Notes: generated by a model not told the origin, from the letters alone. A stretch of DNA of 64,000 bases from Candidatus Sulfotelmatobacter sp. (GCA_030041475.1 JASHNU010000074.1:50528-114527); one strand, 5' to 3'. Shown: positions 1-64,000, numbered from the stretch's first letter. Translations and numbers: made by a program.

Positions 1-1323
1 GGTAATTTCGACAGTGGCCGCCACGGCCGCTTTGTGGGAGTCGTGCTCGCCTCCAGCGATATGGCGCTCGATGTTTTCAATCACGACAATCGCGTCGTCC
101 ACGACCAGCCCGGTCGCCAGCGTGATGCCAAACAGCGTCAGCGTGTTGATGGAGAAGCCGAGCAACTTCACGAAGGCGAATGTACCGATCAGCGAAACCG
201 GAGTGGCGATGAAGTGAATCATCGTGGTTCTCCAGTCGCCGAGAAAAATGAAGATCACCAGGATGACCAGAAAGATCGCCAAACCTACGGTGAAGATCAC
301 ATCGCGGATGGACTCTCCCACGGCGTCTGTGACATCGAAGGCCAGCTTGTAATGCATTCCCGGCGGGAAGCTCTTCGAGAGCCGTTCCAGTTCGGCAATC
401 GCGCGCCGGTCGACTTCAATCGCGTTCGCGGTGGAAAGTTGGGTCACGCCAATTCCCACCGCATCCTGCCCGTTGTATTGCAGATCGGACGAATAATCCT
501 CAGCGCCCAGCTCCGCGTGCCCGACGTCCCTCAACCGGACGAGCGTTCCGTCGTTGTTCGTTTTCAGAATGATGTCGTCGAACTGCGCAGCTTCGCTGAG
601 CCGTCCCACGGCGCGCACACTGATTTGATACTGCTGTCCGCCGATGGCCGGCTGCTGGCCCACCTGTCCTGCCGCAACTTCAACGTTTTGCTCCGACAGA
701 GCACTCACCACGTCCGGCGCGGTCAGGCCGCGTCCCGCCATCCGCACGGGGTCCAGCCACAGCCGCATCGAGTACTTGCGCTCGCCGAAAATCAGCACGT
801 CGGCCACGCCCGGAACTCGCTTCAGGGCGTCGCGGACGTAGACGTCGAGGTAGTTGCTCATGAACAGCGTGGAGTATTTGTTGTTGTCGGAAATCACGGC
901 CGCGCCGAACACGAAATTCAGCGACGTCTTCTGCGTGGTGATGCCCACGGCTTTCACCGCGCTCGGAAGCCGTCCCTGCGCCGTGTTGACGCGGTTCTGG
1001 ATGTCGACCGTCGCCAGATCGGGATTGCGCGTCAGATCGAACGTGACCGTAATGTTGCTCGACCCGTCATTCCCGCTGGTCGAGGTCATGTACTTCATTC
1101 CCTCGGCGCCATTGATCTGCTGCTCGAGCGGGATCGTGACCGCACTCTCGACCGTCTGCGCGCTTGCCCCGGTGTAAAAGCTGCTGACGCCTACTTGCGG
1201 AGGAGCGAGATCAGGAAACTGCGCGATCGGTAACGTGGGAATTACAGCCGCACCTGCCAAAATGATCAGCAGCGCGCAGACGCTGGCAAACACCGGACGA
1301 CGAATGAAGAATTCAGCGAACAT
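1..1323 (-). CDS. RND (HAE1/AcrB-type) multidrug efflux permease, N-terminal 441 codons; gene runs off the left edge
   Basis: My own reverse-complement translation from the ATG at 1323..1321 gives MFAEFFIRRPVFASVCALLIILAGAAVIPTLPIAQFPDLAP..., the classic AcrB N-terminus. It is not in the ORF track because it is truncated by the window edge. The listed + strand ORF 34..1233 is its antisense shadow. It lies downstream of an adaptor gene on the same strand. Confidence 0.9.
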   Translation of the reverse strand, partial: MFAEFFIRRPVFASVCALLIILAGAAVIPTLPIAQFPDLAPPQVGVSSFYTGASAQTVESAVTIPLEQQINGAEGMKYMTSTSGNDGSSNITVTFDLTRNPDLATVDIQNRVNTAQGRLPSAVKAVGITTQKTSLNFVFGAAVISDNNKYSTLFMSNYLDVYVRDALKRVPGVADVLIFGERKYSMRLWLDPVRMAGRGLTAPDVVSALSEQNVEVAAGQVGQQPAIGGQQYQISVRAVGRLSEAAQFDDIILKTNNDGTLVRLRDVGHAELGAEDYSSDLQYNGQDAVGIGVTQLSTANAIEVDRRAIAELERLSKSFPPGMHYKLAFDVTDAVGESIRDVIFTVGLAIFLVILVIFIFLGDWRTTMIHFIATPVSLIGTFAFVKLLGFSINTLTLFGITLATGLVVDDAIVVIENIERHIAGGEHDSHKAAVAATVEIT

Positions 1324-1435
1324 AGGTATCTGATGCGGGAGCGACTTACCCGTCGCCGGAAGTCTGTTGCTATGCCTGGAAAACTTCGATTCGAGCTGCG
1401 AATTCTGAACAGCCTGCCGCTCATCTCGCAGCTCG

Positions 1436-2542
1436 CTAGGTTTGCGGAATTACCGGCGCCCCATCCAGCAGAAACTGCGTACCCGAAATAATCACTTTGT
1501 CTCCGGGCTTGATGCCCTCCTGCACTTCGTAATCGTTCCCGACGGTTTGCCCGATCTTCAAGGGTTTCTGCCGCGCCACGTACGAGCCGCCGTTCGGCTC
1601 GGCGACGAAGGCGAAGTACTGCCCGGCCAGCCGCGATACCGCTAGAATCGGGACTTTCGGGTTCTGGTGCGTTCCAAAAACTACGCGCGCCCGCACAAAC
1701 TGCGACTGCCGCAAGGCGTCATTGCTATTGGCGATGCGCGCTTTCACCAGCACCGTCTGCGTCGTGTTGTCGACTTGCGGAGAAATGAAGCTGACCTTTG
1801 TGTCGGTTAGCACCCTGCCCGCGCCATCCACGATCTGGACGGGCAGATTCATCCGCAATTGGGTGGAGTGCTCGATGGGCACGTAGACGTAGGCCTCAAG
1901 GCTTCCTGGCTCATCGACCGTCGTGAGCTGCGTCGAGGTGGTCACACGATCACCGACGCGGACCGGAATGTCGCCTACAATGCCCGCCCGCGGCGCCACG
2001 ACTTTGTAGTAGTGCAGTTGCACCTGCTGCTCACGCACCTGGGCATCGAGGGAATCCATCTGCGCCTGCGCCGCATCCAGAGTCGACTTGGCCTGATCGA
2101 GATCCTGCTTGCTGACAACGCCCGCTGAGTAAAGCCCCTGAGCGCGGTCATATTGCTGCTTCGACCAGGCTAGCTGTGCCTCCTGGGCCGCCCGCGCACT
2201 TTCCTGGCTCTTCACCGTGGCTTGCTGTTTGAGCGGATCGATTTCCATCAAGGCCGCTCCTGTTTCAACCCGGTCGCCCGAATGCACGAAAATCTGCGTG
2301 ATCTGCCCCTCGACCTGCGGCATCAGGACGGCGGAGTCGCGCGACTTGAGAGTCGCCACGTAATCCGTGGAGTCGTCAATCGGCACTGCCCGGGCTTCTA
2401 AAACCTTCACCGGCATGGCGCCGGGTCCGCCCGCTTGCGGATTCTGCTCGGCGCGACTGGAGCAGGCGAGCATCAAGCCGACTGCCGCGAGGCTCATCAT
2501 GAGAAGGCTTCTTACCGCATATCTTTGATAATTGTTCGCCAT
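1436..2542 (-). CDS. RND efflux periplasmic adaptor (membrane fusion protein, HlyD/AcrA family)
   Basis: 368 aa with an N-terminal lipoprotein-like signal (LMLACSS). It has a coiled-coil hairpin (QAQLAWSKQQYDRAQGLY...LDQAKSTLDAAQAQMDSLDAQV) flanked by barrel-sandwich and beta-barrel segments. It sits directly upstream of the RND pump. Confidence 0.85.
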   Translation of the reverse strand: MANNYQRYAVRSLLMMSLAAVGLMLACSSRAEQNPQAGGPGAMPVKVLEARAVPIDDSTDYVATLKSRDSAVLMPQVEGQITQIFVHSGDRVETGAALMEIDPLKQQATVKSQESARAAQEAQLAWSKQQYDRAQGLYSAGVVSKQDLDQAKSTLDAAQAQMDSLDAQVREQQVQLHYYKVVAPRAGIVGDIPVRVGDRVTTSTQLTTVDEPGSLEAYVYVPIEHSTQLRMNLPVQIVDGAGRVLTDTKVSFISPQVDNTTQTVLVKARIANSNDALRQSQFVRARVVFGTHQNPKVPILAVSRLAGQYFAFVAEPNGGSYVARQKPLKIGQTVGNDYEVQEGIKPGDKVIISGTQFLLDGAPVIPQT

Positions 2543-2721
2543 ACCGAAACACCGCTACTCATACTGTAACCAACCCTGGGCCAAGCGGGGAAGCGGCTCA
2601 GACTCTATTAGAACAGAGACACCCTCTTGCTCAACCGGAGCCGATACTACAGATTCCCCTCCCCGGTTCCCAGACTCAAAAAAACCAGACGCAAAATAAT
2701 AGGCCTCTTTCCCCGCTGAAT

Positions 2722-3525
2722 TCATCCGCTGATCATCTTTCCCAGGATCTCCTTGAGGACTTTTGCCCCTGCCGTCGCGGTTACTCCTGCAAGATCCTGC
2801 ACCGGGTTGTACTCCACCACATCCGCCCCGACGATTTCTCCTTCGATCGCGTGCAAATGCGCGATGGCCTCCCGCACCGACATCCCGCCCGGCTCGCGAT
2901 GCGAGACTCCAGGGGCAAATGCAGGATCCAGAACGTCCATGTCGAACGAGATGTAGACCGGTCCCGCCTGTTTCAACCTGTCATAGGCCGGCAAGGAACT
3001 CATCTCCATGACTTCGACTCCGAATCTGTGTGCCTGTTCGCGCTGATGCCCGTTGATCGTGCGAATGCCCACCTGCACCAGCCTTTTCGCCAAGCCCGCT
3101 TCCATGATCCGCGCAAACGGGCAGGCATGCGACAGCCGGCTTCCCTCGAACTCGTCATACAAATCCGGATGCGCGTCAAAATGGAAAATCGTCAGTCGCG
3201 GATAATGCCGCCCCACTGCTTTGATGATCGGATAGGTAATCGAGTGGTCTCCGCCCAACGAAACCGGGCGCTTTCCGCGATCGAGCAGCGCAGCGATGCT
3301 GTTCTCGATGACCGCGAACGCAATGGTCTCGCTAAACGCCAGATCTCCCGCGTCTTCGTAAGCTCCCGCCCGGCCGAGGTCCACTCTCCCCTCCGTCCAA
3401 TGATTAGAGGCGTCACAGTGCAGAGCGGCACGAATCTTCCCCGGAGCCTCGCCGGCTCCGCGCAGGTACGAGGAGTGGCCGTCAAACGGAATCCCCAAAA
3501 TTGTCGGTACGCCTAGCTTCGTCAT
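2722..3525 (-). CDS. Ureohydrolase family enzyme (agmatinase/arginase/formiminoglutamase-like)
   Basis: 267 aa carrying the Mn-binding motifs GGDHSITYP, FDAHPDLYD, SFDMDVLDPAFAPG and a C-terminal E. Substrate cannot be assigned from sequence alone. Confidence 0.85.
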   Translation of the reverse strand: MTKLGVPTILGIPFDGHSSYLRGAGEAPGKIRAALHCDASNHWTEGRVDLGRAGAYEDAGDLAFSETIAFAVIENSIAALLDRGKRPVSLGGDHSITYPIIKAVGRHYPRLTIFHFDAHPDLYDEFEGSRLSHACPFARIMEAGLAKRLVQVGIRTINGHQREQAHRFGVEVMEMSSLPAYDRLKQAGPVYISFDMDVLDPAFAPGVSHREPGGMSVREAIAHLHAIEGEIVGADVVEYNPVQDLAGVTATAGAKVLKEILGKMISG

Positions 3526-3856
3526 CGGGATTTTAGTGACTGGGACCCTTGGGAACTGTCGTGAATTTCCGCGACTGTCATAAACAAAACACGCGACAAC
3601 TGTGAAGAGCGTCTAACGGTGCTGCCACATTATCTCCGCTTCGGTCGCAACTTCACAACGACGCTTAGTCCTACGAATCCAGGTCTCGACCGCACTGAGC
3701 ACCGCGCTGAACCTCGACCGGCTAGTTCGATCGCGCTCAAAAGCGCGTGGTTCACTTGTTTTTCGCTCAGGAAGATGCCGCGTTCGGGTTGTCCCGCCAT
3801 TCCTGCCCCGAATCTCGCCCTCACTGCCCCGCATCCTTTATCCTAGTACCACTCAT

Positions 3857-6367
3857 ATGGCCCCGAAATCCAAGACTTCCGGCGCGGTCATCGACGCCGC
3901 CTCGACCAACGGTTCCAACCCCGAGCGAGACCGCGTGTTCAGCGCGTACCGCCAGTGGGGATACCTTGAGGGCGACCTCGATCCGCTCGGCTTCCTCCGC
4001 CCGCGCTACACTCCGGAACTCGAGCGCGATGGCGAATATGCGAAGCAGGCCCGCGCCATCTACTCCAGCACCATCGGGGTGGAGATCAATCATATCTACT
4101 CTCCGGTTCGGCGCGGCTGGATCTACGAGCGTATGGAATCGCCTGACCAGGGTTACGAGGTTACGGAGCAAGATCGGAAACGCATCCTCGACCTCCTCAT
4201 CCGCGCCGACATTTTCGAGCAGGTCGTGCAGCAACGTTATCTCGGCTCGAAGCGTTTTTCACTCGAAGGCGTCACGGCAATGATTCCGCTGGTCGACGAG
4301 GTTCTCGATGCAAGCTCGCGCCTCGGCGCCATTGAGCTGGTCATGGGCATGAGCCATCGCGGAAGACTGAACGTGATTGCCCACGTGGCGCGGCGTCCGG
4401 CGGAAGAAATTTTCGCCGGTTTTGAAGATGTTGATCCGCGCAGCGTTCTCGGCTCGGGCGATGTGAAATATCACATGGGCGCGACCGGCGAGTATTCAAC
4501 GTACAGCGGCCGCAAGGTCCATATACATCTGGTTTCGAATCCCAGCCATCTCGAAGCGGTTGATCCCGTCACCATCGGCCGCACTCGCGCCAAGCAGGAC
4601 CGCACCGGCGAGGGCGGACGCGAGAAATATCTTCCGCTCGTCGTTCACGGGGATGCCGCGTTCGCGGGACAGGGAATTCTGGCCGAGACAATGAACTACG
4701 CCGACCTTCCGGGCTATACCGTGGGCGGGACGATCCACGTCGTAGTCAACAATCTTCTGGGATTTACCACCAACTACACCGAAGAGCATTCCACGCGCTT
4801 TGCCGCCTGCATCGCCCGACGACAATCGATTCCCATCTTCCACGTCAACGGCGAGGACGTCGACGCGGTCGTGCGCGTCGCTCGAATGGCTACTGAGTAT
4901 CGGTACAAATTCGGCACTGACGTGGTCATCGATCTCATCGGTTATCGCCGCCACGGCCACAGCGAAGTCGACGACCCGACCATCACGCAGCCCCTGCTCT
5001 ACAAGAAAATCAAGGAGCATCCGCCGCTCTGGGAGATCTATGCCGACGACATCGGCGCCACAGACGCGCAGGCGCAGGCTGACGCGATCAGGGGCGAATT
5101 CGAAGCCGCACAGAAAAAAGCAGGCAGTATCACCACGAAGCCCACTCTGCGCGAGCTCCCCAAATATTGGGATGGATACTTCGGTGGCCTGCACCAGGAG
5201 ACTTTCGAAATCGAAACCGGCGTGACGTCGGAAGCGTTAGCGGAACTGACCGCGCGCTTGACCACGTATCCCGACTGGTTTCACATTCACCCCAAAGTCA
5301 AAAAGCTGCTCGAGCAGCGCGCCGAAATGGGCACGGGTAAACGGCCAGTCGATTACGGCATGGCCGAAGCGCTCGCCTTCGCGAGCCTGGTGAAGGCCGG
5401 CACGAACGTGCGCATGTCCGGCCAGGACTCCCGCCGCGGCACTTTCAATCAGCGCCATTCCGTGCTGATCGACGTCGAGAACGAAAACGAATACGTGCCG
5501 CTGGAAAACATCGCGCCGGGCCAGGCGCGCTGCGAAATCTACAATTCAACCCTTTCAGAAGCGGGCGTTCTCGGCTTCGAATACGGGTACTCGCGCGACT
5601 ATCCGGAATCCTTGGTTCTGTGGGAGGCGCAGTTCGGCGACTTTTCCAACGTGGCCCAGGCCATCATCGATCAGTTCATCGCCGCGGGCGAAGCGAAATG
5701 GAACCTGCTCTCCGGCCTCGTCATGCTCCTGCCGCACGGCTACGAAGGCCAGGGGCCTGAACATTCCAGCGCGCGCATCGAACGCTTCATTCAGCTGGCG
5801 GCGAAGCACAACCTGCAGATCGCGCAGCCTTCGAATGCCGCGCAATATTTCCATCTTCTGCGCCGCCAGGCCTTGCGCCACTGGCGCAAGCCGTTGATCG
5901 TCTTCACACCGAAGAGCATGCTGCGCCATCCCGATGCGAGTTCACCGATCGAGGATTTCGCGCACAAGAAATTTCTCAATGTGATTCCTGACGCTGAGGT
6001 TGGAGTAGCAGAGCGCATCCTGATTTGCACGGGAAAAGTCGGCCACGAACTGCAGGCGGAACGCAAGAAACGAAAAGAGACATCAACCGCGATCGTTTTC
6101 CTGGAGCAGATCTACCCGTTCCCCGAAGACGAAGTCGTCGCGGAATTCGACCGCCACGGTACTCACGCCGACATTGTCTGGGTGCAGGAGGAACCGGCGA
6201 ACATGGGCGCCATGTTCAACATGCTCCCACGCCTGAAGCGCATCGCAGGAGACAGGCCCGTGTTGAGCGTGAAGCGCAGCTCCAGCCCCAGTCCCGCCAC
6301 CGGCAGCTCCAAAGCGCACGAGGTGGAACAGAAAACCCTGCTCACGCTCGCGTTCACGACAAAATAG
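3857..6367 (+). CDS. sucA: 2-oxoglutarate dehydrogenase E1 component (short form)
   Basis: 836 aa with conserved E1o blocks (GMSHRGRLNVIAHV, HGDAAFAGQG, NNLLGFTT, GYRRHGHSEVDDP, LWEAQFGDF, LLPHGYEGQGPEHSS). Confidence 0.92.
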   Translation: MAPKSKTSGAVIDAASTNGSNPERDRVFSAYRQWGYLEGDLDPLGFLRPRYTPELERDGEYAKQARAIYSSTIGVEINHIYSPVRRGWIYERMESPDQGYEVTEQDRKRILDLLIRADIFEQVVQQRYLGSKRFSLEGVTAMIPLVDEVLDASSRLGAIELVMGMSHRGRLNVIAHVARRPAEEIFAGFEDVDPRSVLGSGDVKYHMGATGEYSTYSGRKVHIHLVSNPSHLEAVDPVTIGRTRAKQDRTGEGGREKYLPLVVHGDAAFAGQGILAETMNYADLPGYTVGGTIHVVVNNLLGFTTNYTEEHSTRFAACIARRQSIPIFHVNGEDVDAVVRVARMATEYRYKFGTDVVIDLIGYRRHGHSEVDDPTITQPLLYKKIKEHPPLWEIYADDIGATDAQAQADAIRGEFEAAQKKAGSITTKPTLRELPKYWDGYFGGLHQETFEIETGVTSEALAELTARLTTYPDWFHIHPKVKKLLEQRAEMGTGKRPVDYGMAEALAFASLVKAGTNVRMSGQDSRRGTFNQRHSVLIDVENENEYVPLENIAPGQARCEIYNSTLSEAGVLGFEYGYSRDYPESLVLWEAQFGDFSNVAQAIIDQFIAAGEAKWNLLSGLVMLLPHGYEGQGPEHSSARIERFIQLAAKHNLQIAQPSNAAQYFHLLRRQALRHWRKPLIVFTPKSMLRHPDASSPIEDFAHKKFLNVIPDAEVGVAERILICTGKVGHELQAERKKRKETSTAIVFLEQIYPFPEDEVVAEFDRHGTHADIVWVQEEPANMGAMFNMLPRLKRIAGDRPVLSVKRSSSPSPATGSSKAHEVEQKTLLTLAFTTK

Positions 6368-6522
6368 CCGGCTCATGCAGGGACAACCGCTGCCCGCTCA
6401 ATAAATTCCTGGATCTCAGGACTCATCATCGCCACGATCGTATCGCACTAGCGTCCAGCCGCGTAAGTCTCTTCTGGAATGCGTACGTCATAACCGCGAA
6501 TGTTACTCTTATCGCTCTCACC

Positions 6523-8559
6523 ATGCCCCGCCCTCGCCAAACTCTTCGTATCGCCATCGACACCGGCGGCACCTTCACCGATTGCGTCTGGATCGATCCC
6601 GCGACCCACCGATTACGGATGCTGAAAGTCTTCTCTACGCCTGCCGATCCGTCGCAGGCCATCGTCGAGGCGGTACGGAAGATTGCAGCCACGAATGACG
6701 CCATGGACGTCGTTCTCCTCCATGGCACGACCGTCGGCACCAACACACTGCTCGAACGCAAGGGCGCGCGCACCGCGCTTGTCACTACAGCCGGTTTCGA
6801 GGATGCGATCGAAATCGGACGCCAGGCTCGCAGCAAGCTGTATGACCTCTTCTTCGATCGCGTCGAGCCGCTGGTCGCGAAGAATCTTCGCTTTGGGGTT
6901 GTCGAACGCACGGCCGCGGATGGCGAAATTCTGATCGCGCCCACCCCCCAGCAGTTGCAGTCGTTGGCGGATCGCGTCTCAGCTGCCAAACCGCAAGCGA
7001 TAGCGATCTCGCTGCTGTTCTCTTTCGCGAATCGAGCCAATGAGCAAGGTGTCGCCGGCGCGCTGAGGCCTTTGGCCATGCCGCTCTCGATCTCCCATGA
7101 AATCCTGCCGGAGTTCCGCGAGTATGAGCGCACATCGACGGTCGTTATCAATGCCTATTTGCAGCCGGTGATGCGGACGTATTTGGAGAACCTCCAGACC
7201 AGCGTGCAGACAAGCCCGCAGCGGCGAAGGCCGAATCGCGGGCCGCGGATCTTCGTGATGCAATCCTCCGGAGGCATCACTGCACTCTCGACCGCAACGC
7301 GCGAACCAGTTCGCACCGTTCTCTCCGGGCCGGCGGGAGGCGTAGTTGGAGCCGCAGCTACCGCTCGGGCCAGCGGATTCGATCACATCGTTGCGTTCGA
7401 CATGGGCGGCACATCAACGGACGTTTCGCTTGTCGAAGGCAAAATCACCACGGCGAACGATGCGCAGATCGCGGGCTTTCCGGTGAGCGTGCCCATGCTC
7501 GACATTCACACCGTGGGCGCAGGCGGAGGCTCGCTCGCGCGCTTTGATGCCGCCGGAGTTCTGCGCGTCGGGCCTGAGTCCGCCGGCGCCGATCCCGGCC
7601 CCATTTGCTACGGACGCGGCACGCAGCCCACCGTCACCGACGCCAATCTTCTTCTCGGCCGCCTGCAGCCCACGCGGTTTCTCGGCGGCGAGTTCGTGCT
7701 CGATTTCGAGTGCACGCGCCGCGTTACGCAAGATTGGCTGAAGAAGAACAAATCAGATCTCACTCTGGAGCAATTTGCCGCCGGCGTCATCCGCGTGGTG
7801 AATTCCACCATGGAAAAAGCGATCCGCGTCGTTTCTATCGAGCGCGGCCGCGATCCCCGCCAGTTCGCGCTTGTCGCTTTCGGCGGCGCGGGAGGCCTCC
7901 ACGCGTGCGCCCTCGCCGAGGCGCTCAACATCCCGGAGGTGATTGTTCCGGCTCTTCCCGGAGCGCTCTCCGCGCTCGGCATTCTCGCCAGCGATGTGGT
8001 CAAGGATTATTCGCGTACGGTCCTGTGGCGCGTGAAGGACGATGTTCCGCATACCCGTTTGGATCGCGAATTCTCCGCGCTCGAAGCGGCCGCGTCGCGG
8101 GACTTTCGTCACGAATCGTGGCCGGGCACGCCGCACTTTGATCGCAGCGCCGACCTGCGCTACCGCGGCCAGGGATACGAACTCAATATTCCACTCACGA
8201 AAAATCTTCTCGCCGATTTCCAGCAGGAACATCAGCGCCGCTACGGCTACGTGCATCCCAATCGCGAGGCCGAGATCGTCACGGTCCGCCTTCGCGCGAT
8301 CTTGAAATCGCGTGGAGCGGCCAACACGCCCGTCCGCCGAGGCCGCGCGAAGCTCGGCATGCGTTCAACCACCTCAGCCCAAGTCCTTTTTGATGGAAGG
8401 ACACTTCCTACGAAGATTTATGTGCGCGACGATCTGCGCTCCGGCAAGACATATTCCGGCCCGGCCGTTATCACGGAGTACAGCGCCACCACGGTGATCC
8501 CGCCCGGCAGAAGCTTCCACGTGGACCACGCCTCGAATCTGATTGTTAAAATCCGATGA
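6523..8559 (+). CDS. Hydantoinase A / oxoprolinase family (HyuA-like) protein
   Basis: The track ORF 6025..8559 overlaps the sucA 3' end. The first sensible start is the ATG at 6523 (MPRPRQTLRIAIDTGGTFTDCV...), the typical HyuA N-terminus. Internal DMGGTSTD and VGAGGGS motifs are present. No hyuB partner is adjacent. Confidence 0.85.
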   Translation: MPRPRQTLRIAIDTGGTFTDCVWIDPATHRLRMLKVFSTPADPSQAIVEAVRKIAATNDAMDVVLLHGTTVGTNTLLERKGARTALVTTAGFEDAIEIGRQARSKLYDLFFDRVEPLVAKNLRFGVVERTAADGEILIAPTPQQLQSLADRVSAAKPQAIAISLLFSFANRANEQGVAGALRPLAMPLSISHEILPEFREYERTSTVVINAYLQPVMRTYLENLQTSVQTSPQRRRPNRGPRIFVMQSSGGITALSTATREPVRTVLSGPAGGVVGAAATARASGFDHIVAFDMGGTSTDVSLVEGKITTANDAQIAGFPVSVPMLDIHTVGAGGGSLARFDAAGVLRVGPESAGADPGPICYGRGTQPTVTDANLLLGRLQPTRFLGGEFVLDFECTRRVTQDWLKKNKSDLTLEQFAAGVIRVVNSTMEKAIRVVSIERGRDPRQFALVAFGGAGGLHACALAEALNIPEVIVPALPGALSALGILASDVVKDYSRTVLWRVKDDVPHTRLDREFSALEAAASRDFRHESWPGTPHFDRSADLRYRGQGYELNIPLTKNLLADFQQEHQRRYGYVHPNREAEIVTVRLRAILKSRGAANTPVRRGRAKLGMRSTTSAQVLFDGRTLPTKIYVRDDLRSGKTYSGPAVITEYSATTVIPPGRSFHVDHASNLIVKIR

Positions 8560-8626
8560 AATCTGCCGCCCGCGCACCGAAACGGACTAGAGAACGCTAG
8601 GTCCCCGCAACCGCGTTCGCTACAAT

Positions 8627-9325
8627 ATGCTTGTGAAACCGAGCATTTTCGTTGTTGAAGACGATCCGGACATTTCGCGCCTCGTTCGCCACCACCTGGA
8701 GAACGAAGGCTTCACGGTGCGCGTCTATCCCACCGGAGCCAACGTTATCGCCGACGCGGAGCGCCAGCGCCCTGCGCTTTTCGTGCTCGACATCATGGTT
8801 CCGGGCAAAGATGGACTCGAACTCTGCCGCACGGTTCGCCAGACCATTGGGCTGGCCTCCGTTCCCGTGATTTTTCTGACGGCCAAAAGCAGCGAAGCCG
8901 ACCGCGTTCTCGGGCTGGAACTCGGAGCCGATGACTATATCGCCAAGCCTTTCAGTCCGCGCGAACTGGTGGCCCGTGTCAAGGCCGTGCTGCGTCGTTT
9001 TGAACGCCCGCTGCCGCCAAGCCCCATGAAAGTTGGTGAAATCGAAATCGATCCTTCGGCGATGACCCTTAGCGTGCGCGGCACTCCTGTTCCCACCACG
9101 GCCACCGAGTTCCGCCTGCTCGATTATTTTGCGCGCCATAGCGGACGCGTCTTCACCCGCGATCATTTGCTCGACTCGGTCTGGCGCGACACGGCCTACG
9201 TGACTCCGCGTTCGGTGGACGTCTACGTCCGCCGCATCCGCGAGAAGATTGAACCTGATCCTGAGAACCCTCGCTACCTTAAAACCGTGCGCGGAGCCGG
9301 CTATCGATTCGAAGCCCCGAAATAA
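8627..9325 (+). CDS. OmpR/PhoB-family response regulator
   Basis: 232 aa with a receiver domain (VVEDDPD, LDIMVPGKDG, LTAKS, ADDYIAKPF) and a winged-helix output (LTATEFRLLDYF, VDVYVRRIREKIE, YLKTVRGAGYRF). The antisense ORF 8597..9343 is rejected. Confidence 0.92.
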   Translation: MLVKPSIFVVEDDPDISRLVRHHLENEGFTVRVYPTGANVIADAERQRPALFVLDIMVPGKDGLELCRTVRQTIGLASVPVIFLTAKSSEADRVLGLELGADDYIAKPFSPRELVARVKAVLRRFERPLPPSPMKVGEIEIDPSAMTLSVRGTPVPTTATEFRLLDYFARHSGRVFTRDHLLDSVWRDTAYVTPRSVDVYVRRIREKIEPDPENPRYLKTVRGAGYRFEAPK

Positions 9326-9367
9326 CTGGCTGAGACGAGGCAAGACAAGAATGATGACGGGCAGAAG

Positions 9368-11155
9368 ATGAAGAACCGCATTTTCTTCAAACTGCTGGCT
9401 GCATTTCTGATTGTGATCGCGGCCGCCGCGGCGACTCTGGATCTGGTCGTCGGGGGTGCGTGGGAAGCCTCTCTGCGCACCGAAATCGAACGCAATCTAA
9501 CGCAAAAAACGCTGTTGTTCGCACATCGTGTCGAGAGCGACCACACCCGCTCCCTCGCTGAAATTGTTGCCCAGGAGGGCCAGGCCGCAGGGGCCCGCGC
9601 CACGGTCATTGACGCTTCTGGCAAAGTGCTGGCGGACTCGGAGTCGAATCTCTCCCCCGACGAGAATGACGCCGGACAGGCCGAGTTCGCCGCGGCACTG
9701 AAGGGCGAGACCAGTTCGAGTGAGCGCCGCAGCGAGAACGTGGGCATTCCATTTCTTTATGTGGCTGCTCCTATCACGGGAGGCGCCGTTCGGCTGGCTT
9801 ATCCTCTGTCAGACATCCAGGCCGTGCAGGCCGAGGTGCATCGCCGCATGTTCTGGGGGTTGGCTATCGCGCTGGTCATCGCACTGCTGGTAGCCGCAAC
9901 GGCTTCGGTCATAACTGCCCGCCGTCTGGAGCGCATTGTGGATGTCGCCGCCCGCATTGAGCGAGGCGATTTGCGAGCCCGCGTGGATGATCCCTCGGTC
10001 GACGAAATTGGCCGCGTGGCCGTGGCCATCGACCGCACGGCCGGCCAGGTGGAACGCAGTTTTGCCGCCGTGCGTTCCAGCCAGCGCCAGCTCGAGACTC
10101 TGCTGAACAGCATGCAGGATGCCGTCATCGCCGTCAGCGCCGATGGCCTGGTGCAGTGGGCCAATCAACCCATGGACCGCCTGGTTCCGCAGCGCACGCG
10201 GCTCAATGCGCCCATGGTCGAAACGATTCGCGATCCTGACTTTCTGGCTACAGTCAAGGCCGCTACGGCCACAAAACGAGTCTGCACAGGCCGCGCCACC
10301 TCAATCGTTCCCGGTCGCGCCTATGACGTGACCGCCGCGCCGCTGCCCGACGGCGGAGCTGTCGCTGTTCTCCGTGATCTCACCGAAACCGAGCGCGTCG
10401 AAAAGACCCGCCGGGACTTCATCGCCAATGTCTCACACGAGCTGCGCACACCGCTCACTTCGATCCAGGGGTACTCCGAAACTCTTCTCGACAGCATTCC
10501 CGAGAACTCCGGCCACAACCGCGATTTCCTGGAGATCATCCGCAAGAACGCCGCGCGCATGTCACGCTTGACCGAAGACCTGCTGACGCTGGCGCGGGTC
10601 GAATCGGGCGAAACCCGGTTTGAGCCCGAACCGGTTCCGCCCATCGAGCTTTTGAACGATGCCGAAGAGAGCTTCCGCGAGATCGCCCGCGGACAGGGCG
10701 TGGAACTGCAGATCGACGGAGTGGGCAAGAACGGTCAGAAATCTACAACCGCGTCATTGAAGGCGCCGGACTTGCCCTCGGGTGACGGCTCCGTCGAATC
10801 GCTACCACAGGTCCTGGCCGATCGCGAGGCCATCCACCAGGTTTTTTCCAACCTGATCGACAACGCCATGAAATACGGCCGTTCCGGAGGCTGCATCGTG
10901 CTCGGCGCGCGCCATGCCCCGCGCGGCATCGAGTTCTATGTGCAGGATTTTGGAGCCGGTATCTCATCCGAGCACCTGCCGCGCCTTTTCGAACGCTTCT
11001 ATCGCGTCGACAAAGCCCGCTCCCGCGAATCGGGCGGCACGGGCCTGGGACTCGCCATTGCCAAGCACATCATGCTGGCCCACCGCGGTTCTATCCGCGC
11101 CGAAAGCGAACTCAACCACGGCAGCACGTTTCTGTTTACCCTCCCTTTTGCCTGA
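9368..11155 (+). CDS. PhoR-like sensor histidine kinase (TM-sensor-HAMP-PAS-HisKA-HATPase)
   Basis: 595 aa with two TM segments. H-box is DFIANVSHELRTPLTSIQGYSETL, N-box is NLIDNAMKY, and G-boxes are DFGAGI and GGTGLGLAI. It sits immediately after the regulator gene. Confidence 0.9.
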   Translation: MKNRIFFKLLAAFLIVIAAAAATLDLVVGGAWEASLRTEIERNLTQKTLLFAHRVESDHTRSLAEIVAQEGQAAGARATVIDASGKVLADSESNLSPDENDAGQAEFAAALKGETSSSERRSENVGIPFLYVAAPITGGAVRLAYPLSDIQAVQAEVHRRMFWGLAIALVIALLVAATASVITARRLERIVDVAARIERGDLRARVDDPSVDEIGRVAVAIDRTAGQVERSFAAVRSSQRQLETLLNSMQDAVIAVSADGLVQWANQPMDRLVPQRTRLNAPMVETIRDPDFLATVKAATATKRVCTGRATSIVPGRAYDVTAAPLPDGGAVAVLRDLTETERVEKTRRDFIANVSHELRTPLTSIQGYSETLLDSIPENSGHNRDFLEIIRKNAARMSRLTEDLLTLARVESGETRFEPEPVPPIELLNDAEESFREIARGQGVELQIDGVGKNGQKSTTASLKAPDLPSGDGSVESLPQVLADREAIHQVFSNLIDNAMKYGRSGGCIVLGARHAPRGIEFYVQDFGAGISSEHLPRLFERFYRVDKARSRESGGTGLGLAIAKHIMLAHRGSIRAESELNHGSTFLFTLPFA

Positions 11156-11320
11156 ATTTTGGCTGCTTTGTATCCAATAAATTTGGGTTGACAGTGGCCA
11201 CGACGGAATCGCAAACTTCCCCAATCCCGCCGGTGGCCCTGTATCCGGCCTTTTTCACCGCCGGCGAGCTGTAGTCTGCACACGCAGCTCGCTCCAAGAG
11301 CTGCGGTCGAGGAAAACACC

Positions 11321-14300
11321 ATGTCGCCGAATCGTCTGCTCGCAGTTCTTGCTTTTTCATTGATCATGGCAGCCAGCGCCTGGGCGCAGGGCGGAGCTAC
11401 CGGAGCCATCAGCGGTACTGTGCAGGATCCCTCGGGGGCCGCGGTTTCGGGCGCGAAAATAGACATCATCAGCGAAGCGACGGGCCAGTCTATCCGCCAG
11501 GTGACGGCAGACTCTGCCGGCCTGTTTACCGCGCCGCTGTTGCCGGTGGGCAGCTACACCGTAGAAGTCATGGCAGCGGGATTCGCTACCACCAAGTTTC
11601 CGGGCGTGATCGTGCGCATCACCGAAACCACGCGCATGACTGCTAGCGTAAAACCGGCGACGATCAAAGAAGTGGTCGAAGTGCAGTATGAAGTTCCTCC
11701 GGTGGAGACGACGGCGGCGACGACAGGAGAGTCCCTCGGCAACACGACCATCACAGAGCTTCCGCTCGCCACGCGAAACTTTCAGCAACTGCTGACCCTC
11801 TCGGCGGGCGCTTCGTCCGATCTCAACGGCGCGTCACAGCTTGGCCGGGGTGCCGTCTATATGCACGTCAATGGCGGACGGGAAGACAACAACAACTATC
11901 TGATCGAAGGCATCTCCGCCTCCGACTATGCATTCGGGGAACTTACCTACACTCCTCTGCCGAATCCCGACTCCATTCAGGAGTTTAAGGTTTCCACCAG
12001 CCTTTATGACGCCAGCCAGGGACGCAACGGCGGCGGCAACATCAACGCCACGCTGAAAACCGGCACCTCCGGCTTCCATGGCGATCTTTGGGAGTATTTC
12101 CGCAACACATCGCTCGACGCACACGACTATTTTCTGGGCAAATTCGATCTGAAGCAGAATATCTTTGGCGGCGATCTTGGCGGCCCGGTCGGCAACAAAG
12201 CCAAGCTAGGATTCTTCTACGTGAACTACCAAGGTACGCGCCAGCGTAGCGGCGATTCCCCCGGCACCTACATCAACACCAGCATTCCCGTGCTTCCTGC
12301 CGACCGCAGCCAAGCGAACCTCATCACTTACTTCTTCTGCGGCGCCAACTGCGGGGGCGCCACTCCTCCAATCTGCACGGGCCTTCCCGGAAGCCCGCCT
12401 TGCCTTGACTCAGTCGCCCTCGCCTTGTTGGAAATCCCCGGCACTCAGTTCGGCAATTCCGGCACCGGTTGCGGATCCTCCGGTGACCAGCCCTGCCTTA
12501 TCCCAACCGTTCCCGGCACACCCGGCTTCACGAATGGCCAGCTCAATTACGGGCCTCTCGTACTCACCAATCCCGGAAAGTTCCGAGACGACCAATTCAC
12601 CGCCAACTGGGACCGCGACTTCCGCGGGGGGAGAGACCATCTCGCGGAGCGCTTCTTCTGGTCCGATTCTGATACGTTCGAGCCTTTCGGCGCCGATTCT
12701 TTCGGCATCCAGACCGGCGGCCAGCCGGGCACGAACAATCTCGATTTCCCGCTCGATATCCCCCTGCACAGCCGCTTTGGCAGCATTACCGAAACTCACA
12801 CGTTCAGCAATGCGCTAATCAACGAATTCCGCTTCGGCATCAACATCATCAGCGATCGGCTGAGCAACGAAGCGCCCATCACCAATACGCAGGTCGGCAT
12901 TAATCTTCCCACGGCAGTCGGCGTGAATGGCTTCGCCGGTGATCCCAACATCTACCACCTGCAATTCGGAACCTGGAGCTTCGGAGCTTATCCCACACAA
13001 CTACAATCGGCTCTTTCCGACAACTTGACCTGGATTGACACGTTGAGCTGGACCCGCGGGCCGCACCAGTTCCGTTTCGGTGGAGAGCTGGATCACATCG
13101 CCATGCGCCGCAGCCTGCCGATCGCGGACAATGGTTTGGTGTATTTCACCCCTCCACCGTCGAACACGGACTTCCAAAGTTTCCTGGCGGGTTCTCCATT
13201 CTTCGGCGAAGGTGGAGGCGGCCTGGGCGATCACGACTATCGCATCCCCAGTTATTCCTGGTTCGTTCAGGACGACTATCGCGTCCGCAGGGACTTGACC
13301 CTGAATCTCGGCCTGCGGAATGAATTTGACGGCGCCCCGTACGATTTGCTGTGCCACACTGGCAACACCAACCCTGAGGAAGCCAATGTTACCGGCCAGC
13401 CGTATGTATGGCCGAAGTGCGTCGACAAGTTTGGCTTGACTGGCGTGACAGGAACACTGAATGCCGCCGGACTCAACAACGAATATGCCACAGTATTTGA
13501 GCCCCGCATCGGCTTCGCCTACGATGTCGGCGGACATCACACGACCTCAATTCGCGGCGGCTATGGCATTTACTCGGTGCGCGAAGATTTGGGAGCGGCT
13601 GATAATCTGGCTATCACCCCGCCGGCCTATCCATTTGGCGTAAACTTTGAGCCGGCGGTGATTGGCACCTGCTCCGCTACTGCAAGCTGCCTGGCGGATT
13701 TGTTTGCCGCCAACAATGGCAACCCCATCTTTCCCCTTCCGGGCATTCCCGCGCTGGGTGCAAACCCTGCGCAGGCTTACGCTCCGGTCGCCTCGCAGTT
13801 CGCGGGCTTTCCAACTGGAGCGTGCACGCTCGCAAACGGAGTTGTGGCCAGCAATAACGATATGTGTGGCCCGGCATATACCGGCACCGTCAACAGCCTG
13901 ATCGAGCTGGCAGTTCCTCTGCACTGGGTGGTAGGAACCACGCAGCAGTGGAACATCACTATCCAGCGCGCGCTGGGGCATGAGTGGTTTGCGGAAGTCG
14001 GCTATGTGGGCACAAAAGGCTCACGACTGCGTTCCACCTATGATCCCGATCAAGCAACTTTGGCAACCACTGCGAACCCAGTCATCATTCCCATCACCGC
14101 CCCCGGAGCTATTCCCGGCTACGTATGTCCTCCGGCCGACACCGTCGGCAACACCTGCAAGATCGTCGATTCCACCAGCGACAACGTTAGCGCCCGCGCA
14201 CCGTACCAGGGCATCGCGCCCGGGGATTTCGAAGACTTCGCTCCCAACTCCGATTCCCATTACAGCGCGTTGCAAACCACCCTCGCTCACCACTTTTCCA

Positions 14301-15043
14301 AGGGTCTTTATTTCCAAAGCGCCTACACCTATGCGAAATCGATTGACGACGTTTCGACCGCGTCCGTCGCTTTCGTCACCCGCGTGAACGACCAGAACAA
14401 CCCGCGTGCCTCTCGCGGACTTTCCGATTTCGATCGCCGCCAGCGCTTCGTCGCCAGCGCCGTCTACCAGTTGCCATTTTTCTCCGGTGCCCACGGCCTA
14501 GAACACGCTGCCCTCGGCGGATGGGAAGCCAGTGGCGTGGTCATCCTGCAATCGGGTACGCCTTTCTCGGTCTACGATCCCGCCGGCGGAGGTGCCTACG
14601 CTCTTGCCAGTCCGTCAGCAACCGCGACATTTGTCCCTGGCTACAGTTGTGCCAACGCTGCCAGCTCGGGCAGCACCACATCCCGGCTCAGCAACTGGGT
14701 TAACGCCGCCGCTTTTCAGCCCGACCCGGCCGCTACTCTGTCCGACGGCACTATGAGCGATGGGACTCTCTACGGCAACACGCCCCGCAACTGCATCATT
14801 GGACCGCCGCAGAAGAACCTCGATCTCACCGTTGGCAAAGTATTCAAAATCACCGAGAGACAGAATCTTCGCTTCCGCGCTGACTTCTTCAATCTGTTCA
14901 ACCATCCGTCGTTCAACAATCCCCAACTAGTGAACAACGACGGCGCGGCCGTGGGCTCAGCGCCCGGGACTGGTGCGGCGCCAATTACTACTGTCGTCGG
15001 TACGCCCCGCCTGATTCAGCTCTCTTTGAAGTACGCCTTCTGA
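11321..15043 (+). CDS. TonB-dependent outer-membrane receptor with N-terminal carboxypeptidase-regulatory-like domain
   Basis: 1240 aa with a signal peptide (AASAWAQ) and GAISGTVQDPSGAAVSGAKIDIISEATG...GSYTVEV (CarboxypepD_reg). A plug region follows, then a long beta-barrel ending in the aromatic terminal residue (...LSLKYAF). Confidence 0.9.
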   Translation: MSPNRLLAVLAFSLIMAASAWAQGGATGAISGTVQDPSGAAVSGAKIDIISEATGQSIRQVTADSAGLFTAPLLPVGSYTVEVMAAGFATTKFPGVIVRITETTRMTASVKPATIKEVVEVQYEVPPVETTAATTGESLGNTTITELPLATRNFQQLLTLSAGASSDLNGASQLGRGAVYMHVNGGREDNNNYLIEGISASDYAFGELTYTPLPNPDSIQEFKVSTSLYDASQGRNGGGNINATLKTGTSGFHGDLWEYFRNTSLDAHDYFLGKFDLKQNIFGGDLGGPVGNKAKLGFFYVNYQGTRQRSGDSPGTYINTSIPVLPADRSQANLITYFFCGANCGGATPPICTGLPGSPPCLDSVALALLEIPGTQFGNSGTGCGSSGDQPCLIPTVPGTPGFTNGQLNYGPLVLTNPGKFRDDQFTANWDRDFRGGRDHLAERFFWSDSDTFEPFGADSFGIQTGGQPGTNNLDFPLDIPLHSRFGSITETHTFSNALINEFRFGINIISDRLSNEAPITNTQVGINLPTAVGVNGFAGDPNIYHLQFGTWSFGAYPTQLQSALSDNLTWIDTLSWTRGPHQFRFGGELDHIAMRRSLPIADNGLVYFTPPPSNTDFQSFLAGSPFFGEGGGGLGDHDYRIPSYSWFVQDDYRVRRDLTLNLGLRNEFDGAPYDLLCHTGNTNPEEANVTGQPYVWPKCVDKFGLTGVTGTLNAAGLNNEYATVFEPRIGFAYDVGGHHTTSIRGGYGIYSVREDLGAADNLAITPPAYPFGVNFEPAVIGTCSATASCLADLFAANNGNPIFPLPGIPALGANPAQAYAPVASQFAGFPTGACTLANGVVASNNDMCGPAYTGTVNSLIELAVPLHWVVGTTQQWNITIQRALGHEWFAEVGYVGTKGSRLRSTYDPDQATLATTANPVIIPITAPGAIPGYVCPPADTVGNTCKIVDSTSDNVSARAPYQGIAPGDFEDFAPNSDSHYSALQTTLAHHFSKGLYFQSAYTYAKSIDDVSTASVAFVTRVNDQNNPRASRGLSDFDRRQRFVASAVYQLPFFSGAHGLEHAALGGWEASGVVILQSGTPFSVYDPAGGGAYALASPSATATFVPGYSCANAASSGSTTSRLSNWVNAAAFQPDPAATLSDGTMSDGTLYGNTPRNCIIGPPQKNLDLTVGKVFKITERQNLRFRADFFNLFNHPSFNNPQLVNNDGAAVGSAPGTGAAPITTVVGTPRLIQLSLKYAF

Positions 15044-15073
15044 CGCTTGGGTTTAGCAAGACAAGCGCAACAA

Positions 15074-15115
15074 GCTGGACGTGCCCTGGAAAAGGGCCGT
15101 CCAGCATCCTTTTAT
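15074..15115 (+). terminator. Strong intrinsic terminator after the TonB-dependent receptor gene
   Basis: gctggacg-t-gccct ggaaa agggc-cgtccagc forms a 13-bp stem with one bulge. It is followed by atccttttat and begins 31 nt after the stop codon. Confidence 0.7.
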
Positions 15116-15304
15116 CTCCGCGGCACACACTGCACAACAAGCCGGCATCGAAAAATCACCGAAAATTCACAGCTTTTTAATCACTTTGGACATCAAAAAA
15201 TGTATGGTGAGTTGTTGGCGATCCCATCCCATGAGCGGCCGAACCGCGGCGACGGGCCCTCTCGATCTCCGCGTCGACAGCGTTCTCGTCCGCCGGATAA
15301 GTCG

Positions 15305-16027
15305 ATGAGTAGCGCGATCAAAAGCCCCCACCCAGAACCCGCCCATCACTACATCGTGCGCCGCACCATCGAGGCCTGTCGCGTGGCCAAGGAAGCTGCA
15401 GGCGCCGCTGCCGAAGGGATCGCCACCGGTTCCAGCGCTCTGCTCAATTCACTCCGCCAACGCGAGCGCGAGCTCGATACCCTTGACATGGAAATTGACG
15501 GTGGCGTGACCACCGCGATCACCGAAGTCGGTCCCGCCGAGGCCCGCGAACTGCTGGCTTGCATGAAGTTCATGATCGGGCTGGAGCGCATCGGCGATCT
15601 GCTGCTCAGCTTCGGTACCAGTGCGCAGGCGGCCGGCGGCCGCATCGATTCCGAGGACACGCGCGACCTGACGCAGATGGCTACGATCCTCGAAAAGATG
15701 CTGACTGATTGCGGCGAAGCCTTTTCCACCCGAGAGATCGCCAAGGCGATCGATGTGCTTCGGGCCGATGCCGAGATGGATCGCCTGCGCAATCTCATTT
15801 TCCTGCGCCACATCGAAAATCCCGAAAACGTCGCTCGTCAGGCCAGCCTGCAAGTCATTTTCATGACGCAATCTCTCGAACGTGCGGGCGACCATGCCAA
15901 GAATCTGGCGGAAGAAGTGTGTCACTTCGTCAGCGGACACACCGTCCGCCACGTTCTGATGGCTTACGATAAGCCGGTCGAACAAATGTTCATCGACTAC
16001 CTGCGCCGCCGCGACCAGCACCGCTAG
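15305..16027 (+). CDS. PhoU-family phosphate signalling/regulatory protein
   Basis: Track ORF 15047..16027. I place the start at the ATG at 15305 (MSSAIKSPHP...), downstream of the terminator. There are two PhoU repeats with signature E/D motifs (LERIGDLLLSF and LERAGDHAKNLAEEV). Confidence 0.8.
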   Translation: MSSAIKSPHPEPAHHYIVRRTIEACRVAKEAAGAAAEGIATGSSALLNSLRQRERELDTLDMEIDGGVTTAITEVGPAEARELLACMKFMIGLERIGDLLLSFGTSAQAAGGRIDSEDTRDLTQMATILEKMLTDCGEAFSTREIAKAIDVLRADAEMDRLRNLIFLRHIENPENVARQASLQVIFMTQSLERAGDHAKNLAEEVCHFVSGHTVRHVLMAYDKPVEQMFIDYLRRRDQHR

Positions 16028-16107
16028 CTCCACCAAGGTTTTGATAACGACATTCCGGATCACGACGCGGGCTCGTATGATAAATACAGCTGTTCCGAGA
16101 CAACCGC

Positions 16108-16836
16108 TTGTCTGACTTCGTCAATTGCTACGAAAGCGCTACCCGCGCCGAAGCGTACTCGAAGCTGGAGTTCGCCAACACCTACCATCTCGCATTCCGC
16201 GACTTGCCGGAGATTTTTCGCGCCCACGTCAAAGGAACTGCGGCTCTTGATTTCGGTTGTGGCACCGGCCGTTCCACCAGATTCCTAGTCAGCCTTGGTT
16301 TTGCGGTTGTGGGAGTGGACATTTCACAAGACATGGTGGGCAAGGCGCGCCAAATCGACCCTAAGGGCGATTACCGGCTGATTCCGGGCGACGACATGAG
16401 CGCCCTGCAGCGTGAAGGCTTTTCTCTCATCCTGTCGGCCTTCACCTTCGACAACATTCCTGGCATGGAAACGAAGCTCCGCTTGTTTGGCGGCCTATGC
16501 GAGCTGCTAAAGAAGGATGGAATCCTGGTGAACATCGTTTCTACGCCTGAGATTTACTTGAACGAATGGGCTTCGTTCACCACCAGAGATTTCCCGGAAA
16601 ACCGCAATGCCGGCCCGGGAGACGAAGTGAGAATCATCACCACGGATTTCGAGGATCGCTCGCCTGCCGTCGACATTCTTTGGCCCCACGAGTCGTACCT
16701 CGAGGTTTATCGCCGGGCAAGTCTGGAAATGGTGGAAGTGCGCAGGCCGTTAGCCAAAGGTGACGAGCCTTACCGCTGGATCAGCGAAACGCGCATAGCG
16801 CCGTGGGCCATCTACGTGCTGCGTCGGTCGAGCTAA
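16108..16836 (+). CDS. Class I SAM-dependent methyltransferase
   Basis: 242 aa with SAM-binding motif I (ALDFGCGTGRST) and post-I VGVDISQDM. TTG start as listed in the track. Confidence 0.8.
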   Translation: MSDFVNCYESATRAEAYSKLEFANTYHLAFRDLPEIFRAHVKGTAALDFGCGTGRSTRFLVSLGFAVVGVDISQDMVGKARQIDPKGDYRLIPGDDMSALQREGFSLILSAFTFDNIPGMETKLRLFGGLCELLKKDGILVNIVSTPEIYLNEWASFTTRDFPENRNAGPGDEVRIITTDFEDRSPAVDILWPHESYLEVYRRASLEMVEVRRPLAKGDEPYRWISETRIAPWAIYVLRRSS

Positions 16837-16870
16837 CAGAGGCGGCAACCTTGATCGCTAAGGTGTGAAC

Positions 16871-18397
16871 TCAGCCGAACCTCTGGTGATCCTTCCAGAA
16901 CTCCGGCCAGGGCTGCTTCGGTCCGCGACAAACGAAAATGTCGGGATGATCCCTGCTCTCTTCATTCTCCAGGCCGTAGGGATTCCCGTTGTGTCCCGCC
17001 ACCCGGCATCCAGTAAATGCCTCGTCCAGTTGGTCACGCGACCACCCCACCACAATCAGCGTCGAGGGCGGCGTTGTGGGATATCCGCGCAGCCATCCCG
17101 AGTTTGTCAGTTGAATTGGTGGCGGCAGGTGGTAGGCCGGCCCTAGAATCTCGATTGCCCCGCCCTCACCATAGTTTCCCACCAGGACGCCAAAATTCGC
17201 CCGCTGTTCTGCCGGTAGCGCATCCCGCACGCCCGTGACGGCCTTGACCAGATCGTCCCAGCCGATCTCTTCGCGGAGATCGCCGTTATGCTTGAGCGCG
17301 AAATCTCTGAGCGGTCCGCTGGAAGCAAAAGGAACGATAATCGCCGCGAAGAACAACCCACATGCTGCGAGCGCGGTGAAAAAGATACCCTCGACTGCCC
17401 ACCGCCATCCCCACGCCAGCGATTTAACCCAGTCTTCTGCCGCCGCTGAGCCCCTTGCCAACAGCATGGGATAAGCCGCAGCCAGATAATAAAATCTTCC
17501 CTTTGACACTACGAACAGCACAAACGGAATCACGTACATCCAAGCCAGCATCCGGTATCGGCTGTCGCGGAAGAAACAAATCAGCCCCACGATCCACAGT
17601 GGCGCAGAAACATAGTTCGTGCAGATGCGAAACTGCAGGCGAAAAAATCCGTCGGCGCGCCCTTCGCCGACGTCGCGCACGTGAATGTGGTGCAGGAAGT
17701 GGTACGAGATGAAATCGTGCTGCACCTGCCACAACATGTTGGGCAGGCAAATCACCAAAGCAAGCCCAATTCCGCTCCAAAACCAGGGACTCGTCAGGAA
17801 TCGCCGTGCTCGTGTGAGCACCAGCCCGCCGACAATTCCGGCCATATAGAAAGCCATCGTGTACTTGGTCAGCACTCCCACGCCCATGGTCGCGCCGATC
17901 GCGAGCCACCATCGCGGATTGTCTGACTTAAGCATTCGGACGATGAAATACGCAATCAGCACCCACCACAAATAATCGAATGACGAATACTGAAATTCAG
18001 TTCCCTCAAACAACGAGAGCGGTGAAAGTGCGATCGCAAGCGCGGCGGTTGCCTGCGCCAACCGTCCGCCGCCCAACTCTCTTGCCATCAGGCCAGTCAC
18101 CACAATGACCGCCGCCTGCGCGATCACCGAAGCCAGGCGCAGTCCGATCAGCCAGTGGCCAAAGATGGCCAGACTGATTCGTTCTACAAATGGCGTGAAC
18201 GGCGGGTAGGCCACAAATCCCCAATCCATGTGCAGAGCATCCGTCAGCGTCTGCAGCTCATCGCGGTGCAAGCCATACCGCCCGTTGGTCAGAACATGCA
18301 CCAGTGTTACCCCGCCCGCTATAGCGAACACCACCATGGTGTCGCTGCGTCTGCTTGTTGGGAGGATTACGCGCTCCGATGCTGATTGTTGATCCAT
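16871..18397 (-). CDS. Glycosyltransferase family 39 (ArnT/PMT-like) integral membrane protein
   Basis: 508 aa with about 10 or more TM helices. The N-terminal loop has a DE motif (HRDELQTLTDA) typical of GT-C enzymes, followed by a C-terminal soluble domain. Confidence 0.75.
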   Translation of the reverse strand: MDQQSASERVILPTSRRSDTMVVFAIAGGVTLVHVLTNGRYGLHRDELQTLTDALHMDWGFVAYPPFTPFVERISLAIFGHWLIGLRLASVIAQAAVIVVTGLMARELGGGRLAQATAALAIALSPLSLFEGTEFQYSSFDYLWWVLIAYFIVRMLKSDNPRWWLAIGATMGVGVLTKYTMAFYMAGIVGGLVLTRARRFLTSPWFWSGIGLALVICLPNMLWQVQHDFISYHFLHHIHVRDVGEGRADGFFRLQFRICTNYVSAPLWIVGLICFFRDSRYRMLAWMYVIPFVLFVVSKGRFYYLAAAYPMLLARGSAAAEDWVKSLAWGWRWAVEGIFFTALAACGLFFAAIIVPFASSGPLRDFALKHNGDLREEIGWDDLVKAVTGVRDALPAEQRANFGVLVGNYGEGGAIEILGPAYHLPPPIQLTNSGWLRGYPTTPPSTLIVVGWSRDQLDEAFTGCRVAGHNGNPYGLENEESRDHPDIFVCRGPKQPWPEFWKDHQRFG

Positions 18398-18601
18398 GCA
18401 GTTTTTCCCTTGGCAGTGTTACGCGCAGGCCGGCGGGTAAGTTCCGTCTTCGGCGAGCCATGGTATCCCATTCGTGTTAGAACGAGCTAACCGATAAGCG
18501 AAGCTTCCCGATTGTGATGCGTCTGTACATGTGCCGCCATTGTTTTACGCATTCCGTTTAGAATCTCGGTCAGCCCATCACACAGATTAGGGAGGCCCTC
18601 C

Positions 18602-19645
18602 GTGATTCTTCGTTCACGTTCGATTCCTCGTGCATTTGTTTTTCTGCTGCTGGCCAGCGCAGGTCTGGCGCAGACTCCGGCGCAACCAAACACGATTCAA
18701 CCAAACATCGTTCACTACACCACCACGACGGCCAACGTGAAGTATCTGTTTGCCACGGCGGAGCCGGTGGCGCGGCTCAAGTCGGGGGATATTCTCGACA
18801 CCAACACGCTCGACTGCTTCGGCAACGGCATCAAGAAGCCCGGCGATACCCTGAGCATGGCCACGGGAGACAACCCGCTGGCGGGGCCGTTTTACGTGGA
18901 GGGCGCTGAACCCGGCGACACGCTCGCCGTGAAGATTCTCGACCTCCAGGTGGATGGAGATCAGGGCGTGGGCGCCTTCGCGCCCGGATTTGGCGCCATC
19001 AATGAAACCAGCTACACGCCCATGCTGCATGCGCCGCTGCCGGAGCGAATCTGGTTTTATCCCATCGATCACGCCGGCAACACCGCGACATTCAAGGCGA
19101 TCGACTCCGACTTCAAGGTGAAAATTCCCGTGCATCCCTTCTTCGGATGCATTGGCGTCGCACCGGCGGACGGCGAGGCGCGAAGCTCCATCGTGCCGGC
19201 CGAGTTTGGTGGGAACATGGATTCTCCGGAAGCGAGCGTCGGCAACACGGTTTATTTTCCGGTAAATGTGAAGGGAGGGCTGTTGTATATCGGCGATGGC
19301 CACGCGGCCATGGGCGACGGCGAGGTGGCGGGCACCGCAATCGAAGTGCCGCTGAAGGCGCGACTGCAGCTCAGTGTAATCAAAGGGCGCACCATCGCGT
19401 GGCCGCAATTTGAAAACGACGATGCGATCATGACGGTGGGAGCCTATCGCCCGCTGGACGATTGTGTGCGTATTGCCTTCACCGAACTGGTGAAGTGGAT
19501 CCACAAGGACTACGGCTTGTCGGAGTTGGATGCGTACGAGCTGCTCTCGAAGGTGGCGAGAATTCACCTGAACGAAATGGTGGATCCGAATTACGTGGTC
19601 GTCGCGTCGATTGAGAAGAAATATTTGCCGAAGAAGAAACCGTAG
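18602..19645 (+). CDS. Acetamidase/formamidase-family amidohydrolase with signal peptide
   Basis: 347 aa. N-terminal signal is FVFLLLASAGLAQTPAQ. Family-typical blocks are GPFYVEGAEPGDTL, GGNMD, LYIGDGHAAMGDGEV. The antisense ORF 18614..19744 is rejected. Confidence 0.8.
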   Translation: MILRSRSIPRAFVFLLLASAGLAQTPAQPNTIQPNIVHYTTTTANVKYLFATAEPVARLKSGDILDTNTLDCFGNGIKKPGDTLSMATGDNPLAGPFYVEGAEPGDTLAVKILDLQVDGDQGVGAFAPGFGAINETSYTPMLHAPLPERIWFYPIDHAGNTATFKAIDSDFKVKIPVHPFFGCIGVAPADGEARSSIVPAEFGGNMDSPEASVGNTVYFPVNVKGGLLYIGDGHAAMGDGEVAGTAIEVPLKARLQLSVIKGRTIAWPQFENDDAIMTVGAYRPLDDCVRIAFTELVKWIHKDYGLSELDAYELLSKVARIHLNEMVDPNYVVVASIEKKYLPKKKP

Positions 19646-19750
19646 GGATTTCGAGAGAGAGAGCGGTTTGGAATTGCAAGAATCCTTGCGAAAGAGTTCA
19701 TAACGCCAGCTCCCAAACCTCGGCGCGGAAGCTTCCACTCTCACTTCAGG

Positions 19751-21409
19751 CTATTTCTTCGCTGCAGCTGAGAGCAATCCGAAGATCTGCAGTTGTCCGC
19801 TGCTGGCGACGAAGACCTGGCCGTTGGCCACGACCGGTACGATGTTGGCATCGTTCGGGGGATTGGGCCACGTTCCGGCGGGCGAGCGGTAAAGAAGCTT
19901 CATCGTCTTGCCGCCGGCGTCGGGCGTAAAAGCGTAGAGATGCACGGTGGGACCTGAGTAGGGGCGCGACACGGTCCAGATGATCGCATTGGATGTGCCG
20001 CTTGAGGAGATCGTAGTGAACAGGCCCGGATTCTGTCCGGTCGGGATGGTCGGCGATGCGCTAACCAGCGCCAACGCCGGTTTTGGGGAAGTCGCCAGCT
20101 TCCAAACTTTAATTGACTTTCCGCCGCTTGAGACGACGCGCGCTGCCCCATCGGTATCCACGAAATACGATTGGCCACACCAGCATCCGCCCACCGGATA
20201 GATGCCGAGCACATCGTTCTTCGAAGTCGAGTGACCGCCGAGGTTGTCTTCGTTCATCAGGAACATGTTGCCGTCTTTGCCGGCGGCGACAGCAAGATGC
20301 GGCGTGGCGCCGGGCTGGTCAGGAAGGACCATGACGCCGCCCGCTCCGATTTCCCAGTCGTCGAGATCGAGCGTGTCCTGATCGTCGGGCGTAAACAGGT
20401 CGAGCACGCCGCTCAGTGTGGGCGAGACTTTCACCACGCTCTCTTGGATGTTGGTCACGCCGTCGTAGGTCTGGTATTGCGAGTTTCCGGTTACGAAGAG
20501 GACGTTGCCGGAGTCGTCGGCGGCGGGGCCGTAGCCGGACATCCAGATGGAGGAGAGAAAAAAATTATCTGGGGCAGTCGCAAGCATGTCCACCAGTTCA
20601 TTCGGGACGATCGGAGCCAGGGACGACGCGGTCCAGCCGAGCACCCAGCCGCGAGAGTTGGCGGCCTGGCCATCGCAGAAGCTGCCGAAGGCGGCGTAGA
20701 GATTGCCGTTGTTGAGAAGCAGGGCCGGACGCTGGCGCTGATAGAGAGGGTTGAAGTTAAGCGTTGTGCCGTTCGTGAGCGTGTGCGAGGCGCTGACGAC
20801 CTGCGGCGTGACTTTGTCCGTGAGACTGCCGAGATCGAGCGCGTGAACCGTGTAGACGGGCGCGGCCGCACCCTGCGTGTAGGTGATCGCGTAGAGCGTG
20901 TTGCTGGTGGGATCGATCACCGGAGTCGAGTGAATGCCGAGGTTGGGCGACTTGCCGCACATCGTGGGCGTCGCGACCGAAGGACCGAAATTCGGGTTGA
21001 GCAGCACTACCCCGCTGTTGTAGTCAATGGCGTAGACGGTGTTGTTCTCCGTGGCTACGTAAACTACGTTGTGCACTCCGGGGCTGCTGCCGGCGGTAAT
21101 CAGAACGTTCGGAACCACGAGCGGCTGGCCGTCCACCTGAGCGTCGAGGGAGATGGTATAGAGAAGGCCGAAAGTCTTCGTGTTGACGCTGGCCGGCGTG
21201 AGCGCAGTTTCGGTCTGGTTCCAGCCGGTGCGGTAGTTGTCGTAGTGGTAGGTGTAGATCCCAGTTTGCGCATGCACGGAAAGCGCAGCCAAGGCGACTA
21301 AGGCCGCTGGCGCGAAACGGCGCGCCGCGAGGCGCACAAAGTGATGCTGCAGAGCCGGGAAGCGGCGCAACAAAGCGAAGAACATTACGATCCCCCGTGG
21401 AGGGCGCAT
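19751..21409 (-). CDS. Secreted beta-propeller (PQQ-like repeat) protein
   Basis: 552 aa with a signal peptide (ALAALSVHAQTG). It begins YTYHYDNYRTGWNQTETALTP and has repeated beta-strand blades (VVYVATENNTVYAIDYNSG, LYAITY, VYTVHALD). The start may instead be the internal Met (MFFALL). Confidence 0.65.
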   Translation of the reverse strand: MRPPRGIVMFFALLRRFPALQHHFVRLAARRFAPAALVALAALSVHAQTGIYTYHYDNYRTGWNQTETALTPASVNTKTFGLLYTISLDAQVDGQPLVVPNVLITAGSSPGVHNVVYVATENNTVYAIDYNSGVVLLNPNFGPSVATPTMCGKSPNLGIHSTPVIDPTSNTLYAITYTQGAAAPVYTVHALDLGSLTDKVTPQVVSASHTLTNGTTLNFNPLYQRQRPALLLNNGNLYAAFGSFCDGQAANSRGWVLGWTASSLAPIVPNELVDMLATAPDNFFLSSIWMSGYGPAADDSGNVLFVTGNSQYQTYDGVTNIQESVVKVSPTLSGVLDLFTPDDQDTLDLDDWEIGAGGVMVLPDQPGATPHLAVAAGKDGNMFLMNEDNLGGHSTSKNDVLGIYPVGGCWCGQSYFVDTDGAARVVSSGGKSIKVWKLATSPKPALALVSASPTIPTGQNPGLFTTISSSGTSNAIIWTVSRPYSGPTVHLYAFTPDAGGKTMKLLYRSPAGTWPNPPNDANIVPVVANGQVFVASSGQLQIFGLLSAAAKK

Positions 21410-21807
21410 CGTCAGTCCGGTCGACGAGATTGGGGGAGGGGTTCGCCGGGCGCCCGAGATACTTACGATGCGGGCCAGAGCGGCAAATCTACGCGAAACC
21501 GCACAGGTTGTAAAGAGAGATCACGGATTAGCCTCAACGCACTAGCCCGAGGTTCGAGCCTTCGAACTCCTTCAGCGGACACCCAACCCGCTCCTCTCAA
21601 AAGATTCGGGGGAATTGTACCTCTCTCCAACATGACTCTGGCGGAGCACTACCCGGTTACACGCATTGCCCCATTGACCGCTATCGGAATTTTCGCCAAG
21701 TTAAGACCAGAGGCCAAACCCGCGAGGCGCTATAACTTGTCGGTGTGAAAAAGGAGACGCGAATCCGATTGGTGTCCCCTATGTGTGACAGCCCGGGAAG
21801 GGCGAGG

Positions 21808-23046
21808 TCATGGTAGCGGCTGTAAGGTTGCATTCACCAGACGCGAATCGTCAAACTCTGTTTTTTCTCCCGCTTCCTTTCCAGCAGCTGGCTGCAGACG
21901 GGCGGTGAGTGGTTTATGCCACTTCACTGCCAGCGACGCCACATCGCCGATGATGCGCGCCAGTTGGTCCTCGCTAACACTCCCGGGAAGCGGCACAGCG
22001 TCCAGGCCCGTCCCGCAAACGGCTGAGTATGAGAGCAGCGAATCGAGGTGGTAGCTGCCTTGACTCCAGCGCTCAGCCAGACGTTTGTCTTCCATCACCG
22101 GAACCATAAGCCCTGAGTAGCCAACCTGCTTCACCGGAACTGCCTTTACCGCTTGCGTGATGAGGGAGGCGGCCGTCAGCGTTCCGCTGCTGCCAAACGG
22201 TGCCCCCAAGTAGCTCTCGATCGCGGCCCCGATCGAAATGTCTCCTAGAGGTGCCGGCGTAAGGTCAACGCCGAGGAACTCCCACCCCGTTTCTTTTTGA
22301 ATTGCCTGGCCTACTTCTTCAGCCACCCGCGCGTGCTGGGTGAGCGCGGCCGAAAGTTCATGCACCAGCTCCTCGGCATTCCTGCGCCCAGAACCGAGAA
22401 CCTGACCAACGACGTTGGCTCCCTCGAACCCGACCGAAAACTTGTCACCGCGGCCGGTGTGGTAGGAGCCCGGAAAGAAGGGCGCGTACGGCGCGAGCAT
22501 GGCGGTCGCCGCGAAACTAAAAGTGGCCTGACTGTGCGGGCTGTGCTCGGAGAGATATTTGATGAGATGCGCAGCAGCGCCGATCGCCTTCCAGTGAATG
22601 CCGTCATCGGCAGCAACAATTGTGCTGGCATTGGAATGTTGAGCGTTCAGGAGAGCTTCGCCCAAGAGTTCCACGGCACCTGGGTTGTCATCGTCTCGCA
22701 ACATCGCAGGACCCAGGCTCAGCGAGAACTGTTCGCGGGCGGCCAGGCTATCCAGCTGCTTCAGGAATCTCAGCGCTTGCTCCCGCGGGAGCTCGGCCGT
22801 GTATTCGGGGAACGGCTGCGTCGTAATCCGGATCGTCTGCACCTCATAGCCGCGGCTCTCAAAAGCAGTCCGGGTCTTCCGCAGCACCGTGAGGGCGCCG
22901 GCGATTTGGGCATTGTAGTCGGACCTGTCGATCCTGACGAAGGCCGTAATCGCTCTGACCTTGGGGTTGGAGGAGGGCGCGCCGAAAAGAAGATGGGGAA
23001 TCGCAACCCATGCCAGCAAGACAAGCAGTGACGGTCTGTGTGGCAT
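21808..23046 (-). CDS. DUF711 (UPF0210) family protein with N-terminal hydrophobic signal-like segment
   Basis: 412 aa. VRAITAFVRI, LGVDLTPAPLGD, GTLTAASL, YSGLMVPVMED and AVCGTGLDAVPLPG align with the UPF0210 family as I recall it. The N-terminus is MPHRPSLLVLLAWVAIPHLLFGAPSS. Confidence 0.8.
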   Translation of the reverse strand: MPHRPSLLVLLAWVAIPHLLFGAPSSNPKVRAITAFVRIDRSDYNAQIAGALTVLRKTRTAFESRGYEVQTIRITTQPFPEYTAELPREQALRFLKQLDSLAAREQFSLSLGPAMLRDDDNPGAVELLGEALLNAQHSNASTIVAADDGIHWKAIGAAAHLIKYLSEHSPHSQATFSFAATAMLAPYAPFFPGSYHTGRGDKFSVGFEGANVVGQVLGSGRRNAEELVHELSAALTQHARVAEEVGQAIQKETGWEFLGVDLTPAPLGDISIGAAIESYLGAPFGSSGTLTAASLITQAVKAVPVKQVGYSGLMVPVMEDKRLAERWSQGSYHLDSLLSYSAVCGTGLDAVPLPGSVSEDQLARIIGDVASLAVKWHKPLTARLQPAAGKEAGEKTEFDDSRLVNATLQPLP

Positions 23047-23076
23047 TATTGGCCTCTCATGCAGCGGCGGTCGCTT

Positions 23077-24453
23077 CTAGCTTTTCACGATCTTTCTCGC
23101 CACGCCGTCCCAGACTGCGGCTGAGCGGTTGAAATACGAGAAGTTTGACAGGTGGCAGCCGATAGCCGCATGGTTGCCAAAAACTTCGTTCTCGGTCACC
23201 GGCTTCCGGTTGCGGATGGCGTTAAAGAAGTTGGCCTGATGATCGACCGTGTCGTTGTAGTCGGGCGGCGGGGCATAGGATTCGCTTTCGGCATCAACGG
23301 TAGAAGTCAGGGCAGCCGGTTCAGGATACTCCTTGTGCCATTGCTCCAGGTACTTCTCCCGGAGTTCCTTCGGCCAGCCGTGGATGGAGTAGCCCTCGGG
23401 CTGCGGACGCGTATCCTGCGGGATGTAGCTCAGGCTTGAATCTTTGATGACCATCGTACCCTTCGTGCCGTAGAAGCCGATAAATTCACCGCCATCGTTG
23501 TTCAGGTTGCAGCGCAGCGTGACTTTGAAGTTGGGATAATCGTAGAGCGTTTCGATCAGGTCGGGAAATTCGCGGCCGTCTTTGAAGTGATACAGGCCTC
23601 CGCTGGACTGCGCGCGCTGCGCCACTAGGTTGGTGCCCGTGATGAAGTGAATGCCAGAAATAAGGTGGACGAACAGATCGCCGGCCAGTCCCTCGCCGTA
23701 ATCCTCATAACAGCGCCAGCGGAAAAAGCGTACGGGATCGAAGGCGCGCTTGGGCGCACCGCCAAGAAACGTATTCCAGTCGATGGTCTTCTCGCTGGCA
23801 TCAGGAGGAATGGGGTACACCCACGCGCCGCTCGGAGAATTGCGGTCCCAGTACGCGTTGATGGAGAAAACTTCGCCCAGCTTGCCAGAGTCGTAAATTT
23901 CCTTCGCCTTAAGGTAAAGAACGGAGCTCACGCGCTGGCTGCCGATCTGCACAATGCGGTTGTTTTTCTGCGCCGCCTCGATCATGGCGAAGCCGTCCTC
24001 GACCGTGTGCGACATCGGCTTCTCGCAGTAGACGTCTTTGCCGGCGGCGCAGGCGTCCTCGAAGATGTGGCGATGTTGATGGTCAGTAACGGCAATGATG
24101 ACCGCGTCAACGTCTTTGCGGTCCAGAATGCTGCGATATTCGCGCGTTGCGGTCACGCCGGGATTCTTGACCGCTTCGCGCGCGGCGGTGTGCCGGCTGT
24201 CGTAGAGGTCGCAGACCGCCGCGCATTCCACTCCCGGCAGGTGCGTGGTGGCTTCGAGAAGTTCACATCCGCGAACCCCGGTTCCGATGGAAGCGAAGCG
24301 GATCGTGTCGCTGGCCGGGACATCACCCGATAAGCCGCGCGGAGAGGCAAAGAGCACCTGCGGCTGGAGGAGAGTCTTCACAAATGACGCGGCTGCCATA
24401 GCGCCGCTGCCGAGTTGGATAAATTGCCGTCGAGTAAAAGGATTGCGAGCCAT
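23077..24453 (-). CDS. Gfo/Idh/MocA-family oxidoreductase with twin-arginine (TAT) signal
   Basis: 458 aa with a TAT motif (TRRQFIQLGSGAMAAASF), a Rossmann segment (IRFASIGTGVRG) and the conserved EKP motif (VYCEKPM). Confidence 0.85.
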   Translation of the reverse strand: MARNPFTRRQFIQLGSGAMAAASFVKTLLQPQVLFASPRGLSGDVPASDTIRFASIGTGVRGCELLEATTHLPGVECAAVCDLYDSRHTAAREAVKNPGVTATREYRSILDRKDVDAVIIAVTDHQHRHIFEDACAAGKDVYCEKPMSHTVEDGFAMIEAAQKNNRIVQIGSQRVSSVLYLKAKEIYDSGKLGEVFSINAYWDRNSPSGAWVYPIPPDASEKTIDWNTFLGGAPKRAFDPVRFFRWRCYEDYGEGLAGDLFVHLISGIHFITGTNLVAQRAQSSGGLYHFKDGREFPDLIETLYDYPNFKVTLRCNLNNDGGEFIGFYGTKGTMVIKDSSLSYIPQDTRPQPEGYSIHGWPKELREKYLEQWHKEYPEPAALTSTVDAESESYAPPPDYNDTVDHQANFFNAIRNRKPVTENEVFGNHAAIGCHLSNFSYFNRSAAVWDGVARKIVKS

Positions 24454-24792
24454 GGAATTTGCCGCCCTCGTGAGAAAACTGGAATTGTCCGACGGTTGTG
24501 AGCTGATCGGAGTGGAAAATTATCCCACAGGCGGGGAGGGACAGCATGAATCGATTTTGGCCGGGTCGCGTGGTCAGGGGTTTAACCGCGAACTGCACAA
24601 AAGATTCGCATAGCGCCCGGCGAACCTTCTGGACTCACGAAGATGTACAGGGAGAAAGAGTGGAGGGAAAAATTAAAAGGGCCGTGACATTGGTTATGCC
24701 CTAGCCAGCGGCTCCTGCGAGGGAGCCAATAGCGTGGAAGCATGTACCGTCACAGCCCCTTGATGTAATCACTGCTTTCGCAGTCCCAAACC

Positions 24793-24824
24793 CCGGCTGC
24801 CCCTCGCAGAGCTGTCGGTTTTTT
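24793..24824 (+). terminator. Orphan terminator-like hairpin plus T6 in a gene-free gap (candidate 3' end of an unannotated transcript)
   Basis: ccggctgc / gctgtcgg forms an 8-position stem (6 Watson-Crick pairs, 1 G-U, 1 mismatch) with a 10-nt loop, followed by tttttt. No CDS lies upstream on the + strand. Confidence 0.3.
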
Positions 24825-25184
24825 CAGGTCTGGTCGCCCCGCAGGTTGCCCCGCTTGGCTGATCACCCAGCCTACTTCGGACTGGCTCAGTGTTATTGTG
24901 CCAACCCTTTCGACCGTCGACGATGCCAAGTTAACAGAGCATTCATAAAAGTCAACGCAAACTTTCGGTGCAACCGCGTTTTCAAAACCTGTGCATAACC
25001 AGTAACGTAAATGGTTGTGATGGCGAAGCTTACTAAAAATGGAATTTGATCCGGCCTGGTTTTGCACAAATGTTGCACAGTAGTACAAAAAATTCGGAAA
25101 CTCTTGAAAGGGAACCAAATAATTCAACTTGACCCGGAATCATAATGGGGGCATCTTACAACAAGCGCGTCCACCAGCGAACTG

Positions 25185-25601
25185 ATGTCTGAACTTGTGG
25201 CTTACGTAGACGGGGGTAGCCTGGGAAATCCGGGGCCTTCCGGTATTGGCGTAGTAATCAATGGCAGCGCGGCGGAACCGGTGCGCATCGCCAAATGGAT
25301 TGGGCACCAAGATAACAACGTCGCAGAATACGCCGCGCTCATGGAGGCGCTGCAATACGCCGTGGCGCGCAAGGCCCACAAGCTTCATGTCTTTTCCGAT
25401 TCGCAAGTTGTAGTCAAGCAGATGACGGGCGAATATACCTGCCGCAGCCCGCGCCTCTACTCCCTGCACTGGACCTGCCGCAAGCTGGCGCGAGCGCTGA
25501 AGTTCTCCATCTCGCACGTTCCCCGCGAGGATAATGCCGAGGCCAATCGCCTGGCGCAGTCGGCGCTGCGCAAACGTAGTCGCTCCGCGGCCAGCAATTA
25601 G
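25185..25601 (+). CDS. rnhA: Ribonuclease HI
   Basis: 138 aa. The DEDD catalytic pattern sits in AYVDGGSLGNPGPSG, NNVAEYAALMEAL, VFSDSQVVVKQM and REDNAEANRLA. Confidence 0.88.
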   Translation: MSELVAYVDGGSLGNPGPSGIGVVINGSAAEPVRIAKWIGHQDNNVAEYAALMEALQYAVARKAHKLHVFSDSQVVVKQMTGEYTCRSPRLYSLHWTCRKLARALKFSISHVPREDNAEANRLAQSALRKRSRSAASN

Positions 25602-25926
25602 CCGACGCACCGCAGCCCCTAAACTTTTGTCTTAGTACCTCCGAGGTTCCTCTGTGACCGTGAATTCTTGACACTGCCAGTTGTGCGGGCGAGACTCCAG
25701 ATATTGCACCCCAACGTCCGAAGTGGCTGCGGACGATTGCGCCCGAGCCATTCTTGCTATCGGAGCTCGCCAGGTGCAGAACAGAAGCTGAAAAGGAAGA
25801 TCTCTGCGGCACGACAGCACAACTCACAGCAGCGTATCGACGAGGCTCGCCGCCTCCAATGCGGGTATTCCAACCGTTCTTGGCGCCCGTTTTCCCGGCG
25901 AGGATGGCGGCCGCTCCCTGGCGCAG

Positions 25927-27150
25927 ATGGCCCAGCTAGATCTGGATGCCGCCCTGCAATTGCTCGCTGACCGTGCCCAGTACATTACAGGAGCGAACGG
26001 AGCCGCCATCGCTCTGCGCCGCAGCGGAAAACAAGACCTGCTCTGCCGCGCGAGCATCGGGCCGAACGCGCCGGAGCTGGGAGCTTTGCTCTCCACCGAA
26101 TTCGGTCTGTCCGGCGAAAGCGTTCGCACCCGCAAGGCGTTGCGCTGCGACGATGCGGAACGCGATGCGCGCGTTAATCGCGAAGTGTGCCGCCAGCTGG
26201 GAATCGCTTCGGTGGTCGTGATGCCGGTCGTCCACGACGACGAAGTGCTCGGCGTCTTCGAACTCTTTTCGGGCAAGGCTCATGCTTTCGGCGAACGCGA
26301 TCTTTCCGCGCTCGAACGCCTCAGCGAGATGGTCGAAACCGCCGTGCGGCTGGCCCTTGCCGCCGAGCAGGTTCCCGAACCGCTGATACAGGGGAAACCT
26401 CCGGTCCAGGCTGAGGCTGCGCCGACGGAAGCGACGAGCGGGGCGGCGACGCAGATTCCGGGTCCCTCGCCAGCTGCACAGTCCGGCGCAATTAAGCCCG
26501 AACTGCCAGCAGTGTCCAAGCCAGCGGCGCCGAAGAAGCTGCTTCTGTGGTCGGCTCCCGTTCACGCGGGAGCAGTGGTTCACGAGCCCACGGAATCTGA
26601 CCGCAGCACTGTGCCTCCAGTGTTGCGCACCCTGCGCAAGTGCGAGGCGTGCGGCTTCCCCATCTCCGCGGGCCGGGCGCTGTGCGTGGAGTGCGAAGAG
26701 AAGAGATGGCGCGGGCAACTGAAGCGGCCACAGGCATTCCCGTTCCCTGCTACCCCGCAGGGGACTGGCTCCCCTGCGACTTCCGCACCCGCAGCGGCAC
26801 CGCCGGCGCGAGCGTTTGCGGCGGCAGCACAGTCCGCGCCGGCTGGGGTCACCGGGCAGGCAGCTCTGCAGCCCCTAGCGAAGGCGAGCAGCGCTACAAT
26901 TGTGCCGGAAGTAACTGAATCTAAAAACATTACGGCCGACGCCGTTGCGCCGGCCTCGATTTCTGCCGGCCCGCAACAAATGGTGCCTGAGACGGCCAGG
27001 AACGCATCTTCCCCCGCCTTCACACTGAGCGCTGGCCTCGAACCGTCGCAATCCTTGTTTTCTCGATCATGGTTCTCGGCCAACAAGTACATTCTTGGGG
27101 CAATTCTGGCGGTCGCAGCGACGGTCGCCGCCATCCTGCTATTGCGGTAG
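25927..27150 (+). CDS. GAF-domain protein with zinc-ribbon and C-terminal TM anchor
   Basis: 407 aa. The N-terminal GAF-like fold runs ITGANGAAIAL...VVVMPVVHDDEVLGVFELFS. It also has a CxxC...CxxC ribbon (CEACGFPISAGRALCVECE), a low-complexity Ala/Pro linker and a terminal TM (YILGAILAVAATVAAILLL). Confidence 0.75.
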   Translation: MAQLDLDAALQLLADRAQYITGANGAAIALRRSGKQDLLCRASIGPNAPELGALLSTEFGLSGESVRTRKALRCDDAERDARVNREVCRQLGIASVVVMPVVHDDEVLGVFELFSGKAHAFGERDLSALERLSEMVETAVRLALAAEQVPEPLIQGKPPVQAEAAPTEATSGAATQIPGPSPAAQSGAIKPELPAVSKPAAPKKLLLWSAPVHAGAVVHEPTESDRSTVPPVLRTLRKCEACGFPISAGRALCVECEEKRWRGQLKRPQAFPFPATPQGTGSPATSAPAAAPPARAFAAAAQSAPAGVTGQAALQPLAKASSATIVPEVTESKNITADAVAPASISAGPQQMVPETARNASSPAFTLSAGLEPSQSLFSRSWFSANKYILGAILAVAATVAAILLLR

Positions 27151-27257
27151 TTACATTGCTGGAGAAGGCATCAGTGGTCCAAATCATACAACTCCCGAAT
27201 CGCCGGAAATCCTTGACAACACAGGCAACTCTGCTAAAGTGCGAAGGAAAGGTTTCG

Positions 27258-27548
27258 ATGACACAATCCGCAGGTGCCCCGGTTATGAAGAATGTCTACG
27301 AAGTGTTGCGGCAGAAAGAGATGGAACTAACCCGTTTGGAGAAGGAAGTCGAGGCCCTGCGCCTGGTGGCCCCGCTTCTCTCCGAGGAAAAAGAGCCTAT
27401 TTCCGACATGGCGAAGCCGACCCTGGCCGCGGCCGTGAATGGTCCGCAAGCTACGGCGCGGATTCCGATTCCGAGCTCGCCTGCAATGCCCGCGCCGCAG
27501 CCGGTGCGCGCTGCGGGATGGGAAGACGGCGCGAAGCGCTGGCCGTAA
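27258..27548 (+). CDS. Small coiled-coil protein, function unknown
   Basis: Internal ATG of track ORF 27069..27548. The 96-aa product starts MTQSAGAPVMKNVYEVLRQKEMELTRLEKEVEALRL. Coding status is only moderately supported. Confidence 0.45.
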   Translation: MTQSAGAPVMKNVYEVLRQKEMELTRLEKEVEALRLVAPLLSEEKEPISDMAKPTLAAAVNGPQATARIPIPSSPAMPAPQPVRAAGWEDGAKRWP

Positions 27549-27604
27549 ACACTCGCGGAAACTGGCGAGCTGAAGGCTGTGCGCACGGCTCTGGAGTTTT
27601 TCTC

Positions 27605-27632
27605 TCAGCCCGGGACTCGAGTCCCGGGCTGA
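27605..27632. terminator. 28-nt perfect palindrome (hairpin), likely terminator of the GAF/small-ORF unit
   Basis: tcagcccgggactc|gagtcccgggctga, followed by cgtgtttgttg. It lies 57 nt after the stop at 27548. Confidence 0.5.
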
Positions 27633-27749
27633 CGTGTTTGTTGAGTTATGGGGATGACGTTTGTCGGATGACGTTTGGCATCTGGCGCAGTGACCCAGAT
27701 TCGAAGCACCATCAACAAAATGATCAGGAGAATGGTCGGGGGAATTCCT

Positions 27750-28136
27750 ATGAATATGAAGAAAATGTCGTTGGGGCTGGCAGTCGTCGCAATTTGCCTA
27801 AGCGCGGCATGGGCCAAGGACAAAGAACAGATGCAGGGCACGGTCGTTTCGGAGAATTCCGTTGCCTGCGGGTCGCAGAGCAAGGGCAAGAAAAGCTCTG
27901 ACATCATGTGCCAGGAATATGTGATTCGCACCGACTCGACCGAGTATCACGTGCGGCAGGAAAAAGAAGCGCACAAAGAACTGCTGCCGGTGAACGCACC
28001 CGTAGAGCTGAGCATCAGCAAGGACAAAATGAAGTTCAAAGTGAACGGCAAGAGCTATGAGATGCTGGTCGTTTCTGAATCCGCGGTGACCGCGCCGCCG
28101 GCGCAGCCTCCAGCCCCGGAAGCACCAAAGCAGTAG
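27750..28136 (+). CDS. Small secreted protein, function unknown
   Basis: The internal ATG of track ORF 27675..28136 gives MNMKKMSLGLAVVAICLSAAWAKDKE... (signal peptide) and a Pro-rich tail. Confidence 0.6.
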   Translation: MNMKKMSLGLAVVAICLSAAWAKDKEQMQGTVVSENSVACGSQSKGKKSSDIMCQEYVIRTDSTEYHVRQEKEAHKELLPVNAPVELSISKDKMKFKVNGKSYEMLVVSESAVTAPPAQPPAPEAPKQ

Positions 28137-28173
28137 TCATACGGCTGAAGCGCTTCTGCGCCTCGCCCGTGAT

Positions 28174-29526
28174 TCACCCGCCGACGATTTCCCTGAGCGC
28201 CGCCACGAGTCTGTCGACTTCTTCCGCGGTGTTGTAGTGCACGAGGCCGATGCGCAGAAAACCGCCTGACTTTTCGACGTCGAGGTGCTCGGTGAGGTTG
28301 AGCGCGTAGTAGTTGCCGTCCCAGGTGAAAATGCCGCGTTCGCCGAGCTTCGATGCGAGCTCCATCGGCGAGTGATTTTCGATTCTCACCGCCAAGGTTC
28401 CGCAGCGTTCATCGAAGCGTGCAGGATCGGTGATCCCATAAATCTTAAGGCCAGGGATTTTCTTCAGGCCGGCAAACGCGCGTTCCAGCAGCGCGCGCTC
28501 GTGCCGGTGGATGAGCTCATACGCGGCTTCGATGGCTGCGCGGCGAGAGGATTGTTGGGTTTCGCCATTCCCACCCAACGAAAACCGCGTTGGGTGGGGC
28601 ACCCGCGTTCCGGATTGGCGCCCCAGATCAGCGATGTACTCGACACACGCCGTGATGCCGGCGATGCACTCGTGGTTGAGCGTTCCGTACTCCCAGCGAA
28701 ACGGAATCGCGTCGGTGAGCGGGCGAACTTTGTACGGGCGAAAGCGCTTGAGGTGCTCGCGCTTGCCGAAGAGCACGCCCATGTGCGGCCCGAAAAATTT
28801 GTACGTCGAGCAAACGAGAAAATCGCAATCGAGTGCGGCCACGTCGATCAGGCCATGTGGCGCATAGTGCACGGCGTCCACGTAGGCGAGCGCCCCGGCG
28901 GCATGGGCAAGGCGCACGATTTCGCGCACCGGATTGATCGTGCCCACAGCATTCGAGGCATAGCCGACTGCGACCAGCTTCGTCTTCGAGTTGATTTTCG
29001 CCGCCAGGTCGGTCATGTCGAGCGTGCAGTCTTCGTCGTGGATCTCAGCCCAGCGCACGGTGACGTCCCGGCCGCTTTTGTTGCAATCTTCTGCCATCGC
29101 GAGCCACGGAGAAACGTTGGCGTCGTGATCGAGACGCGTGACGACGATTTCATCGCCTGCCTTGAGTTCGCGTCCGATCGCGCGCGATATGGAAAACGTC
29201 AGGGCAGTCATGTTCAGCCCGAAGACCACTTCGTCCGCGGCGCAGTGAAAGAAATCGGCCATGGCCTCGCGGGCCGCGGCGATGACGGCATCGGTACGGC
29301 GGCTGGTCGGGTAGTTTCCGCCAGAGTTCGCGTTGTCGCGGCGCAGGTAGTCGGAAATGGCGTCGATCACTCGCTGCGGAACCTGTGTTCCGCCGGGGCC
29401 GTCGAAGAATATGACCGGATGGCCGTTGACAGTCTGCGCAAGGGATGGAAATTGCGCGCGAATTTGCGTTAGATCAAAATGTGCCAGGTCGAATGAAGTA
29501 GATACGGGCTGTTCGGTCGTCGACAT
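28174..29526 (-). CDS. Class V aminotransferase / cysteine desulfurase-family PLP enzyme
   Basis: 450 aa with HDANVSPW, the PLP-Lys context CSTYKFFGPH and a C-terminal RIGLVHYNT. The antisense ORF 28285..29472 is rejected. Confidence 0.8.
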   Translation of the reverse strand: MSTTEQPVSTSFDLAHFDLTQIRAQFPSLAQTVNGHPVIFFDGPGGTQVPQRVIDAISDYLRRDNANSGGNYPTSRRTDAVIAAAREAMADFFHCAADEVVFGLNMTALTFSISRAIGRELKAGDEIVVTRLDHDANVSPWLAMAEDCNKSGRDVTVRWAEIHDEDCTLDMTDLAAKINSKTKLVAVGYASNAVGTINPVREIVRLAHAAGALAYVDAVHYAPHGLIDVAALDCDFLVCSTYKFFGPHMGVLFGKREHLKRFRPYKVRPLTDAIPFRWEYGTLNHECIAGITACVEYIADLGRQSGTRVPHPTRFSLGGNGETQQSSRRAAIEAAYELIHRHERALLERAFAGLKKIPGLKIYGITDPARFDERCGTLAVRIENHSPMELASKLGERGIFTWDGNYYALNLTEHLDVEKSGGFLRIGLVHYNTAEEVDRLVAALREIVGG

Positions 29527-29552
29527 ACGAGGTCTATTTTAGAACCTTAATT

Positions 29553-30002
29553 TTAGAACGCCTTCTTCGAATCCAGAAGAATCGTCACCGGACCTTCATT
29601 CACCAGTTCCACCTGCATCATCTCCTGAAAGCGTCCGGTCTCGCAGCGCAGCCCGAGATCCTGAACACGCGCCACAAAAAACTCATAAAGGCGCCGAGCC
29701 TGGTCCGGCGGCGCGGCGTCGTCGAACGACGGCCGCTTGCCGCGCCGGGTGTCGCCGTAAAGCGTGAATTGCGACACTGCCAGCACGCTGCCGCCGACCT
29801 GCTGCACGCTTAAGTTCATCTTGCCGTCCTCGTCCTCAAAAATTCGAAGTCCGGCGATCTTTTCGGCCAGATAGGTCGCGTCGGCTTCGGTGTCCTCATG
29901 TGCGACGCCGAGCAGAACCAGCAATCCAAGCCCAATTTCGCCGCTCGTCCATTCGTCGACGCTGACTTTGGCGCGGCTCACGCGCTGCACAACGGCACGC
30001 AT
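29553..30002 (-). CDS. dtd: D-aminoacyl-tRNA deacylase
   Basis: 149 aa: [16 protein letters not shown]..., [36 protein letters not shown]. Confidence 0.92.
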
Positions 30003-30016
30003 AATCTCGTCTCGCC

Positions 30017-30466
30017 TTAAGTGTTAGGCCGCGGGAAACTGGACTCATGCGCTGCCACGCACTGCCAGCGCCCGTCGCGATAAACATAGACATCGGTAAA
30101 GCGAACCTTGTTGTTGAGCGGCCCATGGGCCGTAATTGCGGTCGCGACCCCGCGAATGTAACCGAAATCGCCAAAGACATGCGCGTGCAACTCTGACAGC
30201 TCGTGGTACACGCCTTTGTGGTCCGCGGCACGGACCAAGATCGTGTGCTTGTCCGCCAATGCGCCGGTCGGGCCGGCATCCTCGAATTCATCCGCCAGAA
30301 TGCACATGAGCGCCTGCACGTCCTGCTCTTCCAGCGCCCGCGCCCAGGTCTGCTCGATCAGGACGAGGGCAGCCTCGTTCTTGGCCTGCCCCGTGGGACA
30401 CGCCGCAGCACAGAACGCCGGGCACATCAGCGGCAACCACAGCAGCAACCACAACAACTGTTTCAC
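30017..30466 (-). CDS. SnoaL/NTF2-like (DUF4440-type) protein with signal peptide
   Basis: 149 aa with a hydrophobic N-terminus ([19 protein letters not shown]) and an NTF2-like C-terminal signature ([20 protein letters not shown]). Confidence 0.65.
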
Positions 30467-30770
30467 GCCGGACTCCTTTCGCGTGGCCGCCGCACCATCA
30501 TAACCTGCTGGACGTTTGACCCCGGCAACGCCAACCTTTAGGATTCAGGAGTAGCCAGAGCAGGTATTCCGAAATAGATGCGGTCGCAGTTCAACCTTTG
30601 CGTCGCCGGAACCAGCGCCGCTGTTTCTTTACACTGATTCACCAGGACCATTACACTACACACTCGCCATTTTCTGTACAGCAGTGCAACATAACCCGGA
30701 ACGCAAACCGAAGACAACCGCAACCGTAATACCGAATTCAAATCTAATTCTGAGGCAAGCGAGGAGACAC

Positions 30771-31016
30771 ATGGCAGCCGTAGACGAGAAGGTAAAGCAG
30801 ATTATCGTGGAGCAGCTTGGAGTGGATGAGGGCGAAGTCACATCGAGCGCGTCCTTCGTCGACGACCTGGGCGCCGATTCGCTCGACACAGTTGAGCTGG
30901 TGATGGCCTTCGAAGAGGCCTTCGATATCGAGATTCCCGACGAGGACGCCGAAAAGATCCGCACCGTGCAGGATGCCGTGGACTACATCGGCAAGCACGC
31001 AAAGGCGAGCAAGTAA
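30771..31016 (+). CDS. acpP: Acyl carrier protein
   Basis: The ATG at 30771 is preceded by gaggag. The product is [18 protein letters not shown]...[19 protein letters not shown] (phosphopantetheine Ser in the DSLD motif). Confidence 0.95.
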
Positions 31017-32255
31017 TTGGGACGCAGGGTCGTAGTCACGGGGCTCGGCTTGATCTGCGGCGTGGGCAACTCCACCGAAGAGGTGTGGAAGGGCTTACTC
31101 GCGGGCAAGAGTGGTGTAGGCCGCATCACACAGTTCGACTCCTCGAACTTTGCCTGCCAGATCGCCGCCGAGGTCAAAGGCTTCGACCCGCTCCAGTACA
31201 TCGAGAAGAAAGAAGTCAAAAAGATGGCTCGCTTCATCCATTTGGCGATCGCCGCCACCGATGAAGCCATGAAGATGTCGGGCCTGAAGATCACGCCCGA
31301 AAATGACGAGCGCGTCGGCGTGCACATCGGCTCGGGCATTGGCGGATTCGACATCATTGAGCGCGAGCACGAAGAACTTCTCAAGGGCGGCCCGCGCAAG
31401 ATCTCTCCTTTCTTTATTCCGTCTGCCATCATCAACCTGGCTGCCGGGCAGGTCTCCATGCGCTACGGCGCCAAGGGACCGAACGAAGCCACGGCGACCG
31501 CCTGTACCACCAGCGCCCACTCCATCGGCGATTCCTTCCGGATCATTCAGCACAATGACGCCGACGTCATGATCGCCGGCGGCTCCGAGGCGGCCATTAC
31601 TCCCATGGGCGTGGGCGGATTCGCCGCCATGCGCGCGCTTTCCACGCGCAACGAAGAGCCGGAGAAGGCGAGCCGTCCCTGGGACCAGGCCCGCGACGGC
31701 TTCGTGATCGGTGAAGGCGCCGGCATCATGATCCTCGAAGAGCTCGACCATGCCCGCAAGCGCGGCGCGCCCATTCTGGCCGAGCTCGCCGGATACGGCA
31801 TGTCGGGCGACGCCTACCACATCACCCAGCCCGCGCCCGAGCACGAGGGCGGATTCCGCGTGATGCGCAACGCCGTGCGGGATGCCGGTGTCATGCCCAA
31901 CGTGGTCAACTACGTCAACGCCCACGGCACGTCCACACCGATCGGCGACACGCTCGAGGCGCACGCCATCCGCAACTTTTTTGGCGCGCACAAACTGGCT
32001 GTGAGTTCCACGAAATCCATGACTGGCCATCTGCTCGGCGGCGCGGGCGGTCTCGAAGCCGGCATCACTGTGCTGGCCCTGCGCGACCAGATGCTGCCGC
32101 CCACCATTAATCTCGAAAACCCCGACCCCGACACAGCCGGCATGGACCTGGTGCCCAACCACTCGCGCAAGGCTAAGATCGAATATGCCATGACGAACTC
32201 GTTTGGCTTCGGCGGGACGAATGGTGCGCTGCTGTTCCGGCGCTGGAGAGGATAG
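31017..32255 (+). CDS. fabF: 3-oxoacyl-ACP synthase II
   Basis: 412 aa: RRVVVTGLG, active-site Cys context ATACTTSAHS, His motifs NAHGTSTP and KSMTGHLLG, and NSFGFGGTNG. The TTG start abuts the acpP stop, so the exact start is uncertain. Confidence 0.92.
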   Translation: MGRRVVVTGLGLICGVGNSTEEVWKGLLAGKSGVGRITQFDSSNFACQIAAEVKGFDPLQYIEKKEVKKMARFIHLAIAATDEAMKMSGLKITPENDERVGVHIGSGIGGFDIIEREHEELLKGGPRKISPFFIPSAIINLAAGQVSMRYGAKGPNEATATACTTSAHSIGDSFRIIQHNDADVMIAGGSEAAITPMGVGGFAAMRALSTRNEEPEKASRPWDQARDGFVIGEGAGIMILEELDHARKRGAPILAELAGYGMSGDAYHITQPAPEHEGGFRVMRNAVRDAGVMPNVVNYVNAHGTSTPIGDTLEAHAIRNFFGAHKLAVSSTKSMTGHLLGGAGGLEAGITVLALRDQMLPPTINLENPDPDTAGMDLVPNHSRKAKIEYAMTNSFGFGGTNGALLFRRWRG

Positions 32256-32285
32256 TCATGTAGGGACAGCCGCCTCGGCTGTCCG

Positions 32286-32318
32286 GCGGCGCAGACGTAT
32301 CGCGCCGCAGCGATTTTT
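32286..32318 (+). terminator. Intrinsic terminator after fabF (preceded by a second 9-bp hairpin at 32264..32284)
   Basis: gcggcgc-agacgtatc-gcgccgc, followed by agcgattttt. The upstream hairpin is ggacagccg-cct-cggctgtcc. Confidence 0.6.
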
Positions 32319-32328
32319 GCTTCCCGTT

Positions 32329-32352
32329 GTCATTCCTAGCGAAGCGAGGAAT
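32329..32352 (+). repeat. Dispersed REP-like element, family A (gtcattcc-agcg-agcgaggaat)
   Basis: gtcattcctagcgaagcgaggaat. Near-identical copies lie at 34451..34479 (reverse) and 35388..35412. Confidence 0.8.
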
Positions 32353-32587
32353 ACCGTCCGTCTCTACACGGACCGTGTTGCGAGCCTGGCCTGGTGACCT
32401 TCGGTTTCTGCAGGCTGTAATCGACTGATTTCAGAGCAGATCGCTACGTAATGTCCTTTCTCGCGTAACCAGCCAAAAAGTAATGAACGTCCGCACTCAT
32501 CCGAGTTGCACTTTGGGACTTTGCCTACCGCGGGAGGAGACCCCACAATGATTTTGAAAGTGGAGTCTAAGAGTTTTTCCCCGACCT

Positions 32588-33331
32588 ATGGATAAAGCTT
32601 TCGCTTCTGCCAAGTCTGCTCCTATACTTCCTCCTCTTAATCCAGCTCGCGTTAACGCAGTCGTCTCCGCGCGCAAGGCGACGGCGCGTACGGCGCTGGT
32701 CGGGCTGAGTGAGCCGGCGCGGGCGCTGCTCGACGAGTGCTTCCGCCAGTTCGGCATTGAGCCGGTCGTGGTCTCGGCCGACGCGGAGGAGCGTCTAAGC
32801 AAGGAAAAATTTGAAGCCTGCGTACTCGGCCTGGGCACGGGCGCCGACATGCTGATGGAAGCGGCGCGCAGTTCGCGCTCAAACAGCCGTTGCGTGCTGT
32901 ATGGCGTGGGCGGCAACGCGCAGCAGGCGATGAAGTACTCGAAGTACGGCATCAACGCCATGTTCCAGGAGCCGCTGGAGCGGCAGGCGGCGCTGAAGCT
33001 GATCCGGGCAACGCGCATGCTGGTGCTGCATGAGTTCCGGCGTTACGTGCGCATTCCGGTGATGACCGAGGTGTCGGTGATCGGCGAGAAAGTGCGCTTC
33101 AGCGCCACTAGCATTGAGATGAGCACGGGTGGAATGTCGCTGCGCACGCCGGAGGACGTTTCGGTGGGAACAAACGTGGAAGTGTCATTCTCGTTGCTGA
33201 CCTTGCCGCGGATGGCGATGAAGGGCGTGATCAGCTGGCGCAAGCCGAAGCTGATTGGCGTGCGGTTTGATCAGACGGATGAGCGGCGCAAGAAAGTGAA
33301 AGTGTGGATCGATTCCTATTTGGAGAATTAG
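32588..33331 (+). CDS. PilZ-domain protein with degenerate receiver-like N-terminal domain
   Basis: 247 aa. The C-terminal PilZ signature is RRYVRIPV...(D/S)xSxxGMSL (FRRYVRIPVMTEVSV, SIEMSTGGMSLR). Confidence 0.75.
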   Translation: MDKAFASAKSAPILPPLNPARVNAVVSARKATARTALVGLSEPARALLDECFRQFGIEPVVVSADAEERLSKEKFEACVLGLGTGADMLMEAARSSRSNSRCVLYGVGGNAQQAMKYSKYGINAMFQEPLERQAALKLIRATRMLVLHEFRRYVRIPVMTEVSVIGEKVRFSATSIEMSTGGMSLRTPEDVSVGTNVEVSFSLLTLPRMAMKGVISWRKPKLIGVRFDQTDERRKKVKVWIDSYLEN

Positions 33332-33397
33332 CGGCGCGAGGTGCCGTCCCGACCGGACTCATTCATAAATCATTCGGTAGAAAGTCGTTGGTCAAAC

Positions 33398-33427
33398 CCC
33401 GGCACGACCGTGCCGGGCTTTTTTATT
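33398..33427 (+). terminator. Intrinsic terminator after the PilZ gene
   Basis: cccggcac-gacc-gtgccggg, followed by cttttttatt. Confidence 0.75.
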
Positions 33428-33451
33428 GGGCCGCTGCGCGGCTGGCGCGGT

Positions 33452-33530
33452 CCCTCAGCGGCTAAAGCCGCGCTCTTCTCCCTGCTCTGGACGCGGCCCT
33501 GAAGGGCCGCTCTTCCACGGTGGCGCAAGG
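33452..33530 (+). repeat. Dispersed REP-like element, family B (two short GC hairpins: gcggc-taaa-gccgc and ggcc-ctgaag-ggcc)
   Basis: ccctcagcggctaaagccgcgctcttc...gccctgaagggccgctcttccacggtggcgcaagg. It is about 80% identical by eye to 37470..37551 inside pheT and related to 58131..58205. Confidence 0.8.
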
Positions 33531-33753
33531 ATGAGATTTCGCTTCCCGCGGCTTGAGTTCCCGCCTCTGGCAAAGGTGGCCAGAAGTGGGGCACCCCACT
33601 TTCAATGATGGCTTGAAGCCGGCGAGCGGCGCTCGACCGGACCCGTTTGACTCCTCTTCGCGTCGCTCAGAGTCGCTCGGGGCAGGCTCACGAATGCGGG
33701 CTGCCCGTGCATGGACCTTGCCGATCGAGGGCGCAGGTTCTTCCGCATCCTCA

Positions 33754-33762
33754 TGCTATAAT
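33754..33762 (+). promoter_or_regulatory. Extended -10 promoter element (TGcTATAAT) upstream of infC
   Basis: tgctataat has a perfect TATAAT hexamer with a TG at -15/-14. It lies 35 nt upstream of the proposed infC start. No good -35 is present. Confidence 0.4.
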
Positions 33763-33796
33763 CGTTCATTCTCAGTTGTTTAGCAGGGAGGACTGT

Positions 33797-34429
33797 ATCG
33801 ACAAGCGTTTTATCCGCACCAACGATCGCATTCGGGCGCGCGAAATTCGGGTGATTGACGACGAAGGCAATCAGCTGGGCATCATGCCGCCCTACGAAGC
33901 GCTCAAGAAAGCCCGCGAGAAGAACTTAGACCTGGTTGAGATTTCGCCCACCGCGCAGCCTCCCGTGTGCCGCATCATGGACTACGGGAAGTATCTTTAC
34001 CAGCAGGAGAAGAAAGAGCGCGAAGCCAAGAAACACCAGAAGACGATTACGGTCAAAGAGGTCAAGTTCCGTATCAATGTGGACGACCACGATTACGAGA
34101 CCAAGAAGAATCACGTGCTGCGGTTTCTGGGCGAAGGCGACAAGGTCAAGGCGACGATTTTCTTTCGCGGACGCGAGATGACGCGGACCGGCCTGGGACG
34201 GCAGATTCTGGAGCGGTTAATTAAGGATGTAGAGTCGCAGAGTATTGTGGAGTTTCGTCCGCGGCAGGAAGGCAACACGCTGCACGCGATTCTGGCGCCG
34301 AAAAAAGTAGAGCCCGGGCACAAGCCGAAGCCTCCGCAGCAGCCTCCGCAGGGCGGACAGCCCCGGCCGGCGGGCACTTCGCCGAGTCCGCAGCCGGTGG
34401 CTCCGGCGGTGGCCAAGCCGGCGTCGTAA
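33797..34429 (+). CDS. infC: Translation initiation factor IF-3, apparently initiating at a non-canonical ATC codon; Pro/Gln-rich C-terminal tail
   Basis: IF-3 homology starts at IDKRFIRTNDRIRAREIRVIDDEGNQLGIM.... A GGAGG sits 5 nt upstream of the ATC at 33797. The upstream part of track ORF 33647.. runs through repeat elements and the promoter. Confidence 0.8.
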   Translation: MDKRFIRTNDRIRAREIRVIDDEGNQLGIMPPYEALKKAREKNLDLVEISPTAQPPVCRIMDYGKYLYQQEKKEREAKKHQKTITVKEVKFRINVDDHDYETKKNHVLRFLGEGDKVKATIFFRGREMTRTGLGRQILERLIKDVESQSIVEFRPRQEGNTLHAILAPKKVEPGHKPKPPQQPPQGGQPRPAGTSPSPQPVAPAVAKPAS

Positions 34430-34450
34430 GCGGCGCAGACAAGAAGCAGG

Positions 34451-34479
34451 TTCCTCCTCGCTTCGCTCGTCGGAATGAC
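34451..34479 (-). repeat. REP-like element family A, reverse orientation
   Basis: The reverse complement reads gtcattccgacgagcgaagcgaggaggaa. Confidence 0.75.
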
Positions 34480-34529
34480 AAGGTTGTTTTGACGAGCGAT
34501 CCTCTGAAATCAGAAGCGAGAGTAGAAAA

Positions 34530-34561
34530 CTGACAGCTGACGGCTGAGAGCTGACAGCTGC
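34530..34561 (+). repeat. Low-complexity GCTGA-type element, family C
   Basis: ctgacagctgacggctgagagctgacagctgc contains an internal direct repeat of ctgacagctg. A related copy in reverse orientation lies at 35298..35329. Confidence 0.6.
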
Positions 34562-34573
34562 TTTTGAGGATTT

Positions 34574-34771
34574 ATGCCGAAACTGAAAACGCACAAGGGC
34601 GCGTCGAAGCGCTTCAAGAAGACGGCGACGGGAAAGGTGAAGCGGGGACATACGAAACTGCGTCACATCCTGACGTCGAAGGAACATAAAACGAAACGGA
34701 AGCTGCGCAAGGCGACTTTGGTCAGTGATGGCGATCTGGCCAAGGTTTTGCGGATGATTCCGTATCAGTGA
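34574..34771 (+). CDS. rpmI: 50S ribosomal protein L35
   Basis: 65 aa: [27 protein letters not shown].... A gagga Shine-Dalgarno lies upstream. Confidence 0.95.
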
Positions 34772-34780
34772 AGCAGAGAT

Positions 34781-34856
34781 CAGAGGACAGGGACCAGGGG
34801 TCAGAGATCAAACGAACGGTTTTCTGACGCCTAGCCTCTGGCCCCTGACCCCTGTA
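34781..34856. repeat. Imperfect inverted repeat of a caggggtcag(a/g)g-type element between rpmI and rplT
   Basis: cagaggacagggaccaggggtcag (34781..34804) faces ctgacgcctagcctctggcccctgacccctg (34824..34854). caggggtcag and ctgacccctg are exact complements. Confidence 0.55.
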
Positions 34857-34938
34857 GGCGTGTGAAGAGGCCGGGCGCCGCACGGCGAGTGCTCCTTACC
34901 TCCAGCCGCCATAAAACGAAAGTAAAAAGGAGAAAACC

Positions 34939-35295
34939 ATGCCTCGTGTAAAGCGCGGCACCAAACGCCGCGCAAAACGCAAGAAGATACTGGACCGCGC
35001 CAGCGGTTATTTCCTGACAAAATCAAAACTGTACCGCTCGGCCAAAGAAGCCGTGGAGCGCGGGCTGAAGTTCGCCTACTCGGGCCGCAAGCAGCGCAAG
35101 CGCCAGTTCCGCTCGCTCTGGATCGTACGCATCGGCGCGGCCGCCAAGCTGAACGGGATGAGCTACAACCAGTTCATCCACGGGCTGAAGAAGGCGGGCG
35201 TGGAGCTGGATCGCAAGATTCTGGCGGATCTGGCGGTGAACGATCCGTCGGGGTTTGCCAGCCTGGCGACGCAGGCGAAGTCGGCGCTGGGGTAA
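34939..35295 (+). CDS. rplT: 50S ribosomal protein L20
   Basis: 118 aa: [25 protein letters not shown]...; an aaggag Shine-Dalgarno lies upstream. Confidence 0.95.
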
Positions 35296-35297
35296 AG

Positions 35298-35329
35298 CAG
35301 CCGTCAGCACTCAGCTTTCAGCCTTCAGC
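35298..35329 (-). repeat. Family C GCTGA-type element, reverse orientation
   Basis: The reverse complement reads gctgaaggctgaaagctgagtgctgacggctgc and shares gctgacggctg with 34530..34561. Confidence 0.55.
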
Positions 35330-35341
35330 GAAGTCAAGAAG

Positions 35342-35361
35342 GGCACGGCTTCAGCCGTGCC
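35342..35361 (+). terminator. GC hairpin downstream of rplT (no T-tract)
   Basis: ggcacggc-ttca-gccgtgcc. It is related to the cccggcac/gtgccggg hairpins at 33398 and 59542. Confidence 0.35.
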
Positions 35362-35387
35362 GACAGGCACTCCTTTCTTGTATAACT

Positions 35388-35412
35388 GTCATTCCGAGCG
35401 CAGCGAGGAATC
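35388..35412 (+). repeat. REP-like element family A
   Basis: gtcattccgagcgcagcgaggaatc. Confidence 0.8.
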
Positions 35413-35487
35413 TGCTTCTCGCGGCCGCGGTGAGAATTCCCGCATGCGCCGCCGGATGTGTCTAGCTGAAAGGGATCCTTCGACTGC

Positions 35488-35532
35488 GGAACCGATTCGC
35501 ACCGCGAATCGGTTCCCTTCGCTCAGGATGAC
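35488..35532. repeat. 12-bp hairpin fused to a family A variant (reverse gtcatcctgagcgaagg)
   Basis: ggaaccgattcg-caccg-cgaatcggttcc, followed by ccttcgctcaggatgac. It lies just upstream of pheS. Confidence 0.65.
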
Positions 35533-35548
35533 ATTGTAAGAAATCACT

Positions 35549-36751
35549 GTGGCTTACACCGTTCCCAAACTGACGGATTATTCGGAGGCGATGCTTCAAC
35601 GCGTTCGGGACGAACTCTTGTCTGCGCTCGAGTATCAGGCTGAGGAAACCGAAAGTGAAGCGGACCTAAAGAATTTTCGGGACACATGGGTAGGTCGAAA
35701 GAATGGCGTCGTAACGCAGATCAATGAACTATGGCTGAAAGCTGCACCTAAAGAAGCTAAGAAGGCCGTAGGACAGGTAGTCAACGAACTGAAAACCAGT
35801 ATCGAGAGATACGCGGAGCAGGCTGCGCTCTTACTCAGCGGAATCACCCTTGATCGTGCCTTGGATGCCGCAACACGGCAAGGCGAAACTCCCTTGCCCG
35901 TACCGTACTTCGGCTATCAGGAAATAGTTGAAAGCGAGAAACCCTCTGAGTCGGTCGACATCACGCTTCCCGGCGTTCGCCGCCCGCTCGGCGCGGAGCA
36001 TCCCGTCATCAAGACGATGCACGAGATTGTCGGTGTGTTTCAGAAGCTTGGCTATTCGGTCGCTGAGGGGCCGGTCGTCGAGACGGACTATTACAACTTC
36101 GAGGCGCTGAATTTTCCTCCGAACCATCCGGCGCGGGACACGCAGGACACACTGTTCATCGCGGGGCAGCAGGCGAAGCCGCTACGCGAGCGGCTGCTGC
36201 TGCGCACGCACACGTCTCCAGTGCAGATTCGCACCATGGAGAAGATGCAGCCGCCGATCCGCATTGTGATTCCCGGCGTCGTGCATCGCAATGATCCTCC
36301 CGATGCGAGCCACTCGCCGATGTTTCATCAGATTGAAGGGCTGGCCGTGGATACGAACATTACCTTCGGTGATCTGAAGGGCACGCTTGATCACGCCATG
36401 AAGGCGCTCTACGGGTCGAGCGTGAAAACGCATTTCCGGCCGTCGTTCTTTCCGTTCACGGAGCCGAGTGCGGAGTTGTACGTGACCTGCTTCATTTGCG
36501 GTGGAAGCGGGAAGCGCGGAAGTGATCCTTGCCGTCCGTGCAAGCAGACAGGATGGATCGAAGTGCTCGGCTGCGGCATGGTCGATCCGAACGTGTTCGA
36601 GTTCGTGAAGGATAACGGTTACGATCCGAAAAAAGTTTCGGGATTCGCCTTCGGGGCGGGCATCGACCGGCTCGCGCTGTTGAAGTATGGGGTGGATGAT
36701 CTGCAGTATTTCTTTCAGGGAGATGTGAGGTTTTTGGAGCAGTGGGCTTGA
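35549..36751 (+). CDS. pheS: Phenylalanine-tRNA ligase alpha subunit (long N-terminal coiled-coil region)
   Basis: 400 aa, GTG start. Class II motifs are present: HPARDTQDTLF, LLRTHTSPVQIR, the motif 2 region FHQIEGL, and GFAFGAGIDRLA. Confidence 0.92.
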   Translation: MAYTVPKLTDYSEAMLQRVRDELLSALEYQAEETESEADLKNFRDTWVGRKNGVVTQINELWLKAAPKEAKKAVGQVVNELKTSIERYAEQAALLLSGITLDRALDAATRQGETPLPVPYFGYQEIVESEKPSESVDITLPGVRRPLGAEHPVIKTMHEIVGVFQKLGYSVAEGPVVETDYYNFEALNFPPNHPARDTQDTLFIAGQQAKPLRERLLLRTHTSPVQIRTMEKMQPPIRIVIPGVVHRNDPPDASHSPMFHQIEGLAVDTNITFGDLKGTLDHAMKALYGSSVKTHFRPSFFPFTEPSAELYVTCFICGGSGKRGSDPCRPCKQTGWIEVLGCGMVDPNVFEFVKDNGYDPKKVSGFAFGAGIDRLALLKYGVDDLQYFFQGDVRFLEQWA

Positions 36752-37236
36752 GGCTGGCGTCAGATCGAATGAGACCGGAACGAAGAATCACGCTTGTTTT
36801 GTTGTCCATATGCTTCGCCTATGTTCTCTGCGCGGGCAGCGTCTTATTCCTCTACGTTCACGCGCACCCTGGGGCGCCAGTTCCGCGGTTCATCTCCGTG
36901 CCCATACTCTGTCTCTTCGTCCTCACCATAGGTGGGGGAGCGTTTGTTACGAATCGTATGGCCCGCCGGCTGCTCAGAACTGAGACAGCAGAACAAGGTC
37001 ATCTTCGCCGGCTTCGAGCGATTAAGGGATTGAAAGTGGGGTTGATCGTTTGGGGCCTGATACTTCTGAACGACGTCAGAATGCTCGCGGAGGGTTCGAT
37101 CCCCTGGAAATACGCGATTCCTGGGCTGATCGTCGTGGCGCTGATAGTCGCGGTATGCTGGAAATCTCTGATGCGGCTCAAAAGAATCGAAGCGACCGGA
37201 TCAGAACCTGATCATAGTCACACACCCCGGCCATGA
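36742..37236 (+). CDS. Four-TM membrane protein of unknown function inserted between pheS and pheT
   Basis: 164 aa from the GTG at 36742, or 155 aa from the ATG at 36769. It has four hydrophobic helices. Its stop overlaps the pheT start (ATGA at 37233..37236) and its start overlaps the pheS 3' end. Confidence 0.55.
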   Translation: MGLRLASDRMRPERRITLVLLSICFAYVLCAGSVLFLYVHAHPGAPVPRFISVPILCLFVLTIGGGAFVTNRMARRLLRTETAEQGHLRRLRAIKGLKVGLIVWGLILLNDVRMLAEGSIPWKYAIPGLIVVALIVAVCWKSLMRLKRIEATGSEPDHSHTPRP

Positions 37237-39488
37237 AACTTTCTGCCAATTGGATTCGCGATTTCGTTGATCTCGCCGTCGACGACCGTCGGCTGGCTGA
37301 GGATCTGACCAACGTTGGAATTTCGGTCGAAGGCATTAGCGGGACGGGTGCCGACACGGTGTTTGAAGTTGAGATCGGGACAAATCGTCCGGATGCGATG
37401 AATCATTACGGCGTGGCGCGCGAGGCGGCGGCGATTTACGACCTGCCGTTGAAGCTGACGCCGGAGTTGCCCTCAGCGGCTAAAGCCGCTTCTCTTCAAG
37501 GTGCGAGCGACGCGGGCCTGAAGGCCCGCTCTTCCACGGTTGCGCACGCGGCCTCCTCGTCGGCACGCTCTTCCACGGCTGCGAAGGCAGCATCCGCGTC
37601 GGCACGCTCTTCCACGATGAGGGATGCGTCCGGGCATGCGTCGTCCTCAGCATCGCAGGACGACGCATTTCCTATCACGGTCGAGGAGCCGGAGCTTTGC
37701 CCGCGGTTCTCGGCGCGGGTGATTCGCAACGCTCGCATCAAGCCGTCGCCGGAGAAGGTGGCGCATCGGCTGCAACTGCTCGACCAGCGGCCGATTTCGA
37801 ATGCGGTCGATGCGACGAACTATGTGCTGTGGGAGATCGGCAAGCCGACGCACGTTTTCGACATGGATCTGCTCGAGGGCAGAAAGATCGTCGTCCGCAA
37901 GGCGCGCGCCGGTGAGATTCTGAAAACGCTCGATGGTGTGGAGCGCAAGCTGACGACGGAAGATCTGGTTGTTTGCGATGCGAAGAAGCCTGTCGGGCTG
38001 GCCGGAGTGATGGGCGGCTATGACACGATGATCACGGAAAAGACGCGGAACATCGTAATCGAGTCGGCGTGGTGGGATCCGCTGACCATCCGGAAAATGT
38101 CGCGGCGCCACGGACTGCACACCGACGCTTCGCATCGCTTCGAGCGAGGTGCGGATTTCGAATCGTGCCCGCTGTCATGCGATCTGGTGGCGGAGCTGAT
38201 TGTGAAATCGGGCGGCGGGGAACTTATCGGCGGCGTGGTCGATGTCGTTTCGAAGCGCATGGAGCAGGCTCCCGTGGTGCTGCACGTCTCGGAGGTGCGG
38301 CGGATTTTAGGCCGCGATGTGGACGGCCGCTATCTCGATGCCGGACAGATTTTCCGCCTGCTGAAGCGGCTTGGATTCGCGCTGGTTCCCGAGGGTCAGG
38401 ACGAAGAAAAGTTTCGCGTGCATATTCCCAGCTGGCGCCTCGATGTGGAGCGCGAGATTGATGTGATCGAGGAAGTCGCGCGGCTGTATGGCTATAACAA
38501 GTTCGCGAACACGCTGCCGGCCTATAGTGGAGCGGTGGTGGAGCTGCCGCATGCGGCGATGGATGCGGCGTTCCGCCAGCGCGCGCTGGCACTGGGATAT
38601 AACGAGGCGATTTCGCTGACGTTCATTTCGCACGCGGATGCCGAGGAATTTTCAGGGCGCGCAAAAGTGCTGGAGCTGGAGAATCCGCTCAGCGAAGAAG
38701 CCAGCGTGATGCGCACTTCGCTTGTGCCCGGCATGCTGGGCATGCTGGCGTGGAATTTGAATCGTGATGTGGCCGAGGCGCGGCTCTTTGAAATGGGCAG
38801 CGGGTATGAGTACGTGGACGGCGAGCGCCTGGAGCCGCGGCGTGTCTGTCTGGGCGCGACAGCAGCAGCGGTGCGGAGCGCGTTGCCGGCGGGCGGGGCT
38901 TTGGACGTCAGCAAAGGCGAGCAGGCGGCGGCAGCGGAGGCGTTCCGCGGGTTCAAGGGCGACGTGGAGAATTTGCTGGCTGCATTTGCAAGTGAAGTTA
39001 CGTACGACCGGGAAACGCCGGAGTATTTTCATCCCAGACGTTCGGCGCGGGCGCGGGTGAATGATGCGGTGGTGGCCCAGTTTGGGCAGATTCATCCCGA
39101 CGTAGCTGTGGCACGCAAGCTGCGTCAGGACGTGTTTCTCGCGGAATTCGATCTGGAACAGTTGCACAAAGTGGGCCTGCGGCCAGTGCACTTTGCGCCG
39201 CTCCCAAAATACCCGGCGGTGGAACGGGATTTCTCGTTCGTTTTCGCCGATCATGTTTCATTCGAGCAAATCAAGAGGGCAGTTGAGGCGCTGGGAGTCG
39301 TCGAATTGAGCGAGTTCCGTCCAGTGGAGATTTTCCGCGGTCCAGCGATTGGAGCCGGAAAATATTCAGTTTTGCTGCGAGTGAAGTTTCAGTCTGACGA
39401 GCGAACACTCCGCGACGACGAGGTAGCCTTGTGGTCGGCGAAGATTGTGGAAGCGCTGACCAAGCTTGGTGGAATGCAGAGAGCATGA
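37233..39488 (+). CDS. pheT: Phenylalanine-tRNA ligase beta subunit (no EMAP/tRNA-binding domain; carries a repeat-derived insertion)
   Basis: 751 aa: MKLSANWIRDFVDL, EIGTNRPDAMNHYGVAREAAA, the B3/4 region NAVDATNYVLWEIGKPTHVFD, B5, the catalytic-like domain and the C-terminal FDX-ACB (YPAVERDFSF). Confidence 0.92.
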   Translation: MKLSANWIRDFVDLAVDDRRLAEDLTNVGISVEGISGTGADTVFEVEIGTNRPDAMNHYGVAREAAAIYDLPLKLTPELPSAAKAASLQGASDAGLKARSSTVAHAASSSARSSTAAKAASASARSSTMRDASGHASSSASQDDAFPITVEEPELCPRFSARVIRNARIKPSPEKVAHRLQLLDQRPISNAVDATNYVLWEIGKPTHVFDMDLLEGRKIVVRKARAGEILKTLDGVERKLTTEDLVVCDAKKPVGLAGVMGGYDTMITEKTRNIVIESAWWDPLTIRKMSRRHGLHTDASHRFERGADFESCPLSCDLVAELIVKSGGGELIGGVVDVVSKRMEQAPVVLHVSEVRRILGRDVDGRYLDAGQIFRLLKRLGFALVPEGQDEEKFRVHIPSWRLDVEREIDVIEEVARLYGYNKFANTLPAYSGAVVELPHAAMDAAFRQRALALGYNEAISLTFISHADAEEFSGRAKVLELENPLSEEASVMRTSLVPGMLGMLAWNLNRDVAEARLFEMGSGYEYVDGERLEPRRVCLGATAAAVRSALPAGGALDVSKGEQAAAAEAFRGFKGDVENLLAAFASEVTYDRETPEYFHPRRSARARVNDAVVAQFGQIHPDVAVARKLRQDVFLAEFDLEQLHKVGLRPVHFAPLPKYPAVERDFSFVFADHVSFEQIKRAVEALGVVELSEFRPVEIFRGPAIGAGKYSVLLRVKFQSDERTLRDDEVALWSAKIVEALTKLGGMQRA
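37470..37661 (+). repeat. Family B REP-like element plus three tandem 39-bp units, in frame inside pheT
   Basis: 37470..37551 matches the intergenic copy at 33452..33530. The 12-mer cgctcttccacg recurs at 37527, 37566 and 37605 (39-nt period). The region is translated as ARSSTVAHAASSS / ARSSTAAKAASAS / ARSSTMRDASGHA. Confidence 0.8.
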
Positions 39489-39604
39489 CTCGGAGTCCCC
39501 ACCCTGTCGCAAAAGGCGCGACAAGGGTGGGGCAACTGGCAGCGGGAAATACTTCTTCCAGAGTGCGTGCTGGGTTTATCATTCCCTCGCCCAAGGAGGG
39601 GAAA

Positions 39605-40480
39605 ATGGCGTCCTCGCGTCGACAAGTTCTCACCTACCTTGTTCTCGTCTTTCTGTTCTCTTCCTGTTTTTACTTTCTAATCATTTATTCGAAGCATCTG
39701 AGCGCCGGTGCTGGACATTACGTTTTTGGCATTATGTGGTGCCCGGCGCTGGCGGCATTCGCCACGCTCAAGCTGAATGGCCGAAGCCTGGGCGATCTCG
39801 GCTGGAAGTGGCCGACTGCGAACTATGCGCTAATGAGCTGGTATGTGCCGCTGACCTATGCGGCGATTGCATACGCGGTCGTGTGGGCAAGCGGGCTTGG
39901 CGGATTTCCCAACCGCGATTTCATTGCGACGCTGGCGGCGCGCATGGGCTTGCGCACCACACCAGCAGTATCGACGGTTGTGTATGTCTTGCTGGCCGGA
40001 AGTTTTGGCATGGTGCGCAGTCTTTCGAGCGCGCTGGGAGAGGAAATCGGGTGGCGCGGCTTCCTGGTCCCTGAACTGTCGAAGACGGTGAGCTTCACGG
40101 GGACGGCTCTCATCAGCGGTCTCGTATGGTCGCTGTGGCACTATCCCATCTTGATTTTTGCCGATTACAACGCCGGCACCGCGACCTGGTACGCGCTGAG
40201 CTGCTTCACGGTCATGGTCGTCTCCATTTCGTTCGTGTTTGCGTGGCTGCGGTTGAAGTCGGGCAGCCTGTGGACAGGTGCACTGCTGCATGCCAGTCAC
40301 AATCTCTACGTGCAAGCCATCTTCACCCCGCTGACGAAAGATACCGGGAAGACGGCGTGGTACATCGATGAGTTCGGCGCGGTTCTTCCTTTGGTGGCGC
40401 TGGCGTTTGGCATCTATTTCTGGACGCGACGAGGAGAGCTGGCCGCCCTGCGACAGACGTTGAGCCCGGCTGCCGATTAA
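39605..40480 (+). CDS. CPBP-family (CAAX/Abi) intramembrane glutamic protease
   Basis: The internal ATG of track ORF 39431.. gives a polytopic membrane protein with the signature motifs EEIGWRGF, SLWHYP and LLHASHN. Confidence 0.8.
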   Translation: MASSRRQVLTYLVLVFLFSSCFYFLIIYSKHLSAGAGHYVFGIMWCPALAAFATLKLNGRSLGDLGWKWPTANYALMSWYVPLTYAAIAYAVVWASGLGGFPNRDFIATLAARMGLRTTPAVSTVVYVLLAGSFGMVRSLSSALGEEIGWRGFLVPELSKTVSFTGTALISGLVWSLWHYPILIFADYNAGTATWYALSCFTVMVVSISFVFAWLRLKSGSLWTGALLHASHNLYVQAIFTPLTKDTGKTAWYIDEFGAVLPLVALAFGIYFWTRRGELAALRQTLSPAAD

Positions 40481-40608
40481 ATTGAAGACGATCCGGCGTT
40501 CTTTCTGAGCGAGTTCTTATTCTCCTCGAATGCAGTCGTAATTTCTGCGGAATCGGTTCGGCCCAAACGTCCTTCACGCTTTTAGATTGGCTGCCGATAT
40601 TAGAAAAC

Positions 40609-41868
40609 GTGGGAAACGTTTCTGCTGGACAAGCGGCGGCACAAGCACCCGCGAACGCAGCCAAACCCCTGCGCTACGTGGCGCGGCAGCCCATCTTCGA
40701 CCGCGAAGAAAAAGTATTCGGATACGAACTGCTGTTTCGCGACGGGCTGGAGAATGCGTTCACCGGCGACTCGGATGAGGCGTCGCGGGCGACGCTGGAT
40801 CGCTCGCTGCTGATGGGGCTGGACGTGTTGTGCGACGGGCGGCGCGCCTTCGTGAATTGCACCCGCGACACCCTGACCAAGGGGTTGGTCATGCTGTTGC
40901 CCTCAACGACGACCGTTGTGGAAGTGCTGGAAAACGTGCCAGCGGATTCGGAAGTGATCGCTGCTTGCCAAAGCCTGAAGGAAGCTGGGTACCTGGTCGC
41001 GCTCGATGACTATGTGGCGGATGATCAGCGGGAAGCGCTGGCCGAAATCGCCGACATCATTAAGGTGGACATTCAGCTGACCACCGAGGAACAGAGATCG
41101 GATCTGATCGGGCGCTACGGGCCGTGGCGTTGCCGGATGCTGGCGGAGAAGATCGAAACGCAAACCGATTTTCAGCGGGCGCGTGAGCAGGGATTCGTGT
41201 ATTTCCAGGGGTACTTCTTCCGCCGTCCGGAAATGATGAACACGCGCGACCTTCCGGCGAACCGGCTGCACTTTCTGAAGATGCTGCATGAGGTGTCACA
41301 GCCCGAGCTGAATGTGGCCGGGCTGGAGAAGCTGATCAAGTCGGAAGCATCGGTATGCTACCGGCTGCTGCGCTATCTGAATTCCGCGGTGTTTGGGCTG
41401 AAGAACGAGATCCATTCGGTGAGGCATGCATTATCGATGCTGGGCGAGCGGGAGGTGCGGCGCTGGGTGCGCCTAGTGGCCGCGGTGGGCGCAGGGCAGG
41501 AGAAAAGCAGCGATCTGGTGTTGTCAGCGCTGGTGCGGGGGCGCTTCGGTGAATTGCTGGCGCCGCGCGTGCCGCACGGAGAATCGGATTTGTTTCTGCT
41601 GGGGCTATTGTCGCTGATCGATGCCATGCTGGAAGTGCCGATGTCGGAAGTGCTGGAGAAAATTCCACTCGATCTTGAAACCAAGGCCGTGCTGCTGGGC
41701 CAGCCCAGCGTTCTGCGCCCCGTCTACCAGCTGATGCTGGCGCATGAAAGCGGCGAGTGGGATGCCGCGTCGAACCTGTGTCAGAGTCTGCGGCTGAACT
41801 CCGAAGAAGTGGCCAGCTGGTACTGGCAGGCACAGCAATGGGCGCGCCAGGTCTCGGCCGGGATTTGA
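40609..41868 (+). CDS. EAL-domain (c-di-GMP phosphodiesterase-type) plus HDOD-domain protein
   Basis: 419 aa. EAL blocks are QPIFD...GYELLFR, EVLE, ALDDY, IKVD, AEKIET and QGYFF. A C-terminal HDOD-like helical domain follows (LLRYLNSAVFGL, ALSMLG). Confidence 0.8.
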   Translation: MGNVSAGQAAAQAPANAAKPLRYVARQPIFDREEKVFGYELLFRDGLENAFTGDSDEASRATLDRSLLMGLDVLCDGRRAFVNCTRDTLTKGLVMLLPSTTTVVEVLENVPADSEVIAACQSLKEAGYLVALDDYVADDQREALAEIADIIKVDIQLTTEEQRSDLIGRYGPWRCRMLAEKIETQTDFQRAREQGFVYFQGYFFRRPEMMNTRDLPANRLHFLKMLHEVSQPELNVAGLEKLIKSEASVCYRLLRYLNSAVFGLKNEIHSVRHALSMLGEREVRRWVRLVAAVGAGQEKSSDLVLSALVRGRFGELLAPRVPHGESDLFLLGLLSLIDAMLEVPMSEVLEKIPLDLETKAVLLGQPSVLRPVYQLMLAHESGEWDAASNLCQSLRLNSEEVASWYWQAQQWARQVSAGI

Positions 41869-42271
41869 GCTTGTCGCCTGTAGCGGCGAATAACCGCGAA
41901 AAATCTTTCAGTCATGTCCTCCTGTGCAAAAGACGGGCGGGAGGGGGCCTTGCGCCGCGAGGCGGGTACGAGTACCATAACTGTGTTCTCATTTGTTAGG
42001 CCTCGTTCCCGCGCAGGCCTTCCGCGCCAGCCGTTCCGAGGCGGCGCCCACGGATCCGATAAACGGAAAACCGAAACTGAATGCGTAATTTCGTTCTCTA
42101 GTAATCAGGGTACGTTCAGGGATTGGGGTTCGTTTCAGCGTGTGTCCAGCCGCAAGTACGCAGACCGTATGGGAAGTTGTGCTTCCCGCTCGTCGCTGAA
42201 ACCACGCGTGTCAAGCAGGCCTTGCCGATACAAAAGAATTTGTTCGCAGCTTCGAACAGCTTGAGAGGACT

Positions 42272-42925
42272 ATGAACGCAGGACCAGGGAAAGCCTCCGG
42301 AGGCGGAGGAAGAAGGCGGCGGCGCGGACGCCGGCCGCACAATCAGAGACACGGCCACGGACAGAATCGCCAGAACCCGGACGGAATCTATACCGCTCCA
42401 ATGGACCACAGCTATCGCGCGGCCCTTGCCGGAGACAACAACAACGGCCGCGGCGGCCGCCACCGGCCGGGGTTTGCACCGCAATACCCGCAGCCGGAGC
42501 CGGAACCATTGCCGGCGGGCGAGGACGCCAACTCGCGGATCTTTGCCTTTGTTGAAGACTTATTCTTCCTGGCGAAAATTCAGGAGACCGCGCGCAAACT
42601 CAACGTGAAGGTTGAGTTCGTGAAGAACGACAAGGATTGGGCGGAGAAGATGGAGCAGAACGGCGAAGACAAGCCGTCTCTGATCATTTTCGATTTGAAC
42701 AATAACGGCGCCAAGCCGCTCACGCTGATCCCGAAGCTGAAGAGCAAACTGAAGAAAGGCACGTCAATTATCGGATTCCTGTCTCATGTGCAAGGCGACC
42801 TGAAGCAGAAAGCGCACGAGGTAGGATGCGATATGGTGCTGCCGCGGTCAGCGTTCTCCCAGAACCTGCCGCAACTGCTGCGGCGCCACGGCGCACCGGA
42901 AGGTCAGGAACCGACGGTTCAGTAG
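42272..42925 (+). CDS. Protein with Arg/Gly-rich disordered N-terminus and CheY-like receiver-type C-terminal domain
   Basis: 217 aa. The N-terminus is GGGGRRRRRGRRPHNQRHGHGQNRQN. The C-terminal fold resembles a receiver domain (IFAFVEDLFF, SLIIFDLNN, IIGFLSH, VLPRSAF). Function is unknown. Confidence 0.6.
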   Translation: MNAGPGKASGGGGRRRRRGRRPHNQRHGHGQNRQNPDGIYTAPMDHSYRAALAGDNNNGRGGRHRPGFAPQYPQPEPEPLPAGEDANSRIFAFVEDLFFLAKIQETARKLNVKVEFVKNDKDWAEKMEQNGEDKPSLIIFDLNNNGAKPLTLIPKLKSKLKKGTSIIGFLSHVQGDLKQKAHEVGCDMVLPRSAFSQNLPQLLRRHGAPEGQEPTVQ

Positions 42926-42971
42926 CCGGGTTTCCAACAGCCAATTCTGCCTGCTCGAGCTGGACCGTGCT

Positions 42972-44438
42972 CTACTTTGCGGCAGCGGTTAAAACTGCCG
43001 GGTCAATCTCCACAATCAGCCTGTAGGGCACCTTGGGCGGTGCGGGAAATGGTGTCTCTTTCTTGAGATGTGCCGCATAGATTCCCTTCATCATGCACAT
43101 GGCGAAGGCATTGGGCTGCCTTTCGGTGTGAGCGTCATTAGCCTCACCATGCTCGCCTACTTCGACAAAAAACTCGAACTTCGACGGATCGCTATTGATC
43201 TCGTTGGTGCAGGGCTGCTCAAAGGCGGCTAACTTGGGATCGAAGGCCATGCGGTAGGCCTTGCCTTCGGCGGTCTTCATGTTGGCCTCGGCTTCAGCGC
43301 GAAAGGCACGCGCCTTTAGCTGGAAGGGAGCGAACTGGGCAGCGATGGTACGCTGCCCCTGGAAGAAGCCCTCCGAGACCCACTTATCTTCGTTCCATTC
43401 GTTTCCGATGCGTTTGAAAGCGGAGTCCGCATCGACCCAGTCCTGCGACTTCGTCGCCATGAGGGCGTAGGAATTCACCATTACCATGGACGGGCCGTAT
43501 TTCTTTTCGAGAGCGGCGAATCCCTTCTGTGCGCGTGGCCAGGAGAAGTGGCTGAACTCACGATCATCCTGGCAAGCACAGACAATCACGTCGGCGATCA
43601 AGAAGTAAAGAGTGTCGCCGGCATCGCCCCCAACGTTGTTGGCGGCTTCTTCGGCGAAGCGCGCGGCGTCGCCTTCCTTCCCGCTCCACTTAGGCTGCAA
43701 GTATTCGGCGAAGGTCCGGTAGTAGTACTGGTAGTCCGGTTCGAATGCGACCGCCCTTTCGTAGAGCGCTCTGGCCTGGGCGACGTTCCAGCCCTGTGCC
43801 TGAGCGACCTCTTGCATAGCGAAGTACCAGTCGGGGCACTTGCGCGCCGTTTCGGAGGCGGCATCGAGGATCGCTTTCGCTCTCGCGGCGCGCTCGCTCA
43901 GGAGCTTCCACCCGCTTTCGCTGACATTGTCCGAGTATCCATTGCCGCGGGCGTCCCAGCCGTACTGGACGTATGACTCGGCCAGGGCGATGCGGGCCGT
44001 GACGGAATGAGGATTCTGCTTGATCCAGCGGTCCATGAGGCCAAAATGCTGGCGCCAGTCCTCCTGCGTAGGATGACCGGGCCGGGGCGAATCCAGTCCG
44101 AGGTAGATGTAGCGCAGCTTCCACGCGCCTCCGGAGAACCGGGACTTGCCCGCCCGGGCGGCGTCGGCCAGGCAGTCCAGTTCCCCGAACTTTTCTTGCT
44201 TCAGCAACTGGGCGATCGCGACGCCATACTTATACCAGGCATGAACATCGCTAGCCGGATCGAAAACGGCGTCAGAATAACCGCAGGGCGCGGCGGCTTT
44301 TGCAATCTCCTCGGCGACAGCGTCAGTGGCGTGCGAAAGAAGAAGAAACAGTACCGCAACGGTTGTACCGACAAGAGCAAATGTCCGCGGAGCACGGCGA
44401 AGACGGGTCGAAATGAGGGTGCGGGCGCGAGCAATCAT
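42972..44438 (-). CDS. Secreted/anchored helical-repeat protein (tentatively DUF4034-like)
   Basis: 488 aa with an N-terminal TM/signal (FALVGTTVAVLFLLL). The helical repeat region is ARIALAESYVQYGWDARGNGYSDNV...ALYERAVAFEPDYQYYY. The family call is tentative. Confidence 0.6.
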   Translation of the reverse strand: MIARARTLISTRLRRAPRTFALVGTTVAVLFLLLSHATDAVAEEIAKAAAPCGYSDAVFDPASDVHAWYKYGVAIAQLLKQEKFGELDCLADAARAGKSRFSGGAWKLRYIYLGLDSPRPGHPTQEDWRQHFGLMDRWIKQNPHSVTARIALAESYVQYGWDARGNGYSDNVSESGWKLLSERAARAKAILDAASETARKCPDWYFAMQEVAQAQGWNVAQARALYERAVAFEPDYQYYYRTFAEYLQPKWSGKEGDAARFAEEAANNVGGDAGDTLYFLIADVIVCACQDDREFSHFSWPRAQKGFAALEKKYGPSMVMVNSYALMATKSQDWVDADSAFKRIGNEWNEDKWVSEGFFQGQRTIAAQFAPFQLKARAFRAEAEANMKTAEGKAYRMAFDPKLAAFEQPCTNEINSDPSKFEFFVEVGEHGEANDAHTERQPNAFAMCMMKGIYAAHLKKETPFPAPPKVPYRLIVEIDPAVLTAAAK

Positions 44439-44612
44439 GGTGGTGTCCAGTCTGGACGGCAGGCCTCTCCTGAAGAGTCTGGAAACAGATTGATGCTAGC
44501 GAGGCTGGTATCGCATGTCGACGTTACCTTGGTGAAGGGGGCTGAGAATCGGCGGGAAACTAGAGCGCTGCCATCGCGTTCCCTGCCGTCGACTCGGTGG
44601 AAAGTGGAGCCC

Positions 44613-44966
44613 TCATCCCGGCGGCCAGGTGAGCGTACGTCCGCCGAGAAGGTGCACGTGCAAGTGGAATACTGACTGGCCGGCGCCCGGGCCGACGTTG
44701 AGCACAGTGCGATAACCGTTCTCGATCTTGCGCTGGCGGGCGATCAGGGCGGCAGCGAGATGGCAGCGCCCGATGATCTCGGCATCGGAAGACTGCGCTT
44801 CCTTTAATCCCGCAAAATGTTTCTTGGGAATCACGAGCACGTGAGTGGGGGCTTTGGGGGAGATGTCCTCGAAAGCGTAGACGTGTTCGTCCTCGTAAAT
44901 TCTCTTCGACGGAATCTCGCCGCGCATGATGCGGCAGAACAGGCAAGAGGCAGTTTCGTCAGGCAT
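44613..44966 (-). CDS. HIT-family (histidine triad) nucleotide hydrolase
   Basis: The internal Met of track ORF 44613..45020 gives MPDETASCLFCRIMRGEIPS...QSVFHLHVHLLGG (HxHxHxx motif). Confidence 0.88.
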   Translation of the reverse strand: MPDETASCLFCRIMRGEIPSKRIYEDEHVYAFEDISPKAPTHVLVIPKKHFAGLKEAQSSDAEIIGRCHLAAALIARQRKIENGYRTVLNVGPGAGQSVFHLHVHLLGGRTLTWPPG

Positions 44967-45059
44967 GATTCGAAAACGATAGCACCGCACGCGGAGGAAT
45001 GTCAGCAGAGGCGGTATCATGCTCGATGAAGTCGCCGCCGATGAGCTGAGAGGATTGCG

Positions 45060-45230
45060 TTGAACTTTCTGATTGCAGTGATGCGGGCCATTCTGATCGC
45101 CACGGGCATCACGCCGCCGACGCCTGAAAAGGAGCGCAAGGTCTTGCTGATTCTGGTTGTGATTCTTCTCGCACTCGTCGTGGGGAGCTGGCTGACGTTC
45201 GAGTATTTGGTTCCGCTATGGGCGGGATAG
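45060..45230 (+). CDS. Possible 56-aa two-TM small protein
   Basis: Hand translation from the TTG at 45060, preceded by gagagga: LNFLIAVMRAILIATGITPPTPEKERKVLLILVVILLALVVGSWLTFEYLVPLWAG. It is below the ORF-track length cutoff. Confidence 0.3.
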   Translation: MNFLIAVMRAILIATGITPPTPEKERKVLLILVVILLALVVGSWLTFEYLVPLWAG

Positions 45231-45264
45231 ATCTTGTGTTAAAGCCGCAACCCGCTGCAGCCAG

Positions 45265-46026
45265 TTAATCCAATCGCACCACAAAAACCGCGCCTTCGGG
45301 AGTTTCGGTTTCCTTGGCGAGTTGCTGGGCGCGGTCATGGTCGTCATCGAGTACGCGGACGCGAATCCACCAGTCTCCGGCGGGACTGGCGAAGCGCAGG
45401 ACTTTGGCCGTGTGGTATCGGCGGGTGAGGTGATCGGCCAGTTTCGCGGCACTGTCCTCGTCGGAGAATCCGCCGATTTGCACCGCCCACTTTCCGCCAG
45501 CATCGAGCGGAGTTGGAGACTGCATCAACTCAACTTTCACCTCAGCCACGCCGGGCTGGACAACGTCGAGTTTGCGAGCCGCAGCGAGCGAAAGATCGAC
45601 GACGCGGCCCGGGATGAACGGCCCGCGATCTGTAATGCGAACCAGCGCGCTGGAGCCGGTCTTTACGTTGGTGACGCGCAGGATCGAGCCCAGCGGAAAT
45701 GTGCGATGGGCCGCAGTCATGGCGTGCATGTTGTAGACTTCGCCGTTCGATCCGCGGCGGTTGTGATACGGCGGCCCGTACCAGCTGGCGAGCCCACTCT
45801 CGACCGCGAGGGGCTTTGTGCCGGCGGGGAGGGTCGGCTCGGCCAGTTCGGCATCTTTGTTGGAACTCGCGCGTCGTTCAGTTGCGGGCGGGATGTTTGC
45901 GGAGGTCTCGGGCTGCGCGGGCTCAGATGTCGCCGGCTGAGGAGGCGGCGGGACGTTAACATGCGCCTGTTTCGGATGTCCGCAAGCGGTGAGAAACAGA
46001 AGCGTAAGCAGGAGGATCAGGCTCAT
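45265..46026 (-). CDS. rlpA: Septal ring lytic transglycosylase RlpA-family lipoprotein with C-terminal SPOR domain
   Basis: The internal Met of track ORF 45265..46428 gives MSLILLLTLLFLTACG (lipobox). The DPBB region is GLASWYGPPYHNRRGSNGEVYN...VRITDRGPF. The SPOR-like tail is WAVQIGGFSDEDSAAKLA. Confidence 0.85.
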   Translation of the reverse strand: MSLILLLTLLFLTACGHPKQAHVNVPPPPQPATSEPAQPETSANIPPATERRASSNKDAELAEPTLPAGTKPLAVESGLASWYGPPYHNRRGSNGEVYNMHAMTAAHRTFPLGSILRVTNVKTGSSALVRITDRGPFIPGRVVDLSLAAARKLDVVQPGVAEVKVELMQSPTPLDAGGKWAVQIGGFSDEDSAAKLADHLTRRYHTAKVLRFASPAGDWWIRVRVLDDDHDRAQQLAKETETPEGAVFVVRLD

Positions 46027-46112
46027 TGCGTTAACTGCCGACGAGGGCGTGAAGCTGGCTGCTGACGAAGCGTGCCGGGCTCGAGCTTGGATGCAGTTCT
46101 GCGACGCAGAGA

Positions 46113-46334
46113 CTACTTCGTCGGATGCTGCTCCATGTAATCGGCCAAGTCTTTCAACTTTTGTGAAGCGGTGCGCAGGGCCTTGGTGGAGTGCGAGCGC
46201 ACGGCGGGAACGACCTCGTCGTTCAGGTACTTGATGAATTCGGGGATCTCTTTTTCCAGGCGTTGGGTCGCGTCGTTGATGGTCTGACTGACGCGCGCCG
46301 ATGCGTCTTCCACCTTGCGGTTGAAGTCGTTCAT
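46113..46334 (-). CDS. Small helical protein, function unknown
   Basis: 73 aa: MNDFNRKVEDASARVSQTINDATQRLEKE.... An aaggag lies 6 nt upstream of the ATG, and codon usage resembles the neighbouring genes. Confidence 0.6.
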   Translation of the reverse strand: MNDFNRKVEDASARVSQTINDATQRLEKEIPEFIKYLNDEVVPAVRSHSTKALRTASQKLKDLADYMEQHPTK

Positions 46335-46505
46335 GCTGCTCCTTGCGAGACTGTGGCGTGAGACGGCTCACGCGCGGGATGCGGATGCCAGGCCCGCCTA
46401 TTATTTCGCGGCCGGGGAGCGGGGTCAATGGCGAGCGCTGATGCCGGTGGTTCGGGATACGTTGGCCGTGGGCGTCTTTTGTACAATGCGATCTTCTGCG
46501 CTGCG

Positions 46506-47810
46506 ATGGAACCTCCCATGAACTTCGGGTCGAATGAAAACGGCGCCGGCGTGCGGGCGTTTCGCGAGCGATTGCTTGCCTGGTACAACGCGAATGCGCG
46601 CGACTTGCCGTGGCGGGCGCGGCCGAATGCGACGAAAAAGCGCGATCCCTATCGCGTCTGGGTATCGGAGATCATGCTCCAGCAGACGCGCGTGTCGGCC
46701 GTGATTGAGCACTACCACGAGTTTCTGCGGCGGTTTCCAACCGTGCAAAAGCTGGCGAAGGCGCGGGAGGCGAGTGTGCTGGCGGCGTGGAGCGGACTCG
46801 GATATTACCGGCGGGCACGCATGCTGCACGCGGCGGCGAAGGTGGTCGTGCGGGAGCGGGACGGCGAGTTCCCCACAACTGCAGCGGGATGGCGGGAGTT
46901 GCCGGGCATTGGGCGATATACGGCCGCGGCGATTGCGAGCATTGCATTCGATGAGGCGGCCGCAGTGGTGGATGGGAACGTCGAGCGCGTGCTGCAGCGG
47001 ACTGCGGGCGAGCGGATGGCTGCAAAAGACTTGTGGCGGGCGGCAGAGGAATTGCTCGATCGCACGCGGCCGGGGGATTTCAACCAGGCCATGATGGAGT
47101 TGGGAGCGATGGTCTGCACGCCGCGCGCTCCGGCTTGTTTGAAGTGTCCGGTGGTCGAGTTGTGCGCGACGCGGGGAGAGATGAAGAGCGCGTCGAAGCT
47201 GCCGCGCCAGAAAAAGCGGGAGATCGATTATGCGCTGGATGTGCGTGACGGCGCGGTGTTTCTGGTGCAGCGGGCGGGCGATGCGCGGTTGATGGCGGGG
47301 ATGTGGGAGCTGCCGGAGATTACTCCGGGGGCTCAAGCCCCATCCCGAAAAGATGAATGGATCGCGGCGTTGAAGCGCCGCGCCACCCAAAAGCGCACTC
47401 AAGAGCAGATTCCCCCCGCGCACTCGCCGCGTGCGCGGCTGCGAGTGGGTCGGAACGACAAAGCGAATGGAGGCTCTCAGAATGGAAAAATGAATGGACG
47501 CAACCCCCAAGGGCCTCTCCTCACGTTGCGGCATTCGATTACTGTGACGGATTACACCGTACGGGTGTGGCGTCGACCTGCGCCAAAGGGAGCGATCGGG
47601 GAGTGGATATCAGTAGAGAAACTGACGAAATTACCGCTGACGGGTCTAACGCGGAAGATTCTACGTGGGGCGAACATGGCAGAGACGACGGCGACGGGTC
47701 CATCACCGGTAGTGTCTGAAAAGTGCCTTTCAGACACTACCCCATCACCTTCTTCATCCCGGAACGGACCTCACTCATCTAAAATGGATAACAATACGGA
47801 GGGTCAGTAA
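46506..47810 (+). CDS. mutY: A/G-specific adenine DNA glycosylase (with repeat-derived insertion and C-terminal extension)
   Basis: LLAWYNANARDLPWR, PYRVWVSEIMLQQT, GLGYYRRAR, LPGIGRYTAAAI, VVDGNVERV, the 4Fe-4S cysteines C..C..C..C (CTPRAPACLKCPVVELC) and a NUDIX-like C-terminal domain. The start is uncertain (46428, 46506 or 46518). Confidence 0.88.
   Translation: MEPPMNFGSNENGAGVRAFRERLLAWYNANARDLPWRARPNATKKRDPYRVWVSEIMLQQTRVSAVIEHYHEFLRRFPTVQKLAKAREASVLAAWSGLGYYRRARMLHAAAKVVVRERDGEFPTTAAGWRELPGIGRYTAAAIASIAFDEAAAVVDGNVERVLQRTAGERMAAKDLWRAAEELLDRTRPGDFNQAMMELGAMVCTPRAPACLKCPVVELCATRGEMKSASKLPRQKKREIDYALDVRDGAVFLVQRAGDARLMAGMWELPEITPGAQAPSRKDEWIAALKRRATQKRTQEQIPPAHSPRARLRVGRNDKANGGSQNGKMNGRNPQGPLLTLRHSITVTDYTVRVWRRPAPKGAIGEWISVEKLTKLPLTGLTRKILRGANMAETTATGPSPVVSEKCLSDTTPSPSSSRNGPHSSKMDNNTEGQ
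47331..47516 (+). repeat. REP-like sequence (family B related) in frame inside the mutY C-terminal domain
   Basis: gcggcgttgaagcgccgcgccacccaaaagcgcac (47364..47398) resembles the intergenic gcagcgctggaagcgctgcgccacccaagagcac (58171..58204). An 8-bp hairpin ccgcgcac-tcgccgc-gtgcgcgg is also present. It is translated as ...AALKRRATQKRTQEQ...RVGRNDK.... Confidence 0.65.
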
Positions 47811-48307
47811 TGCCTGCTTTAGCCACGGGAACGAAGGCTCCCGCATTTGAGTTGAAGACGTTGGAGGGCAAGACATTTTCCCTGCGCGACGAACTGGCTC
47901 GGGGGCCGGTGGTGCTGGCGTTTTTCAAAGTGTCGTGCCCGGTGTGTCAGTTTGCGTTTCCCTACCTGGAGCGGCTGCATGAGGCGTACAAGCAGACGGG
48001 TTACACGCTGTTGGGAGTTTCGCAGAACGATGCCAAAGAAACGGCGGCATTCGATAAGGAATTTGGCGTGACATTTCCAGTGCTGCTTGACGAACTGGGG
48101 CGATATCCGGTTTCGAATGCTTATGGGCTGACCAATGTGCCGACCGTGTTCTGGATCGCGCAGGATGGCGAGATTGAACTTTCCAGCGTGGGTTGGCTGA
48201 AGGCCGACCTTGAAGAGCTGAATCGACGGATGAGCGAAGCGGGAAAGATCAAACCGATGCCGTTGTTCGCATCCGGTGAAAGCGTGCCCGATTTCCGCGC
48301 GGGTTGA
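47810..48307 (+). CDS. Thioredoxin-fold redoxin (AhpC/TSA / TlpA-like) with CxxC
   Basis: 165 aa: GTKAPAFELKTLEGKTFSL, VVLAFFKVSCPVCQFAFP, GVTFPVLLD. The ATG overlaps the mutY stop (TAATG). Confidence 0.8.
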   Translation: MPALATGTKAPAFELKTLEGKTFSLRDELARGPVVLAFFKVSCPVCQFAFPYLERLHEAYKQTGYTLLGVSQNDAKETAAFDKEFGVTFPVLLDELGRYPVSNAYGLTNVPTVFWIAQDGEIELSSVGWLKADLEELNRRMSEAGKIKPMPLFASGESVPDFRAG

Positions 48308-48564
48308 AGCTCGAAAAACTAGCCGCCGGTCCGGCGGGTGGAAAGCGAGAACGCCAACCACAGGGGACCCCGAGGATGACAGGGTGGTGCCGTCCGGGCA
48401 CGTCCAGATGGTCGCCTGTTTTCCGGGGGTGGTTGCACTCTCGTGCTCCCGAGACCCATTACTTCTCATACAACGGCGCGATTCCCTCCGTTACAATCCA
48501 TGCAGACTTACATAATCAGACCGGCTTCTGACGAGCGCCGCTTCGTTGGGGGAGAGACCTGTCC

Positions 48565-50295
48565 ATGCAAGGACTGTCCGTGCGGGGAGTGGTAAGAGCT
48601 ATTTCTGCGTTTCTGGCTTTGAGCCTGGTGCTGGGCTGCAGTGTGCTTGCCTGGGCTGGAAGTGCTGCGGGGTCGAGTGCTTCCACAAAGGCGAAGAGCG
48701 CGCCTTCGATCCGCCTGCCGGGTGCGGCTTATAACGCGCTGGAGACGATCAATCCCGAACGCATTCGCTGGCACGTGCGCTACCTGTCGCACGATCTTCT
48801 GGAGGGCCGCGGCACGGGACAGCGCGGCGGCGACATCGCCGCCGAATACATGGCCACGCAATTTGCCGAAGCCGGATTGAAGCCGGCCGGCGATCACGGG
48901 ACGTTCATGCAGAAGATTCCGCTGGTGGGCGTCACGACTCTGCCCGAGACCCAGTTTTCGCTCGTGCCCAAGCAGGGCGAGACCATGAATTTGAAGCCCC
49001 TCGACGAATATGTGGCCTACGATCAGACGCAGCAACCGCAATCGGAAGTTGATGCCGAGATTGTGTACGTGGGCTACGGCATCGAGGCGCCCGAATACAA
49101 CTGGGACGACTACAAGGGCACGGACGTTCACGGCAAAGTTTTGCTGATGCTGGTGAACGAGCCGCCGTCGGATGATCCGAAGTTTTTCAAGGGCAAGGCG
49201 CTCACCTACTACGGACGCTGGACGTACAAGTATGAAGAAGCCGTCCGCAGGGGCGCGGTGGGCGCGATCTTGGTGCATCAGACGGAGATGGCGAGTTATC
49301 CGTGGGAAGTGGTGCGGAACTCGAATTCCGGGGAGAAGTCGTATCTAAAGCTGGAAGGGCCGGCGTTGAAGGTTGCGTCGTGGGTTCACTTCGATGTGGG
49401 GAAACGGCTGGCGCTGGCCTCGGGGATGAATCTCGACAAGATGATGCAGGATGCGCGGACACGGGATTTTCACCCGGTCGTTCTGGGGGCGCGGCTCAAG
49501 GCGCACATGGTGAGCAAGGTTCGTAGTTTTGAGTCGAACAACGTGCTGGCGATTCTGCCGGGATCAGATAAGCGGGTCGCGGATGAGGCCGTGATCTACA
49601 CGGCGCACTACGATCATTTCGGAATTCGTCCGGACATGCCGGGCGACAATATTTTCAACGGCGCCAACGATAACGCCACCGGCTGCGGCATCCTGCTGGA
49701 ACTGGCGCGCGCGTTCGGGACGGCGGCGGCGCGGCCGCGGCGTTCGATTATTTTTGCCGCCGTGACGGCAGAGGAGCAGGGATTGCTCGGGTCCGAATAC
49801 TTGGGGAAGCATCCGCCGGTTCCGGCTGGGAAAATCTCTCTCGACCTGAATTACGACGATGTGAAGCCGTTGGGAGCGCCCGAAGAGGTTGAGGTTTCCG
49901 GCGCGGAGCGGACGACGTTTTATCCGATCGTGGAGGCGATGGCGAAGGAATTCCGGCTGGCGATTCGTCCCGATGCGCGGCCGGAGGCGGGACATTTTTA
50001 CCGCTCTGATCATTTCAGCCTGGCGCGCGTTGGGATCCCGTCGTTCTCGATCAACGAAGGCATGAAGTACAAGGGGCACACCGAGGCGTGGGGCGTGCAG
50101 CAGGAGAAGGAGTACGTCGAGAAGCACTACCACCAGCCGAGCGATGAATATCACCCGGAGATGGACTTTGTCGGCGACTCGGCAATGGCGCGCTTCGGAT
50201 TTGCTTTGGGATGGGAAGCGGCGAGCCAGGCCAAGCTGATTGGTTGGCAGCACGGCGATGAATTCGAGTCGGCGAGAGTGAAGAGCCAGCAGTAA
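48565..50295 (+). CDS. M28-family secreted aminopeptidase with PA domain
   Basis: 576 aa with a signal peptide. Zn ligand blocks are YTAHYDHFG, GANDNATG, AVTAEEQGLLGS and FYRSDHFS. Confidence 0.85.
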   Translation: MQGLSVRGVVRAISAFLALSLVLGCSVLAWAGSAAGSSASTKAKSAPSIRLPGAAYNALETINPERIRWHVRYLSHDLLEGRGTGQRGGDIAAEYMATQFAEAGLKPAGDHGTFMQKIPLVGVTTLPETQFSLVPKQGETMNLKPLDEYVAYDQTQQPQSEVDAEIVYVGYGIEAPEYNWDDYKGTDVHGKVLLMLVNEPPSDDPKFFKGKALTYYGRWTYKYEEAVRRGAVGAILVHQTEMASYPWEVVRNSNSGEKSYLKLEGPALKVASWVHFDVGKRLALASGMNLDKMMQDARTRDFHPVVLGARLKAHMVSKVRSFESNNVLAILPGSDKRVADEAVIYTAHYDHFGIRPDMPGDNIFNGANDNATGCGILLELARAFGTAAARPRRSIIFAAVTAEEQGLLGSEYLGKHPPVPAGKISLDLNYDDVKPLGAPEEVEVSGAERTTFYPIVEAMAKEFRLAIRPDARPEAGHFYRSDHFSLARVGIPSFSINEGMKYKGHTEAWGVQQEKEYVEKHYHQPSDEYHPEMDFVGDSAMARFGFALGWEAASQAKLIGWQHGDEFESARVKSQQ

Positions 50296-50333
50296 GCGGT
50301 GGCAGAGTGAATGCGATTATCCCCTGACATCTC

Positions 50334-50825
50334 ATGTCGTCCTCCACGCAGCCGCGCATAAGTCGTCTACTTTTGTGGCTGTCAGTGGTTGTGGCAGCGC
50401 TTCCCGCCTTCGAGCTTCCGAAGAATTGGATCGCGTACAGCGACCGCCAAGTCCATTCGAGCCCCTTCCTCAACTTCCATCCGCTGTTTGCATTTCTGTA
50501 TGTCCCCCTGGCGTTCGGACTTTTCTGGCCAATCCTGATCGCAATCGCTGCCTGGGCGACGCGGCGCCCGGGGCAGCCGCTGGTGTGGCCGGCGAAGGCC
50601 GCTCTCATCGTGTTCATTCTTTCCGCCTGTTGTTCAGCTCCGCTGGTAGTCCTCGAACATCGCCGCTATGTCTATGGACTGGAGGCAGTACGCGCGGAAC
50701 AGCAGCGCATGGACACATTTCGCGCCGAGCAGGAACAAGAGAAGCAAAAGGCACTGACGCAGCTGAAGACCAACGGTTTGGCGTCTCTCAGTGAACCGCT
50801 ACCGGACCTCAGGTCGACGCCGTGA
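50334..50825 (+). CDS. Membrane protein (3-4 TM) with C-terminal coiled coil, function unknown
   Basis: 163 aa with hydrophobic helices and a tail reading EQQRMDTFRAEQEQEKQKAL. No recognisable Shine-Dalgarno is present. Confidence 0.5.
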   Translation: MSSSTQPRISRLLLWLSVVVAALPAFELPKNWIAYSDRQVHSSPFLNFHPLFAFLYVPLAFGLFWPILIAIAAWATRRPGQPLVWPAKAALIVFILSACCSAPLVVLEHRRYVYGLEAVRAEQQRMDTFRAEQEQEKQKALTQLKTNGLASLSEPLPDLRSTP

Positions 50826-51154
50826 ACAACTACCTGGACGCTCATTCCCGGAGCCCACTAGAACTTGAGAACGCGGCGCGACACTATCGAACCAGTGTGG
50901 CAGTGATGAAACACCTGGCCGGTAAGCGTTATTGCCCCGGCCCAGTGCTGGAAATTGTCTTCGACAACGTCCTCGAACTGCAAAAAGACCCGCCTCCTCA
51001 GGTGGCGTTCACTCTGTACGAGGCGCTGTACTACCTTGCCTGGAATCCGAATGTTCCAGATTCGGTACTGGTTCGAATGCTAGAGAACTCGAACGCCCAG
51101 GCACGCACGGCAGCGGCGGCGAGTCTAGCGACGCGTCAAAAAAATCTGCACTGA
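50822..51154 (+). CDS. Small helical (HEAT/LRV-like) protein, function unknown
   Basis: 110 aa. The GTG start overlaps the upstream stop by 4 nt (GTGA). It contains WNPNVPDSVLVRMLENSNAQARTAAAAS, which resembles a leucine-rich-repeat-variant/HEAT helix pair. Confidence 0.45.
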   Translation: MNNYLDAHSRSPLELENAARHYRTSVAVMKHLAGKRYCPGPVLEIVFDNVLELQKDPPPQVAFTLYEALYYLAWNPNVPDSVLVRMLENSNAQARTAAAASLATRQKNLH

Positions 51155-51302
51155 AAGGCCGGCTGGCGCTGGCCTCCTGTTTCAACCCGCAAAGGGAATT
51201 CAGACCCTGTAACCTAGGTAACTTTAGCCGGCCGCGGGTGCATGCTAGCCTCCATATGTAGGTGTGTAATCAGTAACTTCCCAACAGAACCCTGTCTTAC
51301 CG

Positions 51303-53537
51303 ATGCCGAGAATACCCATTTTTCGTCTAGGCGGGACGCCGGAGAAGCCTGAGCTGCCGGAACTGGCGGCATCGGCGCCGAGCCTCTCGCTGGAAGGCTT
51401 GTCGCTGGGCGTGGACAATGTGCGCCACGACGTGGTGCTAAGCCCGCGGTTTGTCGAGGTGGCGCGGGCGCAGATCGCGCGCCTTGTGGCGCGGCATGGA
51501 GAACTGGAGGGGTTGCTTGCCGCCGATGCGGGCCCGGCCGGTCAGGGGCCGTCCTGGATGCGGAACATGGCGGGAAAGATTGCCAGGCCGAAGACGGACC
51601 CGGGCGAGTGGAAGGCTCTCCTGACGGAGTTGCAGGTGAGCTCGCTCAATCGGGCGAAGAAGCAATCGCGCCTGGCGGTCGACATGCTGGCGCGGCTGGC
51701 GATCGTAAAATTTCTGCGCGCAGAGTTGAGCCAGCAATTCGCGCAGGTGGTGGAGCGCTGCCGGGTGCTGCTCAAGACCTACGACAATGTTCGCCAGCAG
51801 AAAGCCCTCGAGTACCGCGAAAAATTGGCGACCTTCCAGGTACGGAAGAAAATTATTCTGCGCAAGGCCGGGCAGGAGATTTTTGAAACCCTGCGCGAAG
51901 TGGAGAAAAGCACGTTGGCGCGCACGCGGCGCTCACTGTTCGGCGCAGACGCCGCGGAGGGACTGGCGGCATATCCGCTGTTCGTGAACCGGTTGCTGTT
52001 TTCTGAAGACGGCCGCGACGACTACCTGTGCGCCGAGCACTATGTCATGCTGGGCAACTGGGACCGCGATCCCGACCGCTATACCCGCCTGCGGGACGTG
52101 GCCTCTGCCTTTCTGCGCTCACTTTATGGCGAGGAAGTCATCGCCGGAACTCTGGACGCCTGGATGAGCGTGCCGGAGAATGCCCGGCTGCTGGTCGGAA
52201 CCGGCACGCCGGAAGATTCCACGGAAGGATTGGAGCAGCAGGAGCGGCTGGCGGCGTGGGTGCGCCTGCTCGAGGATGAGCACGTCATGGAAAACGTGAT
52301 CGCCTCCTACAATGTGGTGCCCCTGCTCAACGAATATGCGCCGCGGATCAATCCGCAGCAGCTGAAGAATGCGCTCATTGACCGCACCGAATGCGATCGC
52401 GTGGAGCGAATGATTCAGGAGTTCGGGAAACTCTCGCCCAACAGCCTTTACACCGCGGTGGCAAAAGTGGCGAGTTGCCGCGGGGCGGAACGAGCCAAGG
52501 TGGCTGCGCGGTTCCTCGCCGATTTTTTTCACTATCACCGCGATCTGCGGCGCCTGGAGACGGTGAGCGCCGCCCTGGACACGGTGAGCCTGGCGGCCAA
52601 CGAACGGTTGCAGGAACTGTCGCGCGTGAACGGTACGCTCTATGAATTCCTTCTCCCCGAGGAACAGCGCGAGGAGGAATCCGACCGCGTGCTGCGCCAT
52701 GTGGTGCTGAAGGCCGACGTGCGCGACTCGACCCGGCTGACGCAGACCATGATGGAAAAGGGGCTGAATCCCGCGTCGTACTTCAGTTTGAATTTTTACG
52801 ATCCGGTCAATAAGCTGCTGGAGAAATACGGCGCGCAGAAAGTCTTTCTCGAAGGCGATGCCATCATTCTCGCCATTCTCGAGCGCGAGGGCGCGCCCGG
52901 GCTGTGCGTAAGCCGCATGTGCGTGCTGGCCCGGGAAATCATCGAAATTGTGCGCGGATACAACGAATTGATGCAGCGCTCGGGCATGCCCCAGCTGGAA
53001 CTCGGCTTGGGCATTACGCTGCAGGAATCGGCGCCCCTCTATCTGATGGATGGCGAGCACCAGATCATGATTTCCGAGGCACTGAATGAGAGCGACCGGC
53101 TGTCGTCGTGCAACAAGCGCGCCCGCAAGGTGATGGAGCCGCAGGCCGGGCCATTCCACGTCTATGCTTTTCAGTCGGCCGAGCCAGATGAAGAAGGCAA
53201 CTTCGAGGGCGTGATTCTCAACTTCAACCTCGGCGGAATCCGCATGAACGAGGCTGCATTTCGCAAGTTGCAGCAGGAGATCACTTTGGAGCCGCTGAAG
53301 GTGCGGCTGCCGCCGCAGCTGGCGTCGTCGGACAAGGGCGAGTACCGGCTATTCATCGCCACGGTGCCGGTGGACCGCGACATCTTCCGCAAGATCGTGG
53401 TGCGCGAGAGCCGTATTCCGCGCGTCGACCCATCGGACTTTTCACTCAAGGGATGGACTGAGCGGCCCTACTACGAAGTCTGCACCGATTCGGCGATCTA
53501 CGCGGCGCTGGAGAAGAAAAAAGGCGCCGGTGGATAG
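51303..53537 (+). CDS. Large uncharacterised protein with a class III nucleotide-cyclase-like domain near the C-terminus
   Basis: 744 aa. An N-terminal region of about 460 aa is helical and matches no family I recognise. Residues about 465-620 read VVLKADVRDSTRL ... VFLEGDAIILAI ... LGLGITLQ ... ISEALNESDRL. That is Asp, about 47 aa, Asp, about 77 aa, then Asn-x3-Arg, which matches the catalytic spacing of class III cyclases. Confidence 0.7.
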   Translation: MPRIPIFRLGGTPEKPELPELAASAPSLSLEGLSLGVDNVRHDVVLSPRFVEVARAQIARLVARHGELEGLLAADAGPAGQGPSWMRNMAGKIARPKTDPGEWKALLTELQVSSLNRAKKQSRLAVDMLARLAIVKFLRAELSQQFAQVVERCRVLLKTYDNVRQQKALEYREKLATFQVRKKIILRKAGQEIFETLREVEKSTLARTRRSLFGADAAEGLAAYPLFVNRLLFSEDGRDDYLCAEHYVMLGNWDRDPDRYTRLRDVASAFLRSLYGEEVIAGTLDAWMSVPENARLLVGTGTPEDSTEGLEQQERLAAWVRLLEDEHVMENVIASYNVVPLLNEYAPRINPQQLKNALIDRTECDRVERMIQEFGKLSPNSLYTAVAKVASCRGAERAKVAARFLADFFHYHRDLRRLETVSAALDTVSLAANERLQELSRVNGTLYEFLLPEEQREEESDRVLRHVVLKADVRDSTRLTQTMMEKGLNPASYFSLNFYDPVNKLLEKYGAQKVFLEGDAIILAILEREGAPGLCVSRMCVLAREIIEIVRGYNELMQRSGMPQLELGLGITLQESAPLYLMDGEHQIMISEALNESDRLSSCNKRARKVMEPQAGPFHVYAFQSAEPDEEGNFEGVILNFNLGGIRMNEAAFRKLQQEITLEPLKVRLPPQLASSDKGEYRLFIATVPVDRDIFRKIVVRESRIPRVDPSDFSLKGWTERPYYEVCTDSAIYAALEKKKGAGG

Positions 53538-53583
53538 CCTCTGACGGAAGTTCCCTGGGCCTTCCCTGATCCCTCCGAAGTGT

Positions 53584-55353
53584 TCAGAATCGGTCGAGCG
53601 GCAACGGCTTGAACGGAATCTGGAACGTGGCCTCCACCTCGACGGGAATGCCATTCCTGGTTGCGGGCTGGAATTGCCACTCGGAGACAGCCTGGCTGGC
53701 GCGCTGGTCGAGGCGCGGATCGAGACTGCGCAGCACGCGGATATTGCCTACCGTGCCATCGGTGTGAATGATGGCGTAGAGAATCACGGTGCCCGTCACG
53801 TTCTGGCGCATCAGCTGCAAGGGGTAGCCAGGATCGACTTTGACCTTGGCGACGGGCGCCGAAAGCTCGCCAGAGGAATTCGGATCGGGATGAAGCTCGG
53901 CAAAGCGCACCACCCAGCTTCCTCCTGCTGAGTTCAGGTTCGGCATGTTGAGTGTGAGCGAGAAGAACTGGCGGCCGAGAAAAATGCTGCGCTCGACATC
54001 CGATAGTTTGGCCGTGCTCTCTGAGCGAAGGGATGCAGGAGCACCGGCATTGGCGTGCGGCAGGCTGGCGCTGGCGACGACAGCCGGATTCAGTGCGGTA
54101 TTGCCTGAAGGCGCGTTTTCTGACGAGGGATCGCCTGCGACTGAGGCAGTTTTTCTCGAGGCGGGAGCGCTACCCACATAAAGCCCCGCGGGGAGATCGC
54201 TGTTTCCGTTCCGGTTCGTCCCAGCCCCACCGCCGTTGCCCGCCGCTGACCCACCCTCCGCTGAACCACCCCCGGCTGAACCAGGCAAGCCCGAAGCGCC
54301 GACACGACCCTCGGGAGTCGCCGCGAATATGCCTCGGCGGTTTCCCACGGGCGGGTCCGGTGGCGGGTCGACGGCAGGATGCAAATTCAGAGCGACAACG
54401 CGGCCTGGCGATCCGAGCGAATCGCCCGCTGATGTAGACCCGGAGAGCGCTGGCGGCGGAGGGACAACCTGCGGGGCAGCGGCTATTCCGATGGCAGACC
54501 ATGCTCCCTGCTCTTCTACTGCAAGTTGCGGAGCGGGAGCGATCACAGAGCTGCGCCCCATGTTGATGTCTCCAATCGCTCGGCTGGCCATTGGCGTTGC
54601 ATCGACGCTGGGCGGAGGAGCGATCACCGCGAGCTGCTTCTTCGGCAGGGAGACCGTGGCAGGAGATACGCGAACTTCGGGCGGCGGCGCCACGACAGAG
54701 GCCTGCAAGGTGGGCGAGGCGATTCGCGAAAGCTCCGCGGCTGGGGTCAGGGGTGCGGCAGGAATGGCGAGGCGCGGCTTCTGCGCAGCGTCCGGCCAGG
54801 CAACTACATTCGGCAGCGCGACGTCGTGCTTCAGCTTCACATTCGGCGGAGTGACGATGGTCTGCGAGCGGTTGTCAGCCTCCGGCGGAAGCGAAATGAT
54901 CGGCTGGCGCGAAAACTCCGGGTCGGCCGGCTTAGGTTCATCTGCCTTCTGCTTATCAAAGCTTGGAGGGTCCTCCTGCGCAACTCGCGTATCAAGCGGC
55001 GGCAGATATTCCTCCGCCGAGTAGTAGATTAGCTGCGAACGATCGAAGACCGGCCGCGGGACGGGTGGCGGCTGCAGCGCAAGGAATTGGATGACTTCCA
55101 CGAGCAGCAGAAACGCCGCGCAATGCCAGGCACACGACTGGAGAAACCCGAACCAGGGCAGCCCGCGCTTCACAAACACGTCGGGCCAGAACGGAGCGGG
55201 AGCGGAGCGAAGCTCAAGCCGGGCGAGGCGGCGCGGAAAAATCAAGTCGCGCAGGTTGCTGAAGAAAACCCGCGGACGGGACGGCAACTCGACCAGCAGG
55301 CGCGGGATGGGCGCCGGCTGCAGCGTTTCCGCCGAGACTCGGGCTGCGGTCAT
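53584..55353 (-). CDS. TonB-family energy transducer-like protein (long Pro/Ala-rich linker)
   Basis: 589 aa with an N-terminal TM (AWHCAAFLLLVEVIQFLAL), an extended Pro-rich region and a C-terminal TonB_C-like domain (YPLQLMRQNVTGTVILYAIIHTDGTVGNIRVLRS...AVSEWQFQPATRNGIPVEV). Confidence 0.8.
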   Translation of the reverse strand: MTAARVSAETLQPAPIPRLLVELPSRPRVFFSNLRDLIFPRRLARLELRSAPAPFWPDVFVKRGLPWFGFLQSCAWHCAAFLLLVEVIQFLALQPPPVPRPVFDRSQLIYYSAEEYLPPLDTRVAQEDPPSFDKQKADEPKPADPEFSRQPIISLPPEADNRSQTIVTPPNVKLKHDVALPNVVAWPDAAQKPRLAIPAAPLTPAAELSRIASPTLQASVVAPPPEVRVSPATVSLPKKQLAVIAPPPSVDATPMASRAIGDINMGRSSVIAPAPQLAVEEQGAWSAIGIAAAPQVVPPPPALSGSTSAGDSLGSPGRVVALNLHPAVDPPPDPPVGNRRGIFAATPEGRVGASGLPGSAGGGSAEGGSAAGNGGGAGTNRNGNSDLPAGLYVGSAPASRKTASVAGDPSSENAPSGNTALNPAVVASASLPHANAGAPASLRSESTAKLSDVERSIFLGRQFFSLTLNMPNLNSAGGSWVVRFAELHPDPNSSGELSAPVAKVKVDPGYPLQLMRQNVTGTVILYAIIHTDGTVGNIRVLRSLDPRLDQRASQAVSEWQFQPATRNGIPVEVEATFQIPFKPLPLDRF

Positions 55354-55498
55354 TCTGCCTATAGTAGATGCATGCGGGCGAGTTGGGTAGACCGAAAGGA
55401 CATCGGCTTCCCGTTCTGGGCAGGCCCGGGTTTTCCCGAAACGCGTTTATAATCTGTGGTTCAGCATTCAATCGCATTCCTACTGTAAGGATTCAATT

Positions 55499-58048
55499 TT
55501 GCTCGATTTTCTGGGAGATTTACGACGCACGCACATGTGCGGCACGCTGCGTTCCTCCGACGCCGGCAAGAAGGCCGTGCTCATGGGCTGGGTGAACAAG
55601 CGGCGTGACCACGGCAGCCTGCTCTTCATCGACCTGCGCGACCGCACGGGCATCATGCAGGTCGTGGTTAACGCCGAACGCAACGCGGCCATCCATGAAA
55701 AGGCGGAAACGCTGCGCAACGAATACGTCATCGCCGCGATTGGCACGGTGAAGTTGCGCGACGCCAACACGATCAATCCCAACATGTCCACGGGCGAAGT
55801 GGAGCTGGTCGCCGACGACATTCGCATTCTGAACGAATCGAAGCTCCCGCCGTTCCTGCCTTCCGACACGGCGCTCACCAACGAAGAGACGCGGCTGAAG
55901 TACCGGTACATCGACCTGCGGCGCGACGTGATGCAGTTCAACATTGAGACGCGGCACAAAGTGGCCAAGGCGATTCGCGACTACCTTTCGGGACAGGGAT
56001 TTTTCGAGATCGAGACGCCGTTTATGACGCGGTCCACGCCCGAGGGCGCGCGTGATTATCTCGTGCCCAGCCGCGTGCAGCCGGGAACGTTCTACGCCCT
56101 GCCGCAGTCGCCGCAGATGTTCAAACAGATTCTGATGATTTCGGGATTCGACAAATATTTCCAGATCGTGCGCTGCTTCCGCGACGAGGACCTGCGCGCC
56201 GACCGCCAGCCTGAGTTCACGCAGATCGATCTTGAGATTTCCTATCCGCAGCCGGAGCGGGTGTGGGAGGTGGTGGAAGGATTTTTGACCGCGGCGTTCA
56301 AGGCTGCCGGATTCGAGATCAAGACGCCGTTTCCGCGCATGGACTATGACGAGGGCATCCGTCAGTTCGGCATCGACAAGCCCGATCTGCGGTTGCCTGC
56401 GTTCACGGATGTGCGCGACTGTTTCAGCGCGGAAAATCTGCAGGAACTGGCAATCAACGCGAATCTGCCGGTGATCGCGATCCGCACGCCGAAGGTCGGC
56501 GAGTTGTCACGCAAGGAGCGGGATGACATCAAGCCGATGTTCCACTCCAAGGGTGGCGCTCGCGTGTATGAAGATTTCAAGCGCATCGGCAATAAGTATC
56601 CCGAGGCTGCGACTGCGATTACGAAGAAATGTGGCGCGCAAGATGGCGACCTGATCGTGTTGGTGGCCGGGTCGGCGCAGGCCGGGCCGCAGACGGCAAT
56701 GCCGGCGCATCGCAAGGTGACGCCGGCGGAGCTTTTGATCTACGCCTCGGCGGGCCTGCTGCGGCTGGCGCTGGGGCAGAAATACGCCGAGCGGCACAAG
56801 TGTTTTCAGCGGGGCGATTTCCGTTTTATGTGGGTCACGAATTTTCCTATGTTCGAATGGGACCAGGACGAAGGGCAGTGGATGGCGGCGCACCATCCGT
56901 TTACTTCGCCGCACGAAGAGGACATGGGCCTGCTGGAAGCGGGAGTGGACTCAGTGAAGGATCCGCAGTCGCCTCTGAGCGCCGTGCGGGCACTGGCCTA
57001 CGATGTGGTTCTGAACGGTACCGAACTCGGCTCGGGATCGATTCGTATTCATCGGCAGGATATTCAGCGCAAGATCTTCAAGGCCCTGGGCATGAGCGAC
57101 GAAGAAGCAAAGTCGCGCTTTGGATTCTTCCTGGAAGCGCTGGAATATGGCACGCCTCCGCATGGGGGCATTGCGCTTGGCCTGGACCGCATCGTCATGA
57201 TTCTGGCCGGGGCGGAGAGTCTGCGCGAAGTCATTCCGTTCCCCAAGACCGCGCGCGCGGTGGATTTGATGGTCGATGCGCCGACAAGCGTTGCCGTCAC
57301 ACAGGAGGAGCAAGTCGAACTCATGGCGGCGTGGTCCGAGCTTTCAGATCAGGAGTGGAGGCTGGCCCATGTCTGCGACGAGCTTCTAGGGATTACTCGC
57401 GAGACGATTTCTGAGAATCCGCTTTCAGTGGACGCACTTCATCGGAGAGCTACATCTCTTATCCTTGGAAAGGCATTTAACGACGCCCGTAGCGCGATTA
57501 AGTTGGCGAAGGCGGGCTATGGCGTTCAAGCTGCTGCCTTAGCCCGCTCTCTTGTTGAGGCATCCATCAATCTACAGTACATAGAAAAGGACCCTGAACC
57601 CCGATCGGCCGAGTTCCTTGACCTTGGGAGCGACGAACGGAGAAAGCTCTTTTCGCGGGTGAAGAGTCACCCGCACACTCAAGAAGTTGCGGATGCCTTT
57701 AGTCGCTTCCAGTTCATTTCCCAGAAAAGCGCGTGGCCCAAGACGTTGTCCGAAAGGGCCTATGCGGTTGACAATCCTTCCTACGATTACGATGTAGTTT
57801 TTCTCCTCCTATCGCAACTTATACATTCATCTCCTTCGGGCTTGGTAGGGCAATTGAGCACGCTTGATGGCCGGAGCTTCGAAATACAGATCGGCAGGTC
57901 TCATGAGTGGATTGATACCGCTCTTGCACTTGTTTTTATGTATTTCGCACAGATTTCGCAAACTGCGTTCAATACATTTGGCCTGGACTGCCAAGGGCTA
58001 CAGCCGACGTTCGATGCCTTTAGGAAGCTTCATCCCCAGGGTATGTGA
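55499..58048 (+). CDS. aspS: Aspartate-tRNA ligase whose ORF continues into an unrelated C-terminal module of about 240 aa
   Basis: 849-aa ORF. Residues 1 to about 608 are canonical AspRS (GWVNKRRDHGSLLFIDLRD, FYALPQSPQMFKQ, FRDEDLRADRQPEFTQID, GSIRIH, HGGIALGLDRIVM, IPFPKT). Bacterial AspRS normally ends about 20-30 aa after the xAPS/T motif. Here the frame stays open for another 240 or so codons. Confidence 0.9.
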   Translation: MLDFLGDLRRTHMCGTLRSSDAGKKAVLMGWVNKRRDHGSLLFIDLRDRTGIMQVVVNAERNAAIHEKAETLRNEYVIAAIGTVKLRDANTINPNMSTGEVELVADDIRILNESKLPPFLPSDTALTNEETRLKYRYIDLRRDVMQFNIETRHKVAKAIRDYLSGQGFFEIETPFMTRSTPEGARDYLVPSRVQPGTFYALPQSPQMFKQILMISGFDKYFQIVRCFRDEDLRADRQPEFTQIDLEISYPQPERVWEVVEGFLTAAFKAAGFEIKTPFPRMDYDEGIRQFGIDKPDLRLPAFTDVRDCFSAENLQELAINANLPVIAIRTPKVGELSRKERDDIKPMFHSKGGARVYEDFKRIGNKYPEAATAITKKCGAQDGDLIVLVAGSAQAGPQTAMPAHRKVTPAELLIYASAGLLRLALGQKYAERHKCFQRGDFRFMWVTNFPMFEWDQDEGQWMAAHHPFTSPHEEDMGLLEAGVDSVKDPQSPLSAVRALAYDVVLNGTELGSGSIRIHRQDIQRKIFKALGMSDEEAKSRFGFFLEALEYGTPPHGGIALGLDRIVMILAGAESLREVIPFPKTARAVDLMVDAPTSVAVTQEEQVELMAAWSELSDQEWRLAHVCDELLGITRETISENPLSVDALHRRATSLILGKAFNDARSAIKLAKAGYGVQAAALARSLVEASINLQYIEKDPEPRSAEFLDLGSDERRKLFSRVKSHPHTQEVADAFSRFQFISQKSAWPKTLSERAYAVDNPSYDYDVVFLLLSQLIHSSPSGLVGQLSTLDGRSFEIQIGRSHEWIDTALALVFMYFAQISQTAFNTFGLDCQGLQPTFDAFRKLHPQGM
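57323..58048 (+). other. Lower-GC DUF5677-like helical module fused in frame to (or internally initiated within) aspS
   Basis: It starts at an in-frame ATG (57323) 14 nt after aggagg. The motif AAALARSLVEASINLQYIEKDPEPRSAEFL resembles the R-x-L-x-E-x-x-I-x-L-x-Y-I core I associate with DUF5677. My hand count is 51% G+C over 57361..58020, against 60% over 55981..56280. Confidence 0.55.
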
Positions 58049-58074
58049 GCTGTGTGAAACAGCTTTGTTTTCTT
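58048..58074 (+). terminator. AT-rich intrinsic terminator directly after the aspS-fusion stop
   Basis: agctgt-gtgaa-acagct, followed by ttgttttctt. Confidence 0.5.
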
Positions 58075-58130
58075 GTTCGGGGAAGGGACCCACTCTCACC
58101 AGCGTCGCCATGATGGTGCTGCCATTGATA

Positions 58131-58205
58131 CCTCGGCGGCTAAAGCCACTGTTTCCATGGCCACTCTATCGCAGCGCTGGAAGCGCTGCGCCACCCAAGA
58201 GCACT
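58131..58205 (+). repeat. REP-like element, family B (intergenic copy)
   Basis: cctcggcggctaaagccac...gcagcgctggaagcgctgcgccacccaagagcac. It shares the cggctaaagcc head with 33452 and 37470 and the tail with 47364. Confidence 0.75.
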
Positions 58206-58268
58206 CTTTGTTTAGCGGATTTCCGTTTTGAAACTTCTGATGGCGCAGCCTGTGCTAGTCTGCCTGCT

Positions 58269-59498
58269 ATGACGGACGGCATTTCGACGCACTCTTCCGG
58301 TGCTCCCATCACGCACCGCAAGCACTTCCTCAGCGACAAGGTTGCGCACTTCACTGAATCCGTCATCCGTGAGATGACGCGGCAGGCCATGCTGCATGGC
58401 GCCGTCAATCTTGCGCAGGGATTTCCCGACTTCCCCGCTCCTGCCGAGATCAAACAGGCCGCGCAGCAGGCCATCGCCGCGGACGTGAATCAGTACGCCA
58501 TCACCTGGGGCGCGAAGAACCTGCGCAACGCGATCGCGCGACAGATGCTGGCCGCGCATGGGATGGAAGTCGATCCCGAGAAGGAAATTACGGTCTGCTG
58601 CGGGTCAACCGAGGCGATGATTTCAACTCTGCTAGCCTGCTGCAACGCGGGCGACGAAGTCGTAATCTTTGAGCCGTTCTATGAGAACTACGGGCCGGAC
58701 TCGGTGCTGAGCGGGGCAAAGCCGAAGTTTGTGAAGCTGCGTCCGCCGAAGGATCAGAACGGTGAGTGGACGTTCGACGAAAAAGAATTGCGCCGCACTT
58801 TCGACAAGCATACGAAAGCGATCATTCTGAATACCCCGAACAACCCAACCGGCAAGGTTTTCACACGGGGCGAGCTGGAGCTAATCCGCGACCTGTGCGT
58901 CGAGTTCGATGTGCTGGCGATTACCGACGAGATTTACGAGCACATTCTTTACGATGGGACGAAGCATATTTCGATGGCGTCGCTCGAAGGCATGCGTGAG
59001 CGGACGGTGACCATCAACGGCATGTCGAAGACCTACAGTGTGACGGGATGGCGCGTGGGATGGACCGTGGCGCCGGAGAAGATCACGACGGCGATCCGCA
59101 AGGTGCACGATTTTCTGACGGTGGGCGCGCCCGCTCCGCTGCAAGAGGCGGGCGCGGCGGCGCTCAGCCTGCCCGCCGAATATTATGCGAGGCTCGCCGA
59201 GGGATATCGCGTTCGCCGTGATCATCTCGTGCCGGCGCTGGCTGCGGCCGGTTTCAAGTGCTTCCTGCCGCGCGGGGCGTATTACGTGATGACCGACATT
59301 TCGGCCTTCGGCTACAGCGACGATGTTTCTTTCGCGCGTTATCTGGTGCAGGAAATTGGCGTGGCAACCGTGCCGGGATCGAGTTTCTACCGCGATCCGC
59401 GCGATGGAGCGCAGCAGATTCGATTCGCGTTCTGCAAGAGGCCGGAGACGCTGGATGAGGCGGTGCGACGGCTGGGGAAGTTGCGCCGGTCGAAATGA
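58269..59498 (+). CDS. Class I/II PLP aminotransferase (kynurenine/methionine/aspartate aminotransferase-like)
   Basis: The internal ATG of track ORF 57864.. gives MTDGISTHSS.... Motifs are NLAQGFPDF, NTPNNPTGKVF, the PLP Lys in NGMSKTYSVTGWRVGW and a C-terminal IRFAFCK. The upstream part of the ORF runs through the REP element. Confidence 0.88.
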   Translation: MTDGISTHSSGAPITHRKHFLSDKVAHFTESVIREMTRQAMLHGAVNLAQGFPDFPAPAEIKQAAQQAIAADVNQYAITWGAKNLRNAIARQMLAAHGMEVDPEKEITVCCGSTEAMISTLLACCNAGDEVVIFEPFYENYGPDSVLSGAKPKFVKLRPPKDQNGEWTFDEKELRRTFDKHTKAIILNTPNNPTGKVFTRGELELIRDLCVEFDVLAITDEIYEHILYDGTKHISMASLEGMRERTVTINGMSKTYSVTGWRVGWTVAPEKITTAIRKVHDFLTVGAPAPLQEAGAAALSLPAEYYARLAEGYRVRRDHLVPALAAAGFKCFLPRGAYYVMTDISAFGYSDDVSFARYLVQEIGVATVPGSSFYRDPRDGAQQIRFAFCKRPETLDEAVRRLGKLRRSK

Positions 59499-59541
59499 AC
59501 CAAATTAAGTGCCGTCCCTGCCCGGGACTCTTCTTGTAGCC

Positions 59542-59561
59542 ATCCACCCTACCCGGCACTG
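59542..59561. terminator. Shared hairpin between convergent aminotransferase and sodC genes
   Basis: cccggcac-tgcc-gtgccggg has the same stem sequence as the terminator at 33398. No T-tract is present. Confidence 0.45.
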
Positions 59562-59602
59562 CCGTGCCGGGCTGTCACATTCCGCCGCTTCGCGGCTGGC
59601 CG

Positions 59603-60115
59603 CTACTTCGTGAGCACGCCGCAGGCGATGCGATCTCCGGAGTTGCCGGAAGGGTCGGTTTTGTAATCGTCGGCTTTGGCGTGGACGACGATCGCGGCGC
59701 CGCTCGTCAATAGAGAGTGCGGGCCATCCTTAAGCGTGACATCGGTGTTTTCCAACCTGCCTTCTGCCTTGCCGTCCGCGGCAACCGTAAAGTTCTTCAT
59801 GTCGCCGGCGTGATGGCCGTCGGGGTTGTCGAAGCCGTGCTTCTTGCCTTCCGGATTGAAGTGGCCGCCTGCAGACTTGAAATCGGGCGCTTCACACTTC
59901 GGCGTCTGGTGGAAGTGAATCGCGTGCTCCCCTGGAGGTAGATCATGAAGATTCAGCTGAAGTCCGACCCCGCTGTCGGTATCCCAGAGAATCACGCTGC
60001 CGACAGATTTTCCCTGAGCATCTTTGAGTTCCACGTTGGTCTTGGCGGCGCTCCGCGATGAGAGGGCGATTACCGCGAAGCACAATCCGAGGGTTAGAAA
60101 GGCAAGGTGTCTCAT
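59603..60115 (-). CDS. sodC: Periplasmic Cu,Zn superoxide dismutase
   Basis: 170 aa with a signal peptide. Metal ligand blocks are HAIHFHQ, GGHFNP, HHAGDM and [11 protein letters not shown]. Confidence 0.9.
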
Positions 60116-60261
60116 ATTTCAGGCCTCCTGGCGATCAGCGGAAATTATAGCCAAACTCTGACCGCAACTGGGGCATCTCAACTGCCAATGCCGAGTTCTC
60201 CACAAAAATCTGGAGTATACTGCGAGAAAGTTCCCGAAATTCGGTCAGGAAGAGTGCACTT

Positions 60262-60549
60262 ATGGCGTTGAATGCAGTGGGGCAGGTAGCAGACCAGGTT
60301 CCCGCGGACGATTTTCAGGCTCTGGAAGAGAAAGTTTATCGCACCATAGAAATGTACAAGGCGGCGCGGCAGTCGCAGGCTGCGGCCGAGCGCGATGCGC
60401 AGCGTCTGCGGCAGCAACTGGAAGAGCGCGAAGAGGAATTGATCGCGCTGCGGCGCGAGGCGGTCCAGTTAAAGAAAGAAAGGGAAGTCATCCGCGGGCG
60501 CGTGGAGAAAATGCTGGAGCAGATCGAGTCGATTGCCGAAGCCAGCTGA
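60262..60549 (+). CDS. ZapB-like coiled-coil cell-division protein
   Basis: 95 aa, almost entirely coiled coil (LEEKVYRTIEMYKAARQ...LRQQLEEREEELIALRREAVQLKKERE). It sits immediately upstream of zapA. Confidence 0.6.
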   Translation: MALNAVGQVADQVPADDFQALEEKVYRTIEMYKAARQSQAAAERDAQRLRQQLEEREEELIALRREAVQLKKEREVIRGRVEKMLEQIESIAEAS

Positions 60550-60598
60550 CGCGGGCTGAAGCGCACCCAACATCAGCGCAAGTCGTGCGAGGAGAGTT

Positions 60599-60934
60599 GT
60601 GGCTACAGCGACGAAAAATCAGGCGGTAAAGGACGCGCAAAACGCCAGCGTGCGGGTGGAAATCTTCGACCAGGCTTACAACCTGCGCGGCACCGACCCC
60701 GAATACATTCTGAAACTCGCCGAATATGTCGATTCCAAGATGCGGGCCGTTGCTGAAGCGACCAATACGATTGACACGGTGCGGCTGGCGGTACTGGCGG
60801 CGCTCAATATTGCGGACGAATATCACCTGCTCAAACGAAAGCAGGACAGCGGAGCAACCGACTACCAGAGGCGCGCGCATCTATTAGCAGATGCGCTGGA
60901 TAAAGTACTGGGTGACGACCGCAAGGCGGGATAG
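60599..60934 (+). CDS. zapA: Cell division protein ZapA
   Basis: 111 aa, GTG start: VRVEIFDQAYNLRGTDPEYILKLAEYVDSKMRAV...AVLAALNIADEY. Confidence 0.8.
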   Translation: MATATKNQAVKDAQNASVRVEIFDQAYNLRGTDPEYILKLAEYVDSKMRAVAEATNTIDTVRLAVLAALNIADEYHLLKRKQDSGATDYQRRAHLLADALDKVLGDDRKAG

Positions 60935-61925
60935 GCTGCGCGCTGCGACATTTCTCTTCTTCTTTACGCTGCTTTCTGTCAGCGTACTCTCCCGGGAAGC
61001 GACTTCGCAGGAAACGACTCTTCGCACTCAATCCAATGTGGTGCTGATTCCGGCGCTGGTTAAGGATCAGCAGGGCGGAATCGTGTATGGACTGCCGGCC
61101 AGCGACTTCGTAGTTGAAGACGACGGAGTCGAGCAGACTGTGCGTCTGGACGAAGTTCCTGAAGTGCAACCCATCTCGCTGGTCATCGCTATCCAGCGCG
61201 GGCGCCGAGCCTACTATGAATTCCCGCGCATGTCGGGCTTGAAGTCCATGCTGGACCCGCTGTTCAGCCTGGGAACGGTGCGAGTGGCGCTGGTGGAGTT
61301 CGACCGCGAGGTTGACCTTACGCGGGACTTCACAAGTGACGGCAACCTGATCACCGTTGACCTGAACCATCTGCAGGCGGGAAATGGAGGCGCGGCAATT
61401 CTCGATGCCATCGACTATTCGGTCAGCCTGCTCAAGAAGGAACCGGAAGGCCGGGAGCGAGTTCTCTTGCTGATCAGCGAGACTCGCGACCATGCCAGCA
61501 TCCTGCGGAACAAGTTGGATGCTGTCGTGGCTGCGGTCGGCGGAAGCAACACGCTGGTTTATACGCTCACATTTTCGCCCGCCCTCTCGAATATTTTTGA
61601 TACTGAGCGCGGCACGAACATGGAAGAAATGCATGCCTCGCCCGATCTGCTCGCACCGATGCTGATGGCCGTTCAGGCTATGCGGAAGAACATTCCCAAA
61701 ACCGTGGCCGAGCTAACCGGTGGCGAATACGAGATGTTCGAGACCAGGAAGAAATTCGACGTGCGCATGAACGACTTCACCAACCACCTGCACAGCCGCT
61801 ACATGCTGAGTATAGCGCCGAAGAATCCGCATCCCGGGCTGCACCAGATTCGAGTGCGGCTGAAAGATGCGCGAAATAAAACCGTGCTGGCACGCAGCAG
61901 CTATTGGGCTGAAGGGAACCGCTAA
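60891..61925 (+). CDS. VWA-domain protein of the VWFA-related acidobacterial type
   Basis: 344 aa with an N-terminal signal/TM. LRTQSNVVLIPALVKDQQGGIVYGLPASDFVVEDDGVEQTV is followed by a VWA fold (ISLVIAI...). Its start overlaps the zapA 3' end by about 44 nt in another frame, so the start is uncertain. Confidence 0.75.
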   Translation: MRWIKYWVTTARRDRLRAATFLFFFTLLSVSVLSREATSQETTLRTQSNVVLIPALVKDQQGGIVYGLPASDFVVEDDGVEQTVRLDEVPEVQPISLVIAIQRGRRAYYEFPRMSGLKSMLDPLFSLGTVRVALVEFDREVDLTRDFTSDGNLITVDLNHLQAGNGGAAILDAIDYSVSLLKKEPEGRERVLLLISETRDHASILRNKLDAVVAAVGGSNTLVYTLTFSPALSNIFDTERGTNMEEMHASPDLLAPMLMAVQAMRKNIPKTVAELTGGEYEMFETRKKFDVRMNDFTNHLHSRYMLSIAPKNPHPGLHQIRVRLKDARNKTVLARSSYWAEGNR

Positions 61926-61931
61926 AGGTTC

Positions 61932-64000
61932 CTACGGAGTGCGCTCGCTTTGAAAAGTGGCTGCAGGCGCGTCCAGAACTTCGCGCACTTTGGCGATCAG
62001 TGCGGAGAGAGTGAACGGCTTGGGCAGAAACCACAGTCCCTCATCGAGCACGCCGAAGTGGGCGATGGCGTTGTTCGTGTAACCGGAAATATAGAGCACT
62101 CGCGTTTTCGGAGAAATTTGCAGAATTTTTTCCGCCAGCTGTCGGCCGTTCATGGTCGGCATGATCACGTCGGTGACGAGCAGGCGCAGGTCACGATGGT
62201 TCGATTGTGCGACCGTCAACGCTTCCTCAGGCCCGCCGGCGACCAGAACCTTGTAGCCGCAATGCGCCAGAACCGAGGAGCTGAGCTGGCGAAGTTGCGG
62301 ATCGTCTTCCACGAGCAGAATGGTTTCGGTGCCGCGCTGCACGCCGCCCGGTCTGCGATCCGATCCGAGCGTTTGCGCGGTCTGATCCACGCGGGGGAAA
62401 TAAATTTTGAAACTGGTTCCGCGGCCCGGCTCGCTGTAGACCCAAATGTAGCCGCCGCTCTGCTTGATGATCCCATACACGGTCGAAAGGCCAAGACCAG
62501 TTCCTTTACCCACTTCCTTGGTAGTGAAGAAAGGTTCGAAGACGCGAGCCCGCACCTCCGGCGTCATGCCGTGCCCGTTGTCACTAACGACCAGCATCAC
62601 GTAATGCCCCGGGCCGATCGGCTGATGTTCACCGGCATAGGCTTCATCGAGATCAACGTTGGCAGTTTCCAGAGTCAGTGTGCCGCCCTGCGGCATGGCG
62701 TCGCGGGCATTCAAGGCCAGGTTCATCAGCACCTGCTCAATCTGTCCAGGATCAGCCCGGACTGAGCCCAGGCCGTTAGCAGGCATCGTAATCACTTCGA
62801 TGTCTTCGCCGATGAGCCGGCGCAGAAGCGAGTCCAGGTTCAGCACGATGTCATTCAAGTTGATGATGCGAGGCGAGAGCACCTGCTTGCGGCTGAACGC
62901 CAGCAACTGGCGGGTGATGCCGGCGGCACGGTCTGCCGCCGATTTGATCTGTGCGGCGCTCTCCGCCAGCCGGCTGCCGGAAGGAACACCATCGGCCAGA
63001 ATTTGCGTGTAGCCGATGATGACGGTCAGAAGGTTGTTGAAGTCGTGAGCCACACCGCCAGCCAGGCGCCCGACCGCCTCCATCTTTTGCGACTGCCGCA
63101 GTCTTTCTTCGAGCCCCACGCGTTCGCTGACGTCCTGCACCAGCGAGGCGACACCGAGCACTCGTCCCGCATCGTCGATCAGCGGCGTGTTATACCACTC
63201 GCAGGAGATCAGGCGGCCGTCTTTGGTCACGTTGTCGTTGGCGGCGCCGCGCTTCCCACCTTTCTTCGTGGTCAGCAGATCTTGCCAGACGCGGTCCACC
63301 GCGGGGCGAACATCGGGCGGGACAATGAAATGCCCGTGCTGACCGATGGCCTCTGTTCGCGTGTAGCCGAAGATGCGCTCAGCAGCGGGATTCCAGGTGA
63401 CCACGCGGAAGTCGAGATCCCATTCCACGACCGCGAGGGGCGTGTTCTCGATATGCATCTGAAGTTTCTGTTCCGATTGGCGAATTTCTTCTTCGGCCCG
63501 CTTGCGATCTGTAATGTCGCGGCAAATGCCGAGCAACCCCACAACAAGACCGCTAGGATCGTGAAAGGGCCCCTTTGTCGCCGAGTACAACCGTGTAACG
63601 CCCGCGGCGGTGCCGAATTCCTCATAAGTCTGAACCCCCCCGGACTCGATCACCTTGCGGTCACGCTCCATGATGTCGCGGCCGACCTCCGGAACGAACA
63701 GCTCCGCATCTGTCCGGCCGATCACCTCATCCACCGTGTGTCCGAGGAAGCGGGCGCCGGCGGAATTGATCATTAGGTAGCGGCCCTCAAGATCCTTCAC
63801 GAACACGGCGTCGGTTGTGCCCTCGGTGATTCCCTGCAGCAGCGTAAGGTTTCTCTCCAGTGCGCGCGAACTGACCAGCATTTGACTCTGCACCAGGACC
63901 AGGCGCGCACTGGCGGCGGCAAAGGATGCGGTTACCAAAATCACCGACCAGAGAAACTGTTCCTGAGCAATGCGCAAAGCCAGCGCAAACACAATTGCAG
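61932..64000 (-). CDS. Hybrid sensor histidine kinase/response regulator (TM - PAS - PAS - HisKA - HATPase - REC); open at the right edge
   Basis: Two PAS blocks are present. The H-box is GGVAHDFNNLLTVIIGY, with LNLALNARDAM, DNGHGM and GTGLGLS, and the C-terminal receiver has LLVEDDP, LLVTDVIMP and YISGY. There is no in-frame stop between the listed GTG (63992) and position 64000, so the true start probably lies outside the window. Confidence 0.88.
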   Translation of the reverse strand, partial: AIVFALALRIAQEQFLWSVILVTASFAAASARLVLVQSQMLVSSRALERNLTLLQGITEGTTDAVFVKDLEGRYLMINSAGARFLGHTVDEVIGRTDAELFVPEVGRDIMERDRKVIESGGVQTYEEFGTAAGVTRLYSATKGPFHDPSGLVVGLLGICRDITDRKRAEEEIRQSEQKLQMHIENTPLAVVEWDLDFRVVTWNPAAERIFGYTRTEAIGQHGHFIVPPDVRPAVDRVWQDLLTTKKGGKRGAANDNVTKDGRLISCEWYNTPLIDDAGRVLGVASLVQDVSERVGLEERLRQSQKMEAVGRLAGGVAHDFNNLLTVIIGYTQILADGVPSGSRLAESAAQIKSAADRAAGITRQLLAFSRKQVLSPRIINLNDIVLNLDSLLRRLIGEDIEVITMPANGLGSVRADPGQIEQVLMNLALNARDAMPQGGTLTLETANVDLDEAYAGEHQPIGPGHYVMLVVSDNGHGMTPEVRARVFEPFFTTKEVGKGTGLGLSTVYGIIKQSGGYIWVYSEPGRGTSFKIYFPRVDQTAQTLGSDRRPGGVQRGTETILLVEDDPQLRQLSSSVLAHCGYKVLVAGGPEEALTVAQSNHRDLRLLVTDVIMPTMNGRQLAEKILQISPKTRVLYISGYTNNAIAHFGVLDEGLWFLPKPFTLSALIAKVREVLDAPAATFQSERTP

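Follow-up and report, generated by a model that had tools for sequence, protein, structure and literature searches.

Introduction

Domain fusions of aminoacyl-tRNA synthetases are known and are usually treated as fixed lineage traits. The locus analysed here, an aspS gene that reads in frame into a DUF5677 domain within a 64-kb window (the whole stretch of Candidatus Sulfotelmatobacter sp. DNA under study), resembles the bifunctional AspRS-GatC (NF009460 / PRK12820) in joining a bacterial-type AspRS to an extra C-terminal domain; it differs in that the appendage is DUF5677, not GatC, and is polymorphic and exchanged among close relatives. Against NF009460 the open reading frame scores 517.9 bits (cutoff 1379) over model positions 15–615 of 723, a span confined to AspRS; with a score below the cutoff and no GatC part matched, an AspRS/GatC identity was rejected. 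In Mycoplasma penetrans, MetRS is joined to an aminotransferase and to ancillary domains (PMC7694997, PMC13215547). Bacterial fusions of this kind are likewise housekeeping synthetases lengthened by a non-synthetase domain, but there the additions sit at the N-terminus and a substrate-related activity has been demonstrated for them, whereas here the addition is C-terminal and lies in a hypervariable locus.

Standalone DUF5677 proteins (PF18928) share the domain over almost all of their own length, with R75, W138, Y156 and H168 conserved, but are free proteins of 250–265 aa; the subfamily in the window has an additional helix at its N-terminus and occurs only in fusion with AspRS. CdiA-CT and Rhs-CT toxins combine a conserved body and a switch-point motif with divergent C-terminal domains that are swapped between related strains. 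The 3' end of aspS may, by analogy, show similar evolutionary behaviour, although AspRS is a cytosolic and essential enzyme, not a secreted toxin, and no immunity gene follows the module, which itself gives no sign of toxicity. We know of no report of strain-level presence/absence or allele swapping for fusions of the MetRS type.

The aspS reading frame and its AspRS core

A single open reading frame on the forward strand (55499–58048, 849 aa, approximately 95 kDa) leads from AspRS into DUF5677 without an intervening stop (Table 1), in agreement with the first-pass annotation, which had reported aspS to lack a stop at the usual position. Conservation of LLDFLGDLRRTH among homologues makes the TTG at 55499 a plausible start; the NCBI annotation begins at the ATG at 55535. 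The frame passes as a bacterial-type aspartate--tRNA ligase with both NF001750, the NCBIfam aspS equivalog (720.4 bits, cutoff 443; residues 9–609, model positions 4–585 of 590), and TIGR00459 (643.3 bits, cutoff 373.85). Pfam assigns PF01336 (tRNA_anti-codon) to residues 27–111 (60 bits) and PF00152 (tRNA-synt_2; class II D/K/N) to residues 128–584 (387 bits), together with a weak match to the GAD insertion domain (15.5 bits against a threshold of 23.4).

The nearest relatives, L013 and L014, have the same gene order and carry at the same chromosomal position an unfused 600-aa enzyme whose core is 95% identical in amino acids and 87.9% in nucleotides; between the window and L013 the core aligns without gaps at a dN/dS of 0.047. 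This constraint, the shared position and the NF001750 score together lead us to regard the core as the housekeeping enzyme, and it is a complete, constrained AspRS of bacterial type. AspRS homology ends where it had been placed from the sequence: the NF001750 match stops at residue 609, and unfused relatives finish 16 residues past ...DAPT, with the tail PVSEKQLRELGIQVKK and then a stop.

Table 1. Features of the aspS–DUF5677 locus, in window coordinates.
Feature	Position	Strand	Remarks
aspS core, up to ...VDLMVDAPT	55499..57285	+	Anticodon-binding OB and class II catalytic domains; common to unfused relatives
Swapped segment (cassette)	57286..58135	+	850 bp here, 145 bp in unfused L013 and L014; G+C 0.524
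Fused-type last AspRS helix, SVAVTQEEQVEL	57286..57322	+	Stands in place of the unfused tail
AGGAGG	57303..57308	+	Made by CAG-GAG-GAG (Q-E-E) codons
DUF5677 module	57323..58048	+	241 codons and TGA stop; matches a complete standalone-type DUF5677 protein
First module helix (residues 9–30, W.LA..CD.L)	57347..57412	+	AspRS-fused subfamily only; pLDDT ~96
Pfam DUF5677 stretch (module residues 45–180)	57455..57862	+	Holds near-invariant R75 (57545–57547) and invariant H168 (57824–57826)
Terminator-like hairpin GAGCTGT..ACAGCTT and T-rich tail	58047..58075	+	Overlaps the stop codon
REP-like dispersed element, ~70 bp, 8-bp G+C hairpin	58129..58202	+	At the right-hand edge of the swapped segment

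The DUF5677 module

The extension beyond the core, estimated at about 240 non-synthetase codons, comprises 241 (57323–58045, with the stop at 58046–58048). Its assignment to a DUF5677-like family holds in an HMM search: PF18928 matches module residues 45–180 at 63 bits (gathering threshold 27.1; E = 4.7e-17; model positions 5–161 of 166), and a protein of the divergent subtype B described below (P0161) scores 46.7 bits. The family is widespread and uncharacterised; its standalone members of 250–265 aa align to the module along almost their entire sequence. Across an alignment of 64 family sequences H168 never varies, and conservation reaches 90% or more at R75, W138, Y156 and L61. Fused modules keep all of these residues, the copy in the window retains the family-wide R75, E79, W138, Y156, S164 and H168, and 40 columns are invariant across 10 module homologues. 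Some standalone members carry HTH_17 or SEC-C motifs in fusion, and the sole related family in a permissive Pfam scan was DUF6988, in 2 of 64 family members.

The AF2 model of the module (pLDDT 85, pTM 0.79) is all-alpha with one hairpin. Its first helix is conserved among fused homologues, and standalone DUF5677 proteins align only from about profile position 30. The full-length model is poor (pLDDT 61, pTM 0.39) and unusable because the alignment is shallow; we therefore make no statement on whether the module docks onto the enzyme. Foldseek searches of PDB and BFVD with the confident module model returned nothing at E < 0.2, and PDB sequence-profile searches with the subfamily (A2) and family (A4) alignments gave noise only, with no HEPN match. 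The top Foldseek probability among the PDB hits (0.33–0.60 across chains) belonged to the HEPN RNase AbiV (PDB: 9bj7), which is also all-alpha, at E = 0.4–1.3, TM 0.29–0.39 and rmsd 11–13 A. The HEPN catalytic motif is defined as Rx4-6H (bioRxiv 10.1101/2024.05.05.592566). In the module R75 and H168 are 93 residues apart, the residue 7 before H168 is not conserved family-wide, and no Arg is conserved 5–7 residues before H168 in the fused modules (DVVFLLLSQLIH) or across the family. Because the superposition is poor and the motif is absent, an AbiV/HEPN identity was rejected.

The junction and its translation

Fused and unfused proteins separate cleanly by tail type, and NF001750 still aligns to residue 609 of the fused protein in the window. 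The fused junction reads ...EEQVELMAAWSELSDQEWR, with MAAWSELS as the first residues of the module from the ATG at 57323. This in-frame ATG with an upstream AGGAGG had been pointed out earlier, together with two readings, a genuine AspRS fusion and a gene nested within aspS that is translated from its own start. Under the second reading the DUF5677 protein would be made alone from ATG 57323, with AGGAGG as its ribosome-binding site, and both elements are indeed present in the window, as is Met at 25 of 29 distinct junctions. The AGGAGG, however, lies 14 nt before the ATG and is a by-product of the Q-E-E codons, synonymous changes abolish it in relatives, and synonymous sites there vary freely. 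Only 8 of the 29 junctions have a Shine-Dalgarno-like core of at least 5 nt, always 12–14 nt from the junction codon and never 4–10 nt. That codon is CTC, ATC or ATA in 4 of 29, and P0160 and every subtype-B protein have Leu or Ile in place of Met. Separate genes would also be expected to show a stop sometimes, yet no relative examined closes aspS ahead of the module. We thus consider two separate products highly improbable, and the nested gene gains no support from the comparison. The fusion is borne out: AspRS and DUF5677 share one frame of 849 codons with no stop between them. With neither a stop nor a conserved internal start before the module, translation from the aspS start is the only conserved route of expression, and it would put one module on each AspRS polypeptide; in the window the junction ATG may give rise to a second, shorter product as well.

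Boundaries and composition of the swapped segment

Comparison with L013 by blastn delimits the segment sharply. Window positions 53584–57285 correspond to L013 4049–7751 and positions 58136–60058 to L013 7897–9818, so that the indel edges fall at 57285/57286 and 58135/58136, and alignment A3 shows an abrupt loss of similarity there. When we say that one version replaces the other we refer to this comparison with L013 and L014; no direction of gain or loss in the lineage of the window is implied. The earlier proposal that a cassette had replaced the aspS stop codon is thus correct in that an 850-bp segment of lower G+C stands where these relatives have the unfused tail and stop, but its boundary is at neither the ATG nor the stop: the left breakpoint lies within aspS just past ...DAPT, 36 nt upstream of the ATG, and the cassette therefore carries its own last AspRS helix. 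The 850-bp segment contains only the tail helix, the module and the hairpin; an integrase, transposase or recombinase of its own, terminal repeats and a target-site duplication were looked for in it and not found.

The contrast in composition noted by hand count (51% against 60% G+C) was reproduced by computation, with a G+C of 0.520 for the module and 0.604 for the core and GC3 values of 0.552 and 0.776. Among segments of 723 nt taken across the 64 kb, just 0.8% have a G+C as low as that of the module. Its interpretation as the mark of a recent horizontal arrival was not sustained, because GC3 is below the host median in all 11 module loci tested; low G+C is instead a trait of the whole module subfamily.

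Recurrence across Terriglobia

Among Terriglobia MAGs and metagenomes we identified 29 distinct DNA junctions from the AspRS tail into the module. The module is in frame with aspS at all nine genome loci; of the 28 metagenome loci, 21 continue in frame from an AspRS core, 2 stay in frame until the contig ends, 4 break off within the module, and 1 lies in an indel-ridden contig yet is contiguous. Both scans used subtype-A peptide patterns, and subtype B is consequently under-sampled. Further fused protein records occur across Terriglobia, some with AspRS cores only 49–51% identical to that of the window, and the module is present in about 9 of the 120 AspRS relatives that score best. As far as these loci and records indicate, dozens of soil Acidobacteria have the in-frame fusion, which leaves no room for a chance landing in one strain. 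The closest relatives stop normally and lack the module, and the distant ones that have it show a sub-genomic GC, contrary to what would be found if every close relative had the extension with a composition typical of its genome.

Among the genome and metagenome loci, no standalone copy of the fused subfamily could be verified. The apparent cases are accounted for otherwise: L002 and L003 contain single-base frame breaks, L022 and L023 are truncated where their contigs end (upstream, L023 continues in frame as ELEL), and L047 has several frameshifts within its core. Fusions of the module family to other genes were absent among the 150 best family representatives. No candidate donor, that is, no module more than about 60% identical to that of the window, was found in the genomes, metagenomes and protein records searched; tblastn of phage and plasmid records with a standalone DUF5677 gave no match, a viral-contig scan found no module copies, and a literature search retrieved no paper describing an AspRS–DUF5677 fusion.

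Exchange of alleles and selection

At the tips of the core tree, where cores are 95–98% identical, fused proteins are intermixed with unfused ones, and the two module subtypes (A and B) are also interleaved on near-identical cores (trees are neighbor-joining on identity distances, without support values). Modules are 37–60% identical where cores are 83–91%, and the subtypes are only 36–41% identical to each other on cores that are 85–92% identical; P0160 and P0164 share 89% of the core and 39% of the module. Over 579 residues P0162 and the unfused P0174 differ at 11 positions, after which all similarity is lost. Between P0162 and P0165 there are 45 differences in the first 469 residues, none in residues 470–608 and 13 in the module, which makes the module more similar than the cores. 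Synonymous divergence of the module has reached saturation in comparisons that give the core a dS of 0.9–1.9; the lower core value may derive partly from stronger codon bias. Core and module clades agree for P0163/P0166/P0167/L006 and for L009/L011.

As the module is present, absent or very different among close relatives, it behaves as an exchangeable accessory cassette. On these comparisons the 3' end of aspS is polymorphic, with three or more states (module absent, subtype A, subtype B), and the module is not a fixed trait of the lineage. It is functional and under purifying selection, as judged from a dN/dS of about 0.08 (L005 vs. L007), the 40 invariant columns, the retention of R75 and H168 and the confident fold prediction.

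Proposed explanation and alternatives

The best explanation overall, and one that we hold to be probable, is a single polypeptide of about 95 kDa in which AspRS carries an exchanged C-terminal DUF5677 cassette with an accessory role. The AspRS C-terminal helix would be followed by a short linker and then by the whole of a DUF5677 domain, and module states are exchanged between lineages, presumably by homologous recombination, with breakpoints in the highly conserved stretch encoding ...FPKTARAVDLMVDAP and in the downstream flank. Since sister lineages lack the module at the same chromosomal position, it would be dispensable for aminoacylation, and its role may be accessory and specific to AspRS or tRNA-Asp.

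An ancestral, lineage-specific AspRS domain with an intrinsic function in aminoacylation (extra tRNA binding, AspRS regulation or GatCAB assembly), inherited vertically and lost many times, would account for the fusion on cores as far apart as 49–51% identity, for a subfamily that is always fused and never standalone, for its specific first helix and tail helix, for purifying selection and for the clades in which core and module agree. We find it unlikely, because presence and absence alternate at the tips on cores that are 95–98% identical, two subtypes of 36–41% identity occupy cores of 85–92% identity, the modules of P0162 and P0165 are closer than their cores, synonymous sites are saturated in the module but not in the core, GC3 is persistently sub-genomic, and only about 9 of the 120 best-scoring relatives have the module.

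The patchy distribution, the low G+C, the viability of the unfused state and a cassette with neither a promoter nor a conserved ribosome-binding site would suit a neutral or selfish hitch-hiker, a promoterless gene with no link to AspRS that is expressed only by read-through from an essential gene. Such a passenger is very unlikely given its exclusive association with AspRS over deep divergence, the purifying selection on the module, the conservation of the fused-subfamily helix and the absence of fusions to other genes among the 150 representatives. An artefact, whether from an overlooked stop, a frameshift or chimeric assembly, might be suspected since the source is apparently metagenome-assembled (the nearest records are MAGs) and some related contigs have indel errors; it is effectively refuted by the recurrence of the identical junction in independent assemblies of both short and long reads, 29 distinct DNA sequences in all, and by an NCBI record of the same protein (P0159).

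Possible role and significance

For the exchanged cassette, the most likely role, which we advance tentatively, is a part in conflict between genomes: it would act in sensing, immunity or defence and would need physical attachment to the synthetase. More doubtful is the narrower proposal that the cassette is an immune or immunity module working only when tethered to AspRS, which would protect AspRS or tRNA-Asp from a phage factor or from a toxin or antibiotic directed at the synthetase, or would detect when they are interfered with, its alleles (absent, A and B) being kept by balancing or frequency-dependent selection. If that were true it would be, to our knowledge, the first exchangeable conflict module built into the reading frame of an essential aminoacyl-tRNA synthetase gene. 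An accessory or conflict-related role draws on the low GC3 at all 11 loci and on the surroundings of standalone DUF5677 genes, which adjoin a pP_pnuc_1 nuclease at one locus and a HicAB pair at another, these being the two informative contexts among contigs that are mostly too short; some standalone members also carry the HTH_17 or SEC-C motifs mentioned above, and a preprint describes enrichment of the domain near serine recombinases (PMC12632615). On the other side, a DUF5677 ORF tested in Enterococcus was not among the ORFs reported as protective, and scans of the module gave no family in PADLOC-DB 2.0 at E <= 1 and no match in PHROGs.

The 3' end of aspS, an essential housekeeping gene that evolves slowly, is itself an accessory, hypervariable locus at which DUF5677 is attached, removed or swapped for a version of about 37% identity on cores that are 91–98% identical, always in frame. 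This offers a natural presence/absence experiment toward assigning a function to DUF5677 and points to a functional link between the domain and AspRS or tRNA-Asp. Core genes used as phylogenetic markers can thus bear recombining accessory segments, and annotation pipelines may label the fusion a plain aspartate--tRNA ligase or split it on contig frameshifts.

Flanking sequence elements

An AT-rich terminator hairpin with a T-tract had been described after the module. The structure is present (58047–58065, 7 pairs of which 3 are G-C, followed by TGTTTTCTTG) but weak, at -9 kcal/mol and z = -1.5, and terminator-like sites are no more numerous in the region than in shuffled sequence. It is specific to this copy, with no obvious hairpin after the module stop in L008, L009 and L011. 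By eye, the sequence past the module stop in these three loci resembles the start of mutL.

The REP-like element matched no Rfam family. It occurs once in the window and is found at the same site in an unfused relative; copies are seen at two sites in L013, inverted with a compensatory change in L006, and in part in L005.

The aspS reading frame and its extension

The aspS gene of the window is one open frame, and its DNA lacks a stop codon where aspS would be expected to finish. The protein matches NCBIfam NF001750, an equivalog model of bacterial aspartate--tRNA ligase, over residues 9–609 and to model position 585 of 590 (720 bits versus a cutoff of 443), and Pfam assigns to it an OB-fold anticodon-binding domain (27–111), a class II catalytic domain (128–584) and then DUF5677 (PF18928), which scores 63 bits against a gathering threshold of 27.1 when the 241-residue extension is searched alone. 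The first-pass annotation had described an aspS gene that reads into an unrelated, DUF5677-like extension of lower G+C, opened by an in-frame ATG with AGGAGG upstream; these points are confirmed, with the ATG, the first codon of the extension, at 57323, the AGGAGG at 57303–57308 and a G+C content of 0.520 versus 0.604 in the AspRS core (GC3: 0.552 versus 0.776). Only 0.8% of windows of the extension's size within the 64 kb are equally GC-poor. The proposed AT-rich terminator exists as a hairpin with a T-rich tail, which is weak (z = −1.5), and terminator-like sites in the region show no excess over shuffled sequence.

Where aspS starts is ambiguous: the window's own protein, recorded at NCBI as P0159 (an 837-aa product), begins at ATG 55535, with a TTG alternative at 55499, and the 849-aa form is favored because the 12 upstream codons LLDFLGDLRRTH are conserved in many homologues. 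The only other stretch of the window as GC-poor as the module (~24454–25184; ~730 bp, 0.515) is without a convincing ORF and lies between a minus-strand ORF (23077–24453) and a plus-strand ORF (25185–25601).

Features of the fused locus and of related loci
Feature	Locus	Position	Strand	Details
Fused aspS ORF	Window	55499..58048	+	Single open frame, 849 codons
Terminator-like hairpin	Window	58047–58075	+	7 bp and T-rich tail, overlaps stop codon
Left alignment block	Window / L013	53584–57285 / 4049–7751
Swapped segment	Window	57286–58135		850 bp
Right alignment block	Window / L013	58136–60058 / 7897–9818
REP-like element, ~70 bp	Window	58129–58202	+	TACC.C.GCGGCTAAAGCC...GCAGCGCTGGAAGCGCTGCGCCACCCAAGAGC, 8-bp G+C hairpin
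REP-like element copies	L013	3974–4042, 7897–7965
REP-like element copy	L006	10775–10846		Inverted
REP-like element copy	L005	~10760–10800
Acido-Lenti-1 RNA (RF01687)	Window	59552–59597	+	Rfam 53.5 bits versus gathering 37, full-length
HTH_17-DUF5677 and pP_pnuc_1 genes	L015	~1094–2806		JGI and ENA soil contigs L015–L017

Recurrence of the fusion and its likely product

A word-indexed search with the extension returned only nine relatives (38%–56% identity), and all that reach far enough upstream have the AspRS C-terminus joined at the same point (...APTSV..TQEEQLEL-MAAW...). A module-only alignment scan of 185,579 species-representative genomes gave nine loci, all in Terriglobia (Acidobacteriota) MAGs and all in frame with aspS, with complete open frames of 840–933 codons. 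Metagenomes added 28 loci, of which 21 are in frame with an AspRS core, two are in frame with an AspRS tail to the contig edge and four are cut inside the module; in the last, L047, the core hops among three frames, yet runs straight into the module. These collection scans were built on peptide patterns of module subtype A, that of the window, so that subtype B is under-counted. The junctions show a genuine, recurrent in-frame AspRS-DUF5677 fusion, neither an artefact nor a one-off.

Candidates for a standalone module gene were rejected: L003 is missing one base (atg[g]ccgat), L002 lies on a contig with hisS, aspS and mutL all split, and L022 and L023 both start at contig edges, the 12 nt upstream in L023 encoding ELEL in frame. 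L001/L004 and L002 (ENA ERZ25039465 and ERZ25039562 contigs) are long-read-style assemblies in which frameshifts break hisS, aspS and mutL into 2–3 ORFs each; the fused aspS is therefore annotated there as pieces of AspRS and a "DUF5677 protein," and in catalogues the fusion would go unseen.

The internal ATG and AGGAGG had also raised the possibility of a nested gene translated separately. Of 29 distinct DNA junctions, 25 have ATG as the junction codon and the other four do not (two CTC, one ATC, one ATA); all subtype-B proteins and P0160 have Leu or Ile there. An SD-like core of at least 5 nt occurs at eight of the 29, always 12–14 nt and never 4–10 nt from the junction codon; it is CAG-GAG-GAR, coding Q-E-E, and its synonymous positions vary freely between relatives. 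No relative has an aspS stop ahead of the module. The nested gene finds no support in this comparison, which favors one product over two; a minor internal start may exist in the window's own genome.

Nature of the module

When 1.84 billion cluster representatives were searched with a profile, the scores broke sharply. Some 29 representatives exceed 90 bits, and most of these are pieces of the fused form; below the gap comes the general DUF5677 family, free-standing proteins of 250–265 aa whose alignment starts at profile position ~30 and continues through the end. AspRS therefore carries an entire DUF5677 protein; an additional N-terminal helix (W.LA..CD.L; module residues 9–30) is found in the fused subfamily only. 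Fused modules retain every family-wide conserved residue (L61, G65, G67, R75, S76, E79, Y86, I87, R94, W138, Y156, S164, and H168; across the family the last is invariant, and R75 is 98% conserved), and the domain is therefore intact. The AF2 model of the module is confident (pLDDT 85, pTM 0.79) and all-alpha with one small hairpin; that of the full-length protein is poor (pLDDT 61, pTM 0.39).

PADLOC and PHROGs gave no match to the module, nor did PDB sequence profile searches; a PDB and BFVD fold search with the module model returned nothing at E < 0.2. The best-looking fold match, the HEPN RNase AbiV (9bj7), was rejected, with an rmsd of 11–13 Å and the HEPN-defining Rx4-6H motif absent from DUF5677.

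Fused and unfused relatives

The most similar AspRS cores belong to ordinary 600-aa enzymes (P0168–P0170, ~94%–95% aa identity), and other fused proteins from the same full-protein search are 68%–76% identical overall. Two of these unfused relatives, the loci L013 (GCA_964407245.1) and L014, have the gene order of the window (M28 peptidase, 744-aa ORF, TonB_C protein [−], aspS, aminotransferase, Sod_Cu [−], ZapA). With the closest cores unfused, the module is not a fixed lineage trait.

From the alignment blocks flanking the swapped segment, 850 bp of the window replace 145 bp of L013. A cassette in place of the aspS stop had been proposed; the replacement stands, but its left edge lies inside aspS, directly 3′ of ...GATGCGCCGAC (DAPT) and 36 nt upstream of the ATG, so the last AspRS helix comes with the unit, in a version of its own. 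The tail motif is [SPAD][VI]xxxQE[ED][QE]LEL in all fused proteins and PV[SPG][ED]xQL[KR][ED]LGIxVKK in all unfused ones. Up to the breakpoint the two cores share 87.9% nt identity with zero gaps, evenly distributed (83%–91% per 150 nt, 90% over the last 100 nt), and their dN/dS is 0.047. The core is constrained and occupies the position of the housekeeping gene.

A second indel separates the 744-aa ORF from the TonB-like gene (window 53539–53583, 45 bp; L013 3379–4048, ~670 bp with a 139-aa ORF and one REP-like copy). The proline- and alanine-rich TonB_C-type protein (53584–55353, minus strand), 5′ of aspS, is fast-evolving, with 76.6% aa identity to L013 versus 94%–95% for the 744-aa ORF and AspRS core.

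Discordant histories of core and module

In neighbor-joining trees on identity distances, built without support values, fused and unfused cores are interleaved at the tips (window/P0168; P0162/P0174, from Ca. Sulfotelmatobacter kueseliae; L005/P0230). Modules are far more diverged than cores in these four pairs: window and L005 (core 89%, module 60%), window and P0161 (91%, 37%), L005 and L007 (94%, 67%), and L009 and L011 (90%, 50%). At least two subtypes exist, A and B (P0161, P0162, P0164, P0165; 36%–41% identical to A), and both are found on cores 85%–92% identical to one another, as in P0160 (A) and P0164 (B), with cores 89% and modules 39% identical. Fused P0162 and unfused P0174 have 11 differences in the first 579 residues and diverge completely after, and between P0162 and P0165 there are 45 differences in the first 469 residues, none in 470–608 and 13 in the module; in this pair, modules more alike than cores indicate recent transfer of the 3′ part. 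Such comparisons show a polymorphic locus, with sharp breakpoints and discordant core and module histories. Exchange would proceed by homologous recombination, with the highly conserved ...FPKTARAVDLMVDAP coding stretch used at one end and the flank at the other.

Module dS is saturated (~3, or beyond computation) where genome pairs have a core dS of 0.86–1.9, a value that codon bias in the core may lower, and the module alleles seem to predate their cores or to be foreign to them. Even so, a module dN/dS of 0.08 in the only computable pair shows constraint on the module as a protein. The fusion also occurs on cores just 49%–51% identical to the window's (L009, L011), which makes the arrangement old. 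Low G+C had been read as a sign of acquisition; GC3 is lower in the module than in the core at nine of nine loci, and lower than the median for the host's long ORFs at 11 of 11. Low G+C is a property of the subfamily and no mark of recent arrival.

Possible roles

The module would be dispensable for aminoacylation and may play an accessory role for which it must be physically tethered to AspRS. Leads toward accessory or conflict-related biology are circumstantial. Some DUF5677 members carry HTH_17 or SEC-C motifs, with no second Pfam family recurrent across the DUF5677 family. On three contigs an HTH_17-DUF5677 gene is followed, after 34 bp, by a gene for pP_pnuc_1 (PF18165), in Pfam a predicted pPIWI-associated nuclease; this conserved pair may form a two-gene conflict module, which, if true, would offer a functional handle on DUF5677. 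Another DUF5677 gene is placed after a HicAB pair. Searches of sequenced phages, plasmids, and viral contigs turned up no copies. A preprint (PMC12632615) reports DUF5677 enriched beside serine recombinases, but the ORFs for which it reports protection against phage do not include the DUF5677 ORF that it tested. We regard a role in conflict or immunity as tentative, somewhat short of an even chance.

Bacterial synthetase fusions to other domains are established, as in AspRS-GatC (NF009460), whose cutoff the window protein fails (518 versus 1379 bits), and in M. penetrans MetRS with its appended domains (PMC7694997; PMC13215547). Our literature search found no paper describing AspRS-DUF5677, and at least one pipeline annotation (P0005) places both domains on one protein. 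What is unusual is the population behavior: an essential synthetase has a C-terminal domain that is swappable, hyperdivergent, and variably present. Polymorphic C-terminal domain loci are a known class with a similar evolutionary style, whereas their defining parts are absent here. The structural and evolutionary finding is solid and somewhat surprising, and its importance hinges on the function of the module.

Dispersed element and RNA near the segment

The REP-like element, whose stem has a compensatory change in L006, falls precisely on the right-hand edge of the swapped segment, and the same site is occupied in the unfused relative too. Only one copy was found in the window, and no Rfam family matched. 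The Acido-Lenti-1 RNA is flanked by the aminotransferase stop (59498) and the minus-strand Sod_Cu gene (59603–60115).
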